Part shown: positions 1 to 64,000 of the stretch, in pieces
Layout of the letters: each line of letters begins with the position of its first letter
Position numbering within the stretch: the first letter of the stretch is position 1
DNA from: Bacteroidota bacterium
Lineage (GTDB): Bacteria; Bacteroidota; Bacteroidia; Palsa-965
Assembly (NCBI GenBank): GCA_013298545.1
Contig: JAAFIA010000004.1
Coordinates: 26,832 to 90,831, forward strand
Direction of reading: 5' to 3'
Length of the DNA: 64,000 bases
Notes under the pieces: generated by a model
What the model saw: the letters and a program-made list of their open reading frames with translations, nothing else
The model's database searches: none
Told to the model about the DNA's origin: nothing
Program-made: the position numbers and the translations under genes

Positions 1-10
1 TACAAAAAAA

Positions 11-3000
11 TCACTCCTGCACCGGCCACATCCACGAACCATCTGGACGCATGTACCCAACGCCATTGCCTTGATGCACCCGTTGAATGCGCGGCGAAAC
101 TTCGGTGATGTAATCGTACTCCACGGGCACAAAAGTTTTTCCGGAAGAAGTAAAAATTCCGGTCATGCCAAACAACCGACAACGCGCCAAGCCCTCGCTG
201 TAAGCCTCAATACCATCGAAATACGGTGGAACTAAATAACGTCCCGTAAAACTAATCACGCCCCATTTTTGTCCAACTTTTACCGGCGCAACACCATGCG
301 AAAACGCATAGCCCTCGTCGAAATACAAACGGCCTAACTGATGCCCACCACGTGTTACATACCACGTATCAAACGTGTGGCTCATACTTGCATGCACTAA
401 AACGATATTTCCCGAAAACGAATTGGCCTGAGCGCCGCGCTCCAAACGAATCACCTCTTTTCCGGTTGTGTCCACATAAACCGTTTTGTAATTCTGCGTC
501 ATGGCCATCGCCAAGCCTTCCGAAAACGGTTTGGTGAGTTTGTAATACGGCGTATTTAAGCGATGCCCTTCGCGATCGACAAATCCCCAGCCTTGTTCCC
601 AACACACCGCCATCAACCCATTTTCAAAATGTGTTACACGCGCAAAAACAAAACCTGTTTTTGAAACACCAAGCGTATCGATAAAACTCCAGTACAAATT
701 TTTGCGCACCATGACACGTCCTTGCGAACATGCTTGAATCACATCGTAAAGTTGGCGCGTCAGTTCTTTTCCGGCATTGTTGGCAAGGGCGTATTGTCCG
801 CCTTCGCCGCGCACGGCCCAAAGCGTAGAACCCGGCACGGGATTGATTTCGCGGTAACGCAATTTTCCTTGTTCGCGTCCCGCAGCATCAACCAAGACCC
901 AAAGGGTTTTTAATTTTACGGGAGCAAATGCACCTGAAAAATCTTTTGCCATATCGTATTTCGATTCTATCACCAGCGCACCACTTTTGTCAATAAAGCC
1001 CCATTTGTTTTTCATCCGCACACGTGCCAAGCCACACTGAAAATCGCCCACGGCATCATGCGTTGCCGCAATCACAAGCGTTCCCGACGTATCCAGAAAC
1101 CCCCATTTTGTGCCTACGCGCACAGCCGCCAACCCTTCTGCAAACGCATGAATATCGGTAAACTGTTCTTCCACAAGCACGCCGCCCGATGTTTTGCATA
1201 CGCCCCATTTTCCCGTGTTGTTGAATGCGATGTAACCGCCGCCCATCAGTTTCGCGTTTTTCAATCCCGGTGGAATGACCAGTTTTCCTAACGTGTCGAT
1301 GTAGCCATAACGTGGCATGTATTTTTCGGCAATGACTAACGTGTCGTTTGTTTTTGAAAAACGCAGATGCCAATACTCAGGCGCAATACGCATCTTACCA
1401 AGCGTATCGACCAAGCCCCATTTTTTTTCTACCGAAACAATGCACAAACCTTTTCGGTACGCACTAACGGCAGTATAAATTGTTGGAATCATCACCTTCC
1501 CCGTCATGCTGATGTAGCCCCATTTTCCGCCAGAAAGAAAAACATGCATGCGTTTCAGTTCTTCTTTCGAAACACCAGCAGGGCCTGAGAAAGAACGCTT
1601 TTCGTCAATTTCGTTTGTATGAATAAACGATGACATGGACATTAAAAATGTTCCTTCTTGTGTTTCTACACTAGCAAGCAATTTTCCTTCGATACATACT
1701 TTTATCATGCCTTCAGGTGTGGGCTTGAACGCATGTGTAAGCGGAATAAAACCTGCCGTACCGTCGATGCTTACGAGTCCTGCTTGTCCGTCGGCGCGTG
1801 TGCAACGAATCAATTTAAAAGCACGGTTCGTGGCACATAAATTCAAATCAACATCTTCGATGTGTGTGTAGTTTAACGGCAACACAAAAGCGCCTGACGT
1901 ATCGTTGACAACACCGTAAAGCATTAAAGAAAATGTTTGTTTACCATTGAGTGTCGGACCGTTTCCGTCTCCACTTTTTCCAACAACCGTATAAAAACCA
2001 GGGACAAATTGCCCGCCCAAAAAAGAAGAGGTATTGACGCGTCGAATGAAATCAAACATAGGTTGAATGATGGTATCGCGCGTGGCGATGTTGAGCAAGC
2101 CCCAACCTTTTTCACAAACAAAAAACCAATCGGTTGTTGCAGCGCGAACTCCTGCTATTGATTTTAAGGACAACGGCTGATCGGCCCAACCATCATCGTT
2201 GGTCAGATCGGTTGGAAGACGCGTATCGCCACCAATTTTAATGGTGCGTAATTGGGCATAATCTGTTCGTTCGAGTACATTGCCATCAGCATCAATTTTA
2301 AGAAATGCTGCGCCGCCATCTTTGCGCCTTGCCTTCACCAAATTTTCGCGAAACAAAATTTCTTGCTCGGCCAGTTTAACAATGTGTTCTCCTTTTTTGT
2401 TGACCAGCAAGGATACGTTTTTGATGTGGGCCAAAGCAACGCCATGCCCGAATGGCCGCACCAAATCATAGCTCGTGGGTAAAATAATTTTTCCGTCGGC
2501 GGAAGCAGCCCCCCATTTTTTTTGTTGATACAACAACCACATGCCTTCATTGCCATCGAGAATATCGGTGTAAATGGGTTGCAAAACCAATTGCCCAAGC
2601 GTATCAAACAAGCCACATAATTTTTTCTCGTTGTAGCCTTTCATGTATTTGCCATTGGCGGGAAGAAAGCCAATGTATTTTTCAACGGAAAGTCGTTTTT
2701 GATATTTGCTGGAATACAAAACCGCCGAATCGCCGCGCGCACCGACAATGAAATAATGCGAAGGTTGCAACAAAGTATCCCAAATGCAAGGCATGATTTT
2801 ATTTCCGTCGCGGTAAATCGCGCCCCATAAATTTTTGATGCGCATGCCTAGAATATCGGCATGAACCCATTTCAAATAATCGCAGGTGTCGCCAACGAGC
2901 CGAACGCCTTCAAACGTAATGGCGCCGAGTTTTTTTCCTTTCACAAGCATGAGTGTGCGGTTACGCATCACGAGTGCTGTATCGTAGATGGGTTCGGTGA

Positions 3001-3538
3001 TCACAAGGCCATCGGAATTGATGAAGCCCCAGAGCGAATCGGCTTTGTAGCCAATCACACCACCAAAAAAACCGCCGATGTCGCTGTATTTTGCAGGAAG
3101 AATTTTTTTACCGCTAGCCGTAATCAATCCCCAGCCGCCAGCATCGCCCTGCTCCCCGAAAAACTCATAATACGCAAGCATGTTGCCATAAATCACACGC
3201 AACATATCGAACCCTTCGGGCGTGATGATACGCCCTGAAGAGTCAACAGCATACGCTTTGTTTCCTTGTTGCACCACACCAATTCCATTTTCGAAATCGG
3301 CAGCAGCATCGTACGCAGGCGCAATGGCAATTTTTCCCAACGAATCGCAGTAGCCCCAACGCCCGCCCACACGCACCGGAAAACGGTTAATCGTAGGCAA
3401 GACGATGTTTGGTTGAATGATCCAATTTGCGTTGACAGCAAGCGTTGTTGCAAGCCGGTTATTTGGATTTACTTGCGCACTTGCCACATGCGATAAGAGC
3501 ATGGCCAGAATGCTGAAAAGAAAATGCCGAGAGGTCAT
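11..3538 (-). CDS. WG-repeat (KWG-family) secreted protein, 1175 aa
   Basis: N-terminal signal peptide MTSRHFLFSILAMLLSHVASAQ. More than 20 repeats of ~35-40 aa, each containing KWG(Y/F/L)(I/V)D-type motifs, as in the Pfam WG_beta_rep / KWG family. No T9SS CTD. Confidence 0.75.
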   Translation of the reverse strand: MTSRHFLFSILAMLLSHVASAQVNPNNRLATTLAVNANWIIQPNIVLPTINRFPVRVGGRWGYCDSLGKIAIAPAYDAAADFENGIGVVQQGNKAYAVDSSGRIITPEGFDMLRVIYGNMLAYYEFFGEQGDAGGWGLITASGKKILPAKYSDIGGFFGGVIGYKADSLWGFINSDGLVITEPIYDTALVMRNRTLMLVKGKKLGAITFEGVRLVGDTCDYLKWVHADILGMRIKNLWGAIYRDGNKIMPCIWDTLLQPSHYFIVGARGDSAVLYSSKYQKRLSVEKYIGFLPANGKYMKGYNEKKLCGLFDTLGQLVLQPIYTDILDGNEGMWLLYQQKKWGAASADGKIILPTSYDLVRPFGHGVALAHIKNVSLLVNKKGEHIVKLAEQEILFRENLVKARRKDGGAAFLKIDADGNVLERTDYAQLRTIKIGGDTRLPTDLTNDDGWADQPLSLKSIAGVRAATTDWFFVCEKGWGLLNIATRDTIIQPMFDFIRRVNTSSFLGGQFVPGFYTVVGKSGDGNGPTLNGKQTFSLMLYGVVNDTSGAFVLPLNYTHIEDVDLNLCATNRAFKLIRCTRADGQAGLVSIDGTAGFIPLTHAFKPTPEGMIKVCIEGKLLASVETQEGTFLMSMSSFIHTNEIDEKRSFSGPAGVSKEELKRMHVFLSGGKWGYISMTGKVMIPTIYTAVSAYRKGLCIVSVEKKWGLVDTLGKMRIAPEYWHLRFSKTNDTLVIAEKYMPRYGYIDTLGKLVIPPGLKNAKLMGGGYIAFNNTGKWGVCKTSGGVLVEEQFTDIHAFAEGLAAVRVGTKWGFLDTSGTLVIAATHDAVGDFQCGLARVRMKNKWGFIDKSGALVIESKYDMAKDFSGAFAPVKLKTLWVLVDAAGREQGKLRYREINPVPGSTLWAVRGEGGQYALANNAGKELTRQLYDVIQACSQGRVMVRKNLYWSFIDTLGVSKTGFVFARVTHFENGLMAVCWEQGWGFVDREGHRLNTPYYKLTKPFSEGLAMAMTQNYKTVYVDTTGKEVIRLERGAQANSFSGNIVLVHASMSHTFDTWYVTRGGHQLGRLYFDEGYAFSHGVAPVKVGQKWGVISFTGRYLVPPYFDGIEAYSEGLARCRLFGMTGIFTSSGKTFVPVEYDYITEVSPRIQRVHQGNGVGYMRPDGSWMWPVQE

Positions 3539-3592
3539 GACATAAAAGTTGAAAGTGAAAAAAACAGGCGTAACGAAAAAAGAAAAAGACGA

Positions 3593-4933
3593 TTAGAGGG
3601 AATTGATAATCGTATTTAAATCGCCCACTGTTTTTGCTTGCATCGTGCTTGGCGTAAATGAAAAGCGCACCGACTCGTTATTTTTTGCTTTGACTTTTGC
3701 AAAGGCGTCGCGTGTCATGACACACACGTCATTGGTTTTGTTGCGAATGGCAATAAGCCCACTTTTCATGGATGGCGAAAAACGAAAACTTATTCCAGAT
3801 TGTGCCGAAACAGCAATGGCGTTTCCATCGGCAATGAGATAAAGCGTAACATCTTCGCGGTGATCGTTGAACGCTTGGCTTCCGAAATCGAAATCGGCTG
3901 CTACAACAATTGCATCGGGCCGACCAAAGATGCGATCGCAATTGGCAAAGCCAAAACGTGTAATGCTGACTTGGCGTGTGAAAGGCGGTGTAGCGGCCAA
4001 TTGATCTTCGCGTTGTTGGCGGGCGGCTTCCCATGTTTTTAATTTTTCACGAAATGTTTGCCGCGCTTTTTCGAGATTTTCTTCGGTAAGAACCGGACGC
4101 ACTTGTGTTGTAAACGATTCGTCTGCCGCAGCGAGATTGAGTGTATAGGTTTGTTCGTCGGCATTTGGCTCAATACTCATGCGTGTCCACGACGTTGTAT
4201 AAACGCGTTTATCTTTTTCGGGATCGTTTCCTGTTCCGGCGTATTGCCAAAGGACGTTGTTGTAGCTTGCTAACTCGGGGCGAAGCGTTGGGTCAATATC
4301 AAAATTAATCATGGGCAAGTTGGGATCAACAGCTTGCGGTTCTGCTGGTCGAACATTCATTGCAGCGAGTGCCTTTGCAAGTTGTCTGAATGTGGAATTG
4401 GTATCAGCACCACCAGAAGATTTATAAACCCAATTACTGGCAACTGTATCGAGTTCGTAAAAGTTGAAATCGCCAGATTTGAAGGAAATAAAGGAGAGGG
4501 CGATATTTCCACCTTCGCGAACATAAACAGGTTTTCCGTTTTGCGAAGCGGTCAGTTCAAACATACCCGCCGACTCGAACGGATAAATTTGTCCGGCAGA
4601 ATCGTATTGCATAGTAATTCCAGAGGCAATGATTTCGGCGGCGGTATGAAATTCGCGGTAGGAAAACAAAACGTTTCCTTCAACGGTTTTTCCCGTTTCG
4701 TCAACAAGTGTTCCTTTTGGAATGGTGATGGTTGTGCCGGAGCTGGTTAGGAGTGTATCGTTTTCGCTCGCGTTGACGGTGTATTCTTGATCGGGAACAT
4801 CAACGTCTTTGAGTGGTGGAGCAACCGCATGTTCGCGGAGTTTGCCTTCTTTTGAAGGGGCGCAGGAATTGAGCGAAAAAGAAAGGGCCGCAAGTAGTGC
4901 GAGGCCAAGGACGAGGTTTTTTTGCGTTTGCAT
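3593..4933 (-). CDS. hypothetical lipoprotein
   Basis: The internal Met gives MQTQKNLVLGLALLAALSFSLNSC, a signal peptide plus lipobox. The ORF-track start (TTG at 4984) adds 17 non-signal residues. No recognisable domain. Confidence 0.6.
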   Translation of the reverse strand: MQTQKNLVLGLALLAALSFSLNSCAPSKEGKLREHAVAPPLKDVDVPDQEYTVNASENDTLLTSSGTTITIPKGTLVDETGKTVEGNVLFSYREFHTAAEIIASGITMQYDSAGQIYPFESAGMFELTASQNGKPVYVREGGNIALSFISFKSGDFNFYELDTVASNWVYKSSGGADTNSTFRQLAKALAAMNVRPAEPQAVDPNLPMINFDIDPTLRPELASYNNVLWQYAGTGNDPEKDKRVYTTSWTRMSIEPNADEQTYTLNLAAADESFTTQVRPVLTEENLEKARQTFREKLKTWEAARQQREDQLAATPPFTRQVSITRFGFANCDRIFGRPDAIVVAADFDFGSQAFNDHREDVTLYLIADGNAIAVSAQSGISFRFSPSMKSGLIAIRNKTNDVCVMTRDAFAKVKAKNNESVRFSFTPSTMQAKTVGDLNTIINSL

Positions 4934-4998
4934 GTGATCAGCGTTTATGGCATAATACCGGAATGTGCCAAAAGGTAACCCCAAAGCAAAAAATATTT

Positions 4999-5541
4999 TT
5001 ACCGGTTATAGCTTTTCACCACAATTTGCGCAAAATCGAAGAGGGAATTGACGTACATATCGGCTTCAGGAAGCGAGGGGGCATCGCCAACAAAAACCGC
5101 TTGCATACCCGCATTGCGGGCAAAGCCCATATCGCTGTGCGAATCGCCAACCATGATGGCGTTTGCAAAATCAATTTCAGGAAAATCTTTTTTGGCAAGC
5201 AAGGCCATTCCAATTCCGGGTTTTCGCAAGGGCGAATTTTCAGAAGCGGCATTGGGCGAAAAGTAAACGGCATTAATTTTTCCGCCACGCTTTTTAATTT
5301 CAGCGCACATGTACGCATGAATTTTTTCGAGATCGGATGCGTTGTACAAGCCTTTCGAAATGCCTTGTTGGTTGGTAACAACAACAATGCGTTGAATATG
5401 TTTCGACAACATATTCAACGCATCTAAAACTCCGGGAAGAAATTTAAACTCTTCAAGCCGCTTAACGTAATCATTCATGAGCCGGACATTGATAACTCCG
5501 TCGCGGTCGAGAAATAGTGTAGTGGCTGAGTTGAGGTGCAT
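4999..5541 (-). CDS. gmhB: D-glycero-D-manno-heptose-1,7-bisphosphate phosphatase (HAD-IIIA family)
   Basis: FLDRDGVIN motif, VVVTNQ(Q)GI and GDSxSD motifs typical of GmhB/histidinol-phosphatase-like HAD-IIIA proteins. Start lies 2 bp after the upstream gene's stop, suggesting an operon with the BNR surface protein. Confidence 0.8.
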   Translation of the reverse strand: MHLNSATTLFLDRDGVINVRLMNDYVKRLEEFKFLPGVLDALNMLSKHIQRIVVVTNQQGISKGLYNASDLEKIHAYMCAEIKKRGGKINAVYFSPNAASENSPLRKPGIGMALLAKKDFPEIDFANAIMVGDSHSDMGFARNAGMQAVFVGDAPSLPEADMYVNSLFDFAQIVVKSYNR

Positions 5542-5542
5542 A

Positions 5543-8500
5543 TTAGTAGATTAAAACGCGACGAACCGTTTCCTGTTTGGAATTGGTTAAGCGAATCAAA
5601 AATGTTCCTGATCCGAAAGGAGTGAGGTCAAGTTGTTGGTTGTAGCGTCCGTTAAATTGTGTGAGTGTTTCGGCATAAATTTCACGACCGAGTGCGTCGC
5701 AAATACTTAACACATAATCGTCATTGGTTTGTACTTCGAACGCAAGTTGGAATTGGCCGTTGCTTGGATTTGGTGCAATGACAAAAAATCCGGCGGCTTC
5801 GTTTGGTGGAACGCCATTGACGAGCGTGGCTTGCGATTCGCCACCCGTACATCCAGAAGAGGTAAATGTAGCAACGCTGTACATCCCAACGTTTAATGCA
5901 GTATAGTTTTGCGATGTTGCTCCGGCAATGGGTGTGCCGTTGAAATACCATTGGTATTGCGGTGCGGCGGGCGAACAGGTGAGCATAAATCCATTAACCA
6001 AAACGGTTGGCATTTGCATCGGTGGTAACACAATCAACATGCGGGCACTAGACGCGGTACATCCATTGGTATCGGTTCCCGTTACCGAATAGGTTGTTGT
6101 TCCGTAAGGCCAAACGAGCGCAGAGTCATTGGCTGCGGTGTTGGTGTAGATGGATGGATTCCAGGTGTATTGCAAATTTTGATTGCTACAAGTAACCCAT
6201 GTTGTGTCGCCAAAACAAATAGAGGTAGCACTAGTAACCGAAAATCCCGGTAGGGGATTTACACGAATTTCAACAGAATCGGAGGAAGAACATCCGAATA
6301 CATCGGTTGTGGTTAAGACAAATATTTGTGTTCCGGCTTGTTGTGCAATAAGTGTTGGATTTTGAATGGTGGCATGGTCTAACCCTGTTGTTGGCGACCA
6401 AGAATAAGTTGCTGCACCAGTGCCGCTAAGTGTTATAAAACCGCTGTTGCATAAACTGGTATCTGCTCCAGCATTTACATTGGGTGCAGCAGCAACGGTG
6501 ATGGTTTGCGCAAGCGTATCGTTGCCGTTTGCATTCGAGACAATGAGCGTAACGGTGTACGTTCCAGCAGCGGTATAATTTACAACCGGATTTTGCGAAG
6601 TTGATGTATTCGGTGTTGCGCCAGGAAAATCCCAAGCCCATGCTGTTGCAGCAGGAGCAGATAGATCCGTAAACGACGCGTTACCATTTTGACAAACAGT
6701 TGCAGGTGCCGCAAATGCTGCGGTTGGCGGCAATGATGTTGATCCGCTGATGTTGATGTTATCGAGATAAATGAATTGGCCGTGATGTCCGCGATTTCTA
6801 AAAACAACCATCACGCTTGTTTGTCCGGCATAAGCATTGAGGTTGATGGTTTCGGTACGCCATTGGTTGTTGGTTGGCGTAAAGAGCGATGTTTGATCGG
6901 GTGTGGTAGCAAGTTGTGTTCCGCCTTTCAAAAACACGGAAGTAAATGTTGCGCCGCAATCGGAAGAGATCAATACTTCGATGGAGTCGCTGCGTGTAGC
7001 ATTGTAACGCGCATAAGCCACATCGAAATCGAGTTGAAGTGTTGTGTATCCCGTAAAATTAATTCCGGGAGAACGCAATTCGTCGCGGTCGTTGTTGACA
7101 ATGTTGTTGAAGTTGTTGAAATAAGCACACTCATTGCTGTTGTGCCCAACCGTGCTGCTGCGTTCCCAAACAAAATTCTGATTTCCGGCGTTGAGCATAC
7201 TCCATCCTGCTGGGACAAATGTTGTGGAAACAAAGCCTTCAACAACAGGAGGTGTCAACGCACCCGTAACCGTGATGTAGGTAAGTTTCGATTCAACAGC
7301 AGCACCAGCGATATTGGTCGCTGTAAGTGTTACAGGATAAACGCCGGGCGTGTTGTAAACAACAGTAGGATTTTGGAGCGATGATGTGCTTGGTGTTCCG
7401 CCAGGAAAATTCCAAGACCATGCCGTTGGAGCGAGTGTAGAAAGATCGGTAAACTGTACGGTTTGTCCGGGGCAAACCAACGTGTTATTTGCCGCGAAAT
7501 TGGCATCGGCAGTTAACAGCGAAAGATCAATCGGTGCTTCCCACACGCCACGCCCATAAGTCGATGCGCGCAAGGTCATGGTTGGCAGAAAAATTTTCAA
7601 ATCAGAAACGGGTGTATTCGGAAGACCTGTAAAAAAGGGTTGCCAAGAAGACATATTATCGTCGCGGTAATAAACACCCACATCGCATCCAACATACACG
7701 GCGTTATTTCCTGCACCTGGAATCGCTGCAACACAATTTGCAGGAAGGTTTGGCAATCCGTTGGAAATGTTGGTCCAAGAAATACCAGCATCGTGCGTTA
7801 CAAAAACATGGTAGTTGTTGTTATATCCAGACAGCGTAACCCAAAGCGTTTTCTCATCTTGCGGACTCACACCGATGCGCGAAATAGAAGAACCCGATGT
7901 TGAAATCGTACCTGTGATTGTTGTCCATGTAGCACCACCATTGCTCGATCTAAAAATCGCAGAACTGGAACAGGCGTAAATGTATTGTGTGTTTGACGGA
8001 GCAACTTCAATATCGACGAGTGTTGCGCCGTTTTGCAGTGTACCTAATTGTGTCCACGAGTTGCCTTGATTGGTTGATTTAAAAACCTGAGTATAGCCTG
8101 CATAAAGCGTATTGGCCACGAGTGGATCTTGACACCAAGGCGTAACCCAACCCGCATTGCCAGACAGGCCACTGGTAATTCCGGTCCAGTTATTTCCGCC
8201 ATTTGTAGAACGGTTGAAATCGCCATAATACAATTCGCCGTACATCACATTGTTGTTTGTGCGGTCGATGAAACAATCCATGCCATCGCCACCTAAAACT
8301 TCGGCGTACGAATTTCCACTTTTGAGATTTGTTCCGTTGTCTTGATGCCCCGTGATGAGTATGGTTGAGTTGCTTGCAGAAAGCCCCAAGCGATAGATTT
8401 GTGCAATACACATGTTGCTACTGATGTCAGCCCACGAATTTCCGTTGTTGGTTGTTTCAAATACACCACCATCGCAGGCCACAAAAATGGAAGAACCATT

Positions 8501-9862
8501 GTTTGGCAAAAATTCGATACCATGTATATCGGCATGCACATACGGCGCGCCGCCACCGCCATACCAATGTGCGTTTAAGTCCCAGCTCACACCGCCATCG
8601 GTAGAGCGCCAGACATTGACACCACCCACAAAAACTTCATCAGGATCTGTTGGCGATGCCGCTACTGCAAGATCATACCATGCTTGTCCATCGGTATCGT
8701 TACCGCTTGGACTCCATCCTAAAAGGTTTGGAGAACTTGCTTGACTCGTAAACGAAACGCCGCTATTGACAGATCGGTACATGCCTTGAAAACCTTGTGT
8801 TCCGGTTTCTCCCGCAAGCAAATAAATATAATTTGGATTTGCTGGTGTTACGGCAATGGCCAAACGACTTACTTGATTTGAGGACGGAACACCCGTGGTT
8901 GTTTGAATCCACGAATACCCTCCGTTTGTGGTGTAATAAAATTTGGTGTTGACAACATAAAGTGTGTTTGGATCGCCGGGCTTAAACTCCATATCTTTTA
9001 CTTGATAGCCAACAGAAACAAACCAGTTTGCACCGCCGTCTGTACTTTTATAAACCCCTGCGCTCGTTCCAGCATAAACGATATTGGGACTTGTTGGGTG
9101 AATCAAAATTTTCGAAATTTTTCGTTGTTGACTTTGTGCAAAAGAAAGGCCAGTTGTATTCCAAGTCAATCCGCCATCTGTTGTTTTTAAAACACCAATA
9201 GAAGGCGAATCGCCCCCGTCATGATCGCCCGTTGCGAGATACATGATGTTTGAATTGCTTGGATCGATGGCTAAATCGGAACATCCGATAACGGGCAAAT
9301 TGTCGGTAAGACAAACCCAAGAGCCACCACCGTCTGTTGATTTCCACAAGCCACCTGCGGGCGCGCCAGCGAAAAGGATGTTGTTGTTTCCGGGAAGAAA
9401 ACGAATAAAGTTGATACGACCTGCACCACCGTCGATAGGAGCACCTGTTGGTCCAACAAAACTCCAAGCCGAACTACTTCGCGCATTGGGGTTCTGGCTT
9501 GCGCGCCACGCTGCCATTGCTGCCGGATTCTGATTGAGGTAATCCATGAAGTAAGGGTAGGTGTTGGCGGTTAACGAAAGATCGCCACTTGGAAAAACGC
9601 GGGGCGCCATAAAATCTTCCCAGCGTTTATATAAAAAATAGGTGCCTTCGCGTTGTTCATTTTCTTCTTGTACACCCTCGCGCCGCTCGCGCAACATTTC
9701 GGCTTCTTTATCGCCCCATTCCGATTGGAATGCCCGCTGAATATCGTAAAAGTTTGCACCAGGCGTTTGCCAGAGTGTTAGCCAGTTTGGTTGCGATGGA
9801 TTTTGTGCAAATCCCATTGCGCCAAAAAAGGCTGAAAGGAGAATAATGAGTGTACGTTTCAT
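5543..9862 (-). CDS. BNR/Asp-box repeat (sortilin/Vps10-like) cell-surface protein with PKD-like domains and T9SS type-A C-terminal sorting domain
   Basis: True start MKRTLIILLSAFFGAMGFAQ (signal peptide) at 9862; the ORF-track start at 9934 is an over-extension. About 10 SxDGGxTW Asp-box repeats and two PKD-like domains (FTDLS..WSWNFPGG). C-terminus ...GTFLIRLTNSKQETVRRVLIY is a Por/T9SS CTD. Confidence 0.85.
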   Translation of the reverse strand: MKRTLIILLSAFFGAMGFAQNPSQPNWLTLWQTPGANFYDIQRAFQSEWGDKEAEMLRERREGVQEENEQREGTYFLYKRWEDFMAPRVFPSGDLSLTANTYPYFMDYLNQNPAAMAAWRASQNPNARSSSAWSFVGPTGAPIDGGAGRINFIRFLPGNNNILFAGAPAGGLWKSTDGGGSWVCLTDNLPVIGCSDLAIDPSNSNIMYLATGDHDGGDSPSIGVLKTTDGGLTWNTTGLSFAQSQQRKISKILIHPTSPNIVYAGTSAGVYKSTDGGANWFVSVGYQVKDMEFKPGDPNTLYVVNTKFYYTTNGGYSWIQTTTGVPSSNQVSRLAIAVTPANPNYIYLLAGETGTQGFQGMYRSVNSGVSFTSQASSPNLLGWSPSGNDTDGQAWYDLAVAASPTDPDEVFVGGVNVWRSTDGGVSWDLNAHWYGGGGAPYVHADIHGIEFLPNNGSSIFVACDGGVFETTNNGNSWADISSNMCIAQIYRLGLSASNSTILITGHQDNGTNLKSGNSYAEVLGGDGMDCFIDRTNNNVMYGELYYGDFNRSTNGGNNWTGITSGLSGNAGWVTPWCQDPLVANTLYAGYTQVFKSTNQGNSWTQLGTLQNGATLVDIEVAPSNTQYIYACSSSAIFRSSNGGATWTTITGTISTSGSSISRIGVSPQDEKTLWVTLSGYNNNYHVFVTHDAGISWTNISNGLPNLPANCVAAIPGAGNNAVYVGCDVGVYYRDDNMSSWQPFFTGLPNTPVSDLKIFLPTMTLRASTYGRGVWEAPIDLSLLTADANFAANNTLVCPGQTVQFTDLSTLAPTAWSWNFPGGTPSTSSLQNPTVVYNTPGVYPVTLTATNIAGAAVESKLTYITVTGALTPPVVEGFVSTTFVPAGWSMLNAGNQNFVWERSSTVGHNSNECAYFNNFNNIVNNDRDELRSPGINFTGYTTLQLDFDVAYARYNATRSDSIEVLISSDCGATFTSVFLKGGTQLATTPDQTSLFTPTNNQWRTETINLNAYAGQTSVMVVFRNRGHHGQFIYLDNINISGSTSLPPTAAFAAPATVCQNGNASFTDLSAPAATAWAWDFPGATPNTSTSQNPVVNYTAAGTYTVTLIVSNANGNDTLAQTITVAAAPNVNAGADTSLCNSGFITLSGTGAATYSWSPTTGLDHATIQNPTLIAQQAGTQIFVLTTTDVFGCSSSDSVEIRVNPLPGFSVTSATSICFGDTTWVTCSNQNLQYTWNPSIYTNTAANDSALVWPYGTTTYSVTGTDTNGCTASSARMLIVLPPMQMPTVLVNGFMLTCSPAAPQYQWYFNGTPIAGATSQNYTALNVGMYSVATFTSSGCTGGESQATLVNGVPPNEAAGFFVIAPNPSNGQFQLAFEVQTNDDYVLSICDALGREIYAETLTQFNGRYNQQLDLTPFGSGTFLIRLTNSKQETVRRVLIY

Positions 9863-9954
9863 GAGAAGATGATTGATTGTATTGAGCAGCACGAATATCG
9901 GTATTTCAAATGGATTAACGCCTGTAGGAAACACCGATTAATAAGCATAAAATA

Positions 9955-9985
9955 AAAACGGATAGCTGTTGGGCTATCCGTTTTT
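9955..9985. terminator. intrinsic terminator (bidirectional hairpin) between the two giant surface-protein genes
   Basis: aaaacggatagc-tgttgg-gctatccgtttt: a 12-bp stem flanked by an A-tract on one side and a T-tract on the other. Confidence 0.7.
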
Positions 9986-10003
9986 ACATAACAAAGAATG
10001 AAT

Positions 10004-13000
10004 TTAGTACGTGATGGTACGTGTAATGATTTCGTTTGTTTCACTCTTCAAACGGATGGTGTAAACACCACGCTCTTTTGTTGATAGATCAATTTGTTTG
10101 CTGTATGTTCCAGAGAAGCTCGTCAGATCTTCGCGGTAAACAACTTGACCCAGCACGTCATAAATTTCGAGCACGTAGTTTTCTTTCTTATCCACATTGA
10201 ATCGCAATTCAAAACGACCGTCGTTTGGATTTGGATATAACGAGAAGAAGTTTGCCGCAGATGTACCTTCGATTCCAGTAATCATGATTGGTTGCGATTC
10301 AACAGAAGGACAGCCAATAGCATCATACACAACAACAGTATAGTTGCCTGTTTGTGTTGCGGTATAAGTTTGTGCAGTTGCGCCTGGGATCGGATTTCCA
10401 TTGAGGAACCACTGATAACTTGCTCCTGTTACAGACGATGTCAGTACGTTGCCAACATTGGTAATGGTTGGTGTTGCAGGTGTTGAACCAACAGTTACGG
10501 TTACAACAACCGTTGCCGTACAACCATTGATGTCTGTTCCTGTTACGGTGTACGATGTTGTTGTTGCTGGAGAAACGGTTACAGAAACGCCGCTAAGGTT
10601 GCCCGGATTCCACGTGTAAGTATCAGCGCCTTGCGCGGTAAGTGTTGTGGCATCGCCAGGGCAAATTTGTTGATTGCCGGTAGCGGTTACAGTAGGCGCG
10701 TCGTTTACGTTAATGGCAACTGTGCCAACGTTTGTACAGCCATTTGCATCTGTTCCTACAACGGTGTAAGTAGTATTTGACACAGGAGAAACAGTTACTG
10801 GAGATCCGCTGAGGTTGCCAGGGTTCCAAGTGTAGGTATTTGCTCCTGATCCGCTAAGAACGGTGCTGTTTCCAGTACAGAGTGTGGTATTCGATGCAGA
10901 CGCAGCAACAGTCGGTAAGCTATTGACGGTTACAGCAACGGTCGATGTATTTGTACAACCGTTTGCATCTGTTCCTGTTACGGTGTAAGTGGTTGTCGCA
11001 GTTGGTGCATCGGTTACAGAAGCACCGCTCAAATTACCCGGCATCCAGTTGTATGAAGATGCGCCACTAGCGGTCAACGAAACAGAAGATCCTTGGCAAA
11101 TTGCGGCATTGCCAGATGTTGCCGTAACGGTTGGCGGCGTATTGACCGTGATCGAAACAGTAGAGGTGTTTGTACAACCTGCAGCCGATGTTCCAGTTAC
11201 AGTATAGGTTGTGTTTGCTGTTGGAGCAACACTAACCGAAGAACCAGAGAGGTTGCCCGGATTCCAAGTGTATGTTGATGCGCCACTGGCATTCAGCGTT
11301 GTGTTTCCACCAGAACAAATTGTACTGCTTGTTGCGGTCGAAGAAATGGTTGGCAATTGATTGACCGTTACCAGAACAGTTGCTGTATTTACGCAGCCCG
11401 GGCCGTTTGAACCTGTTACGGTGTATGTCGTTGTCGTTGCTGGCGAAACGGTAACAGAAGCGCCACTCAAGTTGCCCGGCATCCAGTTGTACGTTGTCGC
11501 GCCATTGCCTGTCAGTGTTGCAGAATTGCCAATACAAATTGCCGCATTAGAAGTTGCTGCAGTTACTGTTGGCAAACTTCCTACTGTAATTGTAATGGTT
11601 TGAACGTTTGTGCAACCACTCGTAGTTCCTGTTACGGTGTACGTTGTTGTTACGGCAGGAGTAACGGTAATCGATGCACCACTCAAGTTGCCTGGTTGCC
11701 AGTTGTATGTGGTTGCGCCTGATGCCGACAAGGTAACAGGATTGCCTGTGCAGATACTTGTGCTCGAAGCGGTAGTCGTAACAGTTGGAGAAGGGTTAAC
11801 CGTAATGGTTTGGTTAAACGTGTCTGTGCAACCATTGGCTGCTGTTCCGGTTACGGTGTACGTTGTTGTTGTTGTTGGCGACACCGTTACAGAAGTACCA
11901 CTCAAATTGCCCGGTTGCCAAGTATAGGTGCTTCCACCAGCAGCCGTAATGGTTGTGCTGTTTCCAGAACAAATCGTTGCGAGTGCAGTTGACGCGGTTA
12001 CGTTTGGCGTTGTGTTAACCGTAATGGTTCGTGTTGTTGTTCCTGTACAGCCAGCAGAGGTACCTGTGATGGTATAGGTTGTTGTTACAGCAGGAGATAC
12101 AGTTACCGACGCACCACTCAAATTGCCCGGCATCCAATTGTAGGTTGTTGCTCCAGAAGCCGTGATGGTGGTGCTATTTCCAGAACAGATGGTGGTGTTT
12201 GTAGCTGTTGTGGTTACTGTTGGCGAAGGATTGACAGTAATAGTTTGATTCACCGTGTTTGTACAACCATTCGCCGCAGTTCCTACGATGGTGTAGGTTG
12301 TTGTTGTTGTTGGCGACACCGTGTTTGAAGCACCACTTAAATTACCCGGTTGCCAGTTGTACGTGCTTGCACCAGAGGCTGTGATGGTTGTACTGTTTCC
12401 AGAACAAATTGTAGCGAGCGCAGTTGATGCTGTTACGGTTGGTGAGGTATTAACCGTAATGGTTCGTGTTGTTGTTCCTGTACAGCCACCTGTAGTTCCG
12501 GTGATGGTATAAGTTGTCGTTGTTGCAGGAGATACTGTTACTGAAGCACCACTCAAATTACCCGGCATCCAATTGTAGGTTGTTGCTCCAGAGGCAGTAA
12601 TGGTTGTACTATTGCCAGAACAAATCGTCGTATTTGTCGCCGTAGTTGTAACGGTTGGACTTGGCGTAACGGTTATCTGAACGGTTGAAGTCGCAGAACA
12701 ACCTGCCGATGTTCCCGTTAAGGTATAAGTTGTCGTTGTTACAGGAGATACCGTTACTGAAGCGCCACTCAAATTGCCCGGCATCCAGTTATACGTTGAT
12801 GCACCAGTAGCCGTGAGTGTTGTACTGTTTCCAGTACAAATGGCTGTATTTGATGCCGTAGCGGTTACCGTTGGTGTTGGATTTACAGTAATGGTACGCG
12901 TTGATGTTCCCGTACAACCAGCCGATGTTCCCGTAATGGTGTATGTTGTTGTTGTTGTTGGCGACACCGTATTTGAAGCACCAGTCAAACTACCGGGCAT

Positions 13001-16000
13001 CCAGTTGTAGGTTGTAGCACCAGAAGCGGTAATGGTTGTGTTGTTGCCCGAACAAATGGTTGTACTGGTTGCCGTAGTTGTAACGGTTGGAGTAGCGTTT
13101 ACAGTAATAACCTGTGTGGCACTACTGTTGCCATTTCCATTGGTAGCGGTGAGTGAAACAGTATATGTTCCGGGTGTGTTCCAAACAATACCAGAAGGAT
13201 TTTGTGCTGTTGACGATGCCGGAGTTCCACTCGGGAATGTCCAAGCCCAACTTGTTGGGCCGCCTGTTGAAGCATCGGTAAAATTGACGGTTGCGCCTGT
13301 ACATACTGTTGTTGCGCTTGCGGTAAATGCAGCAACTGGGCCAGCAGCAGCGTTTCCGGCAAGGTTTACGTTATCAACATAAAGCGCTTGTCCGTAGCGT
13401 CCGCGGTTGCGGAATGCGACGAGCACAGAACCTTGACCAACATAGGCATTTAGGTTAACTGATTCGTTGCGCCATTGTGCGTTTGTTGGAACAAAAATGG
13501 TTGCTGTTTGATCGGGAGCGGTTGCAAGTGTTGTGCCTCCTTTCAAATAAACCGAAGTCCATGTTGCTCCACAATTGGTAGAAACAACGACTTCAAGTGT
13601 ATCGGAATAGGTAGCGTCGTAGCGCGCATAAGCGACATCAAATGTTAACGAGCAGGTAGTGAGTGCAGAAAAATTAAGGCGAGGCATAATCATCTCGTCT
13701 CGTGCACCTGCTACGTCCATTGTATAGTTATCAAATCGAGCACTTGCGGTTGAGTTGTAACCAACTGTTTGACGGTTCCAATAAATACCATCGTTATTGA
13801 TGTTGTTTGCCGTCCAGCCCGCAGGGAGGAATGTTGTTGATTCAAATCCTTCCGATATAGGCGGATTTTGAACACCAAGAACTGTAATGACTTGCGTAGT
13901 AGCATTGCTGCCGTTTGCGTTTGTTGCAGTAAGCGTTACCGTATATGTTCCGGGTGTATTCCAAACAATACCGCTTGGATTTTGTGCCGTTGATGTTGAT
14001 GGAGTTCCACTTGGGAAAGTCCAAGCCCAAGAGGTTGGAACAAAAGAGGATTGGTCGGTAAAGTTTACGCCCACTCCCGTGCATGTTGTAAATGTGCTTG
14101 GAGTAAATTGCGCCACCGGAGGCAATGTTCCGGGATTGTAAATATCAACTTCCCAAACACCACGTCCATACGTTGCCGCGCGAAGCTTGCCTGTTGGGGC
14201 ATAAACTTCAAGATCTTCGATACCGCAATTCGGAATACCAGTGAGGTAAGGCTGCCAAGAAGCGAATGTATTATCGATGTAATACACGCCAACATCCATA
14301 CCTACATAAGCCGCATCATTTGTTGCACCTGGCATATAAGTAATACAGTTTGCAGGAAGATTTGGAAGGCCCGTAGAAAGGTTTGTCCATGCTCCGCCAC
14401 CATTGGTAGTTTTATATACTTTATTTCCAGAAGAATAGCCAGAGAATGTTACCAAAACGGTGTTTGGATCATTTGGTTTAATAGCCAATCGAGTAATGGC
14501 CGCCGAACCAACAGGAAGTGTACCCGTTACGTTTGTCCAAGCACCACCACCATTGGTTGATTTCCAGACTTGGTTAGAGCGGCACACATAAATCACCTGA
14601 TTGTTTGATGGGGCAACTTGAATATCGACAATTGTTCCTGATCCAGTTAATGTGCCTTGTTGCGTCCAATTCGTTCCTTGGTTGGTTGACTTAAAGACTT
14701 GTGTATAACCCGCCCAAAGTGTATTGGCTGTTGTCGGATCTTGTACCCAAGGCGTAACCCATGCTGCATTTCCTGTAAGGCCAGTAATAATTCCTGTCCA
14801 TGTAGCACCGCCATTGGTTGTTCGGTTAAAGTTACCATTGTATTGCTCGCCATACATGACATTGTTGTTTGTGCGATCAACAAAGCAAGTCATACCATCG
14901 CCGCCCATCGTTTCGGAATAACCCGCACCGTTGCGCAGGTTCGTTCCATTGTCTTGGTGGCCAGTGAGCCAGTATGTAGGATTAGAGGCAGATAAACCAA
15001 TACGATAGATTTGAGCGATGCAAAGATTTGCTGAAATATCGGCCCAAGCACCGCCGCTGTTGGTTGTTTTAAACACACCACCGTCGCAACCTGCAAAATA
15101 AGTTGTACCACTTCCGGGCAAGAACACGAGATCGTGAACGTCTGCATGCACATAAGGTGCGCCGGTGCCAGTCCAGTGTCCATTGATTGTCCATGTTGTA
15201 CCGCCGTTTGTGGAGCGCCAAATATTGACACCACCTACAATAATTTGGTCTTGGTTGAGTGGAGAAGCGGCAATGGCTAAATCATACCAACTTTGTCCAC
15301 CAGTATCGCTACCTGTGCTTGACCAACCCAGCACGTTTGGTGTTGTAGAGCGTGAAGCAAATGTTGTTCCGCTATCGGTAGAGCGATAAAGGCCATAAAA
15401 ACCACTATTGGCATTGCTTCCAGCTAAAATATACACATAAGCAGGATTTGCTGCGGTAACAGCAATTGCTAAACGGTTGTTTTGTGCGCTTGTTGGAAGG
15501 CCAGAGGTAATGTTTGTCCATGTTGCACCGCTGTTTGTTGATTTATAGAACAATGTTCCAGCAGCATAAATGGTTGTCGGATCGCCAGGTTTAAATTCTG
15601 CATCTTTAATGTTGGCCGTACTTACTTGAGCCCAATTTACACCAGCATCAGTCGAACGCCAGATACCCGCACTGGAGAAGGCCATGATGATTTGTGGATT
15701 GGATGGGTTGATGAGCAATTTGCTAATCACGCGGCCTTGGTTTACTGTCCAAGTCAAGCCTGATGTATTCCATGTAGTACCACCATCAGTCGATTTTAAA
15801 ACGCCAATCGAGTAAGAGTCGCCCGCATCGCCATCGCCAGTAGCCAAATACATGATTTGTGTATTGGTTGGATCAATAGCCACATCGGTACAGCCGATGA
15901 CGGTCAGAAAATCGGTATTGGTTGTCCAACTAACACCTCCGTTAATTGATTTCCAGAGGCCGCCATCGGGAGCGCCAGCCCACATGGTAGTGCTGTTGGT

Positions 16001-16540
16001 GGGGTCAAAACGCACAAAATTGATACGCCCCGCGCCGCCGCCAGAAGGAGCGCCAGTTGGCCCAGCAAACGTCCATGTGCTCGACATAATCGAGTTGGAA
16101 TTGTTCTGGAAATAGTTTTGTTGATTTTGTTGGCCTTGCATCCATTGTTGAAGCGCAGCAGGATTGCTTTGCAAATAGCTATTGAATTTGGCCGTAGTTG
16201 TAGAAGGCAAGCTCAAATCGCCAGAAGGATAAACACGGGGTTCCATGCGGTATTCCCAGCGTTTAAAAGCCTTGTAGCCACCACGCATATTGGGCATGGG
16301 GGTAATATTCTGTGGGTTTATGGTTGAGAATTTAGAACCCGCTTGCGCATTGTCTTGACGCGCCTGCATCAATTGTTGTTCGCGTGCGCCCCAGATACTA
16401 TAAAAATTGGCCTGAATGTCGTAGAAGTTCGTTCCTGGAGCGTTTTGTATAAACTCGCGCCAATCTTGTGCATACAAAGACGATGTGGCAGAAAGCAAAA
16501 CAAAAAGAACCCAGCGAAAGCGTAAAAAATTACGAATCAT
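10004..16540 (-). CDS. giant (2178 aa) BNR/Asp-box surface protein with 2 PKD-like domains, 12 tandem ~75-aa Cys-containing Ig-like repeats and T9SS type-A CTD; paralog of the 5543..9862 protein
   Basis: True start MIRNFLRFRWVLFVLLSATSSLYAQ at 16540 (the ORF-track start at 16648 adds junk residues). The N-terminal ~800 aa are collinear with the upstream paralog (WTFAGPTGAPSGGGAGRINFVRFDP vs WSFVGPTGAPIDGGAGRINFIRFLP). Repeats of the form ..ICSGNSTTITASGATTYNWMPGNLSGASVTVSPATTTTYTITGT..GC.. x12. C-terminal CTD ...GVYTIRLKSETNEIITRTITY. Confidence 0.85.
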   Translation of the reverse strand: MIRNFLRFRWVLFVLLSATSSLYAQDWREFIQNAPGTNFYDIQANFYSIWGAREQQLMQARQDNAQAGSKFSTINPQNITPMPNMRGGYKAFKRWEYRMEPRVYPSGDLSLPSTTTAKFNSYLQSNPAALQQWMQGQQNQQNYFQNNSNSIMSSTWTFAGPTGAPSGGGAGRINFVRFDPTNSTTMWAGAPDGGLWKSINGGVSWTTNTDFLTVIGCTDVAIDPTNTQIMYLATGDGDAGDSYSIGVLKSTDGGTTWNTSGLTWTVNQGRVISKLLINPSNPQIIMAFSSAGIWRSTDAGVNWAQVSTANIKDAEFKPGDPTTIYAAGTLFYKSTNSGATWTNITSGLPTSAQNNRLAIAVTAANPAYVYILAGSNANSGFYGLYRSTDSGTTFASRSTTPNVLGWSSTGSDTGGQSWYDLAIAASPLNQDQIIVGGVNIWRSTNGGTTWTINGHWTGTGAPYVHADVHDLVFLPGSGTTYFAGCDGGVFKTTNSGGAWADISANLCIAQIYRIGLSASNPTYWLTGHQDNGTNLRNGAGYSETMGGDGMTCFVDRTNNNVMYGEQYNGNFNRTTNGGATWTGIITGLTGNAAWVTPWVQDPTTANTLWAGYTQVFKSTNQGTNWTQQGTLTGSGTIVDIQVAPSNNQVIYVCRSNQVWKSTNGGGAWTNVTGTLPVGSAAITRLAIKPNDPNTVLVTFSGYSSGNKVYKTTNGGGAWTNLSTGLPNLPANCITYMPGATNDAAYVGMDVGVYYIDNTFASWQPYLTGIPNCGIEDLEVYAPTGKLRAATYGRGVWEVDIYNPGTLPPVAQFTPSTFTTCTGVGVNFTDQSSFVPTSWAWTFPSGTPSTSTAQNPSGIVWNTPGTYTVTLTATNANGSNATTQVITVLGVQNPPISEGFESTTFLPAGWTANNINNDGIYWNRQTVGYNSTASARFDNYTMDVAGARDEMIMPRLNFSALTTCSLTFDVAYARYDATYSDTLEVVVSTNCGATWTSVYLKGGTTLATAPDQTATIFVPTNAQWRNESVNLNAYVGQGSVLVAFRNRGRYGQALYVDNVNLAGNAAAGPVAAFTASATTVCTGATVNFTDASTGGPTSWAWTFPSGTPASSTAQNPSGIVWNTPGTYTVSLTATNGNGNSSATQVITVNATPTVTTTATSTTICSGNNTTITASGATTYNWMPGSLTGASNTVSPTTTTTYTITGTSAGCTGTSTRTITVNPTPTVTATASNTAICTGNSTTLTATGASTYNWMPGNLSGASVTVSPVTTTTYTLTGTSAGCSATSTVQITVTPSPTVTTTATNTTICSGNSTTITASGATTYNWMPGNLSGASVTVSPATTTTYTITGTTGGCTGTTTRTITVNTSPTVTASTALATICSGNSTTITASGASTYNWQPGNLSGASNTVSPTTTTTYTIVGTAANGCTNTVNQTITVNPSPTVTTTATNTTICSGNSTTITASGATTYNWMPGNLSGASVTVSPAVTTTYTITGTSAGCTGTTTRTITVNTTPNVTASTALATICSGNSTTITAAGGSTYTWQPGNLSGTSVTVSPTTTTTYTVTGTAANGCTDTFNQTITVNPSPTVTTTASSTSICTGNPVTLSASGATTYNWQPGNLSGASITVTPAVTTTYTVTGTTSGCTNVQTITITVGSLPTVTAATSNAAICIGNSATLTGNGATTYNWMPGNLSGASVTVSPATTTTYTVTGSNGPGCVNTATVLVTVNQLPTISSTATSSTICSGGNTTLNASGASTYTWNPGNLSGSSVSVAPTANTTYTVTGTSAAGCTNTSTVSITVNTPPTVTATSGNAAICQGSSVSLTASGASSYNWMPGNLSGASVTDAPTATTTYTVTGTDANGCTNTSTVAVTVNSLPTVAASASNTTLCTGNSTVLSGSGANTYTWNPGNLSGSPVTVSPVSNTTYTVVGTDANGCTNVGTVAINVNDAPTVTATGNQQICPGDATTLTAQGADTYTWNPGNLSGVSVTVSPATTTSYTVTGTDINGCTATVVVTVTVGSTPATPTITNVGNVLTSSVTGASYQWFLNGNPIPGATAQTYTATQTGNYTVVVYDAIGCPSVESQPIMITGIEGTSAANFFSLYPNPNDGRFELRFNVDKKENYVLEIYDVLGQVVYREDLTSFSGTYSKQIDLSTKERGVYTIRLKSETNEIITRTITY
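10490..13110 (-). repeat. in-frame tandem DNA repeats (~225-228 bp unit, ~12 copies, ~85-95% identity) encoding the Ig-like repeat block
   Basis: Near-identical DNA blocks, for example 12030-12260 versus 12450-12680. The antisense strand yields repeated spurious ORFs with PLKLPGIQLY-type translations. Confidence 0.8.
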
Positions 16541-16875
16541 AATACGTGGTGTTTGGTTGGTGTGGTAATTCTTATTGAATAGGTGCGAAATAGAAAAAAT
16601 TACATAAGAAGTGCCAAAAAAGATCAAGAAGATGTCAAAATACGACAAGTCCTAAGCCGCTTCTAAAATTTGTACTCGTTCTATTTACACAGCAACAAGT
16701 TACGCGTTATAACATAGAAAAGGTTCTTTTTTTAGACAAAAGCACCAAAATACTCGCCAAGTGCTAAAAAAATGTTTTTTAAAATGATAAACACTAAAAT
16801 GTTCATTAAATACCTCGCCTTACCCCAAAATTGCCAAAGCCTCTTTCTAGTTTAGCTACCAATAATTCCAACGGT

Positions 16876-18222
16876 ATGGCAAAGAGCAAAAAAGTAACTG
16901 TCGAAAAGAAAATATTTGTACTGGACACCTCAGTCATTATATACGACCATCAAGCCATTAAAAATTTTAAAGAACACGATGTTGTTGTTCCCATTGCTGT
17001 GCTCGAGGAGCTTGACAATTTCAAAAAAGGAAACGATACCAAGAATTTTGCTGCGCGTGAATTTACGCGCTATGTCGATAAAATTTCGGGACGCAATACC
17101 TTGCAAGATTGGGTCAATATTAATGGACGTGGGCACGGCTTGTTCAAAATCGAAATGAATCAATCGCCGAAAATTGATGCAGAAAAAGTATTTGGCGAAC
17201 GCAAAGCCGATCACCGCATCATCAACTCGGCCTTGTGTCTTGCCGAACAATATCCGAACCGGAAAGTTATTCTCATTACCAAAGACATCAACCTGCGTAT
17301 CAAGGCAAAATCGCTCAACCTGCAAGCCGAAGATTACGAAACAGGGAAAATAAAAGACCTCACCGAATTATACTCCGGCAATACAACCATCGAGCGCGCT
17401 CCGGTTGCTTCCATCAACGAGTTGTATGAGCAAGAATCGTGTGCAAGCGAGGCGGTTTTCAAAAAAGAAAAACCCGTTGCCAATCATTATTACATTTTAA
17501 AAAACGGGCAAAAATCTGTTCTTGCCAATTACAACCCGAATAACAACCGCCTCGAACGCATTCGTAAAAATGCAGCATTCAATATTACACCACGCAATGC
17601 CGAACAAACGTTTGCGCTCGATGCGATTTTGCGTCCCGATATTCGTTTGGTAACCATTCAAGGCGTAGCCGGAACAGGGAAAACATTGCTCTCGCTGGCT
17701 GGCGCGCTCGAACAACGCCGCAACTACCATCAGATTTACCTCGCGCGCCCGGTTGTTCCACTTAGTAATAAAGACATTGGTTATTTGCCAGGCGACATCA
17801 AATCAAAACTCAATCCCTACATGGAGCCGCTCTGGGATAATTTGAAATTTATCAAGAGCACCTTCAGCGAAAAAGACCGCGAGTTTAAACAAATCAACGA
17901 AATGGTTGAAAACGAAAAACTCGTTGTTTGTCCACTCGCATACATTCGCGGACGTAGTTTATCGAATGTGTTTTTTATTGTCGATGAAGCGCAAAACCTT
18001 ACGCCACACGAAGTCAAAACGATCATCAGTCGCGCCGGAGAAAACACCAAAATTGTTTTTACGGGCGATATTTATCAAATCGACACACCTTATCTCGATA
18101 CCCAATCGAACGGCTTGTCGTACATGATCGACCGCCTCAAAGGGAAAGAATTGTATGCACACATCACGCTCGAAAAAGGAGAACGAAGCGAGTTGGCCAA
18201 TTTAGCAAACAGTTATTTGTAA
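16876..18222 (+). CDS. PhoH-like ATPase with N-terminal PIN domain (PhoH2/YlaK-type)
   Basis: N-terminal PIN-like segment (KKIFVLDTSVIIYD...PIAVLEELD) and a PhoH P-loop (QGVAGTGKTLLSLAGAL) with Walker B FFIVDEAQNL. ATG at 16876 (MAKSKK); the track start at 16831 is a TTG. Confidence 0.85.
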   Translation: MAKSKKVTVEKKIFVLDTSVIIYDHQAIKNFKEHDVVVPIAVLEELDNFKKGNDTKNFAAREFTRYVDKISGRNTLQDWVNINGRGHGLFKIEMNQSPKIDAEKVFGERKADHRIINSALCLAEQYPNRKVILITKDINLRIKAKSLNLQAEDYETGKIKDLTELYSGNTTIERAPVASINELYEQESCASEAVFKKEKPVANHYYILKNGQKSVLANYNPNNNRLERIRKNAAFNITPRNAEQTFALDAILRPDIRLVTIQGVAGTGKTLLSLAGALEQRRNYHQIYLARPVVPLSNKDIGYLPGDIKSKLNPYMEPLWDNLKFIKSTFSEKDREFKQINEMVENEKLVVCPLAYIRGRSLSNVFFIVDEAQNLTPHEVKTIISRAGENTKIVFTGDIYQIDTPYLDTQSNGLSYMIDRLKGKELYAHITLEKGERSELANLANSYL

Positions 18223-18380
18223 TTAGTTGATAGAACAACTAATTAGCATAAAAATTTAGATCCGAGTCAGGAACCGCCAAACGGAACGCGAGCCATGAGC
18301 GCCCACTCCGCAAGGCGGTTCTTTGATTTTATACCTATCGGCGATAATGGATAAAACACGATTTGTACATCCATGACAAA

Positions 18381-18713
18381 TCAATGCGCATCGAAAAACT
18401 GGGCAACGCTTGTTTGGTGTAAAAGCCGTTCGGCTTCTTGTATCGCTGCTGCACGAATTTCGGCATAACCCATATCTTCCGGCAAGGCCAATACATTTGG
18501 AATAAGATCGGTACGGATTTCGTGCGCTTTCGGGAACTCCTCAAACGCATAGAGCCGACAACCTTTGTGTTTCCCTTCGGGGCAAAACAGAAAAAGAAAA
18601 AATTTTTGTTCGAGTGAAAAAGAAAAAACGGTCCACTTCTGCGGATTGAAACCATCACAGCCTGCCTGTTCAAGTGTTTCAAAAACAAGGAGGTCGTTGG
18701 TGATTAGTTTCAT
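18381..18713 (-). CDS. hypothetical protein (110 aa)
   Basis: Its only support is a 333-bp ORF filling the gap between the PhoH-like and rhodanese genes. No recognisable motif. An ORF overlapping it in another frame is rejected. Confidence 0.4.
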   Translation of the reverse strand: MKLITNDLLVFETLEQAGCDGFNPQKWTVFSFSLEQKFFLFLFCPEGKHKGCRLYAFEEFPKAHEIRTDLIPNVLALPEDMGYAEIRAAAIQEAERLLHQTSVAQFFDAH

Positions 18714-18777
18714 ACAACGAAATTAAACATCTGCCGATAAAGAAATCACGTAAATTTGAATAAGATAAAACAAGCAC

Positions 18778-19485
18778 ATGAAACGAATTGCTTTTTTAGG
18801 AATCTTTTTGGCGCATCTCTTTTCCGCAAACGCGCAGGAACGCCTTGCTCCTGTTGATTTTCAGAAAAAACTAGAACAAACACCGAACGCTATTTTGCTC
18901 GATGTGCGCACTCAAAAAGAGATCAATAAATACTACATTGATAGCAGTGCGGTTTTCCTCGATTTTTACGATAGTCTTTTTGCTTCACGACTTCGTACAC
19001 TCGACACAACGCGTCCGGTTTTTGTGTATTGCGCCATTGGCGTAAGAAGTCACGATGCTGCGCTTATGTTGCGTAAAGCGGGATTTGACGAGGTGTATGA
19101 TTTACGTGGCGGAATTATGAACTGGAAAATGGATGGTTTGTCTTATGTCAAACCTGTTGGGTCGGTAGAAGAGCGTGGCATGAGTCAGGAAGAATTCAAG
19201 CAATCGCTAGCAGGAAAAAAATTGGTTTTAGTCGATTTTTATGCGCCTTGGTGTGCGCCTTGCAAAATTATGGTTCCCGCCCTCGATTCCCTCGCTGCTC
19301 AAATGGGCGATTCCGTTACGGTTGTCAAAGTCAATGGCGACGAGCATTTGGGCTTGATGAAAGAAATGAATATTCGCGAATTGCCGATGGTTATGATTTA
19401 CGAAGGATCAACAGAAATGTATCGACGTGTAGGGTTTATGAGTCGCGAAGACATGATGAAACTGGTTCGGGAATATTATAAGTAA
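18778..19485 (+). CDS. secreted rhodanese-domain / thioredoxin fusion protein
   Basis: Signal peptide MKRIAFLGIFLAHLFSANAQ. Rhodanese active-site loop VFVYCAIGVRS. Thioredoxin motif FYAPWCAPCK. Confidence 0.8.
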   Translation: MKRIAFLGIFLAHLFSANAQERLAPVDFQKKLEQTPNAILLDVRTQKEINKYYIDSSAVFLDFYDSLFASRLRTLDTTRPVFVYCAIGVRSHDAALMLRKAGFDEVYDLRGGIMNWKMDGLSYVKPVGSVEERGMSQEEFKQSLAGKKLVLVDFYAPWCAPCKIMVPALDSLAAQMGDSVTVVKVNGDEHLGLMKEMNIRELPMVMIYEGSTEMYRRVGFMSREDMMKLVREYYK

Positions 19486-19564
19486 AATGCTAGTGTGCTT
19501 TCTACGCGCTATGCCAGCGCAGATATGAGATTTGTGACGAGAGGCATGAGACTGGGCCGTTATA

Positions 19565-19619
19565 GAATTAATGAGTTGGTAAATTGGAGAATTGGCGATT
19601 TACCAACTCACTAATTCAC
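19565..19619. repeat. palindromic intergenic element (family copy E1)
   Basis: gaattaatgagttggtaaat / atttaccaactcactaattcac inverted arms (~20 bp) with a 13-nt loop, followed by aaactgcgcg. Lies between the convergent rhodanese-Trx and cvpA genes. Confidence 0.6.
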
Positions 19620-19687
19620 AAACTGCGCGAAAGCATGTGCGGTCTCTCGTCTCAAATCACACGTCTAACTTTTTTGAATTCACAGCT

Positions 19688-20263
19688 TTATTTCACCGGA
19701 ACGGTCAACGAGTCTTGATCTTTCACTTTTACTTTTAAATCAATATTTAAATCTTCTTTTCCCGGAATCATTTTACCCAATTGTGTTTCGCGTAGGCCGG
19801 GCAATACCATCGGAGCAAAAGCGGCCACAGGTCGATACAAAAGCGATTCGTCTTTCATCTTTGGCGGAATGATGGACATTTTTTCCTCTGCGGCATCGAG
19901 GACAAAAAATAACACACTAATGACGAGTAAAAATTTTCCCGCCCCCAAAGCCCCGCCCACTATTTTATTTACCATACTCAACGCCGCATTTTCAACCACA
20001 CGCTCCACTAACTTGGCAACCGCATAAACACCAATCAAAATTCCAACAAACACCAGCGCGAACGAAATCAATGGAATGTATGGAGACTCCGAATCCATCC
20101 ACCCGCGCAGAATCCCCGCCATCCAATCAGAAAGGTGTGTTCCGCCCCACAAGCCCAGAAAAAAAGCCACCAACAAAGCCGCTTCCATAATAGCACCCTT
20201 CATAAACCCGCGCCAAAATCCCCAAAGGATTGGAATCGCGACAAGCAAATCGATTGCATTCAT
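19688..20263 (-). CDS. cvpA: CvpA family membrane protein (colicin V production protein-like)
   Basis: MNAIDLLVAIPILWGFWRGFMKG... with 4 TM helices, the typical CvpA N-terminus. Confidence 0.8.
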   Translation of the reverse strand: MNAIDLLVAIPILWGFWRGFMKGAIMEAALLVAFFLGLWGGTHLSDWMAGILRGWMDSESPYIPLISFALVFVGILIGVYAVAKLVERVVENAALSMVNKIVGGALGAGKFLLVISVLFFVLDAAEEKMSIIPPKMKDESLLYRPVAAFAPMVLPGLRETQLGKMIPGKEDLNIDLKVKVKDQDSLTVPVK

Positions 20264-20455
20264 GGTACAAAGTTCGTTTTTGTTGCAAGCCTTTCACGTT
20301 AACAAGCTGTTGTTTTTCCATGCTATTTTGTGAATAGCGAGAACAGGTTTCAAGTTCCAGATTCCAAGTTCCAAAGGTTGCGCTTTTGGACACAGTTCGG
20401 TTTTAAAGTTCCAAGTTCCAAACGTATGTGTAATATAAATCGAATCAATTGCCCC

Positions 20456-20636
20456 CTGGAACTTGGAGCTTGAGATTTGGAACTTGGAATCTGGAACTTG
20501 GAACTTGGAAACTGGAAACTGGAACTTGGAACTTGGAAACTGGAAACTGGAACTTGGAAACTGGAACTTGGAAACTGGAACTTGGAAACTGGAAACTGGA
20601 ACTTGGAAACTTGAAACTTGGAACTTGGAAACTTGA
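20456..20636. repeat. heptanucleotide microsatellite (GGAACTT / GGAAACT)n, ~25 units
   Basis: Uninterrupted run ggaacttggaacttggaaactggaaactgg... in the intergenic region between divergent cvpA (start 20263) and the 20655 CDS. A perfect 25-bp inverted copy (20351-20375, caagttccagattccaagttccaaa) matches 20476-20500. Confidence 0.9.
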
Positions 20637-20654
20637 ACCTTACCTTTGCCACTT

Positions 20655-20999
20655 ATGGAAGCAGAAGTACGTGAAGAACGTTGGAATACCATTCTCAAAC
20701 GCCTCGAACCACAATTTGGCGGCGACCTCGATATTCAGGCGGTGCTTTTTATTATTGGTTTACAAGAATTGGGGCATGGCTATAAGGCCTACAAAAAAGA
20801 TCAAAAGCTCGATATTATGCACGTTGCGGTTTGTTCGTTGCTTGAACCGTATGGCTATTACACCTTTGAAGGCCGCGATGCCGAAAATTGGCCACATTGG
20901 TTGCCAACGTCAAAACTCCCACACTTGAAGCCAGCACAGCAACACCGACTCATGCAAGAAGCCGTGATTGATTATTTTGAACGAGAAGAATTGATATAA
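20655..20999 (+). CDS. hypothetical protein (114 aa)
   Basis: ATG at 20655 (MEAEVREERW...). Good coding composition. A strong terminator follows immediately. No known domain recognised. Confidence 0.55.
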   Translation: MEAEVREERWNTILKRLEPQFGGDLDIQAVLFIIGLQELGHGYKAYKKDQKLDIMHVAVCSLLEPYGYYTFEGRDAENWPHWLPTSKLPHLKPAQQHRLMQEAVIDYFEREELI

Positions 21000-21000
21000 A

Positions 21001-21030
21001 AAAAGCCGCGTCAGCAATGACGCGGCTTCT
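21001..21030. terminator. bidirectional intrinsic terminator
   Basis: aaaaa-gccgcgtca-gcaa-tgacgcggc-ttct, a 9-bp GC-rich stem, between the convergent genes ending at 20999 and 21046. Confidence 0.8.
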
Positions 21031-21045
21031 ATGCAAAAATATTTT

Positions 21046-21384
21046 TTATTGATTAACAGTTACTTCGTCTGTTTTTCCTTCTTCAAAACGAACAACAGAG
21101 CCAGAATTATTGCCATTGATAAAAATATCCATGATTTTTGGCAAATCGGTGGTGAAACTCGCTTTACCAGAAGCATCAGTCCGTTCTACCATATCCTCGA
21201 TATCGCCAGTGCCGGGCTTTAGACGAACTTCCGCACCAGGAATAGGATTCCCCGTCGATTGAGAAAGGACAGTTACGATCGCTTTACATTCTTTATTCTT
21301 ATTGCAGGCGGTTGTATAAACAGCAACAGCCAACAAGAGCAGCAAGCTGCTCAACATAGCGAGTTTGATAGGTGTCTTTTTCAT
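21046..21384 (-). CDS. small lipoprotein with carboxypeptidase-regulatory-like beta-sandwich fold
   Basis: Signal peptide plus lipobox (LLLLAVAVYTTAC). ...VRLKPGTGDIEDMVERTDASGKASF resembles CarboxypepD_reg-like domains. Confidence 0.6.
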   Translation of the reverse strand: MKKTPIKLAMLSSLLLLLAVAVYTTACNKNKECKAIVTVLSQSTGNPIPGAEVRLKPGTGDIEDMVERTDASGKASFTTDLPKIMDIFINGNNSGSVVRFEEGKTDEVTVNQ

Positions 21385-21484
21385 GCTTTTGCCGAGCTTG
21401 AATTATTTTCGGATTGGCCCGATTTTGGTGCAAAGTAGCGGAATAGCTATCTTTACCTCACACAAATATAAAAAAGTTTTCAAC

Positions 21485-22324
21485 ATGAATAAGCGAATTT
21501 CGCTCGCCCTCATCGCTTTATGCGGTATTATTTTGTTTACCTCCTTCGGAAAAGCCGATATGCGTAAGCGCGTTCTCATCACCACCCGACTGGGAAACAT
21601 CAAAATTTTACTCTACGATGAAACGCCGCAACACCGCGACAATTTTTTGAAATTGGTGCAAAACAAAACCTACGACAGCACCATCTTTCACCGCGTCATT
21701 CCTCAATTTATGATTCAAGGCGGCGACCCAGACTCTAAGCGCGCCAAAGCTGGACAACCGCTCGGAAACGGCAATGTTGGTTATACCTTGCCTGCCGAAA
21801 TCCACCCCAATTTATTTCATAAACGTGGCGCATTGGCCGCTGCTCGTCTTGGCGACGATGTCAATCCAAACAAAGAATCTTCCGGCTGCCAGTTTTACCT
21901 TGTTATGGGCAGAACCTTTACGGATAGCTTGCTCGACGAAACCATTCGCCAACGCATCGACCAACCCGTTAAGCAAAAAATCTTCAACACGATCATCAAT
22001 CGCCCCGAAAATGCTGCGCTCAAAGCAAGTTTTGTGCGTGCACAACAAATCCGTAACCGCGATAGCATCATGTATTATTCGGCCATCATCGAACCGCTCG
22101 TTCAAACCGAATTTGAAAAAACACCACACCGTGTCATTACGCCCGAACAACGCGAAGTCTATAAAACCGTTGGTGGAACACCGCATTTAGATGGTGGTTA
22201 TACCGTTTTCGGCGAAGTCGTAGAAGGGCTTGAAATCATTGACCAAATTGGTGCCTTGCCACGCAATAAAATGGATCGTCCTGACGAAGATGTTTGGATG
22301 ATGATGAAGGCCGTAAAAAAGTAA
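21485..22324 (+). CDS. peptidyl-prolyl cis-trans isomerase, cyclophilin type, secreted
   Basis: HRVIPQFMIQGGDP ... GALAAARLGD ... SGCQFYLVMG cyclophilin motifs. The start MNKRISLALIALCGIILFTSFGKA (signal peptide) is at 21485; the track start at 21365 is an over-extension. Confidence 0.85.
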   Translation: MNKRISLALIALCGIILFTSFGKADMRKRVLITTRLGNIKILLYDETPQHRDNFLKLVQNKTYDSTIFHRVIPQFMIQGGDPDSKRAKAGQPLGNGNVGYTLPAEIHPNLFHKRGALAAARLGDDVNPNKESSGCQFYLVMGRTFTDSLLDETIRQRIDQPVKQKIFNTIINRPENAALKASFVRAQQIRNRDSIMYYSAIIEPLVQTEFEKTPHRVITPEQREVYKTVGGTPHLDGGYTVFGEVVEGLEIIDQIGALPRNKMDRPDEDVWMMMKAVKK

Positions 22325-22378
22325 CGAGACAACAGGCATCGGTATTACCTTTGCGCCGTTAAAGAACAAACGTTGACA

Positions 22379-23392
22379 ATGAAAGATCGCATCGATTCGC
22401 TGCTCGAAGAAGTAGAACAATTTACTCCCGATAACCAGGAAAAAGCGGAAAGTTTTCGCTTAAAATATTTGAGCCGCAAAGGACGCATTGCCGAACTGTT
22501 CGACGAGTTTAAAACCGTTGCACCAGAATTGAAGCGCGAAATCGGGCAGAAACTCAATGAACTTCAAACGAAAGCCAAAGAAAAATTTGAAGCGTTTCGC
22601 TCGCGCCACGACCATGACGCATCCGACTCAGAACAAACCGTTGATCTTTCGCTTCCTGCCGAATCGTTTGAAGGGTCGCGCCACCCGCTCATGCTCGTGC
22701 GCGAAGACATCATTTCTATTTTTGGTCGCTTAGGCTTTACCGTTGCTGACGGTCCTGAAATTGAAAACGATTGGCACAATTTTTCGGCGTTAAATTTCCC
22801 AGAAGAACATCCTGCCCGCGATATGCAGGACACGTTTTTCATTGATAAAGACATTGCGTTGCGTACACATACCTCAAGCGTTCAGGTGCGCATCATGGAA
22901 ACAACCAAGCCGCCGATTCGCATGATTATGCCCGGGCGTGTTTACCGCAACGAAGCCATTTCTGCCCGCGCACATTGCTTCTTTCATCAGGTAGAAGGAT
23001 TGTATGTTGACAAAGGCGTTTCATTTGCCGACATGAAGCAAACCTTGCTTTATTTCTCGCGCGAAATGTTTGGCGAAAAAACAGAAATTCGTTTGCGCCC
23101 TTCTTATTTTCCGTTCACAGAACCAAGTGCCGAAATGGATATTTCGTGTTCGATCTGCGGTGGAAGCGGATGCAATGTGTGTAAACATTCTGGCTGGGTC
23201 GAAATTCTCGGCTGCGGCATGGTCGATCCGCAAGTATTGAAAAACTGCGGGATCGATCCTGATGAGTATTCGGGCTTTGCATTTGGAATGGGCATCGAAC
23301 GCATTACCATGCTGAAATATGGTGTAAACGATTTGCGCTTGTATTCCGAAAACGATGTGCGTTTCCTCAACCAATTCAAACCGGTATGGTAA
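22379..23392 (+). CDS. pheS: phenylalanine--tRNA ligase alpha subunit
   Basis: N-terminal MKDRIDSLLEEV...FRLKYLSRKGRI. FPEEHPARDMQDTFF and class-II motifs (GRVYRNEAISARAH, GFAFGMGIERI). ATG at 22379; the track starts at TTG 22373. Confidence 0.9.
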   Translation: MKDRIDSLLEEVEQFTPDNQEKAESFRLKYLSRKGRIAELFDEFKTVAPELKREIGQKLNELQTKAKEKFEAFRSRHDHDASDSEQTVDLSLPAESFEGSRHPLMLVREDIISIFGRLGFTVADGPEIENDWHNFSALNFPEEHPARDMQDTFFIDKDIALRTHTSSVQVRIMETTKPPIRMIMPGRVYRNEAISARAHCFFHQVEGLYVDKGVSFADMKQTLLYFSREMFGEKTEIRLRPSYFPFTEPSAEMDISCSICGGSGCNVCKHSGWVEILGCGMVDPQVLKNCGIDPDEYSGFAFGMGIERITMLKYGVNDLRLYSENDVRFLNQFKPVW

Positions 23393-23703
23393 ATAACCGT
23401 TTGGCCGCGTTAGAAGAAATGCTTCGCGAATCGCCAAACGATGCGTTTGTACAGTATGCCATTGCGGTTGAATATGCCGCACAAAATCAAACGCAAGAAG
23501 CCATTCAACGCATCGAGCAATTAATCAGCAAGCAGCCCGATTACCTTGGCGCGTATTACAAACTCGGGAAATTATACGAAGAGACCAATCAACCCGACAA
23601 AGCGCTTGACGTTTTTAAACGTGGTGCCACACTTGCACAACACCAAGGAAATAAAAAAACGCTTGGCGAATTGAATGAAGCGATTTGGATGTTGGAAGAT
23701 TGA
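23386..23703 (+). CDS. small tetratricopeptide-repeat protein
   Basis: 105 aa with TPR-like helices (AFVQYAIAVEYAAQNQTQEAI...YYKLGKLYEETNQPDKALDVF). Overlaps the pheS stop by 7 bp. Confidence 0.65.
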   Translation: MVNNRLAALEEMLRESPNDAFVQYAIAVEYAAQNQTQEAIQRIEQLISKQPDYLGAYYKLGKLYEETNQPDKALDVFKRGATLAQHQGNKKTLGELNEAIWMLED

Positions 23704-23763
23704 AAAAAACACTATAAAAGTTGGCTTTTTATAATAAAAAAGATTACTTTTGTACTAACAATA

Positions 23764-23808
23764 CTCGCCACGCTTCCCATCAGAACAGCGCACCCGGGCG
23801 AGTTTTTT
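23764..23808 (+). terminator. putative intrinsic terminator after the pheS-TPR genes
   Basis: actcgcc...ggcgagt stem followed by ttttttatttttt. Confidence 0.5.
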
Positions 23809-23819
23809 ATTTTTAGGGT

Positions 23820-24783
23820 ATGACAAATTTTTCTAAGCAGCCAATATCTATTCCTGATCAAATAGCGCTTTTAAAATCAAGAGGGCTAATTATTCCTGAT
23901 GTAGCTCGTGCAGAACGTTATTTATCAAACATTAGCTATTACAGATTTAGTGGATATGCGAAATTTTTTCAAGTACAAAATGATCCCAACCACAACTTCA
24001 TTGTAGGGACAAGTTTTGATGATGTTTTAGCGTATTATTTATTTGATAGAAAATTGAGATTGCTTGTTTTTGATGCAATTGAACGTGTTGAAGTTAGTTT
24101 CAGGACAGCATTGGTCAATAACCTCTGTGTCGATCATGGTTGAACGTGTTGAAGTTAGTTTCAGGACAGCATTGGTCAATAACCTCTGTGTCGATCATGG
24201 TACAAATTGGTATGAGGAACAAAACCTATTTACAGATCCATTGCAATACAGCAAAAATCTAATCAAGCTGGTTTCAGAAATAGATCGCTCTGGAGAATAT
24301 TTCATTAAGCATTACAAAACATTCTACCAATCGCCGCAGAGACCTCCTGCATGGATGAGCTTAGAAATAGCTTCATTGGGCTTGCTATCTACAACATACC
24401 GAAACTTGAAAATGAGTCCTGCGAAAAAGAGGATAGCATTACAATTTGGAATAAAAGCTCCTTATGTTTTTGAAAGTTGGATGGAAAGTCTGACTTATGT
24501 TAGAAATGTATGTGCGCATCATGCCAGATTGTGGAATCGGAACCTGACTATTAAACCTCAATTACCCAAAACTACAACAAGCACTTTTTTAGTTAATACG
24601 TCAGCACCCAACACATCGCTATATACATGCTTATCCTGTCTTCTATATTTAAGAAAAAACAGTAATCCGAAAACAGAGTTAGCTAAACGTATTCGCCAAC
24701 TTTTTATAGAATACCCGAATGTTGATATACAAAAAATGGGCTTCTTGTCGGGATGGGAAAAAGAACCAATTTGGGCAACATAA
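23820..24783 (+). pseudogene. Abi_2-family (AbiD/AbiF-like) abortive-infection gene, disrupted by a 61-bp tandem duplication
   Basis: N-terminus MTNFSKQPISIPDQIALLKSRGLIIPD..ERYLSNISYYRFSGYAKFF is the classic Abi_2 (PF07751) start. The reading frame breaks at 24141, where the 61-bp segment tgaacgtgttgaag...gtcgatcatggt (24080-24140) is exactly repeated (24141-24201). The amino-acid stretch ERVEVSFRTALVNNLCVDHG therefore occurs in both halves. Removing one copy restores a single ~300-aa ORF. Confidence 0.75.
24080..24201 (+). repeat. perfect 61-bp direct tandem duplication inside the Abi_2 gene
   Basis: The two copies are identical base for base. 61 is not a multiple of 3, so the duplication causes a frameshift. 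Confidence 0.9.
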
Positions 24784-24795
24784 AAAACAAAAAAA

Positions 24796-24826
24796 CCGGA
24801 CAAAATTTTGTCCAGTTTTTTTGTTT
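24796..24826. terminator. bidirectional intrinsic terminator
   Basis: aaaaaa-ccggacaaaattttgtccag-ttttttt, a palindromic stem with A/T tracts on both sides, between the Abi gene and the convergent LuxR gene. Confidence 0.7.
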
Positions 24827-24842
24827 CGTAGAGAAAAGAAAC

Positions 24843-25588
24843 TTAAACCAATTGTTGCTCAACGGCAAAACGAACGAGACCAGCCGTGTTTTTGATGTTG
24901 AGTTTGTGCAACAAATTACGACGGTGTGTTTCAACCGTTGGAATACTGATGTTGAGTGCTGCCGCAATTTGCTTCGTGTTTTGCTCACGTGCAATGAGTT
25001 GAACAATCTGTAATTCGCGGCGGGTAATGCTACGAATGCGTTTGTCTTCGCGCGGATTAACGATGTCGCGAAGCATACGCTTCAACTCGTATTCCGTTTG
25101 TGTTTGTTGCGTTACGTCAAGTGCGACAAACAACAATTGATCAATCATGTTTGACTCATCGCGGCTAAATGGTGTAACTTGAAGCGAAAACGTGTGATCA
25201 TCGTCATACGCACTTGTCATGCGACAAAGCGCGCGGTACGGATCTTTGTTGCCCGCTCCAAACCAAGTGATCGCATCTTGCATGTGGCGACGCTCATCTT
25301 TTAAGAGCAAAGTGTTCATTGAACGGTTTCCGACTTTGATTACCTCAGAAATGCGGTAACCGAGTAAAGTTGTCAAACGATCATTTGCCCAAATTAACGA
25401 CTTACGTGTTGGATCTACGACAAGCAGAATGGCTGGAATACAATCCACCACACGTTCTACAATGGTTTGTTTGGACTGGCCGCCGCGGGTCAGGCGAGCG
25501 ATCGAATCGGAATTAGCCCGCAGGTGGACTAGTGCTTCGCTTGTTTCGGCCAATAACCGATCCAACGCTTCAGGTGATAGCGTACTCA
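24843..25588 (-). CDS. PAS-domain LuxR-family transcriptional regulator
   Basis: C-terminal HTH: TRRELQIVQLIAREQNTKQIAAALNISIPTVETHRRNLLHKLNIKN (LuxR/GerE). N-terminal PAS-like region. Start MSTLSPEAL at 25588; the track start at 25703 is over-extended. Confidence 0.8.
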
Positions 25589-25784
25589 TGTTTTTCGTTT
25601 TTTTTAAGCCACAGGGTTCAGTCGCTGTGGTTTTGTCGTTCATTAATATCGTATAACTACCATTTTGGGGACAGTAGCAACACGTTTTAGTTCCTGAGGA
25701 CAAATAAGGGAATTTTTCCGCACTTTGCCAAAATACGCCTAATGTTTTTTTGTGAGCATACCGAAAATCTACTTAAAACCAGCA

Positions 25785-26993
25785 TTAGTCAATTGCACAG
25801 ACAAAAAGTGTGTTTTGTGCATTGTCTTTTAGCACATACAACGATTGAAAACCAACATCTGCAATGATGAAGTTCATTGATGGCGATCGGTATTCTTCCA
25901 CCACATGACGAATATCGAGTAACGACAACTGGTCTTGATTTTCATAACGTACATACACACGAATGGCAAAATCCGTTTCGAGTAAAGGCGTAGTGGAATA
26001 GGCATCACCCAGTTGTTTTTTCAGTTTCTTCAGCTTTTTGTAGCCATAACGATACTGATAAGTCAAGGCCGATATATCAGACAAAACCGCACTACCCGTG
26101 GGATGGCTTCCTGCTCCTTTGCCCGTAAATGTTTGCTTACACGAAAAAGCACCTTCTACTTCAATGCCATTGTATTCGTACATCACTTTATACAATTCGT
26201 CGTCGGCACGAACAAAACGTGGCATGACAAAAACGCGGTAGCCGTTTTCTGTTTTAGCCGCACTGGCGATCAATTTAATGCGTAGGTTTTTTTCGCGCGC
26301 ATATCGAATATCATTAAAACTCACTTGTTGAATCCCTAAGTGTAGAACCTCTTCTGGTTTCAGGATGACACCAAAAGCATGAACAGCAAGCAAGCAAACT
26401 TTATAAAGTGTATCGGCACCCGAAACATCCAACCACGGATCGATTTCGGCAAAACCTTCGCGCTGTGCATCGGCCAATACCTCGTTATACTCTTTATGCT
26501 CCAACTCCATGCGCGAAAGAATGTAGTTGGTGGTTCCATTCAAAATACCACGCAAACTACTCAGCAGCTCATTGTCATAATACTCTTCTAATGTTCGGAT
26601 GATTGGTATGCTCCCGCCTGCAGAACCTTCGTAGATCAATGCAACACCATGCTCTTCCTGCAATAGAAATAAGGGTTCAAAATACGTTGCCAACATTTTT
26701 TTACTTGCGCTGACAACATTGGTTTTGTTTTTCAAGGCACGACTAACAATATTAAATGCCTCATCCGTGTCGTTGATCATTTCGACGACCACATCAATAT
26801 CTTTTCGATCAAGAATCGTGTTTTTGTCGAAAGTGATGAGGGCATCATCAACAGATCGTTTTTTCGAAGGATCCTTTACACAGATTTTTGCAATGTCGGC
26901 TTGAAGTACTTCGGAATGATGAAGCACATCGTACAAGCCTTGTCCAACGCATCCGAAACCGAACAGCGCAAGTTGAATGTTTTTTTCTGACAT
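25785..26993 (-). CDS. hom: homoserine dehydrogenase
   Basis: N-terminal NAD-binding LALFGFGCVGQG. Catalytic-domain motifs (ILNGTTNYIL, DVSGADT). C-terminal ACT-like region. Confidence 0.85.
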   Translation of the reverse strand: MSEKNIQLALFGFGCVGQGLYDVLHHSEVLQADIAKICVKDPSKKRSVDDALITFDKNTILDRKDIDVVVEMINDTDEAFNIVSRALKNKTNVVSASKKMLATYFEPLFLLQEEHGVALIYEGSAGGSIPIIRTLEEYYDNELLSSLRGILNGTTNYILSRMELEHKEYNEVLADAQREGFAEIDPWLDVSGADTLYKVCLLAVHAFGVILKPEEVLHLGIQQVSFNDIRYAREKNLRIKLIASAAKTENGYRVFVMPRFVRADDELYKVMYEYNGIEVEGAFSCKQTFTGKGAGSHPTGSAVLSDISALTYQYRYGYKKLKKLKKQLGDAYSTTPLLETDFAIRVYVRYENQDQLSLLDIRHVVEEYRSPSMNFIIADVGFQSLYVLKDNAQNTLFVCAID

Positions 26994-27154
26994 ATAAAAT
27001 TTGTATTACTTCAGGCAGTATTGGTTTTGGTGAATCGCGCTGCCCACGCGAGGTGTGTTGAGCACACAAGGCTGCAAAACAGAATTTTGCAACCAATAAA
27101 AGCGATTGGATAAGCCCTTCGCGTCGCTAACAACGAAGGGCTGTATAAAAAAAA

Positions 27155-27790
27155 TCAGATGTTTGGTTGCGGCGTTGTACGCAAATAAGATTTGATGCGA
27201 ACATGACCTTTCGGAAATTTGGCCGCAATCTCTTCGTCTTTGATCGCCGGAGCAATGACGACATCTTCTCCAAATTTCCAGTCGGCAGGAGTTGCCACAC
27301 TGTAGTTGGCCGTCAATTGCAACGAATCAATGACCCGCAACAACTCATCAAAATTCCGCCCCGTACTTGCGGGATAAGTAATGATGAGTTTGATTTTTTT
27401 GTCAGGACCAATTACAAAAACAGAGCGAACGGTAAATTTTTCATGTGCATTCGGATGAATCATGTCGTACAACAAAGCCACTTTTCTTTCAGGATCGGCA
27501 ATGATTGGAAAATTGACCGTGCATTTTTGCGTTTCGTTGATATCGGCGATCCAGTTTCGATGATCGTCAATCCCATCAACACTAATCGCGATTACTTTTA
27601 CATTTCGCTTTTCAAATTCGGGCTTGAGTTTAGCTAATTTTCCCAGCTCTGTAGTACAAACGGGTGTATAATCGGCCGGATGTGAGAATAAAACAGCCCA
27701 ACTATTGCCGATAAATTCATGAAAATTAATAGTGCCTTCTGTGGTAAGGCTGTCGAAATTTGGCGCAAGATCGCCGAGTCTGATGCTCAT
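27155..27790 (-). CDS. 1-Cys peroxiredoxin (Prx6-type)
   Basis: FSHPADYTPVCTTELG peroxidatic-Cys motif. 211-aa length and overall colinearity with Prx6/1-Cys Prx. Confidence 0.85.
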   Translation of the reverse strand: MSIRLGDLAPNFDSLTTEGTINFHEFIGNSWAVLFSHPADYTPVCTTELGKLAKLKPEFEKRNVKVIAISVDGIDDHRNWIADINETQKCTVNFPIIADPERKVALLYDMIHPNAHEKFTVRSVFVIGPDKKIKLIITYPASTGRNFDELLRVIDSLQLTANYSVATPADWKFGEDVVIAPAIKDEEIAAKFPKGHVRIKSYLRTTPQPNI

Positions 27791-27800
27791 AACGTGTTGT

Positions 27801-28208
27801 TTAGTTTAGGTGAAATTTTTGGTGTGGAGGAAAAATCGTCAATGCATTTCGAGTAAGGGTATCGTTGACCACAAAAGCCGTTTCGATATTGAAATAATCG
27901 GCGTAATGCAAAGGGGCTAAATTTTGTTCAGATTCTATTGGCAAATTATTTTTAAGTAAAACAACGTGTCCATGCGTAAACGCATAATCAACAAGTAGCG
28001 TTTTTATTTGCCTTTCGGTGTACCGTTGAATGCTGCTCTGCGCAATTTTTTTCACATGCGATGGAAGCAAATTCAAGAGCCTTTTTGAAACGCCGTCATC
28101 ATAAAAAACAACGTTGGCATGGCGTAGCGTTTGCATTTCGGTGGCCGAAAGAAAATAAGCAGAGCGGTTGAAAACGAGTGTTAACCGTGGTATAGGAAGA
28201 TGTATCAT
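27801..28208 (-). CDS. TP_methylase (RsmI/CobA-like) N-terminal-subdomain-only protein, probably a degenerate remnant
   Basis: MIHLPIPRLTL.. matches LYVVPTPVGNL.. and ANVVFYDDGVSKRLLNLL matches ADLILAEDTR.SGILL of RsmI/tetrapyrrole methylases. The SAM-binding glycine motifs are degenerate, and the C-terminal subdomain (~110 aa) is absent. Start at M38 of the track ORF. Confidence 0.4.
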   Translation of the reverse strand: MIHLPIPRLTLVFNRSAYFLSATEMQTLRHANVVFYDDGVSKRLLNLLPSHVKKIAQSSIQRYTERQIKTLLVDYAFTHGHVVLLKNNLPIESEQNLAPLHYADYFNIETAFVVNDTLTRNALTIFPPHQKFHLN

Positions 28209-28345
28209 GTGTTGGTTTTTGAAAAGTTTTTTGAAAACAAAAATGTACAAAGTGGCCTCAGCGCATCTTGGCTGAGGCAAAGGACATCGGTGTGTTATTT
28301 TCAAAAAATGCAACGACATGCGTTTGTTTGATTTTTAAAATTCAG

Positions 28346-28417
28346 AGTTGCAGGAAGGATTCGAACCTTCGGTTTCTGTTTTGCAGACAGATGCCTTAAC
28401 CACTTGGCGACAGCAAC
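28346..28417 (-). tRNA. tRNA-Cys (anticodon GCA)
   Basis: Reverse-complement gttgctg tc gcc aagtggttaa ggc a tctgt ctGCAaa acaga aacc gaagg ttcgaat ccttc ctgcaac t folds as a cloverleaf. Features: U8, A14, GG18-19, U33, A37, T-loop TTCGAAT, discriminator U73 (typical of tRNA-Cys), one U-U mismatch in the acceptor stem. CCA is not encoded. Confidence 0.8.
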
Positions 28418-28911
28418 AGGAAACGTTAGTGCATAAAAAAAGCCCTCCTCGGTTATCCGGGAGGGCTTCGCTCAACACACCAACAATCAACATCACCATA
28501 ACGAATACATCTCCCGACTGCTGTTAGCGCAGCAGCACATACACATGCCTTGGCACATGTTTGTAAAGGAAATGACGGTCATGATGCGTGTCATGTTGAA
28601 GTTTCGTTTCGAGGTTCTCTTGCGAGAAAGCCTCAATATTTTGATCTGTTATGTTTATAAAGCAAAAGCCTTACAAAACAGAATCAGGATTGTGTTTTGC
28701 CAACAACAGAACTGATTTGTCGCAAATATAATGGGGTTTCGTCGAAAAAAACAAATCAATTCTGACAATTCTTACAAAAATACGGTATCGGTAGGCGTTT
28801 CAATAGGCATTTGAATCGATACCCGTTGTCCGAAAAAGCCCTGACATACAAGCGAGTAAAACGAAATGGTCGTTTTGGTAATCGTTTTCGAGAGTAAATC
28901 AGACAGGAATA

Positions 28912-28940
28912 AAAAAACGCGCGTTTTCAAGGGCGCGTTT
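28912..28940 (-). terminator. intrinsic terminator for the minus-strand gene ending at 29032
   Basis: On the minus strand: acgcgccc-ttgaaa-acgcgcg followed by ttttttt. Confidence 0.65.
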
Positions 28941-29031
28941 TGAAATGGGGAAAAAACAAGTGCACTATTTCAGCAAAAAGGCGCATAACAATTCCGAGGC
29001 TTCGGAACAAAGGATAAAATTTAAACAGGCT

Positions 29032-29940
29032 CTAATAGATAGAAAACTTGTTGTACGGCAAGTTTAAGCTATCACCAACCAATAGGGTAAAGGCTCTTTT
29101 AAAATTCGCATTCAGATCTTTCACAAAAGCCTCCTTAAAAGCCTCTTGAGCAAAAAAATCGCCTTTGCTTGCTTTGAATCGAAGTTCTTCAGAACTGCCA
29201 AATGTCAATGGAAGAGCAGCAACAAAGGCATTGTTCTTTAGATCATATATGATGAGGCAACCAATCACTTCCTCACCCTTGTAGGTGCCATCTATTCCGC
29301 TATTCGATTCGTCATCAAAATTGAAATTTGCTTTATCCTTTTTAAGAAAATCGAGCTCATTGTCCTTCATGCGACAAAATACATGCAAATATCTTTGCTG
29401 TTCAAACGAAGCAATCTCCTCCGCTTGGAATTCCATAGAACTCATTATGTCTAATCGATCCCGAGTTTCTTTCACAAAAGAAGTATCGTTATAGGGGTAG
29501 CTGGACCATTCGTACGGTATTGCTTCTATCCAAGGCCAACTGACACACAAGCGTATGGTGTCTTTCTGAAAATCATGTGCAGCGGCGTACATCACTTCGT
29601 ATGGAAAGAGCTTGAAATCGAATAGTGCATCGCGTGTTTTTTCTTGTAGCCAGGTTTTATAAGCATCCATTTCGCCACGTTTTATAAAAAGCGAGTCAGT
29701 ATCAACCCGCTCAATATCCCGATATATTCGGCCAATACGCAGAAAAAAATCATCCAGCACTTTTTTGTTTTTCGGATAATTTAAACGATTCTTTTGATCC
29801 TCCACCTCCCATTTTTTTCTATCCACTACTATATCCGCCATACGTCTCTCGTCTTGTCGTTTCAAATACCAAGGGATCAAGGCACAACTTGCCAGAAGGA
29901 GGAAAAGAAAAATAAGACCAATTTTATTTGCCATAATCAA
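29032..29940 (-). CDS. hypothetical membrane-anchored protein (302 aa)
   Basis: N-terminal TM/signal anchor (IGLIFLFLLLASCALIPWYL). No recognisable catalytic motif. Confidence 0.55.
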   Translation of the reverse strand: MIMANKIGLIFLFLLLASCALIPWYLKRQDERRMADIVVDRKKWEVEDQKNRLNYPKNKKVLDDFFLRIGRIYRDIERVDTDSLFIKRGEMDAYKTWLQEKTRDALFDFKLFPYEVMYAAAHDFQKDTIRLCVSWPWIEAIPYEWSSYPYNDTSFVKETRDRLDIMSSMEFQAEEIASFEQQRYLHVFCRMKDNELDFLKKDKANFNFDDESNSGIDGTYKGEEVIGCLIIYDLKNNAFVAALPLTFGSSEELRFKASKGDFFAQEAFKEAFVKDLNANFKRAFTLLVGDSLNLPYNKFSIY

Positions 29941-30014
29941 AACTAAGCAGAATAAAGAAGAAACAAAAAACGCGCCTTGAAAGAGACGCGTTTTTTTGAG
30001 TAGAATGATTTTTT

Positions 30015-30989
30015 TTATTCCAATGTCATTACTGTTGAGCCAATGGTCGTGCCTTCCATGTTGATCTCAATGATGTATTTGCCGGGCAAAAACTCATCTT
30101 CTTCACGTGCTTTTGGGCAAGAGACCAAAACACTCATGGGCTGGTTGTTGTAGTCGATTGTTTTTTTAGCGGCATAAAATCCAGTCGAGCCATTGAATGA
30201 AAAGAGGTGATCTTGATCTTCCGATTTGGTCAACTCTTTTCCGTCAGGAGTCATGACACGAATAAAAAACACTTTTGGTCCAGCTTGTGTGAGTTTGTTT
30301 TCGGCCACATCAAAGGTTACACGAATTTTATCTACTTTTTTGGCTTTGCTCGTTTCGCTTTCTTTTTTGCCACCATTGCGCGTGCTAATCCCAACGGCTT
30401 TGGCATTGAGCGTGGTCAACAACGAAGCTTGGTCAATTCTCTTTTTGAGGGCATTTTTATCGCCTTCAATTTTTTCGCTTTTTACTTTTTCGTCATCCAA
30501 CGTTGTCTGTAAGGTTTTTTTCTCGTCGATGAGTTTTCCGTTGAGGATATTGAGCGAGTCAATGGTGCGGATATAACCTTTCATAATCTCGCGAAGCGTT
30601 TGTGTTTCGCGTTTGAGTTTGGCAATATATCCCGCATCGTTTTTATGCTTTTCGGCATCAACAAGCAACTGAGCAATCAATGCTTTTTTCTCTTCGAGTT
30701 CTTTAGAAAGTGTGGCGTCCGAAGTTTCGAGCGCAGCATATTGTTTTTGCAAATCTTCGAGATCGCTCTTGACATCATTGCGCTCAACAACCACCTGTTT
30801 GATTGTTACGTCCTGATTGTGCGCAAGTGTCTGTACTTCGCGGAATTTGAAAAAAAGCAAGCCGCTAAGTCCTAGCAGAATAAAAATAATGGTTAGGTAA
30901 ATAGCATGCAGCTTTTTGTTGCTGCGTTGTTCGGTTTGAGGTGTGTTGTCCATGATTTTTCGGATACAGAAACTAGTTTTGCTATTCAT
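30015..30989 (-). CDS. hypothetical coiled-coil membrane protein (324 aa)
   Basis: One TM helix (LHAIYLTIIFILLGLSGLLFF) followed by a long heptad-rich, K/E-rich segment. C-terminal beta-rich domain. Confidence 0.6.
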   Translation of the reverse strand: MNSKTSFCIRKIMDNTPQTEQRSNKKLHAIYLTIIFILLGLSGLLFFKFREVQTLAHNQDVTIKQVVVERNDVKSDLEDLQKQYAALETSDATLSKELEEKKALIAQLLVDAEKHKNDAGYIAKLKRETQTLREIMKGYIRTIDSLNILNGKLIDEKKTLQTTLDDEKVKSEKIEGDKNALKKRIDQASLLTTLNAKAVGISTRNGGKKESETSKAKKVDKIRVTFDVAENKLTQAGPKVFFIRVMTPDGKELTKSEDQDHLFSFNGSTGFYAAKKTIDYNNQPMSVLVSCPKAREEDEFLPGKYIIEINMEGTTIGSTVMTLE

Positions 30990-31032
30990 GCAAAGATTAT
31001 TCCTAGTTTTCCGGTTACAAAGTTAGCGGTTT

Positions 31033-31749
31033 ATGTCGAGTGAAACGAAATCAAATTTTCTACAATCCAGTTGGTCAGATTTTATTGGCTTAATCTGGCC
31101 CGAATGCTGCGGAGCTTGCGGATTGGGATTGCTTCGGCAGGAAAAAACACTGTGTAGCAATTGCCGCATGTCGTTGCCGCAAACTGCCGACTGGCAGCAT
31201 GCCGACAATCCTACTGCCCGAAAGTTTTGGGGCCGTGTTCCACTTCGAGCCGCCGCAGCCATGTATGTGTTTCGGAAAGAAGGGGAAGTTCAACAATTGA
31301 TTCACAACCTGAAGTACAAACACCGCGAAGATGTGGGCTTGCTCGTAGGCCGAATGCTTGCTGCGCGTATTCAACAATGTTCACATTTCGAAGGTATAAC
31401 GGCTATTGTGCCTGTTCCATTGCATCCGTCAAAAGAAAAAAGACGCGGATACAACCAATCCGAAGTTATTGCTCGTGGTATGGCAGCAGTTTTAGGCGTT
31501 CCTGTTTTTGCCCACGCGCTACGCCGCCGCACAGACAGCAACTCGCTTACCCACCTCGGACGCATTGAGCGTTGGGAACACATTGAACAGGTTTTTGAAG
31601 CCACGCCAACGCATGACCTCCGCAAACACCATATTTTATTGGTCGATGATGTTATTACTACTGGCGCAACCCTCGAAGCCTGCGCCGCCGCATTGCTTCG
31701 TCACGAAGGCGTTTCGGTAAGTGTTGCCGCCCTCGCCGCCGCAGTTTAG
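31033..31749 (+). CDS. comF: ComF family protein (phosphoribosyltransferase-domain competence protein ComFC-like)
   Basis: N-terminal 4-Cys zinc finger (CCGACG...CSNC). C-terminal PRTase motif ILLVDDVITTGATL. Confidence 0.8.
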   Translation: MSSETKSNFLQSSWSDFIGLIWPECCGACGLGLLRQEKTLCSNCRMSLPQTADWQHADNPTARKFWGRVPLRAAAAMYVFRKEGEVQQLIHNLKYKHREDVGLLVGRMLAARIQQCSHFEGITAIVPVPLHPSKEKRRGYNQSEVIARGMAAVLGVPVFAHALRRRTDSNSLTHLGRIERWEHIEQVFEATPTHDLRKHHILLVDDVITTGATLEACAAALLRHEGVSVSVAALAAAV

Positions 31750-31792
31750 TATTGCTCTCAAGCCACATAATCTTCGCGCAGTTGGCGAATTT

Positions 31793-31857
31793 GGAATTGG
31801 TGAGTTGTTGAATTGGCAAATTTGTGAATCACCAATTCAACAACTCACCAATTCACC
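31793..31857. repeat. palindromic intergenic element (family copy E2)
   Basis: ggaattggtgagttgttgaattgg ... ccaattcaacaactcaccaattc: a perfect 23-bp inverted repeat with a 15-nt loop, followed by accaaact. Lies ~45 bp downstream of the comF stop. Confidence 0.7.
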
Positions 31858-31967
31858 AAACTAAAGGCAAACCCACGCTCTCCGCACTTCGCTCTGTTTC
31901 TCTTACAGTATTGCGTTTCATGTCTCAAATCTGTGAACAGGGTTTATTACCTTTACCGCCTCAAACG

Positions 31968-32477
31968 ATGGCAGAAACAATTCTTGTTCAAGGAACAACC
32001 AAACCCGAACGGTATGCTGCGCTCATGCCCCAATTGGCCGCGCTTACCGAAACCGAAACCGACTGGATTGCCAATGTGTCCAATGTGGTTGCCGCTTTAC
32101 GGCAGACCTTCGGATTTTTTTGGGTCGGTTTGTATTGCGTAAAACCAGTTGGTGAAGGACAAGAACTTGTGCTTGGGCCATTTCAAGGACCGATTGCCTG
32201 CACACGAATCGCACTGGGGCGCGGTGTTTGCGGGGCGGCTTGGGCACAGAAAAAAACAATACGTGTTCCCGATGTGGAGCAATTTCCCGGACACATTGCG
32301 TGTAGCTCAGAATCAAAATCGGAAATCGTTATTCCCGGATTTAATACCGATGGACAAGTCGTTTTTGTCCTCGATGTCGATAGCGATCGGTTAAATGATT
32401 TTGACGAATCGGATCAACGTGGACTGGAAGAAGTTGTTGGCTTGCTCGAAATGTTATACCGTAAAACACATGGATAA
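31968..32477 (+). CDS. GAF-domain protein, free methionine-(R)-sulfoxide reductase (YebR/fRMsr-like)
   Basis: WIANVSN..ALRQTFGFFWVGLY...LVLGPFQGPIACTRIALGRGVCGAAW...GHIACSSESKSEIVIP..VLDVDS aligns collinearly with E. coli YebR/MsrC. Start chosen at MAETIL (31968); upstream in-frame starts (31824, 31920) are possible. Confidence 0.75.
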   Translation: MAETILVQGTTKPERYAALMPQLAALTETETDWIANVSNVVAALRQTFGFFWVGLYCVKPVGEGQELVLGPFQGPIACTRIALGRGVCGAAWAQKKTIRVPDVEQFPGHIACSSESKSEIVIPGFNTDGQVVFVLDVDSDRLNDFDESDQRGLEEVVGLLEMLYRKTHG

Positions 32478-34098
32478 GCTAAAAAAAACACTTATCCCGC
32501 TTTTACTTTTCTTGGCATCCTGCGCACAAGTTATTGCGCCCGATGGCGGTGGCGCAGACCGAACACCCCCGCGCCCTGTTGCTTATTTGCCCGATAGTGC
32601 TGCAACAAATTTCACAGGCAAAAAAATTGTTATTCGTTTTGATGAATACATTCAATTGCAAAATGTGATTGACCAAGTTGTTATTTCACCACCGATGAAT
32701 AATGCGCCCGAAATATCCGTTCGCAAAAAAGATGTGGTGGTTGAATTTTTCGATACGCTTCGGCCCAACACAACATACACGATAAATTTTGGTTCGGCAA
32801 TCCGCGACATTACAGAAAACAACAAACTCGAAAATTTCACATACGTTTTTTCCACAGGACCAGCAATTGATACGTTGCGGGTTGCGGGTCAGGTACGCAA
32901 TGCCTTCACACTTGGTGCAGAAAAAAATGTGTTGGTTATGTTGTATGCCGATTTGCAAGATTCGGCCCCGCTAAAAAACAAACCCTATTATTTTTCCAAA
33001 ACCCGCGAAGATGGCTCGTTCCGCATGACCAACTTGCGTGCCGGAAAATACCGTGTGTTTGGATTGGTCGATGCAAACTTCAATTACCTGTACGATAACG
33101 AAGAAGAAAAAATTGCATTTGGAGATTCCATCATCACGCTTACCGAAAACATCGACACATTGGCCTTGCGTTTGTTCTTGCCCGAAACCAAAAAAGTATC
33201 GATCAAAAAAGTAACGCAACCTTATCCAAACCGCATTGTTTTTGAACTCAACAAGCCCGACGCAAAAACAGACATCCAATTTTCAACGACCATTCCAGAT
33301 GATGTGAAAATGCGTGTCGAAAAAAGTAGGAGCGGAGATAGCATTTCTGTTTTTCTCAATAAAGTATTTACCGATACGCTTCGTGTAAAATTGGTACGCG
33401 AAAAAGAAATTCTCGATTCAACGGAAGTACAATTGTTCAACGCGAGCGACAAGCGATTCAAGGCGCGGGCTGGTTTGTTGGAAATGCGCAAGCTACAAAT
33501 CACAACCAATGGCAATGGCGCAAAACCGTTTGATTTGGGCGACACGTTGCAACTCTATACAAATAATCCAATTGCAACGTTTGACGCAAACCGCATTCGC
33601 TTGATTCATCGAACCGATACGCTTGCTATAAAAACAAGCATCGACCCGACAACGTTGCGCCGAGTGTTTATTCCGTTCAATCTCGAAGAAGACAGCGCAT
33701 ATACCTTGTACATCCTTCCCGGTGCGATGACCGACTGGTTTGGGCAGAAGAACGATACATTAAAGAAAAAATTTGTGGTGCAACGTGCCGGATTTTATGG
33801 CAACTTGACGGTAAAAACACAAGGCTTGAAAACAGGAAATCCGGCCATTATTCAATTGATAGGTGAAAATGGGAAAGTGGTTGCAACGCGAAAAATAAGT
33901 GCCGATGAAAAACTGGTATTCAACCGACTTGCTCCGGGCCAATACAGTTTGCGGTTGATTAACGATGCGAATGGCGATGGCGATTGGGATTCGGGCAATT
34001 ATTTGGCGGGTTTGCAGCCTGAACGTGTTCGTTTTTATAATGCAGCCATCAAAGTGCGCTCGGGTTGGGATTTGGATGTGGAGTGGAAGGGGCTTTGA
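32470..34098 (+). CDS. hypothetical lipoprotein with Ig-like/beta-sandwich domains (543 aa)
   Basis: MDKLKKTLIPLLLFLASC signal plus lipobox. Overlaps the upstream stop by 8 bp. No catalytic motif. Likely a Bacteroidota-specific family. Confidence 0.7.
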   Translation: MDKLKKTLIPLLLFLASCAQVIAPDGGGADRTPPRPVAYLPDSAATNFTGKKIVIRFDEYIQLQNVIDQVVISPPMNNAPEISVRKKDVVVEFFDTLRPNTTYTINFGSAIRDITENNKLENFTYVFSTGPAIDTLRVAGQVRNAFTLGAEKNVLVMLYADLQDSAPLKNKPYYFSKTREDGSFRMTNLRAGKYRVFGLVDANFNYLYDNEEEKIAFGDSIITLTENIDTLALRLFLPETKKVSIKKVTQPYPNRIVFELNKPDAKTDIQFSTTIPDDVKMRVEKSRSGDSISVFLNKVFTDTLRVKLVREKEILDSTEVQLFNASDKRFKARAGLLEMRKLQITTNGNGAKPFDLGDTLQLYTNNPIATFDANRIRLIHRTDTLAIKTSIDPTTLRRVFIPFNLEEDSAYTLYILPGAMTDWFGQKNDTLKKKFVVQRAGFYGNLTVKTQGLKTGNPAIIQLIGENGKVVATRKISADEKLVFNRLAPGQYSLRLINDANGDGDWDSGNYLAGLQPERVRFYNAAIKVRSGWDLDVEWKGL

Positions 34099-34116
34099 TC
34101 TCGAAAACAAAAACAG

Positions 34117-34584
34117 ATGACCAACTTTTCGATTGAATTAGTTTTGCCTGAACACCACGAATGGGTTGAAACAATCGCTTCGTGGTATTTAGAAGAATGG
34201 AATATCGCAATTGAAACGACGCGAAAAAAAATGGAGGCGCATGAAAATATTGGTGTTCCGTTTCAATTGCTCTTGTTGGCTGACGGCGTTCCGGTTGCAA
34301 CGGGAGGTGTTTATACGCACGTTGGTCTGTTGGATCGGGAGCCGCGTTTCAACATTCACCCGCATTGGTTGGCATTGGTTTATACGGTTCCGGCATATCG
34401 CGGAAAAGGATTGGGGGCAATGTTGTGTAAGGAGATTGAGCAGCATGCAAAAAAGCAGGGATTGAACAAGCTTGTTTTGTTTACACACACAGCCGAGTCG
34501 TTGTATGTGCGGCTGGGCTGGGGAGAACTGGAGCGTTTGGAAGTGGGGGGTAGGCGCATTGTGATTATGCAAAAAACACTTTAG
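34117..34584 (+). CDS. GNAT family N-acetyltransferase
   Basis: Acetyl-CoA-binding motif: VYTVPAYRGKGLGAMLCKEIEQHAKKQG. Confidence 0.8.
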   Translation: MTNFSIELVLPEHHEWVETIASWYLEEWNIAIETTRKKMEAHENIGVPFQLLLLADGVPVATGGVYTHVGLLDREPRFNIHPHWLALVYTVPAYRGKGLGAMLCKEIEQHAKKQGLNKLVLFTHTAESLYVRLGWGELERLEVGGRRIVIMQKTL

Positions 34585-34745
34585 GTATTTGCGGAGTAAA
34601 AACGTTGTTTTGCACAAAGGCTTAGGCATAAAATCAAAAAAGTCCCGATTTCTCGGGACTGATTTGTTGGCAAACACATGAAACACATGTAAAGAGAAGA
34701 ACGGCTTTCGGAGAAAACTCGCCCTTCAGGAGTACGATTTAAAAC

Positions 34746-34919
34746 TCAGCAGGCGTTGTTGCTGAGGACCGGAAGTGTTTTAACTTCCGAATAGCGCTTT
34801 TTAGCCTTGTGCGAGCGTGTGCTCTTGTGGCTACCCTGATATGCTCCGCAATCTTCGCCGCCTTTGCAAGATGCCAAACCAAACATAACGAGACCTGCGA
34901 GAACGAATACACGTACCAT
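34746..34919 (-). CDS. small hypothetical lipoprotein (~57 aa)
   Basis: The internal start gives MVRVFVLAGLVMFGLASC (lipoprotein signal). A terminator hairpin agtcccg-atttct-cgggact (34640-34660) follows. Short, so uncertain. Confidence 0.4.
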   Translation of the reverse strand: MVRVFVLAGLVMFGLASCKGGEDCGAYQGSHKSTRSHKAKKRYSEVKTLPVLSNNAC

Positions 34920-35194
34920 ACCAGCCTTTTTATTCGTAATGATTTGATTGACAGTCTTTTTCATTTTCTAGAGCGTTTTGGGTTGAACTGATTTATTGCG
35001 CTTTCTGATAATAAGGGAAGAGAAAAGCAAAATTCCACACAGAAAATGAAAATATTTTTTTTATCCCTTCAAATTATGGAAAATCGGCCCTTTCTACCCT
35101 TTTGTTTAAGAAAGATTTGGTGGATTAGAAAATACGTTATATATTGTGCTTGGCAAATTCAAACACAATTAGTTTCACGTGTAAAACCGTTTAC

Positions 35195-35774
35195 TGTGAA
35201 GATTCGTTTTTTCTGGTCTAAAAAAGAGACCGACCTGACCGATCAGGAGCTGATCGAGCAGTACAAGCAATCCACGAATTCGTGGTATGCAGGCGAGTTG
35301 TTCCGCCGTTACACCCAGTTGATCACTGCGGTAGCTTACAACTACATGCAGAACGAGGTAGAAACAGAAGACGTCGTTATGGAAGTCTTTGAAATCATTC
35401 TCCGCGATCTGCAACACCATGAGGTCAACAACTTTAAAACGTGGGTGTATAGTGTTACCAAACACCACTGTCTGAAGAAACTTCGCAAAGACAGCAAGGA
35501 AGTGGTTGACGTGGAAAATGCACTCCGGCATATTGCTGTTGACGAGACACCAAAGACAGAAGCCGTCCGACTCGAAGAGCGGATCGAGCAACTCGAACAG
35601 GCCGTTACCAAACTTTCTTTGGAACAAAAGAAATGTATTGAACTCTTTTACTTCAAGCAAAAGAGCTACAAAGAAGTTTCTGACCTCACCGGGTATTCGG
35701 TGAACGAAGTTAAAAGCTACCTGCAAAACGGGAAACGTAACCTCAAAGGTTATTTGGAGAAAGCGGAAGTATGA
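35195..35774 (+). CDS. RNA polymerase ECF-type sigma-70 factor
   Basis: Region 2 (LIEQYKQ...AGELFRRYTQLITAVAYNYM..DVVMEVFEII) and region 4 (KCIELFYFKQKSYKEVSDLTGYSVNEVKSYL). The first 50 residues of the track ORF (ATG 35046) look non-native; a GTG at 35195 is a plausible start. Start uncertain. Confidence 0.8.
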
Positions 35775-36865
35775 CGCCTGCAGAACTTAAACGGATCTTT
35801 CAAAACGGCGAATGCCTTTCGCTCGAAACGATGCGTCTTTACCAAAGCAGCAAACTCTCTTCAAAGAGTATGCACGAGGTAGAGAAACATTTGCTCGAGT
35901 GTGGCCTTTGTGCGTCGGCATTGGAAGGTTTGTCGCCCAAAAACAAGGCGGCTATCGATAAAGTTTCTACACACATTCAACGTCGGCTTGCTATTTATAT
36001 GAATACGCCGCCGCGCCTTTCTTTTTTTCAACGATACGGATTTACGTTAGCCTCCCTCGCACTTATTCTTGCCATCGGAGGAGGCGTTTGGATTTACCAA
36101 TCAACCAAAACCAATACGCCAGACCGAATCGATACGGCTCAGGTTTCTCCCCCCGCACAAACCCCTCCGCCCCAAAATCCTTCTTCGAATACGGATGATC
36201 GACCGGAAGCTCCGGTCGATTTTGCTTCTACACAAACGCAAACAACCGTTACAACATCCGAATTTACTGCCCCAACCGCACACATCGCCCCACCAGACAA
36301 ACAAAAGAATCCGCTACCCCTCCAACAAAACACCAAAGAAAATAAAACACAAACCAACCCCGAACCGCTAAAAGCACAAGCCCCTACCGAATCGCATACC
36401 GCAAACAGTAACCCTACAGAAGGACCTAACACACGCGTAGCCGCCCCCGCGCCCCTACGCATGAAAAGCGTTATCGTACTCAATAAAGTAGAACACACCA
36501 CCCGCTCGGCCCGCGATGCCAGTTCTGGAAGCAGCGGACAACTCGGCAAAAGCACCAAAAGCAACGGCGGTTTTCAACTCGATGAAATGCCCCAGTTTCC
36601 TGGCGGCGATGCTGCTTTGCGCGAATATGTTTTGTCAAATTTCAAAATGCCCGGAACAGACCGTGCAAAACTCTCCCGCTTGGCAACCGGAATTACATTT
36701 GTCGTAAACGCAAAAACAGGTGAAATTTCCGACGTCGTACTCAATTACTCCATATCCCCCGAAATCGACGCAGAACTTATTCGCGTTGTTAAAGCCATGC
36801 CACGCTGGAATCCCGGATCGCGCCGCGGTTCTATTGATGTGATTCTTGGAATAACACTCGAATAA
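35771..36865 (+). CDS. anti-sigma factor with zinc-finger N-domain, one TM helix, Pro-rich linker and C-terminal TonB-C domain
   Basis: ATGA overlap with the sigma gene. N-terminal HLLECGLC zinc-finger-type anti-sigma motif. TM FTLASLALILAIGGGVWIY. PPAQTPPPQNP linker. C-terminal FPGGDAALREYVLSNFKMP...GITFVVNAKTGEISDVVL TonB C-terminal fold. Confidence 0.75.
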   Translation: MTPAELKRIFQNGECLSLETMRLYQSSKLSSKSMHEVEKHLLECGLCASALEGLSPKNKAAIDKVSTHIQRRLAIYMNTPPRLSFFQRYGFTLASLALILAIGGGVWIYQSTKTNTPDRIDTAQVSPPAQTPPPQNPSSNTDDRPEAPVDFASTQTQTTVTTSEFTAPTAHIAPPDKQKNPLPLQQNTKENKTQTNPEPLKAQAPTESHTANSNPTEGPNTRVAAPAPLRMKSVIVLNKVEHTTRSARDASSGSSGQLGKSTKSNGGFQLDEMPQFPGGDAALREYVLSNFKMPGTDRAKLSRLATGITFVVNAKTGEISDVVLNYSISPEIDAELIRVVKAMPRWNPGSRRGSIDVILGITLE

Positions 36866-36917
36866 ATCCCCTTCCGCTTGACTGCTGGAAATTTCGCACA
36901 ACAACAACGTTGCTCAA

Positions 36918-38462
36918 TTACGCACTAGCTTTCGCGTTTTCGTGAATGAAATCACGCATGGGACGATTTTCGAGGCGATGGCGCGCCCAAATCTCAAACT
37001 CTTCAATACCCACCAACCGTGATCCTGAACCTTCCCGTAACGAGGTCAACGAATCCAACAACTCCTTGAAAATCTCTGGGTATTCGCTCGGACGACTATC
37101 CGTAAGTTGGCGCAAACATTTAAAAATAAACGCCTCAAATCCGAACGATGCATTTTGCTGATTAAACAAACGTTTCACCGAACGGTAACTGTATTCCAAT
37201 AAATCATGCTTTCCTGTTTCAAAAAACAAAACCAACTGAATCAAACGCGCCAAATGTTGTAAATCAATCCGCGCATCTGTTTTTCCATCCTGAATAATTT
37301 TATTGATCCACTCCAGCGAAGCTTTGAAATTCTCTTTCAAAAAGAGCAACAAACCAATATTGTAATAAAAGGCCAATTCCCGCGCCTTATTAATTTTGGT
37401 GCGGTATATTTTCATTCCCTTTTCAATTTCGGGAAGTAAGCTAATGGCGTAATCCATTTTATCGCAATTCATACAATAGAGTAATTCCATGTAGTACGTG
37501 TTTTGGAATTTCTCCGCCTCTTCCTCTTCCGAATTGCAATTCAGATTTTTATATGCTTCTAATGTTTCCGCAAAACTATCGAAATTGCCTCGGTTGAAAC
37601 ACGCATTCAGGTAATTGGATAAACTGATTTGGTACATGATACCATCTTCCAACTTGCGGTGCTCAAACCGATCCCAAAGCGCAAGCAACTCTTTTTGACA
37701 CGAATACGCTTCATCAAAAGAACCAATACCTTGAAAATAATTTTGTTGTGTGATCAAGTAATTGTATTGCAACTCAAACGAATTTTGATCAGGAACACGA
37801 TTAAATAATTCATGCTTTGCTAAACGTTGAAAAAAATCTTGATGTGCTTCGTCTTTTGAATACGATTTATGCCGCAAGCGCATAAAACTCTGGCAACGCA
37901 TTTGCGAACGAGTGGTGTACTCATTAAACTTTTCTTGCACCACACCAATCTCCGCATTGATCTCGTCCGTTGCAATAACAATATCTTTAGTTGTTCGTTC
38001 AAGAACAGTATTCCGCTCCAAAAAGAGAATCTCCAACAACATGGTAAACTTTTCGTATTCGTAAGCCAATTTCTTTGCACGCTGCAGTTCTTTGTCGCAG
38101 AGATCATACAAGCGTTTTTCAATCAGAAAACGAATGTCGAGCATGGCCTCTTTGAGTTGCTTATCCACCGATTTTTCGGAGTGGAATGTACGCATGCTCT
38201 TGAGGACAAAATTATAGAGGTAGTTTTTCTCGGAAGAAATATGGCGAGAAGGAATCTGCTTTTTAAGTTTCTCTTCATTATGTTCCGCCATAGCCAAAAC
38301 AGCATCAAAAAGACGCATGTACTTGTTCTGTTCGCCAATCAAATGTTTTGAGGCAAAAATTTTCACATACCGCTTCTCGGCTTGCGAGAGGCTGTGTAAC
38401 AGGCGATGAAGGTCGTCCGTTGCTTTCATAGCACAACTACTTTGTAAATCGAACTCAAACAT
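36918..38462 (-). CDS. hypothetical all-helical (TPR-like) protein, 514 aa
   Basis: No signal peptide. Repeated amphipathic helix pairs throughout. Divergent from the Cys-rich protein gene. Possible start at MKATDD (38429). Confidence 0.55.
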   Translation of the reverse strand: MFEFDLQSSCAMKATDDLHRLLHSLSQAEKRYVKIFASKHLIGEQNKYMRLFDAVLAMAEHNEEKLKKQIPSRHISSEKNYLYNFVLKSMRTFHSEKSVDKQLKEAMLDIRFLIEKRLYDLCDKELQRAKKLAYEYEKFTMLLEILFLERNTVLERTTKDIVIATDEINAEIGVVQEKFNEYTTRSQMRCQSFMRLRHKSYSKDEAHQDFFQRLAKHELFNRVPDQNSFELQYNYLITQQNYFQGIGSFDEAYSCQKELLALWDRFEHRKLEDGIMYQISLSNYLNACFNRGNFDSFAETLEAYKNLNCNSEEEEAEKFQNTYYMELLYCMNCDKMDYAISLLPEIEKGMKIYRTKINKARELAFYYNIGLLLFLKENFKASLEWINKIIQDGKTDARIDLQHLARLIQLVLFFETGKHDLLEYSYRSVKRLFNQQNASFGFEAFIFKCLRQLTDSRPSEYPEIFKELLDSLTSLREGSGSRLVGIEEFEIWARHRLENRPMRDFIHENAKASA

Positions 38463-38619
38463 AGTAATTATTTGCGGACAAGAGATTTAGAGCTAAGACT
38501 GTAATATTTGACTTCCAAGAATGACAAAAAATCTTGTCGTTTTTTTCTGCGACTTTTTCAGATTTCTTGCGTAGAAGACCCAAACAATAAATTATTCACC
38601 CTAAAAAAAGACCCAAATT

Positions 38620-39078
38620 ATGCCAACCCTACCCGTACGCTACCCCATGGGGCAATTTACCATTGTGTTTTTCAAGCAATACCGTCAGCTCGGTATATTT
38701 AGTTTTGAAACGAACAGCATTACAGCCATCCACTCATTAACCAACGGACGAAAAATTTCGATTGACACCTCAACAAACGAATTGGTCCTAGACACCGCAC
38801 CCACAGGAACATTTTTTAAAACAATGTATAGCATGGACAATGCCTCCATTGCTTTGTCAGATTGTTGTTTGATTGTTGGTACTGGCGATGGACGTGGTGG
38901 CACAGCATTTACAGATACTTACACCCTGACCAACGCATCAAGTTGCCCAACCGTAATTATCAAATGTGATACCGCTAACCAATTATCTATTTCTACCGCT
39001 TGTGGAGATGCATCATGCTCCCTTCCAAAAACAGAATGCAAATCGCATACTGCTGTTAATGCGAATAGCTACAATTAA
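38620..39078 (+). CDS. hypothetical Cys/Thr/Ser-rich protein (152 aa), no signal peptide
   Basis: The C-terminal 70 aa are low-complexity with 8 Cys (SDCCLIVGTGDGRGGTAF...SSCPTVIIKCDTANQLSISTACGDASCSLPKTECKSH). The N-terminal half is beta-rich. Confidence 0.5.
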   Translation: MPTLPVRYPMGQFTIVFFKQYRQLGIFSFETNSITAIHSLTNGRKISIDTSTNELVLDTAPTGTFFKTMYSMDNASIALSDCCLIVGTGDGRGGTAFTDTYTLTNASSCPTVIIKCDTANQLSISTACGDASCSLPKTECKSHTAVNANSYN

Positions 39079-39098
39079 CCACTAATTTCCGCAGCCGC

Positions 39099-40229
39099 AT
39101 GCAAACCCCCATCTGCACGGCTTACGGTCAGATTAAACAAGTGCTTTTACTTTATCGGTGTCCAACCTGCGATGATCCATCGCAGGTTGGTGCCGTATTT
39201 AAAAGTCTGATAGACGCACTCGGACCGCAAGTAGAATTTTTTATTCTGATCCAACTCAATAACGGATCAGAGGTGTTTACTATTCCCTCTTCCCAGCCCA
39301 ATGTGCATTTAATTGCCGTTAACCCCGCTGTTGTTCGAATCGAAAATTTTTTGACCCAATGGACGCAAGATGTTGTATTGCCATTTTACGACAACGGAAT
39401 CACACATTTACTTTTTGATGATAGCCGAATAGATTCTCAGGTTATACAATGCTTAAATACAAAAACAGAAAAATTTCAGTTTAAAGCACACCATCAACCC
39501 ACCTGGCAAGGCGGGAATATTTTACCTGTTTCGGGAAAAGAACCTTTTCTACTTGTCGGAGCATCCATTTTGCAAGAATATGTAAGCGGTTTGCCCGCCA
39601 AGCAAAAACAAGAAGCACAACAAAAACTGGAGAAAAATTTTGCAGCAGTTTTTGGTGGAGCAAAAATATACTGGCTCGGTAAACAGAAGACACAAGGACA
39701 AGTAAATGGCGGCCAACCACTCTTTCATCTCGATCTATATCTCATGCCCGTTGGCATCGTCCCTGCTTTGAACAAAGAGCGCATACTCATTTTTGTTGCA
39801 GAAGTAAAACCAGACTATGCCATGGCAGGCTATACCCATGAACTCGCCGAATTGGCTCAAGCACTCGATAAAACAGCCAATTGGTTTGCAAACGACAAGC
39901 AACACCCCAAGCATCTTTTTGTCGTGAAACGCCTCCCCTTACTGGCTTTTGAAGACAAAGAACACATCGCGTCCTATACCAATTGTTTGGTTGAAAACAC
40001 CACAGAGGCTTGTCGCATATTTTTACCCGATTACCGCCCGCAGCCCACAAACGGGAATGGTGTAAATCCTGAGCGACTAAAAAAAATTACAGCGATTCAG
40101 GAGATAATGACCACAGCGCTGCAAGAAATAGACATTCAACCCGTTTGGATTGATCAGAATTTTTACGAAATGACCCGAAAAGAAGGGGCCTTACATTGCC
40201 TAACAAAGGTGTTGAAACGCACCCTGTAA
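39099..40229 (+). CDS. agmatine deiminase / Porphyromonas-type peptidylarginine deiminase (PAD_porph, guanidino-modifying enzyme superfamily) family protein, divergent
   Basis: C-terminal EGALHCLTK matches the catalytic GG(N)IHC(I)T motif of PF04371. Upstream QWTQDVV resembles the SW.RD.GP motif. The His-containing FHLDLYLMPVG is consistent with this fold. Starts 20 bp after the Cys-rich gene. Confidence 0.55.
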   Translation: MQTPICTAYGQIKQVLLLYRCPTCDDPSQVGAVFKSLIDALGPQVEFFILIQLNNGSEVFTIPSSQPNVHLIAVNPAVVRIENFLTQWTQDVVLPFYDNGITHLLFDDSRIDSQVIQCLNTKTEKFQFKAHHQPTWQGGNILPVSGKEPFLLVGASILQEYVSGLPAKQKQEAQQKLEKNFAAVFGGAKIYWLGKQKTQGQVNGGQPLFHLDLYLMPVGIVPALNKERILIFVAEVKPDYAMAGYTHELAELAQALDKTANWFANDKQHPKHLFVVKRLPLLAFEDKEHIASYTNCLVENTTEACRIFLPDYRPQPTNGNGVNPERLKKITAIQEIMTTALQEIDIQPVWIDQNFYEMTRKEGALHCLTKVLKRTL

Positions 40230-40638
40230 AATCAATAAATTGCTGAAAAAGAAACAGTTGCATGAAATAATGCAAATTAGACTTGCAAAAGTGGTCATGA
40301 ACTTGGCTTGGGTATTAAACGACATTCAACATTCTTTGTACTGTTGAAAAACGAAAGCACAAAACAGCATTACCCAAACAAAATAAAATAAACCCATGAT
40401 CCCCCATTTTCTCTGTGTCGTTTTTACCTGTTATGCAATCGATAATGAATTGCAGTCTGTTGCTTCGGTGAAGAAAAAGCAGGAAACAGCACAATCCAAA
40501 ACAGCAGGAAAGGGTGGCTCTACAAAGAAAAACAGCAAAACCCCAAAAACAGACTAATTTGATCATTCTGAACTTTCCGCGTCTGTCGTTCGATCTGCGG
40601 AATGTGTTCTACGGGTAACGTTTCCGGTTCCTTCCTTC

Positions 40639-41490
40639 CTAACCCAGAACAACATTATCAATTAGTCGGATAACGCCGAGGCGAGCAGCAATGCACGCCA
40701 CGGCGTTTTTCTTTTGTCCTTCACGAAGCGGAAGCAACGTGTCGGCATCAACGAGTTCTAAATAAATCGGTTCTATACGCGGCTCTTTGGCCAAAAAATC
40801 CAGCGCGCGCCCCCGCACCTCCGCCGCACTCCATTCCCCCGCCCACAGCTCCTGCACCAACAACAAACTCGCATATAGCAACGGCGCAATCAAGCGCTCC
40901 TCCGCCGTCAACCGCACATTCCGCGAACTCATGGCCAAGCCATCAGCCTCCCGCACAATTGGGCAACCCACAACCTCAACGGGCAACGCCAGCTCCCGCG
41001 TCATGCGCCGCACAATCGCTAGTTGCTGAAAATCCTTCTGCCCAAAAAATGCACGGCAAGGACCAACCGCCTCAAAAAGTTTATGCACAATACGCACAAC
41101 CCCCGCAAAATGGCCCGGACGCGAAGCCCCTTCCATCGGCAAATCCAAGCCACCTAAATCAACAACAGGTGTTTGTTCAGCCGTCCCTTCTGGGTACATC
41201 TCATTGACCTCCGGAAAAAACAAAATATCGCAACCCGCCTCCAACAACAATGCCCGATCGGCATCAAACGTACGCGGATAATTTTTTAGATCGCTCGCAT
41301 CATTAAACTGTGTCGGATTCACAAAAATGCTTGCCACCACCAAATCAACCGATTCCCGCGCATAATGCACAAGCGAGGCATGACCACGATGCAATGCACC
41401 CATTGTTGGCGCAAATCCAACGCGAAGGCCCTGTTGACGAGCCTCATCGAGCTTTGCTCGCAAAGCAGAAATTGTTGTAACGACAATCAA
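40639..41490 (-). CDS. panC: pantoate--beta-alanine ligase
   Basis: PTMGALHRGHASLV (HIGH-class motif), FVNPTQFN, and overall PanC colinearity. The track start at 41640 overlaps the divergent gene at 41610; the likely start is a TTG/ATT near 41490 (...LIVVTTISALRAKL). Start uncertain. Confidence 0.85.
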   Translation of the reverse strand: MIVVTTISALRAKLDEARQQGLRVGFAPTMGALHRGHASLVHYARESVDLVVASIFVNPTQFNDASDLKNYPRTFDADRALLLEAGCDILFFPEVNEMYPEGTAEQTPVVDLGGLDLPMEGASRPGHFAGVVRIVHKLFEAVGPCRAFFGQKDFQQLAIVRRMTRELALPVEVVGCPIVREADGLAMSSRNVRLTAEERLIAPLLYASLLLVQELWAGEWSAAEVRGRALDFLAKEPRIEPIYLELVDADTLLPLREGQKKNAVACIAARLGVIRLIDNVVLG

Positions 41491-41609
41491 AACAAACGAT
41501 TTTAAAAAAGCGATAGCATAGAAGCCGCCAAAACTAAGTCTTTCCTTGATGGAATCGAAAAAAAATCGTAATTTTGCTATCCCACACACAAAACCACTAA
41601 TTCTCCTGA

Positions 41610-42437
41610 ATGAAAAAAGCCAAAGTTCTTTTCGTATCACAGGAAATCATGCCTTACCTGGATGAATCCCCAATGGCGCATACTAGCCGTTATTTACCAC
41701 AAGGGATTCAAGAAAAAGGCAAAGAAATCAGAACATTTATGCCACGTTACGGATGTGTCAACGAACGCCGTAATCAACTGCACGAAGTCATTCGCCTTTC
41801 TGGTATGAACCTGATTATTGATGATACCGATCATCCGCTCATCATCAAAGTTGCTTCTATTCAAGCAGCACGCATGCAAGTGTACTTCATCGACAACGAA
41901 GAGTACTTCCAACGCAAATTTACCTTAACCGACAAAAAAGGCGAATATTTTGCCGATAACGACGAACGCATGATTTTCTTTGCGCGCGGTGTCATCGAAA
42001 CGGTTAAAAAATTGGGCTGGGCTCCTGATGTGGTGCATTGCCACGGCTGGTTTACTGCACTCATGCCGCTCTATCTCAAAAAAGCATTCCGCGATAATCC
42101 GCTTTTTGCCGACACCCGCGTGGTGTATTCTGTTTACGACGACGATTTTCCAAATCCACTCGACAAAGATTTTCACAAGAAAATTCCAATCGAAGGCGTT
42201 GATAAAAGCGATGTTGAAGCAGTTGCAAAAACGGCAACCTTTGCCAATGTAACACGTCTTGCCATTGAATATTCAGACGCTGTCATCAAAGCAGCACCGA
42301 AAATCAATCCCGATGTCGAGAAATACCTCAAAAAAGCAGGCAAAAATGTGCTGGAATACAAAAATCGTGACGAATATGTCGCCGCTTATTCCGAATTTTA
42401 CGACGCAGTTTTGGCCGAAGAGCCAAGCCTCGTTTAA
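41610..42437 (+). CDS. glycogen/starch synthase N-terminal-domain-only protein (GT5-like, 275 aa)
   Basis: MKKAKVLFVSQEIMPY...PDVVHCHGWFTALMPLYLK resembles the GlgA N-terminal catalytic domain (Glyco_transf_5). The C-terminal GT-B half is absent, as seen in some Bacteroidota. Confidence 0.65.
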   Translation: MKKAKVLFVSQEIMPYLDESPMAHTSRYLPQGIQEKGKEIRTFMPRYGCVNERRNQLHEVIRLSGMNLIIDDTDHPLIIKVASIQAARMQVYFIDNEEYFQRKFTLTDKKGEYFADNDERMIFFARGVIETVKKLGWAPDVVHCHGWFTALMPLYLKKAFRDNPLFADTRVVYSVYDDDFPNPLDKDFHKKIPIEGVDKSDVEAVAKTATFANVTRLAIEYSDAVIKAAPKINPDVEKYLKKAGKNVLEYKNRDEYVAAYSEFYDAVLAEEPSLV

Positions 42438-42444
42438 AACAACT

Positions 42445-43791
42445 ATGAATACTCTCTTTTCACGAATTACCAGTCAAACTTTGCGGGTGCTCGCGCCCGC
42501 AAAGTTTTTTTTAGCCGCTACTCTGCTACTCGCCTCTTGCAAAAAAGAAAGCGACATCGGGATCGATATTCAACCAGAAAGCGATCTCCTCGACCTTCAG
42601 ATTTCTGACACCACAACGCTCGTTACCTATACCGTGCGCGAAGATTCTGTTCGTACCGACGAAACAACAGTAAGCCTGCTCGGAAGTTATGTCGATCCGA
42701 TTTTTGGAAAATCATCTGCCGGAATTTTTACACAATTCATGCTTCCAAACAACCTGCAAAACATCGACTTCGGTGCTACCGCGGTTTTGGATTCTATGGT
42801 GCTCACCCTCGCCTATAAATTCGATTATTACGGCGATACAACTTCGACACAAAATATCGTGGTGTATCAAATGACCGAAGCACTCGTCAAAGACAGCAAT
42901 TACTTCTCAAACCATTTGCAGCAGTATTACCCAACGCCAATTGGTCAAGTAAACGTTACGCCTAAACCGCGCACCAAAGTTGCTGTTGGTTCAGATACCT
43001 TGCCCGCACACATTCGCATCCCAATCGATCCGTCGTTTGCGAACCTTTTATTCAGCCAATCGGGTACAGCAAACTTTGCAAACAACACCAACCTGCTTCA
43101 GTTTTTTAAAGGTCTTTACATCACACCAAACAACCCATCGCAAGCAACGGGTCAAGGATCTGTTTTTCAAATAGGCATGCGCGAAACGCAAACGGCGCTC
43201 ACCATGTACTACCACACCGCAACAGACACCACAAAATTTTCATTGGTTGTTCCTGCCGAAGGCGCATATTACGATTATTACACACACGATTATACAGGAA
43301 CTCCTGTTCAAACACAGCTCAATGCGCAACCCGGACAACAAGCCGAAGTCTATCTGCAAAGCATGGGCGGTGTAAAAACCAAAATCGAATTTCCATTTCT
43401 CGACAATTGGAAAAATTTGGGCTACAACATTGCCATCAATCAAGCCGAACTTGTGATCAAAGCAGATCCCAGCCAAGCTACGAGCGATAGACCAATCAAT
43501 ACCCGTTTATTTTTAGTCGCGATCGACTCGCTTGGTCGATCTAAATTATTGATTGATATGACGGAAACGCTCTCTTATTATGGCGGAACAGTCAATACAA
43601 CCAATAGCGAATACCGAATCAATCTTGCTCGTCATTTTCAGGACATGCTTTCTGGCGAGGAAGGCAATTACGGTTTTTACCTCAAAGAAATTTCTCCCAC
43701 CGAAACCGCTCGTCGCGCAGTTATTGGTGGCGGAGATCCAAGCAGCCCATACAAAATGTACCTGCATCTCGTTTACACCCGAATCAACTGA
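42445..43791 (+). CDS. DUF4270-like lipoprotein (448 aa)
   Basis: MNTLFSRITSQTLRVLAPAKFFLAATLLLASC lipoprotein signal at 42445; the track start at 42259 overlaps the upstream gene. Fits the Bacteroidota DUF4270 architecture. The family assignment is from recall and not verified. Confidence 0.65.
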   Translation: MNTLFSRITSQTLRVLAPAKFFLAATLLLASCKKESDIGIDIQPESDLLDLQISDTTTLVTYTVREDSVRTDETTVSLLGSYVDPIFGKSSAGIFTQFMLPNNLQNIDFGATAVLDSMVLTLAYKFDYYGDTTSTQNIVVYQMTEALVKDSNYFSNHLQQYYPTPIGQVNVTPKPRTKVAVGSDTLPAHIRIPIDPSFANLLFSQSGTANFANNTNLLQFFKGLYITPNNPSQATGQGSVFQIGMRETQTALTMYYHTATDTTKFSLVVPAEGAYYDYYTHDYTGTPVQTQLNAQPGQQAEVYLQSMGGVKTKIEFPFLDNWKNLGYNIAINQAELVIKADPSQATSDRPINTRLFLVAIDSLGRSKLLIDMTETLSYYGGTVNTTNSEYRINLARHFQDMLSGEEGNYGFYLKEISPTETARRAVIGGGDPSSPYKMYLHLVYTRIN

Positions 43792-43807
43792 TTAAAAGCG
43801 AAAAATT

Positions 43808-45646
43808 ATGTGCGGAATTGTTGCTTACATCGGAAAAAAACAAGCATGGCCAATTCTCATTAAAGGATTGCGCCGACTCGAATACCGCGGATATGACAGC
43901 GCTGGTATTGCCCTTCATCACAACGAACTAAATGTCTATAAATGCAAAGGCAAAGTTTCGGATCTCGAAAATTTTGCCGCAGGAAAAGACATTGACGGAA
44001 CAATCGGAATGGGGCACACCCGTTGGGCTACACACGGTGTTCCAAATGACATCAACGCCCACCCACATTATTCCGGTTCAAAAGAAATGGTGCTTATTCA
44101 CAACGGCATCATCGAAAACTATGCGCCACTCAAAGCCGAGATGAAAAATCGAGGCCATAAATTTGAAAGCGATACCGATACCGAAGTGCTCGTGCACCTC
44201 ATCGAAGATATTCAACAACGCGAAAATGTTTCGCTCGAAGAAGCCGTTCGTTTAGCACTCAATAACGTCGTTGGCGCTTATGCCATTGTGGTCATGCACA
44301 AAAACGACCCCGATACACTCATTGCCGCAAGAAAAAGTTCACCTTTAGTAATCGGAATTGCTGACGATGAATTTTTTGTAGCCTCCGATGCAACACCCAT
44401 TATCGAATACACTAAAAATGTAGTCTATCTCGACGACGAAGAAATTGCAATCATGCGTCGTGGCGAAAAATTGCGCATACACACCATCCGCAACCAAGAA
44501 ATTACACCCTACGTTCAGGAATTGCAATTGCAACTCGAAGCCATTGAAAAAGGCGGCTACGATCATTTCATGCTCAAAGAAATTTGGGAGCAACCGCGTT
44601 CCATCAAAGATAGCATGCGTGGTCGTGTCAATGCTGCGCAAGGCATTGTGGCGGTGGGTGGTATCAATGACTACATGCAAAAATTTATCAATGCCAACCG
44701 CATTCTTATTGTCGGCTGCGGAACATCGTGGCATGCCGGATTGGTGGGCGAGTATTTACTCGAAGACTTGGCGCGCATTCCCGTTGAAGTAGAATACGCA
44801 TCCGAATTCCGTTACCGCAACCCCGTCATCAACGAAAGCGATGTTGTCATTGCCATTTCGCAATCTGGCGAAACCGCCGATACCCTTGCCGCTATTGAAC
44901 TTGCTAAATCAAAAGGCGCAACTATTTTTGGGGTTTGTAACGTCGTTGGTTCTTCCATCGCACGTGCCACACACGCCGGTTCATATACACACGCCGGTCC
45001 AGAAATTGGAGTCGCATCAACCAAAGCATTTACTTCGCAAGTAACTGTTCTCACCTTGATGGCGCTTATGCTTGGCAACCGCCGCGGAACAATTTCGGAA
45101 CACCACTACCGCGAATTGCTCACCGAACTCGAAGGCATTCCGGCAAAAGTAGAACGCGTTCTCAAACTCAACGATCAAATTAAATACATCGCGTCCTTGT
45201 ACAAAGACGCGCGCAATTGCCTTTACCTCGGACGCAGCTACACCTTCCCCGTAGCACTCGAAGGCGCACTCAAACTCAAAGAAATTTCTTACATACACGC
45301 CGAAGGCTATCCTGCCGCCGAAATGAAACACGGACCCATTGCGCTCATCGACGATGAAATGCCCGTGATCGTTATCGCAACAAAAGGCGCTTCGTACGAA
45401 AAAGTCGTCAGCAATATTCAAGAAGTCAAAGCACGCAACGGAAAAATTATTGCCGTTGTCAGCGAAGGCGATACCGTTGTTAAAGAAATGGCCGACCACG
45501 TGATCGAAATTCCAGAAACCGACGAAAAACTCGTGCCACTACTCAGCGTTATTCCACTGCAATTGCTCGCGTATCACATAGCCGTCATGCGCGGATGCAA
45601 TGTCGATCAGCCCCGCAACCTCGCCAAATCAGTAACGGTAGAATAA
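43808..45646 (+). CDS. glmS: glutamine--fructose-6-phosphate aminotransferase (isomerising)
   Basis: MCGIVAYIG N-terminal nucleophile Cys. Two SIS domains. C-terminal ...NLAKSVTVE. Confidence 0.95.
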   Translation: MCGIVAYIGKKQAWPILIKGLRRLEYRGYDSAGIALHHNELNVYKCKGKVSDLENFAAGKDIDGTIGMGHTRWATHGVPNDINAHPHYSGSKEMVLIHNGIIENYAPLKAEMKNRGHKFESDTDTEVLVHLIEDIQQRENVSLEEAVRLALNNVVGAYAIVVMHKNDPDTLIAARKSSPLVIGIADDEFFVASDATPIIEYTKNVVYLDDEEIAIMRRGEKLRIHTIRNQEITPYVQELQLQLEAIEKGGYDHFMLKEIWEQPRSIKDSMRGRVNAAQGIVAVGGINDYMQKFINANRILIVGCGTSWHAGLVGEYLLEDLARIPVEVEYASEFRYRNPVINESDVVIAISQSGETADTLAAIELAKSKGATIFGVCNVVGSSIARATHAGSYTHAGPEIGVASTKAFTSQVTVLTLMALMLGNRRGTISEHHYRELLTELEGIPAKVERVLKLNDQIKYIASLYKDARNCLYLGRSYTFPVALEGALKLKEISYIHAEGYPAAEMKHGPIALIDDEMPVIVIATKGASYEKVVSNIQEVKARNGKIIAVVSEGDTVVKEMADHVIEIPETDEKLVPLLSVIPLQLLAYHIAVMRGCNVDQPRNLAKSVTVE

Positions 45647-45667
45647 TTGCCGCTCAAAAAAAGAAAA

Positions 45668-45700
45668 ACCAACTGCCTATACACAGTTGGTTTTTTTATG
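45668..45700. terminator. bidirectional intrinsic terminator
   Basis: aaaaa-ccaactg-cctatacac-agttgg-ttttttt, between glmS and the convergent lipoprotein gene. Confidence 0.75.
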
Positions 45701-45727
45701 CTTCGTATTTTGATACGACTAAAAAAA

Positions 45728-46120
45728 TCATTGCACCGTTACCCGAATTTCCAATTTTGAAATGCGTCCATCGCTATCCGTCATGTTAAAAATCCACCGC
45801 TCATTTCCTGTCTGCGCCCGTGTTGTAATGGTAATGTTTTGTTCAAAATGCTCGCGCTCATCAGGCCCTGCATAATAACGGCGGTGCAAGGTTCCGGTAT
45901 TTGCATTGTCATAAGCATATTCCGTATAAAGCATGCTCAAATCATCAGACGTTTTGTCGCAGATTAAACCAACAGCAAAAGAAGATCCTGGAGCAACTAC
46001 GATATTGCCCGTTACAAATCCGCTAGCTGTATTGAATGCAATGCGCGGACCCGCTTTTTCTTTGTTGCAAGAAAAAAGCAATACACAACTAGCAAGTAAA
46101 AAAGCAAACAATATTCTCAT
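45728..46120 (-). CDS. hypothetical lipoprotein (130 aa)
   Basis: MRILFAFLLASCVLLFSC signal plus lipobox. Overlaps the upstream acyltransferase stop by 4 bp. Confidence 0.55.
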   Translation of the reverse strand: MRILFAFLLASCVLLFSCNKEKAGPRIAFNTASGFVTGNIVVAPGSSFAVGLICDKTSDDLSMLYTEYAYDNANTGTLHRRYYAGPDEREHFEQNITITTRAQTGNERWIFNMTDSDGRISKLEIRVTVQ

Positions 46121-46965
46121 GGCTTATCGGGTTGTTCGTAAACCGCTTCTGCAATTTCTGCTTCAACGGCATGTTTTTTAGGCCAATGAAATTCGGGCGA
46201 CTGCTCAATGGCCGACATGAGCTGCCGCAATAACTCATCGCTATTCCAATTCGGATCAATGGTTAATGGCGCTTTAAAACGTACGCGCATCGTTACACCT
46301 TTCTTTTTCAAACGAATCCCTTTTTTATCAAATGCCCGCCGAAAACCATCAATCACCACGGGTACAACAACAGGATTGTATTTTTTAATCAGCATACTCA
46401 CGCCACGCCGTCCCTGCGCATAAACCTTCGTTGTTCCTTGCGGAAAATTAATCACCCAACCGTTTTCCAAGGCCGTTCCGATATTGGAAATATCATCCAT
46501 GCGCACCTTGCGTTTGACATCCTGTGAACCTTCGCGCCAAGTACGTTGAATAGAAATCGATCCCGCATACGCCAACACGCGTGGCAACCAACCCTTTTTC
46601 ATCGTTTCCTCTGCCGCTACAAAATACGTGTCGATTTTTGGACGAAACAAATAACGCGGTCGCGCAATCGAATTACGATCGCCATTTTTTACGGCACAAA
46701 AAACATGCAACATCGCAATCACATCCGCAAAATAGGTTTGATGATTCGATACAAACAACACATTCGTTTGCGGAAGCAATTCGAGGTGTTCCGTTCCTTC
46801 TATTTTTAGTGTATTTAGTTTCGCATAACGCCGCCACGTTAGCCAGCCCACGGTAAATACCAACAGCCGCTTCAAAAACAAATTATAGCCAAACGGGTCG
46901 CGCTTAAACATCCGGCACAAGATAATACCAATTTGATTTAAAACATAGTTCAAATTCATCTTCAT
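46117..46965 (-). CDS. lysophospholipid/1-acyl-glycerol-3-phosphate acyltransferase family protein
   Basis: NHQTYFAD (HX4D acyltransferase motif block I) and PEGT-like downstream blocks. N-terminal TM. Confidence 0.7.
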   Translation of the reverse strand: MKMNLNYVLNQIGIILCRMFKRDPFGYNLFLKRLLVFTVGWLTWRRYAKLNTLKIEGTEHLELLPQTNVLFVSNHQTYFADVIAMLHVFCAVKNGDRNSIARPRYLFRPKIDTYFVAAEETMKKGWLPRVLAYAGSISIQRTWREGSQDVKRKVRMDDISNIGTALENGWVINFPQGTTKVYAQGRRGVSMLIKKYNPVVVPVVIDGFRRAFDKKGIRLKKKGVTMRVRFKAPLTIDPNWNSDELLRQLMSAIEQSPEFHWPKKHAVEAEIAEAVYEQPDKP

Positions 46966-47122
46966 CGCTGTAAGCCTCCTTTTGAAATGTTTTTTCGGGA
47001 CAAAAATCCATCATAACAATTCCGAGACTTCGGAACGAAGGATGAAATTGAAACAGCTTCTAAACACACATAGACTTATTTCAAGCCGTAAAAACGTATC
47101 GATATTCCTTACCTTTGAACCT

Positions 47123-47806
47123 ATGGTGTTTCGTAAATTTTCTTCGCTCGCTGTTTTTGCGCTTGCTCTGATCTGCTTTGCGCTAACAGGTTGTTTTGAA
47201 ATTGTGGAAGACATAACAGTACATGCCGATGGTACGGGAACATTTTCTTATACCGTAAACATGAGTCAAAGCAAAGCCCAACTCGATGGCATCATGAAAC
47301 TCGATAGTACAGAAGGCTATCGCGTACCCAGAAAATCGAGCATTATGGCCGACATCGAAACCGCCAAAAAAACCCTCAATAACCTCAACGGCATTTCCGC
47401 TGTTTCGTCAACGGCAGACTGGGTGAATTATATCTTCAACATCAAATTTAATTTCAATTCTGTCCAAACGCTCAACACCAGCCTCGAAGCACTTTCCGAA
47501 CAATTCACCTCCGATCACAAACGCATTCCCGAAGCCTCCAACAATTTTTTCTGGACAGGGAAAGGCTTTGAACGAAAAAGCCATTACGATGCCAAAACCA
47601 TGGCACCAAAACTCGGGCAAAAAGACAAAGACATTCTTCGAAAAGCCACCTACACCTGTATTTACCGCTTCGATACCGATGTGCAGTCGTGCTCCAATGC
47701 CGATGCCCAAATTTCTAAAAACGGAAAATCAGTGATGCTGCGCTTGAATATGCTTCAACTCGCGCAAGGCGAAAAATCAATGATCAATGCGATTAAACTC
47801 CGGTAA
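47123..47806 (+). CDS. hypothetical lipoprotein
   Basis: MVFRKFSSLAVFALALICFALTGC signal plus lipobox at 47123; the track start at 46982 is over-extended. Confidence 0.55.
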   Translation: MVFRKFSSLAVFALALICFALTGCFEIVEDITVHADGTGTFSYTVNMSQSKAQLDGIMKLDSTEGYRVPRKSSIMADIETAKKTLNNLNGISAVSSTADWVNYIFNIKFNFNSVQTLNTSLEALSEQFTSDHKRIPEASNNFFWTGKGFERKSHYDAKTMAPKLGQKDKDILRKATYTCIYRFDTDVQSCSNADAQISKNGKSVMLRLNMLQLAQGEKSMINAIKLR

Positions 47807-47824
47807 TTCGGAATACTACTTGAT

Positions 47825-49909
47825 ATGAAAAAAACGCTTTTTAGTTTCAGTCTTTTGTTTGTGCTCTGTTTTGCTCACGCGCAAAACCTCAGCAACCATG
47901 TTCCGCTGTTATCGCATTACATCATTACCATTGCGCCCGAAGTGCATGCCGCCAATGGCGATATCAAAACGATCAACAAACTCGAAATGTTTACCCGAAC
48001 AGACGAGTACGGAAGCGGCTACAACTATTTATACGGCGATCAGTTTCTCGACGAAAAAACGCAACTGGCTTTTCGGCAACTATTTTCCGACATGTTTGCC
48101 AATACCGCTCCAACCGGTATTTCCATGCAAGACCGCATGTTTATCTTTAGCAATTACAGCGATTCGATCGAATACTGGGCTTACATTTTACCCCTTCAAA
48201 ACAGCCAACAATTTGAAGATTATACGACCACACATTTATTCTCCGAAAAACCTACTGTTGACAACGGTTCTGGATTCAAATCCGTAACCGCAGATAAAAT
48301 TTCGATTGGCTGGACCAATAGCTATGCGGTTATTTTATTGGCAAGCTACCGTTACTACGATATGCTCAACAGCTTTGCAGAACTGAAAGAGAATTTGGTA
48401 CAAGACAGTATCAATGCGGTAGAGGCTGTTCAAGCGGAAATGCGTGAAGCTGCCGCTTTCGACAACGGAATAACAGACAGTTTGCGCCAAGCAAAGACAC
48501 AAAGTCTGCTTGCAGAAATGAACGCCATGCGCGATTCGCTTGCCAAAGACACTACGCCTGAAGAAAAAGTCTGGGTCTATTACGCCTACGATCACAACAA
48601 TGATGTGTATGCTACTGTTGACAACGAACAAGAAGAAGAACGCGAACGCCGCCGCACCGCACGTATCGACAACTTTGCCCTCCTCGCGCTGAAACGGATT
48701 TTAAATCTCAACGAAAACGAATCGGTTCAAACCAACAAAAATTTCCGCGATATCCAGTCCGAAAAATTTGATGCGGCCTATTGGTATAATTACGGCGCTA
48801 TTGTGCAGCAGAGTTATTATCAGTACCGCGCTAACTTCAACCGATACAATTATTACAACGACCAATCCTTACCCGATACAACAGATATCGCTACGCTTTG
48901 GGAAAACGCTTACACCGCCGGAATTTTTCGCTTCGATGGCAATACTGCCCGCATGGAACAACGCTCGTATTTCAGTCCGCAGTTGCGCGAAATGACGCAA
49001 GGAATTTACCACGGACGCATTCACCGCCGTATGCTCAATTATGTGAAAGGTGAAAACTTGATGGGCTTTTACGCCATGTCTGCCGATATGGAAAAACTCA
49101 TGAAGTTTGGCGGAAACCTTTACCGCGAATACATCACACAGATGATGTATTTCAGTAATGAAACGCCGATGCTCCTTGCCGTAATGGATTTGGCCCGCGT
49201 TTTTATCGACGAGAAAACACTCTATAATTTACTCGATGGCGATATTCTTGTTGCCGTAACCGATTTGCGCCCCTTCCTCTCATCGTATGTTACGTATGAT
49301 TATGACGAAAACTTTAACCGCGTAGAAGTACGCAAAGAACGTTTAGAAGTACGTCCCGAATTTGTCATGACGGTTGGTATCGGAGAAATGAAAAAAGCAA
49401 AAGAGATTATCGGAATACTCGAACGAGGCGGTATGATCAAAAAACAAAACGAATTGTATTACAGCATCAACATGCCCGGCAATTACGACATGAAAATTTA
49501 CCTGGCGCTGCGCAAAAAAGTACTTGTTATATCAAACAATGAAGATTTGATGCAAAATCATATCAAGCGTGGTTACCCGCGCAAGCTACGCATGGCCCGC
49601 GCGCAACGCCGAATCGCGCGCAAAAGTCCGATTGTGGCTTGGTGGAACGGCACAAAAACATTTGAACTCATCAAGAAAAACCAAAGCAACGACATTTCCG
49701 AAGCCGAAAAACAATCCATAGACATTTTACAAAAAAGTGTAAAGAGCGGAACCATGCTCGGCGTTCGTCCGCGCAATGGCGTTCAGATTATCGAAACAAC
49801 CATTGAAATGAATGATAATGCCGAAGCCAACGAAACCAGTATGCTTCGCTTTTTCAAACTCCTCAATTCGCTTTACCTCATCAACAGCGCATATACTCGC
49901 GGCTATTAA
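47825..49909 (+). CDS. hypothetical secreted protein (694 aa), paralogous to the next gene
   Basis: Signal peptide MKKTLFSFSLLFVLCFAHAQ. Shares a ...IS(I/L)GW(T)N..A(V/A)ILL... block with the 49912 gene. Possibly DUF4836-like; this is an unverified recollection. Confidence 0.6.
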   Translation: MKKTLFSFSLLFVLCFAHAQNLSNHVPLLSHYIITIAPEVHAANGDIKTINKLEMFTRTDEYGSGYNYLYGDQFLDEKTQLAFRQLFSDMFANTAPTGISMQDRMFIFSNYSDSIEYWAYILPLQNSQQFEDYTTTHLFSEKPTVDNGSGFKSVTADKISIGWTNSYAVILLASYRYYDMLNSFAELKENLVQDSINAVEAVQAEMREAAAFDNGITDSLRQAKTQSLLAEMNAMRDSLAKDTTPEEKVWVYYAYDHNNDVYATVDNEQEEERERRRTARIDNFALLALKRILNLNENESVQTNKNFRDIQSEKFDAAYWYNYGAIVQQSYYQYRANFNRYNYYNDQSLPDTTDIATLWENAYTAGIFRFDGNTARMEQRSYFSPQLREMTQGIYHGRIHRRMLNYVKGENLMGFYAMSADMEKLMKFGGNLYREYITQMMYFSNETPMLLAVMDLARVFIDEKTLYNLLDGDILVAVTDLRPFLSSYVTYDYDENFNRVEVRKERLEVRPEFVMTVGIGEMKKAKEIIGILERGGMIKKQNELYYSINMPGNYDMKIYLALRKKVLVISNNEDLMQNHIKRGYPRKLRMARAQRRIARKSPIVAWWNGTKTFELIKKNQSNDISEAEKQSIDILQKSVKSGTMLGVRPRNGVQIIETTIEMNDNAEANETSMLRFFKLLNSLYLINSAYTRGY

Positions 49910-49911
49910 CC

Positions 49912-51474
49912 ATGAAACGTTTTCTGCGCATTGCCGCTGTTCTTATTCTCCTGCTTGCCGTAGCCGGAACTTCTGCATGGTATTTCATCATGCGGCGAAG
50001 TGTCCCCGAACAAGCTGCATACATTCCCAAAGACGCATTTGCGGTAATGACGATAAATGTCAGGGAATTGTTCCTCGATCAACAATTTTCGGGTGGGCAT
50101 CTCTTCCCCGAACAGCCAGAAAAAAAATTACCGAAAAAAGAATTTGAAATCATTCAACGTGCAATTGAGGCCAATGACGGAAGCGGCCTAAAAACCCGCG
50201 CCGATGTTTTAGCCTTCGCCTATAAAAACAACGATCAAGCCTACATCGGAATTGCATTAGCAATGGATGACAGCACCACATTTGGATCGCTTTGGCGCAA
50301 ACAAATTTCAAAAAACATCCCCGCGCAAATTTCAAGCATGCGCAGCTTGCCCACCATCACATTCGATTCTGCAGCATTTGCATTGAGTTGGAATGAGCAT
50401 GCTGCAATTATTTTGTATCCTATCGGAAATCATACCGCATTACAAACGGCTGAAGAATGTACCCGCCTCTTGACGCTCAAAGAACAACAAGCTGTTTTAG
50501 CCGTTAGCGATTTTAAAACCTATCAAAACGAATCATTTGATGTGGCTTTATGGGTGAATGTTGCAGCAATGAATGCCTTTACAAACGATGCGCGAGCCTT
50601 ACGTTTTGCGTTTCAACACCAACAATTTTTACATTTTGCCGGAAGTTTTCAGAAAGGTGTTTTGGCCATTCATGCCGAGCATCTATACGATTCACCGCAA
50701 ACGGCGAAAGCAGATCCCAAGCTCTTGCTTCCTTGCGATTTCAAACAAGCATTGGGTTATCTGAGTTATTCGTTTGCACAACCCACGAGCAACGAAGAAT
50801 ACGAAGCACTCGAAAATATTTATCCATTTTCTGCGCTCCCTTTTTCGCAAACACAACTGAAACAACTCATGCCACTTCTCGATGGCCATGTAAGCGCCAT
50901 TTTTCACGATACGGTGCAGGTTGAAATGCAAACCATTGGTTTTGCCTACGACGAAAATTTTGAAATGACACCAGACACACAGTTGCGCACCATTACCGTG
51001 AACGGCTCGTCATGTTGTTTCGGACTAAAAGACAAGCAGCAAGCCAATGCATTGATTGCGCAATGGATGAAGGACGACGAAATACCCTTTTCGCAACAAA
51101 GTGGCTGGAAATCGGATGACTGGAAAGGCGATCGCTTGCAACTCATCGACAACACCTTGGTTTTCACAAACTGGAGCGAACAGGATTTTCGTATTCGCAA
51201 AGCGCCACAATTTTTAGAAAAGATGCAAGCCAAACTTCCATTGGGTTGGTGGCTCAAGCGTTCGGCGCAAGATGGTTTAATGGGTTGGCTCTATCAAGAA
51301 ACAACAACAAATCCCGGATTACTTTTTGGGGAGCATATTGGCGACTTAACATTTACGCCATCGCAGTATGCCGGATCGAAAAAGATGTACGATATACGGC
51401 TGAATTTTCACAACAAAAAAATCAATGCGTTCATGCAAATGATGGATTTGTATCAACAAGCCACAACGCAATAA
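49912..51474 (+). CDS. hypothetical membrane-anchored protein (520 aa), paralog of the upstream gene
   Basis: N-terminal TM anchor (IAAVLILLLAVAGTSAWYFI). Starts 3 bp after the upstream stop. Confidence 0.6.
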   Translation: MKRFLRIAAVLILLLAVAGTSAWYFIMRRSVPEQAAYIPKDAFAVMTINVRELFLDQQFSGGHLFPEQPEKKLPKKEFEIIQRAIEANDGSGLKTRADVLAFAYKNNDQAYIGIALAMDDSTTFGSLWRKQISKNIPAQISSMRSLPTITFDSAAFALSWNEHAAIILYPIGNHTALQTAEECTRLLTLKEQQAVLAVSDFKTYQNESFDVALWVNVAAMNAFTNDARALRFAFQHQQFLHFAGSFQKGVLAIHAEHLYDSPQTAKADPKLLLPCDFKQALGYLSYSFAQPTSNEEYEALENIYPFSALPFSQTQLKQLMPLLDGHVSAIFHDTVQVEMQTIGFAYDENFEMTPDTQLRTITVNGSSCCFGLKDKQQANALIAQWMKDDEIPFSQQSGWKSDDWKGDRLQLIDNTLVFTNWSEQDFRIRKAPQFLEKMQAKLPLGWWLKRSAQDGLMGWLYQETTTNPGLLFGEHIGDLTFTPSQYAGSKKMYDIRLNFHNKKINAFMQMMDLYQQATTQ

Positions 51475-51518
51475 AGCCCCAACTTACGGGTGGAAATGGA
51501 TTCAGAATAAAAATCGAA

Positions 51519-51959
51519 TTATTGTCCGATCAAGGATTTGAGGTTGTGCTCAAATTTCTCCGGTTTTGATTCTAGATTTCGGAAAAACTTTTCGTCGGCA
51601 TCACCAACTAGCGCACTAGCACGTTCAAGACATTTTTGACCGGATGTTGTCAGGAGCAATTGAATCGCCCGCGCATCGGTTTTACTTGTTTTGCGCGCAA
51701 TCATTTTCTTTTCTTCCAGTGCGCGAAGGACTTTAGAGGTCATCATCACATCTGTTCCAGCATCTTTTGCAACACGAATTTGGGTTGTCGATTGATTACT
51801 TTGAGTCAAATTATCAATTGATTCGAGTAGTAAAAACTGAACATGCGTAATGCCGAGAGGATCTAGAACGGTTTTCATGTAACGCTGCCATGCGTTAGCC
51901 GTTTGCCAAAGCAAAAATCCGAGGGGTGGGGTAGATGTACTTTTTTTCTTCGATGCCAT
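51519..51959 (-). CDS. MarR family transcriptional regulator
   Basis: Winged-HTH pattern (HVQFLLLESIDNLTQ...TQIRVAKDAGTDVMMTSKVLRALEEKKMIAR). Confidence 0.8.
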   Translation of the reverse strand: MASKKKSTSTPPLGFLLWQTANAWQRYMKTVLDPLGITHVQFLLLESIDNLTQSNQSTTQIRVAKDAGTDVMMTSKVLRALEEKKMIARKTSKTDARAIQLLLTTSGQKCLERASALVGDADEKFFRNLESKPEKFEHNLKSLIGQ

Positions 51960-52109
51960 ACTATTTTCAATACGTTGTAGAGGTCAATGGCATTTCTTAC
52001 GACAGAATACACATAGAAGTTACAACGTTTGTTGAAAATGACCTAAAACGACAAAAAATCGACCTAAACAGCATACGGAGACGAAGAATGCTACTTTTTT
52101 ATGTGGATA

Positions 52110-52712
52110 TTACCAATCACTTTCACCGCTGTAGCCAATCACAAGTCCGCCTTTAAATCCTAGATTTCCGTCTTTATAAGTCAATATTGGTCCAATGTGA
52201 GGCGATAAAAAGATTCGGTATTTGGGCAAAACCAATGCCCTAAGGCGAAAAACAACCGAGCCACTCAGCCGCCATTCTTCCAAATGAGGCTCATTCCGCT
52301 TCCAATACTCATATCCAAGCGGATTGACGGAGATATGCGTACTAAAACGTTCGCCTTGGCTTGTATAAAATCCGACCCCTTCAGGAATGACCAAGCACAA
52401 AATTCCAGCAACACCCAAAATGCGCGAACCCAGGCGCGTACTGTCAATCTTAGAAAGCAGAAAAGCCGCCGCCGCCGCACCTGCCGGCGCATGCACATAC
52501 AAGCCTCCCAACGAACTTGGCCCAATCCCAAAATGATAATTCAACGTAAACCGATCAATCTTGCCATAAGCCATAATCCCAAACGATTGCATCGACCGCG
52601 AAGGCAATTGCACATGCTCTGCTACCACACCAATATCAATACCATTTTGGGCACGAATCGCGCTTGAAACAAGCGCGAACAAAACAACGAAACAGAAAAC
52701 AAGATTTTTCAT
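52110..52712 (-). CDS. small outer-membrane beta-barrel-like protein (PagL/acyloxyacyl-hydrolase-like?)
   Basis: Signal peptide MKNLVFCFVVLFALVSSAIRAQ. Alternating beta-strand pattern. C-terminal ...GYSGESDW with a terminal aromatic residue. The functional call is speculative. Confidence 0.45.
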   Translation of the reverse strand: MKNLVFCFVVLFALVSSAIRAQNGIDIGVVAEHVQLPSRSMQSFGIMAYGKIDRFTLNYHFGIGPSSLGGLYVHAPAGAAAAAFLLSKIDSTRLGSRILGVAGILCLVIPEGVGFYTSQGERFSTHISVNPLGYEYWKRNEPHLEEWRLSGSVVFRLRALVLPKYRIFLSPHIGPILTYKDGNLGFKGGLVIGYSGESDW

Positions 52713-52715
52713 GTG

Positions 52716-53366
52716 TTAAAAGTATAAATTTCTGCTTTCGGCAAGCGAAACTAGCGTTCGTTCATCCACAACATGCTCTCCATCAAAGTGAATATGCCGA
52801 AGGTTTTTGCTCCGAGAACGCATTGCCGCAAGCTGTTTTTCGGCCTCCTCTGTGGAAATAAAACGATCGTGTGCTGCCGTTACAACAACCAACGATTGAT
52901 TTTTGGGTAATTCGCCCAGAGGCATATCCGGCGGGAAAAAGCCACACCACAAAATGAGTTGATCGATCAACGAATTTTCTTGCATGGCCCAACGGCTTAC
53001 TGTTGCTGCTCCTTGCGAAAAACCCAAAACAACAATGCGTTTTAGAGATGGATTTTCGGAACAAACAAGCCGATGAACCTGATCTAAGTAATGCACATAA
53101 TCTGAAATATCGGAAAGCCTTTCCTCGCGCGTCATCCACGAAGCCGCAACACGCCCAGAAGAACCTTTGGGATAAAACCGATGCAAGCCTTCTGGTGCAA
53201 CAACAATACGCTTGGGCGAATCGATACACCGGAACGATTCCAGAAACTCATCGGCCAGTTGCGCATAGCCATGACAGACAATCCAAAGCTCTTCAGCGTT
53301 TGCACCAAACTGCCCGAGCCAGAAAAACCGCGCAGTCTTTTCAATGACGAGATTTCTTTTTTGCAT
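52716..53366 (-). CDS. alpha/beta-hydrolase family esterase (phospholipase/carboxylesterase-like)
   Basis: GFSQGA nucleophile elbow. 216-aa length. Downstream D/H positions consistent with a catalytic triad. Confidence 0.75.
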   Translation of the reverse strand: MQKRNLVIEKTARFFWLGQFGANAEELWIVCHGYAQLADEFLESFRCIDSPKRIVVAPEGLHRFYPKGSSGRVAASWMTREERLSDISDYVHYLDQVHRLVCSENPSLKRIVVLGFSQGAATVSRWAMQENSLIDQLILWCGFFPPDMPLGELPKNQSLVVVTAAHDRFISTEEAEKQLAAMRSRSKNLRHIHFDGEHVVDERTLVSLAESRNLYF

Positions 53367-54609
53367 GGGCTTTCTTTTCAGGCTTTGTCTTTTTTGACGA
53401 ATCGTTTAAACCAGCAGAATCTTTGCTCGATAAAGCAGCATCCTCTTCCTCAAATGGCAAATGATGCGCTCCTAGCAATTGTAAAATGGGCTGCACATTG
53501 TAAATACCACGATTGACCTTATTGCAAAGAATAATAATCGTTACATCTTCTGTAAGCCCACGATAAAAAACACTGGTGAAACCGTGCCACCAGCCATTGT
53601 GAAAAACGGCTCTTGCGCCATCTTCTTTAAACGTTACTGTGCGCCAACCAAAACCGTAATTCCACGTTTTCTTTTCTTCTAGTTCGGGACTAGCTGGCGT
53701 AAATGCCTCGTTCAATGTCGTTTTATTTAATAGCGTTCCGTCTTTCAGCGCACGATCCCAGAGAAATAAATCGGCTGTGGTGGTGTAAACGCCTTTATCG
53801 CCAGTTACCGCATCGAGGTAATTTTCATCCCAACGGTCCCATTTTCGGTAATACGAAAGCCCTTTTTTCGCACTCGGTTTTGGCGAGTCATTGATCCACG
53901 AATGTTTCATCTGCAACGGATCGAAAAAATTGGTTTGCATGAACGAAGCAAAATGTTGTTTCGCGATTTTTTCGACGATAGATGCCAGCAAGACATATCC
54001 AGTATTGCTGTATTTGAATTTTTCATCCGGTTTTGCAAAAGGAGCAGGCTTCAGCCGACTCATGAGAGCCAGCACGCTATCGTTGTTATACGTTTCAGGC
54101 TCCTGCCCCAACTCACGGTAATAAATATCGCACATATCGGTGTAGCGCGATAGGCCACTTCGGTGCGTCAGCAAATGCCGGATTGTAATTCCAGAATATG
54201 GAAAATTAGGCAAATACTTTTCTACAGGATCATTGTACTGCAAAAGACCACGTTGTTGAAGCAGCATGATCGCCGCCGCCGTAAATTGTTTAGAGACAGA
54301 CGCAATTTGAATCGACGACGAATCTGTGAGCGGTGTTTTCTTCACATAATCAAACCACCCAAATGTTTTATGATAAATCACCACACCGCGCTGTGCAATT
54401 AAAACAGAACCGTTAAAAAGATCAGCCTTATACTTGGTCGCGAAAATGGCATCAAGGGCTGCTGCTTTTTTTGCGCCATCAATTTGGTTGTAAATAATGG
54501 ACGTACTATCAAATTTGGGCTTTGTATCACCGATCGGCTTATCTACAACAGAAGCCGAACATCCCCAAAGCGAAACGAGCAACACATAAAACAGAGAAAC
54601 ACCACGCAT
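53341..54609 (-). CDS. serine hydrolase of the beta-lactamase/PBP (class C-like) family
   Basis: Signal peptide. S-x-x-K motif IASVSKQFT and YxN-type downstream blocks. Lys-rich C-terminal tail. Confidence 0.8.
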   Translation of the reverse strand: MRGVSLFYVLLVSLWGCSASVVDKPIGDTKPKFDSTSIIYNQIDGAKKAAALDAIFATKYKADLFNGSVLIAQRGVVIYHKTFGWFDYVKKTPLTDSSSIQIASVSKQFTAAAIMLLQQRGLLQYNDPVEKYLPNFPYSGITIRHLLTHRSGLSRYTDMCDIYYRELGQEPETYNNDSVLALMSRLKPAPFAKPDEKFKYSNTGYVLLASIVEKIAKQHFASFMQTNFFDPLQMKHSWINDSPKPSAKKGLSYYRKWDRWDENYLDAVTGDKGVYTTTADLFLWDRALKDGTLLNKTTLNEAFTPASPELEEKKTWNYGFGWRTVTFKEDGARAVFHNGWWHGFTSVFYRGLTEDVTIIILCNKVNRGIYNVQPILQLLGAHHLPFEEEDAALSSKDSAGLNDSSKKTKPEKKAHAKKKSRH

Positions 54610-54702
54610 GCAGCAAAAATGCTCAGAATGTACACGCCTTTCTGAACAAGAAGAGAAAGTAATTCACAAAACCGCTGTTGATTAGCATTTGAAACAAGCA
54701 CA

Positions 54703-54738
54703 AAAAAAAATCCGCTACGACATGCAGCGGATTTTTAA
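54703..54738. terminator. bidirectional intrinsic terminator
   Basis: aaaaaaaaa-tccgct-acgacatgc-agcgga-ttttt, downstream of the minus-strand lipoprotein gene. Confidence 0.7.
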
Positions 54739-54754
54739 AACATCGTGTTGGGAA

Positions 54755-55603
54755 TTATTCAACAACAATAACAAGGTATTTCGAAACGCTCCAGAATTTT
54801 TCGGCATCAGAAATCACCAATTTTTCTGTTTTACCATCAGATTCAACAAGGCTGTATGAATCGGAAGGGTGTGTAGAAACCACTTTTGCTTTTTTCACAT
54901 TGAGCATAATTTCGGTTGTTTTGGTAATGTCAACCTGCTCAAAGTATTTGGTATTCATGGTAGAACTCAACTTGGTTGTTTTACCAAGACCAATAACACC
55001 ACCCTCTTTGGTTAATACGCCATTTGCAATCAAGTCTTTCTTTGTGCCGTAAGCATAGTAAGCCGTATTCAATTTCGCCGTTTTGGCATCCGACTCGGCA
55101 TTCACCATGGCCACTTCCATGCTCATGTTGCCCAATTCGATATTGAGTTTTTCGATCTGATCTTTGAGCGCAACAATTTCTTGTTCGCGTGTTGCCAGTT
55201 GCGATTCGAGCAAGTCGATGGTGCGTTGCAATTCGCCGATCTTAGCATCTTTGTCGTTCAGCTTCTTTTTTGCAGCAGCCAAACGCGCTTTGTTTTGTGC
55301 CATCAAATCATAGATGGCCTGAATATCGGCCTTGATTTGTTCTTCGCGGCTTTTTACATCGCCAGTGGCAGTTGACTCATTGATGATTTTTTCTTTCTTC
55401 TTGATTTCATCCAGATTTACCTGAATGTCGTTGAAAGCACGCAGGAACGAATCGATCGCAGCTTCTTTTTCCGAAACCTGACCAGAAAGTTCCTGAGTCT
55501 GTTGGGTTAAACTGTCTTTAACAGGATCACGTTCTGGTTCTCCCGTTCCTGAGCAGGCTGTAAACAGACCCGCGATGGCTAAAATGCCGAGCAGCTTTTT
55601 CAT
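54755..55603 (-). CDS. coiled-coil lipoprotein (282 aa)
   Basis: Start MKKLLGILAIAGLFTAC at 55603 (the track start at 55852 is over-extended and would overlap dinB). Long heptad-repeat region. Beta-rich C-terminal domain. Confidence 0.65.
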   Translation of the reverse strand: MKKLLGILAIAGLFTACSGTGEPERDPVKDSLTQQTQELSGQVSEKEAAIDSFLRAFNDIQVNLDEIKKKEKIINESTATGDVKSREEQIKADIQAIYDLMAQNKARLAAAKKKLNDKDAKIGELQRTIDLLESQLATREQEIVALKDQIEKLNIELGNMSMEVAMVNAESDAKTAKLNTAYYAYGTKKDLIANGVLTKEGGVIGLGKTTKLSSTMNTKYFEQVDITKTTEIMLNVKKAKVVSTHPSDSYSLVESDGKTEKLVISDAEKFWSVSKYLVIVVE

Positions 55604-55703
55604 GTAGCGTTTAATTTTTAGTGATGCAAAGGTAACGAAATCAGTCTTCCCTTTGGTATTATTCCAAACAGCCAAATTATGTGAAAGCGAAAAAGCCGTG
55701 AAG

Positions 55704-56780
55704 TTATACATCAAACAAATTGAGTTGCGATCCAACAGGTTTTTCCTGATCCCCGAAACCAGCAACACCAACGCCCAACAAACGAACCAATTTTGTTCCC
55801 GCATCTGTTGTGCGCAGCAATTCCCGAACCGTCTCCAGTACCTGATTGGCATCCGTTACCGGAAAAGCAAACGAGCGACTTCGCGTAACATGCGTAAAAT
55901 CGTGATATTTTACTTTCAAGGTTATCGTGCGCCCAAACAACTCGTAACGCTCCAACCGTTTGAACAATTTTTCAGTCAACACATCCAACTCCGCATCGAG
56001 TACAATTAGGTCAAGTACATCTTCGCGAAACGTATCTTCTACACTCACCGATTTGGTTTCGCGGTGCGGCTGAACGGCGCGGTTGTCGATACCTCGTACT
56101 AAATTGTAGTAGTAACGACCCGATTTTCCGAAACGGCGTGTCAATTCTTCTTGACTCAACAGTTTCATATCTGCACCCGTAAACAAGCCCTGCTTATTCA
56201 TTTTTTCGGCGGTAACTTTTCCGATTCCATGAAAATCTTCGACCCGCAACTGTTCCATAAACGCCTCAATTTTAGACGGCCCGATAAACGTTAGTCCATT
56301 TGGTTTTTGCATGCCCGAAGCCACTTTCGCCACAAACTTATTGATCGAAACACCCGCAGAAGCCGTCAACTCCGTTGCTTCAAAAATGGCTTGTTTGATG
56401 GCTTTGGCAATTTCGATGGCCGAACCAATACCTTGTTTGTCTTGTGTTACATCGAGATACGCCTCATCGAGCGAAAGCGGCTCAACCAAATCTGTATGCA
56501 TAAAAAAGATTTCGCGAATTTTCTGCGATGCTTCTTTGTAGGCCGAAAAACGGGGCGGTGCAAAAATTCCATGCGGACAACGCCGATACGCTTCTTTCCC
56601 TGGCATGGCCGAGCGCACACCAAATTTGCGCGCCTCATAACTCGCCGTCAGCACCACACCGCGCCCTTGTGGAGAACCCACAATTACCGGAAGCCCACGC
56701 CATTCGGGATGATCGCGCTGCTCAACCGATGCATAAAACGCATCCATATCGACATGAATAATTTTGCGGTGTTCGCTCAC
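55704..56780 (-). CDS. dinB: DNA polymerase IV
   Basis: IIHVDMDAFYASVEQRD, LPVIVG, SIDEAYLDVT motifs. Y-family palm, fingers and little-finger domains, collinear with DinB. Confidence 0.9.
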   Translation of the reverse strand: MSEHRKIIHVDMDAFYASVEQRDHPEWRGLPVIVGSPQGRGVVLTASYEARKFGVRSAMPGKEAYRRCPHGIFAPPRFSAYKEASQKIREIFFMHTDLVEPLSLDEAYLDVTQDKQGIGSAIEIAKAIKQAIFEATELTASAGVSINKFVAKVASGMQKPNGLTFIGPSKIEAFMEQLRVEDFHGIGKVTAEKMNKQGLFTGADMKLLSQEELTRRFGKSGRYYYNLVRGIDNRAVQPHRETKSVSVEDTFREDVLDLIVLDAELDVLTEKLFKRLERYELFGRTITLKVKYHDFTHVTRSRSFAFPVTDANQVLETVRELLRTTDAGTKLVRLLGVGVAGFGDQEKPVGSQLNLFDV

Positions 56781-56878
56781 GGGTAATAAAATTACGCAGG
56801 TAAAAGTACAACACCACTTAGGCGAAAGTCAATGCTTGAATTTTAGTAGTAGAAAAATAACCGCGCATTCCTAGCACA

Positions 56879-56937
56879 ATTGATGAATTACTGAATTAAC
56901 AAATCTATCATTCACCAATTTGCTAATTCATCAATTT
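56879..56937. repeat. palindromic intergenic element (family copy E3)
   Basis: aattgatgaatta ... taattcatcaatt 13-bp arms, followed by tcgtaattcaccaactgcgc (the same tail as E1 and E2). Lies between the dinB start and the upstream GH5-like gene's stop. Confidence 0.6.
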
Positions 56938-56966
56938 CGTAATTCACCAACTGCGCACACGCACCC

Positions 56967-58253
56967 TTAAAGGCGAATAATTTTAAACGAAGCCAAATCT
57001 GTTTTCAAGAAATAAACACCCGTAGGCAATTCCTGCAAATCAATCATCGAAGCTCCGCGAGTTACCACAAAACGACCAACCTCTTTCCCATCCACACCCC
57101 ACAAAAAAACGACTTGCTCAGAAGCACTGTTGAAGAAAAGCATTCCTGTATTCGGATTTGGAAAAACAAAATCGGTAAGCTGTTGATCAGCTTCTATGCC
57201 TAACGTAGTGCATCCATTGTTTAACAAATAAAAACTTTTTGCAGGCGCATGTGTGGCCAAACCAAAATTTGGATCATTTACAATCACCTGTCCAAAGCCC
57301 GTCAAACTATTGAAATTTCCGTTTGTTGTAATTTGTCGTGCCGCGCAATTGTCGTTGTCCCAACTCCAGATGAGCCAATGCATGCCAACCGTTTGGCAGT
57401 AGTTGAGTAGCGGAATGTAGTTGAGCGTATATTGACACGCCACTTGATCGTCTTGAAAATTAGCAAGCTCACCAATGACGAATGGAATGTTGGCAGCAAT
57501 TACCGCATTGATTTTTGCTGCCATTTGCGCCGAGTCATTTGCAGCATAGCCAAACCAATAAGCATGCGCACTAAAAATAATATTGTGATCGGGATCTGCG
57601 GCAATCAAATCGTTTGCTGTATTGGAATTGATAAACGCATCCGAGTGTTGCCCACAATCAGGCGCATCAATCATGATTGGAAAATGAAAGCCAGGCGCAT
57701 TGCGCAACGTTTGAATAATTGTTTGATATGTATTCTTGTAGCTTGTCAACGCCGCATTCGGATTATTGTCCCAATTGACATACAAGGCTTCGTTAGCATA
57801 ATTGATAATGATACTGTGTTTGTATTTATTGAGAATGGTCAATACCGGTGTTTGTGTCCACCAAGTAGTCAGAGCAGTTAAACTAGCTGTTGAGTTGGCA
57901 CACGTTTGATCGTGCAATTCTAAAATAGCAATGAGTTTATGTTGTACACACTTGCTCAACGCCGAGTCTAGCGCGGTAAAATTGCTGTATTCCGGGCCTC
58001 CACCAGTAGCATACCAAACCAAGCGAACCGCATTGGCTCCCGATTGCGCAATTTCTGCAAGTTTATTTTGATTGATGGAATAGCCCCAATTGTAAATCGC
58101 ATAGTTTACACCACGCAACAACAACGTATCGTGGCAAGGCCCTAAAATGTATCGGCCACTCGTATAAATTACCGTATCAACCTGAGCAGAACTACGCAAG
58201 GAAGGAACTGCAAAGAGAACAAGTAGAAAATAGAATTTTAAGAAATGGCGCAT
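56967..58253 (-). CDS. glycoside hydrolase (GH5/cellulase-superfamily-like) with T9SS type-A C-terminal sorting domain
   Basis: Signal peptide. (beta/alpha)8-type blocks GANAVRLVW, ILELHD, INYANEA (NEP-like acid/base motif). C-terminal FVFPNPNTG...GVYFLKTDLASFKIIRL CTD. Confidence 0.7.
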   Translation of the reverse strand: MRHFLKFYFLLVLFAVPSLRSSAQVDTVIYTSGRYILGPCHDTLLLRGVNYAIYNWGYSINQNKLAEIAQSGANAVRLVWYATGGGPEYSNFTALDSALSKCVQHKLIAILELHDQTCANSTASLTALTTWWTQTPVLTILNKYKHSIIINYANEALYVNWDNNPNAALTSYKNTYQTIIQTLRNAPGFHFPIMIDAPDCGQHSDAFINSNTANDLIAADPDHNIIFSAHAYWFGYAANDSAQMAAKINAVIAANIPFVIGELANFQDDQVACQYTLNYIPLLNYCQTVGMHWLIWSWDNDNCAARQITTNGNFNSLTGFGQVIVNDPNFGLATHAPAKSFYLLNNGCTTLGIEADQQLTDFVFPNPNTGMLFFNSASEQVVFLWGVDGKEVGRFVVTRGASMIDLQELPTGVYFLKTDLASFKIIRL

Positions 58254-58285
58254 GAAGATTTTTTTAAAAATCGTGGAAACATCAT

Positions 58286-58529
58286 TTTAATGTAGCAAGG
58301 TAATATTTTCAGCGCACGGGCCATCTCGCAATGGGCAAATTGTTGAATTGGTGAATGAAAATTCACGCAAGATTTCGCACCGATAAAGAATGGGTGAATT
58401 ATTGAACTTTAATGTAGCAAGGCAGTATTTTCAGCGCACGGGCCATCTCGCAATGGGCAAATTGTTGAATTGGCGAATGAAAATTTACGCAAGCGTTCGC
58501 ACCGATAAAGAATGGGTGAAGTATTGTAC
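58286..58529. repeat. two-copy direct tandem repeat, 122-bp unit (~93% identity), intergenic
   Basis: tttaatgtagcaagg..gcgcacgggccatctcgcaatgggcaaattgttgaattggtgaatgaaaattcacgcaag..gcaccgataaagaatgggtgaa.. occurs at 58286-58407 and 58408-58529. It contains the ttgaattggtgaat core of the E family. Confidence 0.85.
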
Positions 58530-58610
58530 AGATGACGTTCTAATTTACCAACGCGCTAGTGTTCTCATTCGCCTGTTGCGCGTCAGGTCGTGCGTGGCCT
58601 TAGGTCTCTT

Positions 58611-60188
58611 TCAATTCAACTCGGCCATTAACACAAACAACCGCTCAAATTTATCACGCAACTCCGTTGTTTCCCATCCGGTATTGTTAGCCATCATCGA
58701 GAAGGCTAGCAATTTTCCACTGCGTGTACGCACATATCCCGCATACGTTTTTACACGCGACATGGTGCCACTTTTGGCGCGCAGGTTTCCTTCCGCCAAT
58801 GTGCCATCGGCTAATTTGCGAATGGTGCCCGATTCGCCAGCTACGGGCAGCGAGCGCCAAAATGTTGGAAACATAACCGAATCTTTTGCCACCGCACACA
58901 AGACCTGAACCAATTGTTTGGAAGAAATGGTATTGAATCGCGAAATGCCCGAACCATCAACCATACTAAATCCACGCATATCAACCCCGCGCTCTTTCCA
59001 ATGTTTGAGCACAACCGATGCGCCACCCGACGAACTGCCATAGCCAAGCTGACGATGTGCCAATGCTTTTAAAATAGATTCCGCATAAAAATTCTGACTC
59101 ACTTGATTGGTATGGTAAACCAAATCGGATAAGGCTGGCGACGAAAGCGATTGAATGGTGCGTCGCTCTTTTTTATCCAGTTTAATTCCATTAAACCGAA
59201 TCAGGCGCATGGTGTTGAATGAGTCGCGCACCGCAATGCCAGTTTCGCGCAGTTCGCTGTATAATTTCTGCGCACAAAATAAAGCCGGATCAGGAATGGT
59301 GGTTTTTGTTTCTAGCGCACCGTTTACTTCACCAATAACGGTACGTTCCATTTGATACGGCGCACCTGCTACATACGCATAACTTTTGGCAACACCCGCG
59401 CTCACCACTTGGTTGTACAATTTCAGTCCCGGAATGCGTGGCTCCGAACGCAAACTCACGCCGCCCCCGCTCGCGGTAAGATTCAACGTAAATTGATTTT
59501 CGTGAATAGACAATCCCGAAGCAAAAGCCCCATAATCGCCCTGCATATCTTCCCACGCCCAACCGCCTGGAACCGGATCGCGTTCAAATGCCTCTGCGTC
59601 GCCAATAATCATCCCATCAATGCTATCGACGCCGAGTTGACGAATGGCATTTGTCCAAGAACCAACAACTTTTCCAATGCTACTGCCAAATGTTTCTGAT
59701 CCTAAACTCGGATCGCCGGTACCACGGATATACACATTGCCATGCAAAATGCGCGTGGCCACATCCACCTCACCATCCACTTGCAAATACGTCGAAAACC
59801 GAAAACCACCGCCAAGCACTTGAAGCGCGGTAGCCGTTGTCAGCACTTTGGTAACCGATGCCGGAACTAAAGCCTGTTGAATATTTTCTGCAAGAATAGT
59901 TCGCTGACTATCTGCCGTTACGAGGTAAAAACTCCAAGAGCCACCAATTAGTTTTTCATCGGCAGAAATGGAATCCACCGCCGCGCTCAATCGCCCAAAC
60001 GCACTGGTGTCCGATACTTCAATGAGTGGAACAGAATCGGGTTTAATTGTTGCAGCAAGCGGTTTGGGAGGAGCAGGTGTTGACGGGTTTCCCCAAAAAG
60101 AAACCGCACCACCAATCAATCCAATTGGAGCAAGCAGAAAAAGAAAAATTTCAGTAACCGTAAATGTTTTTTTCAGAATGCGTTTCAC
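58611..60188 (-). CDS. dacB: D-alanyl-D-alanine carboxypeptidase/endopeptidase (PBP4, peptidase S13)
   Basis: SxxK PASVTKVLT, SGN-like, and KTG-like (AKSGTMSRVKTYAGY) motifs. Signal/TM anchor. Confidence 0.85.
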   Translation of the reverse strand: MKRILKKTFTVTEIFLFLLAPIGLIGGAVSFWGNPSTPAPPKPLAATIKPDSVPLIEVSDTSAFGRLSAAVDSISADEKLIGGSWSFYLVTADSQRTILAENIQQALVPASVTKVLTTATALQVLGGGFRFSTYLQVDGEVDVATRILHGNVYIRGTGDPSLGSETFGSSIGKVVGSWTNAIRQLGVDSIDGMIIGDAEAFERDPVPGGWAWEDMQGDYGAFASGLSIHENQFTLNLTASGGGVSLRSEPRIPGLKLYNQVVSAGVAKSYAYVAGAPYQMERTVIGEVNGALETKTTIPDPALFCAQKLYSELRETGIAVRDSFNTMRLIRFNGIKLDKKERRTIQSLSSPALSDLVYHTNQVSQNFYAESILKALAHRQLGYGSSSGGASVVLKHWKERGVDMRGFSMVDGSGISRFNTISSKQLVQVLCAVAKDSVMFPTFWRSLPVAGESGTIRKLADGTLAEGNLRAKSGTMSRVKTYAGYVRTRSGKLLAFSMMANNTGWETTELRDKFERLFVLMAELN

Positions 60189-60234
60189 CGATCAAATATA
60201 GTGTGGTATTTGAAATCTCTGCAAGTAGATTCAA

Positions 60235-60573
60235 TCAACCCCCAATTTTCCCCAAATGCGTAATGAACCAGAGAAAAATAAAACAGACAGAAACAATTCC
60301 ACTCAATATCGAGTAACCCAAAAAGTAAAGTAGAAAATGTAAACTTCTTTCCGGTTCAATTTTCACACGTTGTAACGAGAGGAAAAGATTTCCACCAAAT
60401 AAGATAAACAAGGCCAACAATCCGAATGCTGATTCATTACTCGTATAAGCATTGCGATATACATCGTAATGCGAGCCAATAAATTTTTCTGGAATGAAAC
60501 AAGCAAGTAAAAAAACAAAAAGCGGAATGCACACCAAGCACAAAAGGAAAAGGACTGTTTTTGATTTGAACAT
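60235..60573 (-). CDS. hypothetical small membrane protein (3 TM)
   Basis: Three hydrophobic helices. No known domain. Confidence 0.45.
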   Translation of the reverse strand: MFKSKTVLFLLCLVCIPLFVFLLACFIPEKFIGSHYDVYRNAYTSNESAFGLLALFILFGGNLFLSLQRVKIEPERSLHFLLYFLGYSILSGIVSVCFIFLWFITHLGKIGG

Positions 60574-60875
60574 GGATAAATTTATTTTGGTTGGAAATCA
60601 ATCGTCGAACAGAACATGACTGAAAATTTCGACAAGTTGTAAATATAGTTTTTGTCAAAGAGTTTTAATCAAAAATAGAAGCCTACACATATCATCGCGG
60701 GAAAAAAAGAGTGGAGTGCGGAGAAAGAGTGCCCAGGGGTTTAGTAACCGCACTCCGCACTCTTTCTTCGCACTCTTAAAACGTCTGTGTCTGGAAATCG
60801 AAAAAAAATGCAACTTGCATAAAATAAAAGCCACGTCGAGTTCGACTACCCAGTATAAAACGGATAGAACGAACC

Positions 60876-61457
60876 ATGACGGCAAATAAAACAATGGCCG
60901 AAGAGCAAAACCGATTTCTGGAAGAAACGTTGCAGCGAGAAAGACGGCGTTTGCTCGATTTTATCCGAAAACGAATACCCGAAGACGAGGACGCGGAAGA
61001 TATTCTGCAGGATGTCTTTATCGAGTTCACCGAAAATCTCCGCATGGAGCGCGTTGTCGATCGGGTTTCGGGCTGGCTCTACCGCGTGGCGCGCAATAAG
61101 ATCGCGGACTTTTTCAGAAAAAAACGGCCATCTTCTCTGGAAAAAGAGTTCAGTCAAACCAATAATGAAGGTGAAGAAATACTCAGCATCGGCGATTTGC
61201 TGCCCGATTCTTCGGCAGGACCCGAAGCACAGTATATCCGACAAGCCTTGATGAGTGAATTGATGCTAGCCATTGATGAACTTCCCATAGAACAACGGTG
61301 GGTGTTTTGGGAAAACGAAGTGGAAGAACGCACGTTCCGTGAACTTGCGGAAGAAAGTGGAGACTCCATCAATACCTTGCTATCGCGCAAACGCTACGCC
61401 GTCCGATTTTTGCGCGAACGCCTTCAGGATTTATACAACGAAATGTACAACCTCTAA
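60876..61457 (+). CDS. RNA polymerase ECF-type sigma-70 factor
   Basis: Region 2 (ILQDVFIEFTENLRM...WLYRVARNKIADFFR) and region 4 (IEQRWVFWENEVEERTFRELAEESGDSINTLLSRKRYAVRFL). Confidence 0.8.
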   Translation: MTANKTMAEEQNRFLEETLQRERRRLLDFIRKRIPEDEDAEDILQDVFIEFTENLRMERVVDRVSGWLYRVARNKIADFFRKKRPSSLEKEFSQTNNEGEEILSIGDLLPDSSAGPEAQYIRQALMSELMLAIDELPIEQRWVFWENEVEERTFRELAEESGDSINTLLSRKRYAVRFLRERLQDLYNEMYNL

Positions 61458-61469
61458 ATACATCAACAC

Positions 61470-61877
61470 ATGAAATTTTTGAAATACTTTTTTGGTGCCA
61501 TTGCCATGATCTTGCTAGCCATAGCTTTTGGCTGGGTCGTGATGTGGCTCTGGAACGCCTTAATTCCGCAGCTTTTCGGAGGCCCAATCCTGAATTGGAC
61601 ACAAGCCGTAGGCATCTTGGTTTTGGCCCGCTTGCTTACAGGTGGTTTTGGAAAAGGGTGGGGTGGCCATCACCGTTGCCGCGACTGTGGACACAGCGGC
61701 TGGAAATCGCGCAAGAGTGGGCATTGGAAGCAACGTTGGGAAGAAAAAATGAGCAACATGAGTCCCGAAGAACGCGAACGCTGCAAAGCAAAGATGAAAC
61801 GCTGGTGCGGCGATTGGGAAGAGCCGGAACATAAGCAATCGGAAACAATGGCCTCGCCCGAAGAACCGAAGAATTAA
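61470..61877 (+). CDS. small membrane protein with Cys/His/Trp-rich charged C-terminal tail; candidate non-canonical anti-sigma partner
   Basis: 13 bp downstream of the sigma gene. Two TM helices, then GHHRCRDCGHSGW...RERCKAKMKRWCGDWEEPEH (HxxCxxC-like metal-ligand pattern). Confidence 0.6.
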   Translation: MKFLKYFFGAIAMILLAIAFGWVVMWLWNALIPQLFGGPILNWTQAVGILVLARLLTGGFGKGWGGHHRCRDCGHSGWKSRKSGHWKQRWEEKMSNMSPEERERCKAKMKRWCGDWEEPEHKQSETMASPEEPKN

Positions 61878-61883
61878 CAAAAA

Positions 61884-61914
61884 CGCCGCCTCTTTTTGAG
61901 GTGGCGTTTTTGTT
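61884..61914 (+). terminator. intrinsic terminator
   Basis: aaaa-acgccgcctc-tttttga-ggtggcgt-ttttgtt (one G-U pair in the stem). Confidence 0.7.
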
Positions 61915-61928
61915 GGAGGTGTTGTACA

Positions 61929-64000
61929 CTAAAAACCGGAAGGTAATTTGCTAGCCTTTGGATCAGAAAAGCGAGGACGAACAATAAGAAACAGCTTAAA
62001 TTGAGCTGTTTCAAGGGGTTTTGATAAATCAGCAGAAGAAAGATCCAGACGGAGTTCCAGTTGATCGACATTGTTTTTCAAAAATGACGGATCGAGTTTA
62101 AATCCGAGACTGGAAGAAATACCAAATACATCTTTTTGATCAACGGCTTGTGTAAGCATATTCTTGATTTGCGTATGGGTATAAGTACCTCCAAGACTAA
62201 TTTTAAACTCAGACGATTTATCTGAGGGTTGACCAACATAAGAACTATTTAACGATGTTGTAAACTGATTTGTTTGTGAAGCACCAGCAATGTTTGTTTG
62301 TGAAAATGTATTATTAGAAGAAAGCGAAAGCGAATGGGTCTTATCAAAATTAAAATTCTGATCGAATTTCAGTTGTGAATTGAAACGATTTGCCTGATTT
62401 GTAAGGGAGTTGATCGGCCCTTTGTTGAGCGATAAATAATCGGCGCTTCCGAAAACACTAAAATCGCGGTATGCATACTTATAATTTGCTGCGGCTTTAT
62501 AGTCGAACAGATTGGTTGTTGTGGCTGGGAACTGTGCCGGATTAGCATCGTGCGTTCCGTTAAATAAAAGGTTTGTATAATCTTTTAGATCTGGTTTGGC
62601 GTCGTCTTTCAAATCGCCTTTGAGGAAATGATCGGCTGCGGTTACGCCATGGTAGGCGCCAGTTGGATTGGGCATATAGGCGTTTAATCCCGAACTTACA
62701 TTCAGTTCATGCGAATGATTGCCATTGGGCTTACTTTGAGAACCATCTAAAAGGTTAAATTTGAAATCAGCAGAAAATGGCGCGCTATATTTTTCTCGTT
62801 CGCTATGCATTCCGGCATTAAAATTTTTCATGGCATTTTTATCGAGAATAAACTGCCGATTGCCAAAACCAAGATTGCCTTTCAGTTTTGTCTGGTCGTA
62901 ATGTGTTGATCCGAGCGTATAGTCGTTACCAAATTTTAGATCAAGAATTTTTATACCATCATCTCCCAAAAAACCTCCGGCGATGTTGGTTAGGCTTGTC
63001 AAGTCGTTTAGCAACATGCCCTCAGAATTGTTAAAATCAAAATCCTTGAAAATATTGTACATCGGATACGCAACGACACCCGCGGCAATCGGAGCCGTTA
63101 AATACCAATGCTTTTTAAATTTATCGCCGATTTTCTGTGCGTTATAAGAAGGCCATTGTAGTTTGCGCGGATAATCTGTTTTGTCGCGCAACAAAAATTC
63201 GCCATAACTTTTAAGTGGTTTTTCGTAGCCCGCTTTGAAAACACTTTTCAGCTTATCAAAAATAAATTTGTCTGGATTTACTGGCCATCCGTTTGATTTG
63301 AATTCTGGCGGTATTCCAAGAAAAACGTCAACTCCATTAAAGTTTGCCGCAACCAGATCATCAACAGAATTAACGGTATTTAAAAGATCACCGAAAGGGG
63401 TAGTTCCAAAATCTGCTTGAGCTTTTGCAAGATCTGCTCCATAAATCAGTTTAAAGTAATCTAGTTTTGCTTCGTTCAGTTCTGCCGTATTTCCGGTATC
63501 TGGCGTAATGCCATTTACATCTAATAACAAGTTAGCGGATTGAAATGCGGGATTGGTTTGAATCGCCGAAACCAGTTTATAATTGGTTACCATTTCTTCG
63601 GTGATCGGTTCGCGCCAAAGCTGTGGGAAGTGTTCTTTTGTTGATGTTGGATATTTCCCTTTTTTAATTTGTATTTCCCCCGAAAGATTTTGTAAAACGC
63701 GCCGTGTTGTATTTTCGGTGTACTCTTGTGTGGCAACAACCTGACCGCGATTGAAAAGTGGATCGTTATCAAAAGAACCCGAATACCCTTTTTTAGTTCG
63801 TCGATCAACGCGTTTGTTCAACAGTTTTACACGCTTATTTTTTATTTTATCGGCATCTTCTTTTTCTCCCAACGTATATTTCAGAATAAAACCAAGAACG
63901 TCTTCATCCGCTTCGATTTTTGCACTACGGTCATCTAAGTTGGCTGTTTTTTGATTTTTCCGCGCATACTTATGTGATCCTTTTTCTAATTCATTGAAGT
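61929..64000 (-). CDS. large outer-membrane-type protein, N-terminus outside the window (partial)
   Basis: The frame stays open upstream of the reported TTG at 63872 up to the window edge, so the gene is truncated by the window. No signal peptide in the visible part. Beta-rich with many G/N/S/T/Y/F residues. C-terminal ...SKLPSGF with a terminal Phe is typical of beta-barrel OMPs. Confidence 0.6.
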   Translation of the reverse strand, partial: FNELEKGSHKYARKNQKTANLDDRSAKIEADEDVLGFILKYTLGEKEDADKIKNKRVKLLNKRVDRRTKKGYSGSFDNDPLFNRGQVVATQEYTENTTRRVLQNLSGEIQIKKGKYPTSTKEHFPQLWREPITEEMVTNYKLVSAIQTNPAFQSANLLLDVNGITPDTGNTAELNEAKLDYFKLIYGADLAKAQADFGTTPFGDLLNTVNSVDDLVAANFNGVDVFLGIPPEFKSNGWPVNPDKFIFDKLKSVFKAGYEKPLKSYGEFLLRDKTDYPRKLQWPSYNAQKIGDKFKKHWYLTAPIAAGVVAYPMYNIFKDFDFNNSEGMLLNDLTSLTNIAGGFLGDDGIKILDLKFGNDYTLGSTHYDQTKLKGNLGFGNRQFILDKNAMKNFNAGMHSEREKYSAPFSADFKFNLLDGSQSKPNGNHSHELNVSSGLNAYMPNPTGAYHGVTAADHFLKGDLKDDAKPDLKDYTNLLFNGTHDANPAQFPATTTNLFDYKAAANYKYAYRDFSVFGSADYLSLNKGPINSLTNQANRFNSQLKFDQNFNFDKTHSLSLSSNNTFSQTNIAGASQTNQFTTSLNSSYVGQPSDKSSEFKISLGGTYTHTQIKNMLTQAVDQKDVFGISSSLGFKLDPSFLKNNVDQLELRLDLSSADLSKPLETAQFKLFLIVRPRFSDPKASKLPSGF

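Follow-up and report, generated by a model that had tools for sequence, protein, structure and literature searches.

A predicted pair of long- and short-stalked T9SS cargo proteins in an uncultured Bacteroidia bacterium

Fibrillar adhesins and related stalked proteins present a distal N-terminal globular head on a stalk of tandem domains that ends in a C-terminal anchoring signal (PMC8201768, PMC9210967). The number of stalk domains sets the projection distance of the head, and stalk length differs among relatives. The defining traits of Periscope Proteins are long tandem repeats of high identity in both DNA and protein and a repeat number that varies at the strain level (PMC8201768). A related case in the Bacteroidota is the T9SS substrate GhpA of Aureispira (PDB 9fls, 9flp and others), a protein of 5898 aa and 52 repeats that assembles into a hollow rod of seven subunits (heptameric) bearing a hook-shaped head; it is thought to be anchored via the PorP/PorE-like GhpB/C, and Thr/Ser-associated densities on its stem have been interpreted as glycans (bioRxiv 10.1101/2024.01.29.577165). 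Two enzyme families also come close to parts of the locus described below: the GH74 xyloglucanases (C. thermocellum Xgh74A, 2cn2; ClGH74a, 6p2m), in which two seven-bladed Asp-box propellers form a cleft, and the D-glycero-D-manno-heptose-1,7-bisphosphate 7-phosphatase GmhB, which carries HAD-IIIA motifs I–IV.

We analyzed a 64-kb window (the whole stretch of DNA under study) from an uncultured Bacteroidia bacterium known only through MAGs and compared one of its loci with these systems (Table 1). Two genes, denoted A and B, form a pair that is an ordinary representative of an already known protein class. Both products follow the plan of fibrillar adhesins, with an N-terminal globular head predicted to be distal, a stalk of tandem domains, and a C-terminal anchoring signal, and here, too, stalk length differs among relatives. 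The anchor, however, is a T9SS type A CTD and not an LPXTG or T1SS/T5SS signal, and conserved pairing of a long with a short paralog has not been described for that class. With GhpA they share tandem Cys-containing Ig-like repeats, richness in Thr and Ser, and a C-terminal T9SS sorting domain, but their repeats number 12 and two, their head is a propeller, and their CTD is of type A. No ghpB/C-like genes lie adjacent to A or B.

Table 1. Features of the A–B locus, with positions counted from the first nucleotide of the window
Feature	Position	Strand	Description	Basis
Gene A	10004..16540	-	T9SS type A cargo, 2178 aa from ATG	ORF, translation, Pfam and NCBIfam domains
Ig_7 repeat array of A	10490..13096	-	12 tandem Ig_7 units forming the stalk, aa 1149-2017, two invariant Cys per unit	Unit coordinates, identity matrices, PF19081
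Terminator-like hairpin	9952..9987	-	Intrinsic-terminator-like, 15-bp stem then T run, 17 nt past A stop	Found in A-B spacer
Gene B	5543..9862	-	Paralog of A, 1439 aa, same architecture	ORF, Pfam, NCBIfam
Head of B	7508..9793	-	aa 24-785; ~100 aa of helices, then two seven-bladed Asp-box beta-propellers	AF2, Foldseek
HAD gene	4999..5541	-	HAD-IIIA phosphatase, GmhB-like, 180 aa	Profiles, PDB matches, motifs
Lipoprotein gene	3593..4933	-	Predicted lipoprotein, 446 aa from MQTQ, lipobox LNSC, no Pfam family; conserved downstream neighbor	
WG-repeat gene	11..3538	-	Secreted WG-repeat protein, 1175 aa	PF14903, 309 bits

The two neighboring minus-strand genes were recovered as ORFs with the lengths given by the first-pass annotation. 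An upstream TTG at 16648 is an alternative start for gene A, yielding 2214 aa, and JGI calls the gene from this TTG; the gene A product is identical to NCBI protein P0054. Both proteins share a common build: a signal peptide of the Sec type by inspection (MIRNFLRFRWVLFVLLSATSSLYAQ in A and MKRTLIILLSAFFGAMGFAQ in B), a helical region with a GH74-like twin propeller, a PKD domain, a MAM/CBM-like domain, a second PKD domain, Ig_7 units (12 in A vs. two in B), a further Ig-like domain, and the T9SS type A CTD. Pfam and NCBIfam models confirmed the Sortilin-Vps10/BNR, double PKD, and CTD assignments made earlier. The sorting domain scored 50.7 bits in A and 36.7 bits in B against PF18962 (curated cut-off of 27), and 41.7 and 34.9, respectively, against TIGR04183 (cut-off of 23). 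The middle domain appears to be a MAM- or CBM-like jelly-roll, with matches to MAM, SGBP-B, and CBM6/60 that all fall below the Pfam cut-offs. The proposal that A and B are paralogs born of gene duplication held, and their collinearity is real but longer than the ~800 aa first stated, with 50% identity spanning ~1390 aa. The pair, and often its tandem order, is kept across MAGs whose B is only 50%–57% identical; the duplication is old, not recent.

Gene order around the pair is also conserved. PhoH2 next to A, followed by B and the HAD gene, recurs in nine loci across MAGs of uncultured Bacteroidia; at loci where A and B lie apart, A remains beside PhoH2 and B beside the HAD gene. A holds the ancestral position beside PhoH2, and B is the derived copy. 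Farther downstream, orthologs of the lipoprotein come after the HAD gene in seven loci, and the WG-repeat gene adjoins the lipoprotein gene in relatives as well, making it the last conserved member of this same-strand gene string.

The 141-nt spacer between A and B folds as a whole with an MFE of -34.7 kcal/mol and holds the terminator-like hairpin. In nine of the 10 other loci that have A upstream of B, a comparable GC-rich hairpin with a T run comes after the stop codon of A, with differing sequences. The gap between B and the HAD gene, on the other hand, is a single nucleotide, with the B stop codon at 5545–5543 and the HAD start codon at 5541–5539 reading TAAtATG; in 16 other loci this spacing ranges from -14 to +97 nt. 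Given the strong conserved hairpin between A and B, an operon with the HAD gene is plausible for B only. The linkage of gmhB to an adhesin gene claimed earlier is thus genuine and conserved as an adjacency and plausible as an operon for B, but does not extend to A, which is cut off by the hairpin. A would form its own transcription unit and B, judging by spacing, is probably cotranscribed with the gene of a GmhB-type sugar-bisphosphate phosphatase.

Naming the HAD gene gmhB is reasonable. The best PDB match of its product is GmhB (E. coli 2gmw/3l8e, E = 1e-22, ~37% identity), and the motifs DRDGV, VVVTNQ, RKP, and GDSHSD line up with the E. coli and Burkholderia GmhB sequences, with the DxD, T, K, and GDxxxD signatures present. 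The HADs linked to B fall into a single clade, whose sister group is made up of GmhBs embedded in gmhA-hddA-hddC-glycosyltransferase operons (L083, L084). Nevertheless, the protein scored below all NCBIfam GmhB cut-offs (NF006506, 133 vs. 178; TIGR00213, 100.7 vs. 149.6; NF050049, 107 vs. 250) and passed only the HAD-IIIA and histidinol-phosphatase-domain models. It differs from GmhB in lacking the Zn-binding Cys/His site, which is likewise absent from the operon-embedded Bacteroidota GmhBs, and in its location away from the pathway genes, directly after a T9SS cargo gene. We regard it as a conserved neighbor of B for which a GmhB-type role is a reasonable prediction.

The stalk of A is composed of exactly 12 tandem units, as previously counted. 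Other properties ascribed to the array by the first-pass annotation were not reproduced: Units measure 216 or 219 bp (72–73 aa) rather than ~225 bp, and their pairwise DNA identity is 54%–83% (mean 64%; 56%–75% between adjacent units) rather than ~85%–95%. TRF picked up the first six units only, with 70%–76% matches, and the longest exact direct repeat within the array is 39 nt. Between-unit dN/dS is 0.04–0.21, with a dS of ~0.8 in the youngest pairs. Nor is the module an insertion found in the larger protein only; B holds two diverged copies (aa ~1126–1276). The description of the unit as a Cys-pair beta-sandwich module was borne out. The whole of protein A matches Pfam Ig_7 (PF19081) with 78.9 bits, above the gathering cut-off of 27.3, and 12 of the 14 single units (12 from A and two from B) match at E < 0.01, each alone scoring below the cut-off. 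An AF2 model of units 11–12 of A has an all-beta Ig-like fold (pLDDT of 94), and the top eight PDB matches of the stalk model are all to the Ig-like stem of GhpA (E = 1e-14 to 3e-11, ~20% identity).

All 58 B-type orthologs (1423–1481 aa) have two units, whereas A-type orthologs have three to 16 units among proteins and up to 19 at one locus (L025), with protein length scaling with unit count; over evolutionary time, then, the number of copies does change. This variation is confined to orthologs with at most 74% amino acid identity. A complete independent assembly with ~86% nucleotide identity to the window has 12 units and encodes 2178 aa. In a third, fragmented assembly, gene A is broken within the array and lies on two contigs, and the fragments overlap consistently with the same length and 12 units. 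Units 5–12 of A are positional orthologs of units at another locus (L080; 87%–93% nucleotide identity), where units 3 and 5 share 97% nucleotide identity, a signature of gene conversion; in other A-type orthologs, some units are 93%–99% identical in protein. These comparisons indicate that the stalk of A lengthens and shortens through duplication of units and gene conversion, chiefly at the end nearest the head, and that its length changes on an evolutionary and not a strain time scale. The view that the array readily recombines and changes length thus survives in part, as the count does differ among relatives (three to 19), but fast change is not expected of units that are not near-identical. 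The same divergence speaks against the suggested risk of short-read collapse, which is unlikely here given the 12 units of the complete assembly and the agreement of the fragmented one.

We consider it likely that A and B are old paralogous T9SS surface proteins that carry one kind of head on a long or a short Ig-like stalk, with separate transcription units and slow change of the stalk. They could instead be secreted polysaccharide-degrading enzymes, with a catalytic GH74-like head, accessory PKD, CBM-like, and Ig domains, and no adhesin stalk. The top 25 Foldseek PDB matches of the modeled B head (AF2; pLDDT of 89.7, pTM of 0.88) are indeed all GH74 xyloglucanases (E of about 1e-30 to 1e-24, TM of 0.59–0.69), the weak matches include the NCBIfam 'F510_1955 family glycosylhydrolase' (123 vs. 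a cut-off of 175) as well as xyloglucan-binding SGBP-B and CBM6/60 in the middle domain, and the T9SS exports many glycoside hydrolases (PMC11611037). Sequence identity to GH74, however, is 15%–20% and is carried largely by the Asp-box repeats, and B has an extra ~100-aa helical N-terminal region. Moreover, the N-terminal catalytic Asp of the GH74 (T/A)DIGG motif, pinpointed by the pair 2cn2 (ADIGG) and 2cn3 (AAIGG mutant), aligns in sequence with P168 of B (APAGG), a Pro shared by 90% or more of the B-type sequences. Some enzymatic activity could persist because of an invariant Asp in the second propeller (D464, CDGG), which lies at the pseudo-symmetric position, where the sequence alignment to the second Asp site of GH74 is unreliable. 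No SusC/SusD or other glycan-utilization genes were found in the conserved neighborhood, and a stalk of 12–19 domains is atypical for enzymes. From the architecture and the missing catalytic Asp we infer an adhesin or lectin role, with a head that probably binds glycans rather than acting as a canonical GH74 hydrolase; secreted degradative enzymes seem an unlikely account of the pair. It is far less probable still that A is a Periscope-type protein of variable length, whose unit number shifts fast between strains by recombination and whose 12 units might be an assembly artifact. The wide range of unit numbers among orthologs, the near-identity of some of their units (up to 99% in amino acids), the gene conversion seen at L080, and the related MAG with the gene broken inside the array would all fit such a protein. 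Repeats of high identity and variation at the strain level are what define that class, however, and the units in the window are diverged even in the youngest pairs, with a copy number that is steady among close relatives, at ~86% nucleotide identity in the complete assembly.

The preferred reading of A and B as stalked surface proteins assigns the neighboring phosphatase no role toward B, but the adjacency of B and gmhB might itself be functional, with the enzyme providing the heptose of a glycan by which B, or T9SS cargo as a whole, is decorated or anchored, and with coupled expression. In 19 of the 21 B loci that are informative, the HAD gene comes directly after B, and the stop and start codons frequently overlap or nearly touch; the link outlives rearrangements that part A from B, and the single clade of B-linked HADs has its sister group in heptose operons. 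The stalks, at 29% Thr and 12% Ser, also bring to mind the glycan-like densities at Thr/Ser on the GhpA stem (bioRxiv 10.1101/2024.01.29.577165). On the other hand, the Bacteroidota O-glycosylation motif D(S/T)(A/I/L/V/M/T) has few matches (one in A and five in B), and the HAD gene is absent at two B-like loci (L017, L028). Neither the 64-kb window nor any 10-kb flank of the B-linked loci contains gmhA, hddA, or hddC. GmhB-family HADs can be promiscuous. The T9SS linker sugars characterized so far contain no heptose (PMC13086638, with zero mentions of it; PMC7468200), and the link once drawn from heptose to the LPS anchoring of T9SS cargo found no support. Finally, the adjacency of PhoH2 and A is at least as conserved as that of B and the HAD gene and has no obvious functional link; synteny here can therefore persist without one, and its inertia suffices to explain the position of gmhB. 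A functional adjacency strikes us as rather improbable.

By analogy with characterized type A cargo of P. gingivalis, the CTD of A and B would be cut off by PorU, and the C-terminus so exposed would be joined to LPS of the outer membrane. This would leave the stalk proximal to the cell and the head distal, and the same kind of head would be shown at two heights, on two stalk domains in B and on 12 in A. A bolder scenario, which we hold to be a long shot, is that in this clade of uncultured Bacteroidia gmhB moved out of the GDP-heptose operon and became translationally coupled to B, such that heptose for a cargo-specific glycan or anchor is tied to B expression while the pair shows one ligand-binding head at two fixed heights. 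If true, the heptose supply for that glycan or anchor would be bound to the short-stalked member of the pair, and the head would stand at two fixed heights above the glycan layer.

We identified in the window a conserved pair of surface-protein genes, a long-stalk T9SS protein (A) and its short-stalk paralog (B), followed by a gene for a GmhB-like phosphatase (HAD). A and B are collinear over ∼1390 aa at 50% identity, and each has Sortilin-Vps10/BNR matches, two PKD domains, and a T9SS type A C-terminal sorting domain (CTD), all above curated cut-offs. Protein A has the same sequence as a MAG protein at NCBI. The start of its gene is ambiguous (16541–16648), being placed by JGI at a TTG at 16648 (2214 aa) and by NCBI at the ATG at 16540, where a signal-peptide-like stretch begins.

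Features of the gene string, in window coordinates
Feature	Position	Strand	Description
PhoH2 (PIN+PhoH) gene	16831–18222	+	upstream of A, divergent
A	10004–16540	-	2178 aa from ATG
Repeat array of A	10490–13096		aa 1149–2017
Hairpin after A	9952–9987		15-bp GC-rich stem, then T run
B	5543–9862	-	1439 aa
HAD gene	4999–5541	-	180 aa
Inverted repeat within HAD gene	5386–5424	-	perfect, 17 bp, 5-nt loop
Predicted lipoprotein gene	3593–4933	-	446 aa; without Pfam family
WG-repeat protein gene	11–3538	-	1175 aa

The stalk of A contains exactly 12 tandem units of 216 or 219 bp (start to start), with pairwise DNA identities of 54%–83% (mean 64%) and 56%–75% between neighbors. The first-pass annotation was thus correct on the paralogous pair, the 12 copies, and the abutting gmhB, and was mistaken in giving a unit length of ∼225 bp and a DNA identity of ∼85%–95%, and in having the module inserted only into the larger gene: B has two diverged copies, in which the invariant P, C, Y-x-W-x-P, and GC positions are kept. 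A domain search resolved the nature of the repeat, which matches Pfam Ig_7 (“Ig-like domain CHU_C associated”; 78.9 bits for the whole of A, cut-off 27.3); scanned singly, 12 out of 14 units (12 from A and two from B) match at E < 0.01. Thr and Ser make up 29% and 12% of A's array, respectively. The array shows an age gradient. Units 1–6 form an alternating two-unit super-repeat (period 435 bp; units two apart are 80%–83% identical) and are the only ones picked up by TRF (70%–76% matches), and units 7–12 are each 54%–69% identical to all other units. Between units 3 and 5, identity is 96% at the protein level but only 83% at the DNA level, with a dS of 0.78 and a dN/dS of 0.06, and dN/dS in the remaining pairs is 0.04–0.21. 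The units are thus old duplicates under purifying selection.

Such an array had been suspected of recombining readily, with changes in length, and of being prone to collapse in short-read assemblies. Collapse is unlikely here, since the longest exact direct repeat inside the array is only 39 nt. Copy number in the closest complete relative (L080, ∼86% DNA identity; identical to L081 from a second sample) is again 12, in an A of the same length, and units 5–12 are positional orthologs between the two (87%–93% nt identity). Units 3 and 5 of L080 are 97% identical to each other, its unit 3 is closer to window unit 5 than to window unit 3, and unit 2 is diverged in both genomes, all of which bear the mark of gene conversion near the head-proximal end of the array. 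In a third related MAG (∼90% aa identity), the A ortholog is broken over two contigs at unit 9/10, and its fragments (P0122 and P0123; 1814 and 447 aa) overlap by ∼83 aa (judged by eye) and sum to ∼2178 aa. The overlap contains a few differences and the break lies outside the most similar units (1–6); strain heterogeneity may be a better explanation for it than repeat collapse.

Unit pairs in other A orthologs reach 93%–99% protein identity, indicating that the family does expand and homogenize its stalk. In the window's lineage, by contrast, the array is old, diverged, and stable. With its diverged and selectively maintained units, it is neither a hotspot of recombination nor likely to be an artefact of assembly, and the count of 12 is trustworthy. 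These units also set A apart from Periscope proteins, in which repeats are by definition highly identical and vary from strain to strain (PMC8201768).

Searching the database with B gave proteins of two length classes. Counting with an HMM built from the 12 units of A, we found two units in 58 out of 58 B-type proteins (1423–1481 aa) and three to 16 in A-type proteins, the length of which grows with unit number; one genomic locus (L025) had 19. We then considered 75 loci, annotated with the window's proteins, from species-representative genomes that are without exception MAGs from uncultured Bacteroidia or Flavobacteriales. We observed the order PhoH2–A–B–HAD in L011, L012, L016, L019, L021, L023, L027, and L047, as well as in JGI contigs L080 and L081, and it often ran on into the lipoprotein and WG-repeat genes. 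L022 has PhoH2–A–B before its contig ends, and L008, which begins within A, has A–B–HAD–lipoprotein–WG with an A–B gap of 2.2 kb. Where A and B are separated (L003/L004 and L001/L035), PhoH2 keeps A and HAD keeps B. More distant genomes have one A-like gene with zero to nine units, often beside PhoH2, and no HAD gene was found within 10 kb of it. A thus occupies the ancestral site and B is an old duplicate, with expansion of the long stalk along the lineage of A.

The divergent PhoH2 gene lies beside an A-type gene in L004, L011, L012, L016, L019, L021–L025, L027, L030, L032, L033, L035, L041, L044, L047, L051, L056, L073, L075, L076, and L080, and this adjacency extends to distant genomes in which the A-like protein lacks Ig_7 units. 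It is a very stable synteny without an obvious functional rationale. The lipoprotein and a ∼1170-aa WG-repeat protein go with B in L003, L006, L008, L016, L019, L047, and L080 and also in L017 and L028. They occur in two orders, B–HAD–lipoprotein–WG and lipoprotein–WG–B without HAD, a hint that B is linked to these genes independently of HAD. The genes that immediately precede the B ortholog in L003 (JGI contig, 1–9630) include those for a pentapeptide-repeat protein, an unknown protein of 1314 aa, and a protein with eCIS_core (PF13699) that is at least 1698 aa long, with no counterparts in the examined part of the window. In L082 (1–3530), the gene before B is not A but another T9SS cargo (Peptidase_M43, PKD, and Ig_7), showing that the same stalk modules are reused under other heads. 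One MAG has three small genes (315–368 aa), each with a T9SS CTD, between B and HAD (L001, 14476–17873).

The N-terminal head was modeled with AF2 (B aa 24–785; pLDDT 89.7, pTM 0.88) as a helical stretch of ∼100 aa and, after it, all-beta propellers. Its best 25 matches in the PDB were all GH74 (E ∼1e-30 to 1e-24, TM 0.59–0.69, identity 15%–20%), a fold of two seven-bladed propellers (PMC9103125). The N-terminal catalytic Asp of GH74, located by the difference between 2cn2 (ADIGG) and 2cn3 (AAIGG), aligns with Pro168 of B (motif “APAGG”), which is conserved in at least 90% of B-type proteins. The second propeller has an invariant D464 (“CDGG”), for which a sequence alignment to the second GH74 catalytic Asp was not obtained. 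The head of B thus shares the fold of GH74 enzymes but lacks their N-terminal catalytic Asp; this substitution indicates that it is no canonical GH74 enzyme and is probably non-hydrolytic. Matches of the domain between the PKDs (MAM, InhA-MAM, SGBP-B, and CBM6/60) were all sub-threshold. A second model, of units 11–12 with the C-terminal Ig-like domain and CTD (pLDDT 94), has about seven strands per unit, and its best eight PDB matches were fragments of the GhpA stem; GhpA is a grappling-hook protein that Aureispira secretes through the T9SS. Its stem is rigid and has 52 Ig-like repeats, with disulfides linking domains that lie close together and with putative glycans on Thr/Ser (bioRxiv 10.1101/2024.01.29.577165). 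The Bacteroidota O-glycosylation motif, with one site in A, five in B, and none in A's array, was dropped as support for stalk glycosylation.

A hairpin lies 17 nt after the A stop, and comparable hairpins of unrelated sequence follow A in nine out of 10 other loci with A upstream of B, making A most likely monocistronic. A single base separates the B stop from the HAD start (TAAtATG). This spacer is also 1 nt in L080. In 16 other loci it ranges from −14 to +97 nt, and TAATG-type overlaps occur in several. The 1-nt spacer leaves no room for a terminator hairpin of A's type, and from the spacing B and HAD are likely co-transcribed. A sigma-70 scan returned 10 sites versus 21 in shuffled controls; the model is ill-suited to Bacteroidota promoters, so the scan says nothing on an internal gmhB promoter. 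Within the HAD gene, at aa ∼40–52, lies an inverted repeat (GATGCGTTGAATATGTT GTCGA AACATATTCAACGCATT) that is unchanged in L080 although the HAD dS between the two is 0.30. At this position it is absent from 22 further HAD orthologs and, being confined to the window and L080, was rejected as a conserved regulatory element.

Among solved structures, the best relatives of the HAD protein are GmhB enzymes (E 1e-22), and it has the full set of HAD catalytic motifs. Its score is nevertheless below each of the GmhB cut-offs in NCBIfam, and the only models it passes are those for HAD-IIIA and the histidinol-phosphatase domain. Homologs at 56%–58% identity (L083 and L084) lie in operons with SIS (GmhA) and nucleotidyltransferase (HddC) genes, to which L084 adds a glycosyltransferase and a GHMP kinase (HddA), for which the NCBI name is D-glycero-alpha-D-manno-heptose-7-phosphate kinase. 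An NJ tree places these operon GmhBs as the sister group of the B-linked HADs, which form one clade. Neither group has the Cys/His Zn site of Escherichia coli GmhB, and its absence was therefore rejected as an argument against GmhB. The structural relatives and the heptose-operon sister clade make “GmhB-like, probably of the GDP-heptose pathway” a fair name. Phmmer searches with the L084 GmhA, HddA, HddC, and glycosyltransferase against ORFs of the window and all fetched loci hit only L083 and L084, and a database search with HddA gave only highly conserved matches (75%–89% identity, many Bacteroidota), none attributable to the window's genome.

B and HAD are adjacent in 19 out of 21 informative loci, a genuine conserved linkage; the exceptions are L017 and L028, and L017 belongs to the same MAG as L084, where gmhB lies within the heptose operon. 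A functional tie of gmhB to cargo anchoring, as raised in the first-pass annotation, is speculation, with synteny as its support. The PhoH2–A adjacency is kept even more widely than that of B and HAD, which shows that the neighborhood is simply a stable one. Heptose is absent from the characterized T9SS cargo linkers (PMC13086638, PMC7468200), which in Porphyromonas gingivalis have the composition SAGA-Hex-dHex(Pent)-Hex.

Together, the two proteins would carry a head that is GH74-like and probably non-hydrolytic, raised on a long stalk of 12 Ig_7 units (A) or a short stalk of two (B), the long stalk changing by slow birth, death, and conversion of units. A and B are an uncharacterized addition to the already known class of stalked T9SS surface proteins. 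The family, which joins a GH74-like, probably non-catalytic head to a T9SS anchor, is uncharacterized but widespread, with >7000 database proteins at E ≤ 1e-20, many of which may share PKD or Asp-box domains alone. Our result is mainly corrective, in that the array is a diverged Ig-like stalk under selection. The conserved B–gmhB junction is an inexpensive, testable lead, and the conserved long-stalk/short-stalk pair offers a handy natural setting in which to ask if the length of the stalk is important in Bacteroidota surface proteins.

Follow-up and report, generated by a model that had tools for sequence, protein, structure and literature searches.

Octamer-repeat palindromes with a conserved terminal tag form a dispersed family at gene 3' ends of an uncultured Bacteroidia lineage and of high-G+C metagenome contigs

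Three related intergenic hairpins, E1, E2, and E3, lie in a 64,000-nucleotide stretch of contig JAAFIA010000004.1 from a Bacteroidota bacterium (assembly GCA_013298545.1, positions 26,832 to 90,831), the whole of which is referred to below as the window. The first-pass annotation of this sequence had regarded them as members of a dispersed family of short palindromic elements, either REP/BIME-like or MITE-like, that might serve as terminators or stabilize mRNA. This raises the question of how these elements are built, how far the family extends, and which of the known repeat classes, if any, it resembles. All three hairpins were confirmed in position. We built a covariance model, R1, from the window copies E1, E2, and E3 only, and the features used in the following analysis are listed here with their R1 scores where applicable; loci in other genomes and in metagenome contigs carry L numbers.

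19556-19628, minus strand: E1, octamer-repeat palindrome (70.4 bits with model R1)
31776-31866, plus strand: E2, octamer-repeat palindrome (101 bits with model R1)
56874-56956, minus strand: E3, octamer-repeat palindrome (92.7 bits with model R1)
19521-19666, no strand assigned: outer imperfect palindrome around E1 (arms 19521-19543 and 19644-19666, 23 nt, 83% complementary)
58286-58526, no strand assigned: 122-bp tandem duplication upstream of the GH5 gene (2.0 copies, 94% identical)

The core stem of E1 comprises 20 bp with one mismatch and a 13-nt loop (19565-19584 / 19598-19617), and its arms reach 29 nt at 83% complementarity (19556-19584 / 19598-19626). E2 forms a perfect stem of 23 of 23 bp around a 15-nt loop (31794-31816 / 31832-31854), and the 31-nt arms of E3 are 74% complementary (56874-56904 / 56926-56956). 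The fold z-scores of the three elements range from -4.1 to -8.2, with 0 of 200 dinucleotide shuffles folding as well, and their stems are AT-rich (33-40% G+C). E1 is located at the apex of the outer palindrome, the arms of which consist of GAGAnnn heptamer-like units, and the 150-nt region containing both structures folds at -57 kcal/mol on either strand. The outer palindrome is also found in the sister genome described below (L120), where it is better paired (25 nt, 92%).

Analysis of the arms revealed that they are head-to-head arrays of an 8-nt unit, the second arm of each element being the reverse complement of the first; this simple-sequence nature had been absent from the first-pass annotation. 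With TRF, repeat periods of 8 and 16 were obtained for E2 and for E3. The unit consensus, GGTGARTT, was obtained from 61 units in 15 arrays, and its positions 1-3 were unconstrained by any search pattern used. On the minus strand, E1 reads GCGCAGTT TGTGAATT AGTGAGTT GGTAAATC, followed by the loop and then the inverted units; the units of E2 (plus strand) are GCGCAGTT GGCGAATT TGGAATT GGTGAGTT GTTGAATT GGCAAATT, and those of E3 (minus strand) are GCGCAGTT GGTGAATT ACGAAATT GATGAATT AGCAAATT GGTGAATG. Chains of at least four units occur four times in the window (E1-E3 and one unrelated heptamer array) compared to 0.04 in composition-preserving shuffles.

Every array of E1-E3 opens with the octamer GCGCAGTT, hereafter the tag (E1, 19621-19628, minus strand; E2, 31776-31783, plus strand; E3, 56949-56956, minus strand). 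This octamer is present six times in the window, and three of the six occurrences abut the E1-E3 arrays in phase. The 16-mer AATTCACCAACTGCGC was found at 0-1 mismatch in E1, E2, and E3 only, and at up to three mismatches it gave 7 matches in the window versus 1.07 expected. The tail previously described as shared by E1 and E3 is real, and it also belongs to E2, where it had been overlooked; the E2 copy occupies the left side on the opposite strand (31776-31791), so that E2 has the opposite orientation to E1 and E3. The C supposedly inserted between the tails of E1 and E3 is actually a C/A substitution. In E1-E3 and in all tagged copies of other genomes, the element ends read GCGCAGTT / AACTGCGC, and intact doublets are tagged at both ends (GCGCAGTTGG...CCAACYGCGC in L167, L139, and E3). 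Because well-preserved copies carry the tag at both ends, the element is the full palindrome, with a span of 60-110 nt, and one end of E1 and of E2 is decayed. Dyad symmetry is absent within the single module and arises only when two modules are paired. Doublets are represented by E1-E3, L158, L167, L139, L146, L149, and L145, and solo tagged modules by L120 (8636-8683), L153, and L137, with an additional solo array in L139 (2291-2329). The core of the element had also been placed inside the 122-bp tandem duplication. ttgaattggtgaat is indeed found there, and each copy contains GGCAAATT GTTGAATT GGTGAATG together with a small GTGAAT/ATTCAC hairpin, but the duplication gives no R1 match and falls outside the modelled family.

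The elements are placed just after stop codons or between convergent genes, as had been proposed. E1 is located between the convergent trx/rhodanese gene (18778-19485, plus strand) and cvpA (19688-20263, minus strand). E2 begins 26 nt past the comF stop (31749), upstream of a GAF-domain gene, and E3 begins 10 nt past the stop (56967) of the GH5 gene, which encodes a cellulase with a T9SS sorting domain; the dinB start is located 94 nt downstream of E3. All copies with readable context are preceded by the end of at least one gene, and no copy was located between divergent starts. The suggestion of terminator hairpins fared less evenly. On the minus strand, E3 is followed by the T-rich run GGTTATTTTTCT, and a weak terminator-like match was obtained at its 3' edge, whereas no terminator-like site was scored and no adjacent U-tract is present at E1 or E2. 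None of the three combines the GC-rich stem and the immediate U-tract of an intrinsic terminator. Canonical terminators with a GC stem and a T-run are present elsewhere in the window.

At all three window loci, the tag end is the one nearest the upstream stop and is in sense with that gene (59, 26, and 10 nt). In the high-G+C metagenome contigs, however, four loci are in sense (2-27 nt past the stop) and at least three are antisense, and a fixed sense orientation was rejected as a property of the family. Since intact copies are symmetrical, orientation is of little meaning and shows only which end has decayed. Folding was treated likewise. E3 folds at -45.1 kcal/mol on the transcribed minus strand and at -19.1 kcal/mol on the plus strand, with 6 and 0 G-U pairs, respectively, but among 13 copies neither strand is consistently better, and selection on the RNA strand, suggested by E3 alone, was dropped as a general argument.

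The history of each site was assessed by comparison with congeneric genomes, namely a sister genome, S (GCA_051649445.1; loci L120, L123, and L128), and a relative, J, from the JGI metagenomes 3300079089 and 3300079090 (loci L127 and L129-L131). Nucleotide identities over phoH and trx (90.6% for window-J, 87.2% for window-S, and 85.2% for S-J) support the tree ((window, J), S). In S, E1 is present at the same site with an R1 score of 57 bits and a palindromic region 89.8% identical to that of the window. A run of 60 nt (19573-19632) is identical between the window and L120, which has a probability of about 5e-10 at 30% neutral divergence; the third codon positions of the E1-adjacent gene are 70% identical between the same genomes. 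The three changes in E1 of S are limited to one arm and weaken the stem with no compensation. The solo tagged module of S is located 130 nt beyond E1. J has no E1 despite being closer to the window than S, and carries an 84-nt spacer instead.

At the E2 site, J (L127) possesses a short and diverged element (GCGCAATT GGTGAAT AGTGAATT..., with 6-bp stems) that scores 22.9 bits with R1. Both arms of window E2 share non-consensus units that the J element does not have, so that the perfect E2 stem must have been formed or re-copied after the window-J split. E3 is part of a window-specific 1.78-kb segment (56835-58612) that comprises the 122-bp tandem duplication, the GH5 gene, and E3. This segment is absent from J (L131), where dinB comes directly after PBP4, the two being separated by 86 nt; the E3 end of the segment abuts a T-run also found in J. 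Upstream of dinB, S has instead a heptamer (TGGAACT) element of the type observed at 20344-20640 in the window. No hairpins of the E1-E3 type were found in 20 kb of a more distant relative (L121, 54% protein identity). Between close relatives, members of the family are gained, lost, or remodelled.

Within the window, R1 retrieves E1-E3 and nothing else. Metagenomes were scanned with a pattern composed of the tag GCGCAGTT and three loosely defined units (about 18.5 specified positions), which yielded 37 loci, about half of them plainly the same element. R1 scores of 37-60 bits were obtained at 11 of the 37 loci, and one R1 match outside the pattern selection (L139:3547-3658) scored 48.7 bits, compared to a best control score of 24.8 bits (118 control loci, about 0.86 Mb). 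The proposal of a dispersed family, as opposed to AT-rich low complexity, is therefore upheld, as R1 retrieves independent copies and gives nothing above 25 bits in control DNA. The 11 R1-matched loci correspond to about seven distinct sites (L149 and L164 are one locus, and L142, L162, L135, and L157 are orthologues); either the abundance of exact-tag copies is thus not very high, or the pattern used was overly strict. Two palindromes and the solo array of L139 flank alr within 4.4 kb. Copies that were not chosen by the pattern still start with CAGTT-like boundaries. No near-identical pairs were observed among the copies compared, and nothing therefore points to recent transposition. A scan of a genome collection with the 16-mer tail AATTCRCMAACTGCGC was set aside, as all 118 loci listed proved to be coincidental or to lie in coding sequence, such as GAA ATT CGC CAA CTG CGC, which encodes EIRQLR.

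The 11 palindrome contigs have 63-69% G+C, and the elements in them 40-54%. Two of the 11 are tied to Acidobacteriota, L146 by a RadA identical to a Vicinamibacterales protein and L149 by a gene for an 'acido-empty-quinoprotein'. So is the variant-array contig L133, the transketolase of which clusters with Acidobacteriota; its array units read CGGGARTT and are undetected by R1. The other palindrome contigs probably belong to Acidobacteriota as well, as judged from their G+C content and, in L139, also from an alr gene similar to the one in L146. On the basis of these carrier assignments, the same tag and unit are present in two phyla of very different base composition, in genomes of 44% and about 66% G+C. 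This extension beyond the Bacteroidia lineage of the window, to Acidobacteria of soil, had been missed before. The tagged module was not found in the viral contigs of IMG/VR, and a phage vector was rejected on this ground; untagged GGTGAATT or GGTAAATT palindromes occur after consecutive genes in a few viral contigs. A BLAST search against plasmids gave no match, for which the low-complexity filter is possibly responsible.

In L146, the two arms are homogenised separately, to GGTGARTT in one and GGAGARTT in the other, which shows that arrays evolve by intra-array processes and that pairing is not strictly maintained; unit number also varies between orthologous arrays. L167 and L175 (66-67% G+C, probably Acidobacteriota) carry an octamer palindrome and an AGTCGTC heptamer palindrome, respectively, at the same locus, the flanking proteins of which fall into the same 90% cluster, and L167 keeps a TGACGACGTC remnant beside its octamer palindrome. 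This replacement parallels the difference between the window and S upstream of dinB and the nesting of E1 in a heptamer palindrome. Other palindrome-forming units are TGGAACT (20344-20640), GAGAnnn (around E1), and GAGTGCG (60704-60775) in the window and AGTCGTC and CGTCCTT in L175. A few unit types recur at many loci and in several genomes. Such turnover and same-slot replacement of repeats are reminiscent of REP/REPIN clusters and of cyanobacterial short repeats.

The earlier remark that no such family was known to be characterised in this lineage agrees with our searches, since none like it was found in Rfam or in the literature searched. At gathering thresholds, Rfam detected only one tRNA in the window and nothing at E1-E3, and at a permissive setting E1-E3 matched only generic microRNA-precursor hairpin models, far below threshold. 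A full-text literature search for the element sequences found nothing. Two further candidates were rejected. An integron attC site, prompted by the position of E3 after the variable GH5 gene, is contradicted by the lack of R''/R' core sites and of a cassette array, as well as by the location of E1 and E2 after core genes. For a tRNA-derived element, GCGCAGTTGGT is D-arm-like, but the likeness ends there and the preceding bases are unconserved, so that it was taken as coincidence.

The REP and REPIN elements offer the closest comparison in layout. REPs are defined as palindromes that carry the tetranucleotide GTAG or CGTC at one terminus (PMC3733652), and REPINs are REP doublets that form hairpins (Bertels and Rainey 2011, PMC3116915; Di Nocera et al. 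2013, PMC3733652). Similar to REPINs, the E1-E3 family consists of short, non-coding, extragenic elements in which two inverted modules and a spacer form a long hairpin, with a conserved tag at one or both outer ends, solo modules beside doublets, location at gene 3' ends, and a presence that varies among related genomes. In contrast to REPs and REPINs, the tag is GCGCAGTT, with neither GTAG nor CGTC at the stem foot of E1-E3; the modules are direct tandem arrays of octamers rather than 20-40-bp imperfect palindromes; the elements are AT-rich even in 66% G+C genomes; the copies are strongly divergent, with no master sequence; and no RAYT was found in the ORFs and loci examined. The REP/BIME-like interpretation thus stands for the 3'-end placement, the REPIN layout, and the turnover, and fails for the missing GTAG/CGTC tag and the non-palindromic arms. 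REPs and REPINs typically number more than 100 copies per genome; three copies are visible in the 64 kb of the source genome, and R1 finds no more. No transposase domain was detected in 10 ORFs of the window, including all window-specific ones, and the Pfam annotation of the orthologous loci L127, L129, and L131 contained no RAYT or other transposase. RAYT genes are usually single-copy per genome, and one could be encoded anywhere in the source genome beyond the roughly 64 kb covered here.

Simple repeats provide the second comparison. The arrays of the family share with STRRs and long SSRs their longer-than-chance tandem short units in intergenic regions, the use of few unit sequences at many loci, and the occurrence of one unit in distant phyla with no known vector. 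Cyanobacterial STRRs are heptamer arrays, reportedly described by Mazel et al. in 1990, whereas the unit of this family has 8 nt, not 7. TAACTGA direct repeats are present in Beggiatoaceae, Cyanobacteria, and Bacteroidetes (MacGregor 2015, PMC4679880), and their sets are almost all direct, with one inverted of 170 (PMC4679880). In contrast to these and to STRRs, the arrays described here form palindromes by head-to-head pairing, have a fixed non-repeat octamer at their start, and follow stop codons instead of lying just upstream of start codons.

The family has a defined anatomy, is dispersed over unlinked loci, is placed at gene 3' ends, and turns over rapidly among congeners. We tentatively interpret it as a repeat-based, REPIN-like palindromic element that is tolerated at gene 3' ends; this is the best reading of the data, although we would not be surprised to see it replaced. 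The basic module comprises the tag GCGCAGTT and a tandem array of the 8-nt unit GGTGARTT, and a 20-35-bp hairpin results where a spacer of 10-25 nt separates two modules in opposite orientation. Under this interpretation, the remaining steps would be as follows. Replication slippage would make arrays grow and shrink, which may explain the variation in unit number. The arms would be re-copied from each other via fold-back or template-switch repair, a process to which young perfect palindromes such as E2 could be attributed. A putative trans-acting activity would carry the module to new sites, with a preference for gene 3' ends and existing hairpins, in analogy to the proposed movement of REPINs by RAYT transposases. 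Where it is transcribed at its new site, the hairpin would probably act as a 3'-end barrier or processing site, and some copies may be kept for that purpose. A host role in blocking or processing RNA 3' ends is compatible with the strict placement after genes and with the strong conservation of E1, for which a persistent selfish element would account equally well.

Three other explanations bear on the same observations. The hairpins could have been selected by the host at the RNA level, as terminators, 3'-exonuclease barriers, or RNase III sites, in which case the likeness between loci would reflect a shared requirement and not spread. REP/BIME elements of E. coli form mRNA-stabilising 3' hairpins, and the present elements are likewise stable stem-loops located from a few to 60 nt past a stop; their stems are, however, 20-35 bp and AT-rich, as opposed to the 5-12-bp GC-rich stems of terminators. 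The sense orientation of the tag after the upstream stop at 3 of 3 window loci would agree with a host RNA function but is not maintained in the high-G+C metagenome contigs, where orientation to genes is mixed. Similarly, the transcribed strand of E3 folds far better and is followed by UUAUUUUU, a U-rich run, but E1 and E2 have no U-tract or scored terminator in a window that contains canonical ones, and the 13 copies show no consistently better-folding strand. E1 is much more conserved than synonymous sites, the slot shared by L167 and L175 keeps a hairpin though its unit changes, and in the phage-like contig L170 such a palindrome follows each of several consecutive genes; yet in the closest relative E1 is missing and E2 is represented, between the same genes, by no more than a short version, and the changes of E1 in the sister genome are one-armed and stem-weakening. 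Moreover, the need for a hairpin leaves the shared 8-nt tag and unit unexplained across genomes of 44% and 66% G+C, and we consider this explanation unlikely. Origin in place, as LSSRs or STRRs that arise by slippage from short seeds and by local inverted duplication, would involve no transposition and only a recurrent slippage-prone seed. This accords with the plain tandem repeats of the arms, the like palindromes formed by several other unit types in the same genomes, the differences in unit number between orthologues, the independent homogenisation of the L146 arms, and the sporadic distribution of 5-11-nt LSSRs among phylogenetic groups noted in PMC4679880 with reference to Mrazek 2007. 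It does not predict that the same unit and the non-repeat GCGCAGTT should occur in phase at all three window loci, nor that both should recur at a non-orthologous locus of the sister genome and in the high-G+C contigs, and CAGTT-like boundaries are found even in copies outside the pattern selection, with a small unit repertoire recurring across loci and genomes. The shared non-repeat tag is difficult to explain by origin in place alone, and we regard such an origin as doubtful.

The third explanation is a classical MITE, that is, an internally deleted IS of the DDE-transposase type with termini GCGCAGTTGG and reiterated transposase-binding units. The elements do resemble MITEs in being small, non-coding, hairpin-forming, and polymorphic between strains, and an intact copy consists entirely of terminal inverted repeats, its two termini sharing 8-10 nt; presence and absence also vary between relatives. 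However, no direct target-site duplication was found in the flanks of 12 copies and no clean empty site at orthologous loci without the element, and the MITE interpretation of the first-pass annotation is not supported. The elements (60-110 nt) are also below the size of most MITEs, vary in length by whole repeat units, exist as solo half-elements, and have no unique internal sequence; no related autonomous element or parent IS with these ends was detected in any locus examined. We find a classical MITE very improbable. Beyond the REPIN-like reading that we prefer, there is a more far-reaching and rather unlikely alternative, in which the family would represent a new class of tiny mobile or templated DNA that crosses Bacteroidota and Acidobacteriota, with a putative enzyme that writes or moves it, recognises the GCGCAGTT end, and prefers the apexes of pre-existing hairpins at gene ends as insertion sites. 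Every unit also carries an RTTGG (Y-box-like ATTGG) core, and because of this motif the arrays could be binding platforms for cold-shock-domain proteins; these bind single strands and would tune read-through by opening or closing the hairpin.

The spread and persistence of STRRs, long SSRs, and REPs are largely unexplained outside the RAYT/REPIN case, and the present family combines simple-sequence arms with a REPIN-like layout of tagged doublets. Two features were unexpected, namely this hybrid of simple repeat and REPIN and the identity of tag and unit across phyla. Conservation of one copy is well above that of synonymous sites, whereas the copies near it turn over. Were the elements merely decaying simple repeats, the finding would be a descriptive footnote. 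Otherwise, the tag and unit provide a sequence-defined handle for finding the responsible enzyme, for testing the effect of the palindromes on mRNA 3' ends in Bacteroidota and Acidobacteriota, and for explaining where the assembly of these metagenome-derived genomes breaks and where indels cluster.

The tag octamer of the octamer element, together with the first array bases (GCGCAGTTGGT), matches the consensus of the tRNA D-stem and D-loop at all three window copies (window 19621-19631, 31776-31786, and 56946-56956). Because the bases preceding the tag at E1-E3 are not conserved and nothing else tRNA-like was found there, this likeness is probably a coincidence. Besides the octamer element, the window contains the following repeats and repeat-bearing segments:

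Window 11768-13109, 216- and 435-bp repeats with 70-76% identity, within a 2214-aa PKD-domain gene
Window 20344-20640, a second simple-sequence element type, between cvpA and the next gene
Window 24079-24201, perfect tandem duplication of 61 bp (Tandem Repeats Finder: 2.0 copies, 100% identity)
Window 28985-29040 and 47010-47065, two copies of a separate dispersed repeat of ~55 nt, cataacaattccgagRcttcggaacRaaggatRaaattKaaacag
Window 56835-58612, 1.78-kb segment with a 122-bp tandem duplication upstream of a GH5 cellulase gene and E3 downstream
Window 60704-60775, hairpin of GAGTGCG-like units (AAAAAGAGTGGAGTGCGGAGAAAGAGTGC ... GCACTCTTTCTTCGCACTC)

The 216- and 435-bp repeats are protein-domain repeats with no relation to the octamer palindromes, and the 61-bp duplication lies close to the beginning of a 239-aa ORF. 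The ~55-nt repeat includes a small UCCGA/UCGGA stem-loop. The window differs from the JGI relative over segments 28781-29907 and 46926-47088, and both copies of the repeat are found at the edges of these segments. The GAGTGCG hairpin falls within a 530-nt window-specific segment (60271-60800), whose 112-aa ORF has no Pfam match.

The element following cvpA is composed of inverted AGTTCCA units, a unique core (aaacgtatgtgtaatataaatcgaa), and approximately 25 tandem TGGAACT/TGGAAAC heptamers. In the sister genome, a TGGAACT-type element with two copies of the core is located immediately upstream of dinB (L123 1-185). The JGI relative has a 6.6-kb insertion containing two Por_Secre_tail genes at the cvpA-side heptamer site (window 20378-20462 versus L129 11482-18143). 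The GH5 cellulase carries a T9SS C-terminal sorting domain; the JGI relative lacks its 1.78-kb segment and has dinB immediately after PBP4. Between PBP4 and dinB, all four relatives examined differ, which makes this interval look like an indel hot spot.

Further palindromes were observed on viral and high-G+C metagenome contigs:

L170 7234-7310 and 8330-8430, also L172 and L173 (IMG/VR contigs), GGTAAATT/GGTGAATT palindromes
L157 604-686 and L142 1303-1378, another palindrome type (GAATTTG/GGAATTC units) upstream of a Ser/Thr kinase gene
L175 8818-8907, 11518-11577, and 18222-18283, heptamer palindromes and a GTAG-tagged doublet

On the viral contigs, a palindrome without the GCGCAGTT tag comes after each of the consecutive genes, and these palindromes score 36-40 bits with R1, the covariance model built from E1-E3. 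The kinase gene of L157 and L142 (66% G+C) is flanked by the GAATTTG/GGAATTC palindrome upstream and by the octamer element downstream. Contig L175 (66-67% G+C) shares an AhcY 90% cluster with L167; we infer that both belong to Acidobacteriota. The L175 heptamer palindromes, built of AGTCGTC and CGTCCTT units, are positioned after gene ends, and the same contig has a REP-like doublet of the classical, GTAG-tagged kind (GGGACGGCC...GTAGGGGACGCCC). It follows from L175 that several palindromic repeat types coexist in the genomes that carry the octamer element.

Follow-up and report, generated by a model that had tools for sequence, protein, structure and literature searches.

The spacer between cvpA and a divergent gene for a conserved 114-aa Bacteroidota protein contains a large complex of 7-bp repeats with inverted partners. 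The complex belongs to the already described heptanucleotide class of long SSRs, of which it is an ordinary though elaborate example. The reading that we prefer, with a probability of about 0.6, is a heptameric SSR quasi-palindrome that slippage, together with template switching from arm to arm, has generated and remodeled. It would occupy a tolerant slot upstream of start-codon-proximal, probably leaderless promoters, with one repeat unit serving as a -33 element. The features that characterize the long-SSR class were all found at this locus, namely head-to-tail 7-mers beyond chance, an intergenic position, turnover of length and composition at a kept site, and inverted pairing. A regulatory role of the array is putative. 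All positions are those of the window, which is the whole 64-kb stretch of DNA analyzed, unless a locus of another genome is named, and the features are collected in Table 1.

Table 1. Features of the cvpA/114-aa-gene spacer and its surroundings
Feature	Position	Strand	Remarks
cvpA (colicin V production family membrane protein)	19688-20263	-	Pfam PF02674, E = 2.4e-23
Non-repetitive block adjoining cvpA	20264-20343		Holds the cvpA -7-like box and motif TTGTGAATAGC
Inverted arm 1	20344-20375	-	Four opposite-orientation heptamer units, AAGTTCC type on the plus strand
Loop copy L(+)	20376-20406	+	Weakly similar, in the same orientation, to the loop of the relative's 62-bp module; runs into the beginning of arm 2 as called
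Inverted arm 2	20400-20421	-	Core AAGTTCCAAGTTCCA at 20407-20421; inverted pairs I21-I25
Loop copy L(-)	20422-20456	-	Matches the relative's loop as reverse complement only
Main heptamer array	20457-20640	+	About 25 units TGGAACT / TGGAAAC; nested 14-, 22-, and 28-bp duplications
-7 box TACCTTTG of the 114-aa gene	20641-20648	+	Directly after the last repeat unit, 6 nt before ATG
Conserved 114-aa Bacteroidota protein, right-hand gene	20655-20999	+	Without family match
GC-rich hairpin	21001-21030	Scored as minus-strand terminator	13-pair stem, then T run (terminator scan)

Anatomy of the repeat complex

The complex is laid out as arm, loop, arm, loop, and long array and lies entirely within the intergenic spacer. 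In the 64-kb window, TRF called a period-7 array at 20457-20635 with 25.3 copies, 78% matches, and a score of 179, and the same array was also called with period 14 (11.4 copies, score 199). A parse of the main array gave 26 units, comprising 11 TGGAACT, 8 TGGAAAC, and 2 TGGAAACT, with the rest being single variants; the GGAACTT unit has a GC content of 42%. The 11-mer GGAACTTGGAA, allowing at most one mismatch, matched 15 times in 64 kb, and all matches were within 20348-20630. Shuffled sequence gave a mean of 1.46 matches, and none of 100 shuffles reached 15. These values agree with an earlier note on this DNA, which had described, in the promoter region of two divergent genes, about 25 tandem 7-mers together with inverted copies. 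The same note had the repeat filling nearly the whole spacer, which overstates its extent: the main array covers 47% of the 391-bp spacer (20264-20654), and the whole complex (20344-20640) covers 76%.

The array is impure, and its longest perfect period-7 tract is only 19 nt. Beyond this tract, perfect repetition was found only at periods 14, 22, and 28. The period-14 tract measures 54 nt (20541-20594, 14 bp × 3.5), the period-22 tract 41 nt (20597-20637, within a 22-bp × 2 duplication at 20597-20640), and the period-28 tract 69 nt (20491-20559, with a 28-bp × 2 duplication at 20492-20547). Replication slippage or unequal exchange would have duplicated blocks of 7, 14, 22, and 28 bp. The copy number is that of one assembly, because the Logan contigs (short-read data) of SRR9948924 do not span the complex: coming from cvpA they end at 20381, and coming from the 114-aa gene they end within the array, at about 20579.

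The arms are inverted copies of array sequence. The 32-nt stretches 20344-20375 and 20476-20507 are 94% complementary, and they include the perfect inverted 25-mer (20351-20375 and 20476-20500) that had been pointed out before and is plain in the sequence. The odd array unit TGGAATC is also copied in arm 1. A second inverted copy exists, as had been claimed, but its coordinates of 20417-20433 were off by about 15 nt, the correct ones being 20400-20421; TRF called this arm at 20406-20421 (2.3 copies, 100%). The single strand of 20330-20660 folds at -47.1 kcal/mol, with a z score of -5.75 against shuffles. In this folding model the complex can form a long hairpin or cruciform, which upholds the stem or cruciform potential proposed earlier.

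Several other identities were considered for the repeat and set aside. A MITE or REP-type dispersed palindromic element was rejected on the basis of a single locus in the 64 kb of the window and about 21 kb of a close relative, a small part of the genome: no second GGAACTTGGAA locus occurred in the window and no further copy in the 21 kb of the relative. CRISPR was set aside by sequence inspection, as the units run head to tail without spacers. A coding repeat is also disfavored, since several reading frames of the array hold mutually overlapping ORFs and the stop codon TGA at 20634-20636, in frame with the 114-aa gene, precludes N-terminal extension of that gene into the array. An Rfam search at gathering thresholds found nothing at the repeat locus, and its sole match in the window was a tRNA at 28346-28417.

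The divergent pair of cvpA and the 114-aa gene is widely conserved among distant relatives (proteins 50 to 73% identical). The structural model of the 114-aa protein is confident (pLDDT 92). It gave no significant fold match in PDB, and MarR-like matches were insignificant, so that binding of the repeat by this protein is unsupported. The hairpin downstream of the gene (Table 1) lies between the convergent 114-aa gene and a Big_1-like gene (21046-21384, minus strand) and presumably terminates the plus-strand 114-aa gene as well.

Predicted promoters around and within the complex

A sigma-70 promoter scan gave no useful information and was dropped as directed at the wrong promoter type for Bacteroidota, and a scan for TAnnTTTG, the sigma-A -7 box of Bacteroidota, was used instead. 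In flavobacteria, this box spans -12 to -5 (PMC9723704). An exact TAnnTTTG was found at most 40 nt from the start codon in 40 of 78 orthologues of the 114-aa gene, while the control inside the coding sequence gave 1 of 78. In 21 of the 78 orthologues the box stands exactly 4 nt before the start codon, and in 6 it stands 6 nt before. A conserved -7 box at 4 to 6 nt from the start codon suggests that the mRNA of the 114-aa gene is probably leaderless or nearly so, with the array upstream of the core promoter. In the window, the predicted transcription start is at about 20653. From these motifs we infer that the array is promoter-upstream DNA and neither 5'-UTR nor coding sequence.

The -33 TTG of the 114-aa gene (20618-20620) belongs to an array unit, CTTG (20617-20620), and is 20 nt upstream of the -7 box. 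Because the array supplies the -33 TTG and the -7 box at 20641-20648 is outside the array, gain or loss of units cannot change the -33/-7 spacing. The earlier proposal of phase variation through promoter spacing is not supported by this motif-inferred arrangement, as units gained or lost farther upstream would leave the core promoter as it is. Phase variation of the classical kind would also draw on a long perfect tract of one unit, and here the array has 78% matches and a longest period-7 tract of 19 nt. The impurity of the tract and the repeat-free spacers of about 30 to 60 bp in many relatives both speak against a classical contingency locus.

On the other side of the spacer, a cvpA -7-like box, GAACTTTG, is located at 20275-20268 on the minus strand, 4 nt before the cvpA ATG. 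The non-repetitive block around it (20264-20343) is 89.6% identical in the close relative (locus L211). The motif TTGTGAATAGC (20328-20338) in this block recurs about 66 to 80 nt upstream of cvpA in five loci of other genomes (L123, L127, L128, L133, and L140), whatever sequence comes beyond the motif, and in L127/L128 it is 17 nt upstream of the -7 box of the 114-aa gene. The motif may be the ancestral -33 element of the 114-aa gene, which the complex would have shifted away by about 300 bp; a site for a regulator is the other possibility.

Two sigma-A-like boxes were also found inside the complex. The minus strand carries an exact sigma-A-like promoter directed toward cvpA, with TTG at 20448-20446, a 19-nt spacer, and TACGTTTG at 20426-20419. 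This candidate, TTG-N19-TACGTTTG, is built from the loop 20422-20456 plus the first bases of arm 2. The plus strand has a sigma-A-like box with one mismatch, GAGATTTG, at 20472-20479, with TTG 20 nt upstream. Both are putative promoters that could transcribe the arms.

The preferred reading would fit these motifs as follows. The complex would fill a slot between two divergent promoters, each right beside its start codon, and both mRNAs would be leaderless. A promoter-proximal array unit would now provide the -33 TTG of the 114-aa gene, a change in copy number would leave the core promoter intact, and any effect of the repeat on expression would be at most modulatory.

Comparison with a close relative

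The relative was represented by about 21 kb, in which L210 and L211 are loci of one JGI contig. Their flanks are 87.5 to 89.6% identical to the window (about 88%), and the promoter TACCTTTGCCACTTATG of the 114-aa gene is identical in L210. In the relative, a repeat complex occupies the corresponding position but is heavily remodeled. Its array in L210 consists of about 390 bp of mixed heptamers (TTGGAAC, TTGTTAT, TTGAGAT, TTGGAAT, and others), and an alignment of the two arrays reached only about 70%. The relative also has a 62-bp arm-plus-loop module repeated 4.3 times and, between a truncated module beside cvpA and this 62-bp array, an extra 6 kb of genes inside the complex. A comparison with close relatives had been recommended in the earlier note, and the outcome was instability: between flanks of about 88% identity, the array differs in size and composition.

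The loops and arms were compared in the same way. The loop 20422-20456 aligned to the loop of the relative as reverse complement with a score of 25 (shuffle p of about 0.0005), and its same-strand score was 9. The loop 20376-20406 aligned to it in the same orientation with a local score of 14, which is weak (shuffle p of about 0.05). One loop copy is thus opposite in orientation in the relative, and the flanking arms have the same orientation. Each inverted arm matched the array of its own species better than that of the other species, with 30/33 versus 27/33 (window arm 1), 29/33 versus 24/33, and 30/32 versus 25/32. These matches indicate that the arms evolve in concert, each species' arm being nearest to its own array; exchange from one inverted arm to the other, through template switching or gene conversion, would keep them alike. 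As the relative keeps the site with a remodeled complex, an insertion, and a flipped loop, the comparison indicates that the locus predates the split of the two species, that it is highly unstable, and that rearrangements occur there. In the preferred reading, the complex would also act as a fragile site.

The additional genes of the relative (L210 1-4533 and L211 1-4540) amount to about 6 kb and comprise two genes for Por_Secre_tail proteins (T9SS cargo), one of 1422 aa and the other of 491 aa. The pair is bounded by copies of the 62-bp module and is absent from the window.

In L210, the homologue of the 114-aa protein (5001-5564) was called at 187 aa, because 73 residues of the stop-free heptamer array (LELEIWNLEL...) were translated. 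Heptamer arrays can therefore inflate N-termini in automatic annotation, and the array is better regarded as promoter-upstream DNA, though one gene caller translated it. N-terminally extended homologue calls, which were surveyed for further arrays, were uninformative except P0121.

A second difference between the two genomes concerns an Abi_2 (abortive-infection family) gene. In the window, a perfect 61-bp tandem duplication at 24079-24201 splits this gene into two frames (ORFs 23820-24143 and 24064-24783). The gene of the relative has one 61-bp copy and is intact, at about 323 to 332 aa. The duplication could be a revertible frameshift or an assembly artifact.

The same spacer in distant relatives

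Many orthologous spacers between cvpA and the 114-aa gene are only about 30 to 60 bp long, and those of L123/L124 and L127/L128 have 100 to 190 bp without repeats. The short or repeat-free spacers therefore indicate that neither gene needs the array. Four other spacers contain heptamer or octamer palindromes that are unrelated to the complex of the window. The spacer of L129 has an unrelated palindrome of (TGATTGG)n and (CCAATNA)n, and that of L159 has another of (GGTATAGA)n and (TATACCT)n; in both, the two arms directly adjoin the -7 boxes of the respective genes. The spacer of L161 has TACGAAA-type units, and that of L125/L126 has (TGGTGAT)3 and its complement on both sides of an S23-IVP gene.

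The S23-IVP gene of L125/L126 (3456-4018) belongs to the four-helix-bundle family PF05635. It is located between inverted heptamer arms, (TGGTGAT)×3 and ACCAATCAC, which are accompanied by GCCTAGGCGGAG and CTCCGCCTAAGC. With this layout, the gene gives the appearance of an insertion in the loop of a palindrome of repeats.

The idea that sequences flanking the 114-aa gene are a strong hotspot of heptamer arrays was also considered and abandoned. The raw density of arrays beside the gene appeared 30 to 40 times higher. With an intergenic-only control, arrays were found in 15 of 115 spacers flanking the gene and in 7 of 129 other spacers of the same loci, an excess of about 2.6-fold (p = 0.045). 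Because the excess shrank to this value, it argues only weakly for a hotspot.

Heptamer arrays across bacterial phyla

Four tandem GGAAMYT units were found in more than 120 loci from many bacterial phyla, and these loci also contain many other heptamer arrays. Among 265 arrays of at least 4 copies from many phyla, 60 (23%) have an inverted copy within 300 bp; the controls gave 8 direct copies and 1 reverse copy. Five loci (L051, L012, L019, L007, and L083) share the window layout of a short inverted arm, a loop, and a long array. The unit GGAACTT is not special in itself: in viral contigs, GGAAMYT×4 occurred at 13 loci, compared with 36 and 13 for permuted, composition-matched controls, so that permuted heptamers form arrays equally or more often. 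In the cross-phylum set, no clear strand bias relative to neighboring genes was seen (18 sense versus 14 antisense, by crude gene calls).

The view that the complex persists and is remodeled chiefly as a by-product of mutation, in a position that tolerates it, is supported by the nested perfect duplications, the copying of TGGAATC into arm 1, the short spacers of orthologues, the rapid turnover in L210/L211, the concerted arms, and the lack of unit specificity and strand bias. Other observations count against this reading. The complex has kept its site although the flanks have diverged by about 12%, the corresponding spacer of L129, L159, L161, and L125/L126 has unrelated palindromes of heptamers or octamers, arrays are 2.6-fold in excess beside the 114-aa gene, and the complementarity of the arms is maintained. 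Each of these could reflect selection for function.

Comparison with known repeat classes

The cyanobacterial STRR sequences (Calothrix/Nostoc) are intergenic tandem heptanucleotides, like the array described here. They form a genome-wide family of few fixed sequences, whereas one complex was seen here. The ctx heptads of Vibrio cholerae number about 3 to 8, and their regulators are ToxT and H-NS. According to the abstract of a preprint (bioRxiv 10.1101/2021.05.14.444153), the TTTTGAT heptads of ctxAB are also located upstream of the core promoter, and their number correlates with promoter activity. The same abstract has the heptads recruiting transcriptional regulators, whereas no binding protein is predictable for the array of the window.

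Among the long SSRs of prokaryotes, heptamer repeats are the most over-represented class, and slippage of the polymerase is the cause that has been put forward (Mrazek 2007, as cited in PMC4679880 and PMC4692102). The closest likeness is to the GGGAATC repeats of Xanthomonas and the GGGGAYT repeats of Nostoc (Rehm et al. 2015, PMC4692102), which have a 7-bp unit, are intergenic, comprise 2 to 26 units, and frequently form close inverted pairs, as here. Each Xanthomonas genome has about 185 GGGAATC arrays with 70 to 75 close inverted pairs, and the position and pair type of the arrays are kept between sister species while the length varies (PMC4692102); at the window locus the site is likewise kept and the length changed between related species. 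In contrast to those G-rich, quadruplex-capable units, GGAACTT with its 42% GC cannot form a quadruplex, and against about 185 arrays per Xanthomonas genome, only one complex was seen here, in the 64 kb of the window and some 21 kb of the relative. Heptamer repeats at rec genes of Nostoc provide a functional precedent.

The TAACTGA repeats of Beggiatoaceae, Cyanobacteria, and some Bacteroidetes (MacGregor 2015, PMC4679880) are also intergenic and form long arrays, reaching 43 copies in Bacteroidetes, and relatives have shorter spacers without the repeat, as in our case. S1, Csp, and Csr proteins were proposed in the same work as binders of heptamer repeats. TAACTGA sets are mostly forward and end a few nucleotides before start codons, with one inverted set only, whereas the window array stops at the -7 box and has inverted partners. 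The (ATCTTTC)n repeat of Haemophilus influenzae hmw1A/hmw2A (PMC12721329) is likewise a heptamer SSR upstream of a gene, with a complementary arm and a long hairpin, and its copy number changes over time. Transcription places the hmw repeat in the 5'-UTR, where RNase III processes it, whereas the conserved promoter in the window is downstream of the array, and because of this the main transcript should lack the array.

Alternative explanations

A copy-number rheostat or phase-variable switch, in which array length tunes the 114-aa gene, cvpA, or both, appears unlikely, although it is the alternative to which we give the most weight. At the DNA level, a change in length would alter the distance or helical phase of upstream sites relative to the core promoter, as for the ctxAB heptads; the conserved -7 box downstream of the array and the -33 element regenerated by it leave the promoter spacing unaffected. 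At the RNA level, a transcribed array would pair with its complementary arm, after the manner of hmw1A, whose 5'-UTR forms a hairpin that RNase III cuts. The one-mismatch box GAGATTTG could transcribe the whole array, but RNA from its candidate start at about 20484 would carry the main array only, without the left arms 20344-20421, and therefore a hairpin of the hmw kind would not arise. In favor of the switch, the tract changes between relatives and contains perfect sub-repeats of 14 and 28 bp, which are well suited to slippage; on the other hand, it is only 78% pure, many relatives lack any repeat, and cvpA and a conserved family-less protein are not among the usual phase-variable gene classes. 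Heptamer SSRs that control expression do have precedents, in hmw (PMC12721329) and in the heptads of ctxAB. Also improbable, somewhat more so, is a DNA structural or recombination element whose arms extrude a cruciform or hairpin, acting as a promoter insulator or as a scaffold for the entry and exit of gene cassettes. The stable predicted hairpin (-47 kcal/mol, z = -5.75), the preponderance of inverted pairs (60 of 265 arrays, versus 8 direct and 1 reverse in the controls), the arm-plus-loop modules that bound the 6 kb with two Por_Secre_tail genes of the relative, and the inverted heptamer arms on either side of the S23-IVP gene of L125/L126 are in its favor. Against it, the ancestral spacers of about 30 to 60 bp make an insulator unnecessary, cruciform extrusion is a prediction only, and rearrangement at repeats is expected from homology alone, without a selected function.

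Bacteroidota are rich in invertons, and the complex has the makings of one: a perfect 25-bp inverted repeat in the arms and, in the loop, an exact TTG-N19-TAnnTTTG, namely TTG-N19-TACGTTTG on the minus strand (20448-20419). The loop 20422-20456 is, moreover, opposite to the homologous loop of the relative, with the arms unflipped. Flipping of a promoter-bearing segment between the arms, which would drive cvpA or the 114-aa gene, is nevertheless very unlikely. Both genes already have conserved promoters adjacent to their start codons, and the internal promoter motif is partly made by the loop/arm junction and is inexact in the relative. No recombinase gene was found within about 5 kb in the window or in the relative, trans-acting enzymes still being possible, and the single difference in orientation, seen between species only, is explicable by one homologous inversion or a palindromic duplication. 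An even smaller chance, the lowest that we assign, goes to a transcribed RNA element, a repeat-rich sRNA or leader that would present (GGAACUU)n as binding sites for a protein, a role that has been proposed for the TAACTGA repeats. RNA from the two candidate internal promoters would carry GGAACUU-sense units toward each gene, and S1, Csp, and Csr are the proposed heptamer-repeat binders (MacGregor 2015, PMC4679880). The locus has no Rfam family match, however, and the conserved promoter is downstream of the array. Arrays lack strand bias with respect to downstream genes, unit sequences are wholly different among relatives at the same spacer, and control heptamers are equally common. It is a long shot, ranking between the structural element and the inverton, that heptamer-arm palindromes are a distinct self-maintaining class of elements, with concerted arms and flippable loops, which adjoin the promoters of leaderless genes, serve as promoter cassettes that can invert or as scaffolds for insertion, and are not passive products of slippage. 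If they were such a class, the 6-kb Por_Secre_tail pair of the relative and the S23-IVP gene of L125 would be candidate insertions. Compared with these alternatives, slippage and arm template switching in a tolerant slot between two promoters agrees best with the data, and a species pair with very different arrays at one site makes a workable test case for distinguishing a by-product from expression regulation and from rearrangement.

Additional repeats in the window and in other genomes

Short GGAAMYT arrays of the cross-phylum set were also located inside long ORFs, 56 in antisense and 23 in sense orientation by crude gene calls. A Saprospiraceae MAG (L060, 1-7968, minus strand) has a 2656-aa ORF that is cut at the edge of the locus and appears PKS/NRPS-like by eye. 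This ORF contains six different near-perfect heptamer arrays of 4.1 to 4.7 copies (about 29 to 33 nt), which are read in frame as short peptides, e.g., KSEIRNPKSEI, apparently between domains. Elsewhere in the window, TRF called a large tandem repeat at 11768-13109, within a long repetitive stretch, either as 435 bp × 3.1 or as 216 bp × 6.2 with 70 to 76% matches, and a 122-bp × 2 tandem repeat with 94% identity at 58286-58526.

Follow-up and report, generated by a model that had tools for sequence, protein, structure and literature searches.

The gene at 23820-24783 of the window (the whole stretch of DNA analysed here, 64,000 nt) is probably the toxin gene of an AbiF/AbiFr type III cassette, broken by a recent and sporadic duplication of 61 bp. 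The mutation is most likely an ordinary one in a known kind of system, and there is so far no sign of a purpose-built switch.

The segment 24080-24140 is repeated at 24141-24201 with zero mismatches in a direct sequence comparison, and TRF reports a period of 61, 2.0 copies, 100% matches and no indels over the span 24079-24201. Both results bear out the perfect 61-bp tandem duplication that an earlier note on this DNA had claimed at these positions. Because the stretch of period-61 identity is 62 nt long, the 61-bp unit is accompanied by one extra T of microhomology (24079/24140/24201). The endpoints are thus ambiguous by 1 nt, and the duplication is bounded by mismatches in the flanks (24078 vs 24139; 24141 vs 24202). 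The two-copy array measures 123 bp in total and is composed as follows.

24080-24140, plus strand: copy 1 of the 61-bp unit, encoding residues ~88-107, which form the C-terminal half of a long helix (66-106) in the secondary structure of the AlphaFold model.
24141-24201, plus strand: copy 2 of the unit, the derived extra copy, identical to copy 1 and missing from the sister locus L006.
Junction between the copies: GATCATGGT followed directly by TGAACGTG.
Flanks of the duplication: the left flank ends ..GATGCAA and the right flank begins ACAAATTGG..

Perfect tandem repeats are otherwise limited in the 64-kb window to a single heptamer microsatellite array (~20457-20635). Scanning 528 kb for perfect repeats revealed a tandem duplication inside the Abi gene at none of the 85 homologous loci. 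Thus, the 61-bp repeat is not a chance feature of this DNA.

Since 61 = 3x20+1, the duplication shifts the reading frame and places a TGA at the junction, and no full-length toxin can be made. The stop is created by the junction itself (..CAT GGT followed by TGA, with the TGA at 24141-24143), in agreement with the earlier claim of a frame broken precisely at the duplication. An ATG overlapping this TGA (ATGGTTGA) likewise arises from the junction. The open reading frames at the locus are 23820-24143 (107 aa) and 24064-24783 (239 aa from a TTG, 215 aa from the ATG at 24136), and correspond to two fragments of one gene.

23820-24143, plus strand: abiF N-terminal fragment, residues 1-107, ending at the junction-made TGA and matching positions 1-68 of the Abi_2 profile.
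24136-24783, plus strand: abiF C-terminal fragment, read in the +1 frame and 215 aa long when started at the ATG (24136), matching positions 51-184 of the Abi_2 profile and carrying the HEPN Rx4H motif.

The 215-aa product is identical to a protein already deposited at NCBI (P0001), whose contig measures 110.5 kb. The locus therefore lacks the intact toxin ORF of an AbiF/AbiFr system and is a disrupted member of the family, and the two-copy allele would have lost toxin function. Programmed +1 frameshifting at GGT-TGA was considered and rejected, on reasoning only: there is no prfB-type slippery codon, and tRNA-Gly cannot re-pair on GUU.

Deleting one copy in silico yields an uninterrupted ORF of 300 codons. 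The restored protein matches Pfam Abi_2 (PF07751) over the entire profile (1-184/184) with 192.5 bits (E=1.1e-56; gathering cut-off 25.6 bits), and PADLOC AbiD over positions 4-273/277 (E=1e-75); a search of NCBIfam with the same protein gave no match. The earlier note had proposed this deletion and the PF07751 search, and had read the two halves as one AbiD/AbiF-like Abi_2 protein, which the full-length matches confirm. An AlphaFold model of the restored protein, based on 40 homologues, has a pLDDT of 93.5. A single PDB entry matches the model significantly, namely 8VZ6_A ('PbAbiF dimer bound to ncRNA'; TM 0.91, 37% identity, rmsd 2.1 A, E=2.5e-22), and the same entry is matched in a sequence search (E=4.5e-62) and in a profile search (E=8.5e-90). 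A scan of GTDB genomes turned up none with the sequence of the window itself, its best locus being 51% identical. Homologues, close and distant, are all single polypeptides of ~298-300 aa.

The catalytic motif of the family lies in the C-terminal fragment.

24502-24519, plus strand: HEPN catalytic motif R-N-V-C-A-H, residues R208 to H213 of the restored protein.

R208, N209, A212, H213 and H214 are invariant columns in an alignment of 40 sequences, the R208-H213 motif aligns to RNSCCH of PbAbiF (8VZ6), and all 38 of the 38 invariant columns of the family alignment are kept in the window's protein. The restored protein thus combines a HEPN fold, an Rx4-6H motif and a PbAbiF-like structure. In AbiFCd, mutation of the conserved Arg/His pair R202/H207 abolishes toxicity (PMC12373285). 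By motif match, R208/H213 of the window's protein would correspond to that pair. Based on its likeness to AbiFCd and PbAbiF, the restored protein would be an RNase toxin.

The earlier note took the hairpin upstream of the gene for the cassette's own terminator. Instead, the RF03085 match, a rebuilt covariance model (R1) and covariation identify it as an abiF RNA motif, and it has a putative Bacteroidetes-type promoter of its own. The elements preceding the start codon are these.

23745-23752, plus strand: putative Bacteroidetes-type -7 promoter box, TACTTTTG, which fits TAnnTTTG; read from the sequence.
23757-23808, plus strand: 52-nt block, 100% identical to L006, comprising the abiF RNA, its 5' leader AACAATAC and most of the U-tract.
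23764-23803, plus strand: abiF RNA motif hairpin, candidate AbiFr-type antitoxin/attenuator, from the RF03085 match, the R1 model and covariation.
23804-23809, plus strand: U-tract behind the hairpin, 11 nt before the start codon, from sequence and fold.

The hairpin has an outer stem of 6-7 bp, a bulged A, an inner stem of 3-4 bp and a conserved 3' internal loop, CACCCG. It lies 17 nt upstream of the abiF ATG on the same strand, so that the gene is directly preceded by a structured ncRNA in cis. A scan targeted at 81 nt matches it to Rfam RF03085 (abiF) over positions 1-37/37 with 24.5 bits (E=0.007), which falls below the gathering score of 37 bits. In a wider Rfam scan of 23300-25000 (1.7 kb, E<=10) the abiF RNA went unreported, and the only matches were spurious miRNA/sRNA ones at the downstream terminator; the motif surfaced only via homologous loci and the narrowed scan. 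Three homologous hairpins score above the gathering score (L018 with 53.8 bits, L074 with 40.5 and L046 with 39.2), and a hairpin close to the start codon is kept upstream of homologues that are just 37-51% identical to the window protein. Judged by these intermediates and by the shared structure, which support homology to RF03085, the window hairpin is a divergent variant of the abiF RNA motif.

R1 was built from 19 copies of the hairpin. The window RNA scores 83 bits against it and, as one of the seed sequences, provides no independent support. An R1 scan of 522 kb gave 71 hits. Independent support comes from the 69 of them that lie in the fetched loci, every one on the strand of the gene. 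These hits coincide with hairpins just upstream of Abi_2 ORFs, and ~68 homologous genes carry the element. One locus has an additional R1 copy far upstream of its gene. R1 also hits the window at 29961-30001 (minus strand, E=0.007); this match was rejected as abiF RNA, being an ordinary terminator between two genes.

All 11 of the 11 base pairs in the abiF RNA alignment show compensatory changes. Of the cells, 98% are paired; sliding the 3' partner by 1-3 columns lowers this to 31-41%, and none of 500 shuffles reached the observed values. The alignment was fitted to the model, which somewhat favours structure; the result is nevertheless robust, given the slid controls and the many pair types involved (e.g. 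CG, UA, GC, UG and AU at one position).

TAnnTTTG is the -7 consensus of Bacteroidetes promoters. Of 70 R1 model hits, 48 carry an exact copy upstream of the RNA, with a constant spacing. In the window, the putative -7 box would drive the abiF RNA and, through read-through, the abiF mRNA. The U-tract together with the outer stem resembles an intrinsic terminator and may act as an attenuator, an arrangement analogous to that of RCd22 upstream of abiFCd (PMC12373285). The 52-nt block carries 0 differences from L006, yet synonymous sites of abiF and of the neighbour genes differ by 27-48%; the chance of zero differences in such a block is <3e-7 even if neutral divergence is set to 0.25 per site. 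By analogy with RCd22/AbiFCd and PbAbiF/AbiFr, the RNA would act as the antitoxin of the window's toxin. Since the upstream element is an abiF RNA motif, the locus can be read as an AbiF/AbiFr type III toxin-antitoxin cassette.

The cassette is flanked on one side by the stop codon that ends a small TPR gene and on the other by the terminator which this gene shares with the convergent LuxR gene.

23712-24783, plus strand: abiF RNA and abiF cassette, ~1.07 kb, with A-rich boundaries that are uncertain by ~15 nt in the alignments of the window, L006 and L088.
24784-24827, both strands: bidirectional intrinsic terminator with a 20-pair stem and T-runs on both strands, common to the TPR/abiF side and the convergent LuxR gene.

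Two relatives share this setting. L006, a 148.8-kb JGI metagenome contig, was reached via P0121, a 90% cluster mate of P0001. It has the same gene order as the window, PPIase-pheS-TPR-[abiF RNA + abiF]-LuxR/GerE-homoserine dehydrogenase; its 61-bp segment occurs exactly once and its abiF ORF is intact. L088 (GCA_051649445.1, a Bacteroidia MAG) has the same neighbours and an empty site, with 71 bp from the TPR stop to the LuxR gene. Its identity to the window and L006 is 85-89%, vs 90-94% between those two, so that it serves as an outgroup. The comparison with related genomes that the earlier note had proposed thus gives the polarity: the duplication is derived in the window's lineage, and the one-copy state is ancestral. 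Coding DNA of the window and L006 differs by 6-15%, and the restored abiF gene gives a dN/dS of 0.08 with a dS of 0.77 against L006. Given this ratio and the 100% identity of the RNA, both toxin and RNA were under purifying selection until recently.

The cassette is an indel, being present in the window and L006 and absent from the syntenic L088, as expected of a defence cassette. Two histories fit, a gain in the ancestor shared by the window and L006 and a loss in L088. The same bidirectional terminator hairpin is found at the empty site of L088, which places this terminator outside the cassette. Thus, of the earlier proposal of a single-gene insertion with its own terminators between pheS/TPR and LuxR, the insertion stands, and the terminator on the downstream side belongs to the neighbouring genes. 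The window/L006/L088 alignments and the neighbour genes show no sign of mobility at the cassette, be it an integrase, a target-site duplication or another signature. With neither integrase nor target-site duplication, and with housekeeping neighbours (PPIase, pheS, homoserine dehydrogenase, peroxiredoxin), we reject a defence island or mobile element as the setting.

Taken together, these observations suggest the following course of events. A Bacteroidetes-type promoter would transcribe a ~50-nt abiF RNA hairpin ending in the U-tract, and read-through past the U-tract would yield an mRNA encoding an Abi_2-family (AbiD/AbiF) HEPN RNase toxin of 300 aa. The toxin would form a dimer, each subunit bound and silenced by the RNA, as in characterised relatives. 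In the window's lineage, an internal 61-bp segment of the toxin gene was then duplicated head to tail, with 1 nt of microhomology. Such short microhomology at the endpoints makes the event look like a sporadic accident of replication or illegitimate recombination. The frameshift and the TGA would abolish the full-length toxin, and loss of function of a costly or toxic gene is the simplest reading. The event appears real and recent, because the copies are identical, the gene bears no other lesion and all invariant family residues are kept. Dating by copy identity is weak, as 0 differences in 61 bp bounds the age only to less than ~half the time since the split from L006, by our estimate. Through recA-independent slippage, one of two adjacent 61-bp direct repeats can be lost, which makes the allele intrinsically revertible, and reversion to one copy by this route is plausible.

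This revertibility raises the alternative of a reversible ON/OFF switch, which we consider improbable. Here both alleles would be kept in the population: two-copy cells would avoid the cost of the toxin or self-killing, and one-copy slippage revertants would regain defence, as a form of bet-hedging. The identical and directly adjacent copies are a substrate for recA-independent deletion, which the Lovett laboratory reportedly described between short tandem repeats in E. coli. The remainder of the gene and the RNA are undamaged. There are also precedents, phcA and cap3A, for intragenic tandem duplications that revert precisely. In pneumococcal cap3A, such duplications are said to do so. For phcA of Ralstonia solanacearum, a precisely reverting intragenic tandem duplication is cited in bioRxiv 10.1101/2023.04.27.538605. 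In addition, AbiF toxins are costly (PMC12373285).

Against a switch, the endpoints share 1 nt, so that nothing built in promotes the duplication and the OFF direction would be rare. A hypermutable repeat conserved or recurrent in the family or at the locus is not what we observe: the sister lineage L006 is simply intact and has no repeat, and the 0 of 85 homologous loci with a comparable duplication mean that nothing points to an evolved ON/OFF switch. Further, the exact one-copy protein of the window is absent from a collection of 15 billion proteins, and the only intact allele found, that of L006, belongs to a genome differing by 6-15% in DNA. We rate as quite improbable the broader idea of a novel mechanism, namely a slippage toggle of a type III toxin (the RNA permanent, the HEPN toxin OFF with two copies and ON with one) or a functional two-piece AbiF produced via ATGGTTGA.

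It is very unlikely that the duplication arose in assembly or sequencing and that the organism has an intact one-copy abiF. The window apparently comes from a metagenome-type assembly, and perfect identity of the copies is equally expected from an assembly error. However, the 123-bp array is shorter than a typical short read, and an assembler needs the junction k-mers to be present in the reads. No other such duplication occurs within the 64-kb window, the heptamer microsatellite array aside. An independent assembly points in the same direction. Logan assemblies use k=31, and Logan contig SRR9948924_187444 (911 bp) is identical to the window over 23198-24108. It ends at 24108 (24078+30), precisely where a k=31 unitig is predicted to break on entering the tandem repeat: with 24079 as the first repeated base, the next (k-1)-mer has two predecessors. 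A one-copy template would produce no branch at 24108, and so the break speaks against an artefact. A strain SNP at 24109 would mimic the break, and the predicted downstream partial product in Logan (203 aa, starting at 24172) is not on record. We therefore regard the break as good but not conclusive support for a real duplication. Such a break in the de Bruijn graph is compatible alike with a pure two-copy population and with a mixture of one-copy and two-copy cells. Among the three options raised by the earlier note, a very recent mutation is the best supported; an artefact is unlikely in view of the Logan break, and a switch is plausible with no positive evidence for it.

Finally, it is extremely unlikely that an active or altered AbiF assembles from residues 1-107 and a C-terminal piece (M-V and residues 88-300) made by coupled translation at ATGGTTGA: the junction ATG (24136) does overlap the TGA (24141-24143) by 8 nt in a classic coupling geometry, the fragments overlap by 20 residues so that each has complete residues 88-107, and the C-terminal fragment keeps the Rx4H motif, but in the AlphaFold model the break interrupts a core helix of 41 residues (66-106) within a compact fold of one domain, which makes a functional two-piece toxin unlikely, all homologues of whatever distance are single chains, and the arrangement is without precedent in the family.

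The reading of a sporadic loss-of-function mutation in a type III cassette has consequences for annotation. Two short ORFs, one of them deposited as a 215-aa protein, are best annotated as one disrupted AbiF toxin gene, and the hairpin before them as the RNA partner belonging to the system instead of as a generic terminator. The Rfam abiF model misses the Bacteroidota-type RNA (24.5 bits vs the cut-off of 37), which accompanies most close homologues. In contrast, the rebuilt model recovers ~70 copies with full covariation. The locus would also provide a clean natural example of a toxic defence gene that has been silenced while the candidate antitoxin RNA is perfectly conserved. If both alleles coexist, it would offer a testable instance of a toxin reversibly silenced in a lineage of uncultured Bacteroidota. 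Were a toggle to operate, cells would hedge, heritably and reversibly, between paying for an abortive-infection toxin and being protected from phage.

Among the closest known systems is PbAbiF-AbiFr (PDB 8VZ6), an AbiF type III toxin-antitoxin and proposed ancestor of Cas13. PbAbiF is a HEPN RNase in which each monomer binds one ncRNA that blocks RNase activity (review PMC12737573). Like the restored protein, it is a ~300-aa single-domain HEPN protein with an RNxxxH motif, alignable end to end with it (37% identity, TM 0.91), and in both systems a structured cis RNA lies immediately upstream of the gene. They differ in that the window's toxin ORF is interrupted by the 61-bp tandem duplication.

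Another close system, similar in its transcriptional layout, is RCd22/AbiFCd of the Clostridioides difficile prophage phi027. The toxicity of AbiFCd is neutralised by RCd22, an RNA encoded upstream that carries abiF motifs and acts as a type III antitoxin (PMC12373285). There a promoter precedes the abiF-motif RNA and a terminator, and the toxin gene is expressed by read-through (PMC12373285). The window has the same predicted order of promoter, abiF-motif RNA/terminator and abiF, with no separate promoter for the gene in between, and its protein has the Rx4H residues that are essential for toxicity in AbiFCd. RCd22 contains two abiF motifs in ~100-130 nt, whereas the window RNA contains one motif in a predicted ~50 nt. 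The hosts also differ, AbiFCd being encoded in a prophage's lysis module in Bacillota, and the window cassette being chromosomal among housekeeping genes in Bacteroidota. The promoter of RCd22 is of the SigA type and that of the window is predicted to be of the Bacteroidetes -7 type.

Compared with RF03085, the window RNA has the same hairpin architecture (1-37/37), the conserved CC-GCCA-GC ... GC-CA ... GGCG-GU and the position upstream of Abi_2 genes. It differs in belonging to a subclass of the Bacteroidota type, whose apical loop is longer (UUCCCAUCAGAACA) and whose 3' internal loop reads CACCCG instead of CAAAUC.

The duplication itself resembles those in phcA (Ralstonia solanacearum) and cap3A (Streptococcus pneumoniae), which are likewise perfect, head to tail and tens of bp long, shift the frame of the ORF, and restore the gene when precisely lost. 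In both of those genes the two alleles and the switching between them were reportedly observed experimentally, whereas at the window locus only the two-copy allele is seen.

The Bacteroidota-type abiF RNA, a hairpin upstream of the abiF toxin gene and a candidate RNA antitoxin, is under-detected by the Rfam abiF model, RF03085. For the window copy (23764-23803) the score is 24.5 bits, whereas the gathering score is 37. At E<=1, the same model reported the RNA in only four of 15 homologous loci (five hairpins), and three of these passed that threshold. When the model was rebuilt from 19 copies, it recovered some 70 of these RNAs in front of Abi_2 genes (loci L001-L086; alignment A5), with covariation in all 11 pairs of the hairpin.

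Rfam matches to other structured RNAs include:

window 28346-28417, minus strand: tRNA gene, 65.1 bits
L011 798-891, minus strand: SAM-I/IV riboswitch, 55.5 bits, exceeding the gathering score

The tRNA gene is the sole Rfam match at or above the gathering score within the 64-kb window. The riboswitch lies on an unrelated metagenome contig, on the strand opposite to an abiF cassette and some 370 nt upstream of it, and its closeness to the cassette is probably coincidental.

Comparison of the window (23704-24830) with an outgroup contig (L088; GCA_051649445.1, JBOFHC010000287.1) identified an empty cassette site at 2098-2170 of the latter, where the TPR and LuxR genes lie 71 bp apart with nothing between them but the shared bidirectional terminator. 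Each boundary of the cassette falls in an A-rich run (GAAAAAAA | ... | CAACATAAAAAACAAAAAAACC). In this comparison we identified neither a clear target-site duplication nor a recombinase.

At synonymous sites the toxin gene is more diverged than its neighbours. Its dS between the window (23820-24783) and the sister contig L006 (10070-10972), which carries an intact abiF, is 0.77, about twice that of the flanking pheS, TPR, LuxR and PPIase genes (0.33-0.44). The adjacent abiF RNA is 100% identical between the two contigs. The raised dS could stem from differences in codon usage, from the gene evolving faster, or from recombination having replaced the toxin allele.

Within the window abiF, the junction of the 61-bp duplication makes an ATG that overlaps a new TGA stop at 24136-24143 (ATGGTTGA), the geometry of translational coupling. 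This ATG could offer a route to a 215-aa C-terminal fragment with the HEPN motif, and the ORF that starts there is present in the public record as protein P0001.

Upstream of the cassette there is a second repeat:

window 20457-20635: intergenic TGGAACT array, about 25 heptanucleotide copies, 78% matches

The array can alternatively be read as a 14-nt unit, and parts of it are perfect repeats with periods of 14, 21 and 28. Its position is kept in L006 (~6498-6787), and possible roles are those of a spacer of variable length or a set of binding sites.

A single abiF-type hairpin is present in the window and in most other loci. Some homologous loci encode two different ones in tandem upstream of the gene:

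L047: 668-727 and 747-804
L063: 2843-2902 and 2930-2966
L071: 2851-2905 and 2933-2969
L073: 2229-2282 and 2311-2347
L081: 71-124 and a second hairpin downstream

The second hairpin type in these loci (ACACC..GCACACUUGG..GG) is nearer the Rfam consensus. The tandem arrangement resembles that of RCd22, the abiF-motif RNA upstream of abiFCd in C. difficile.
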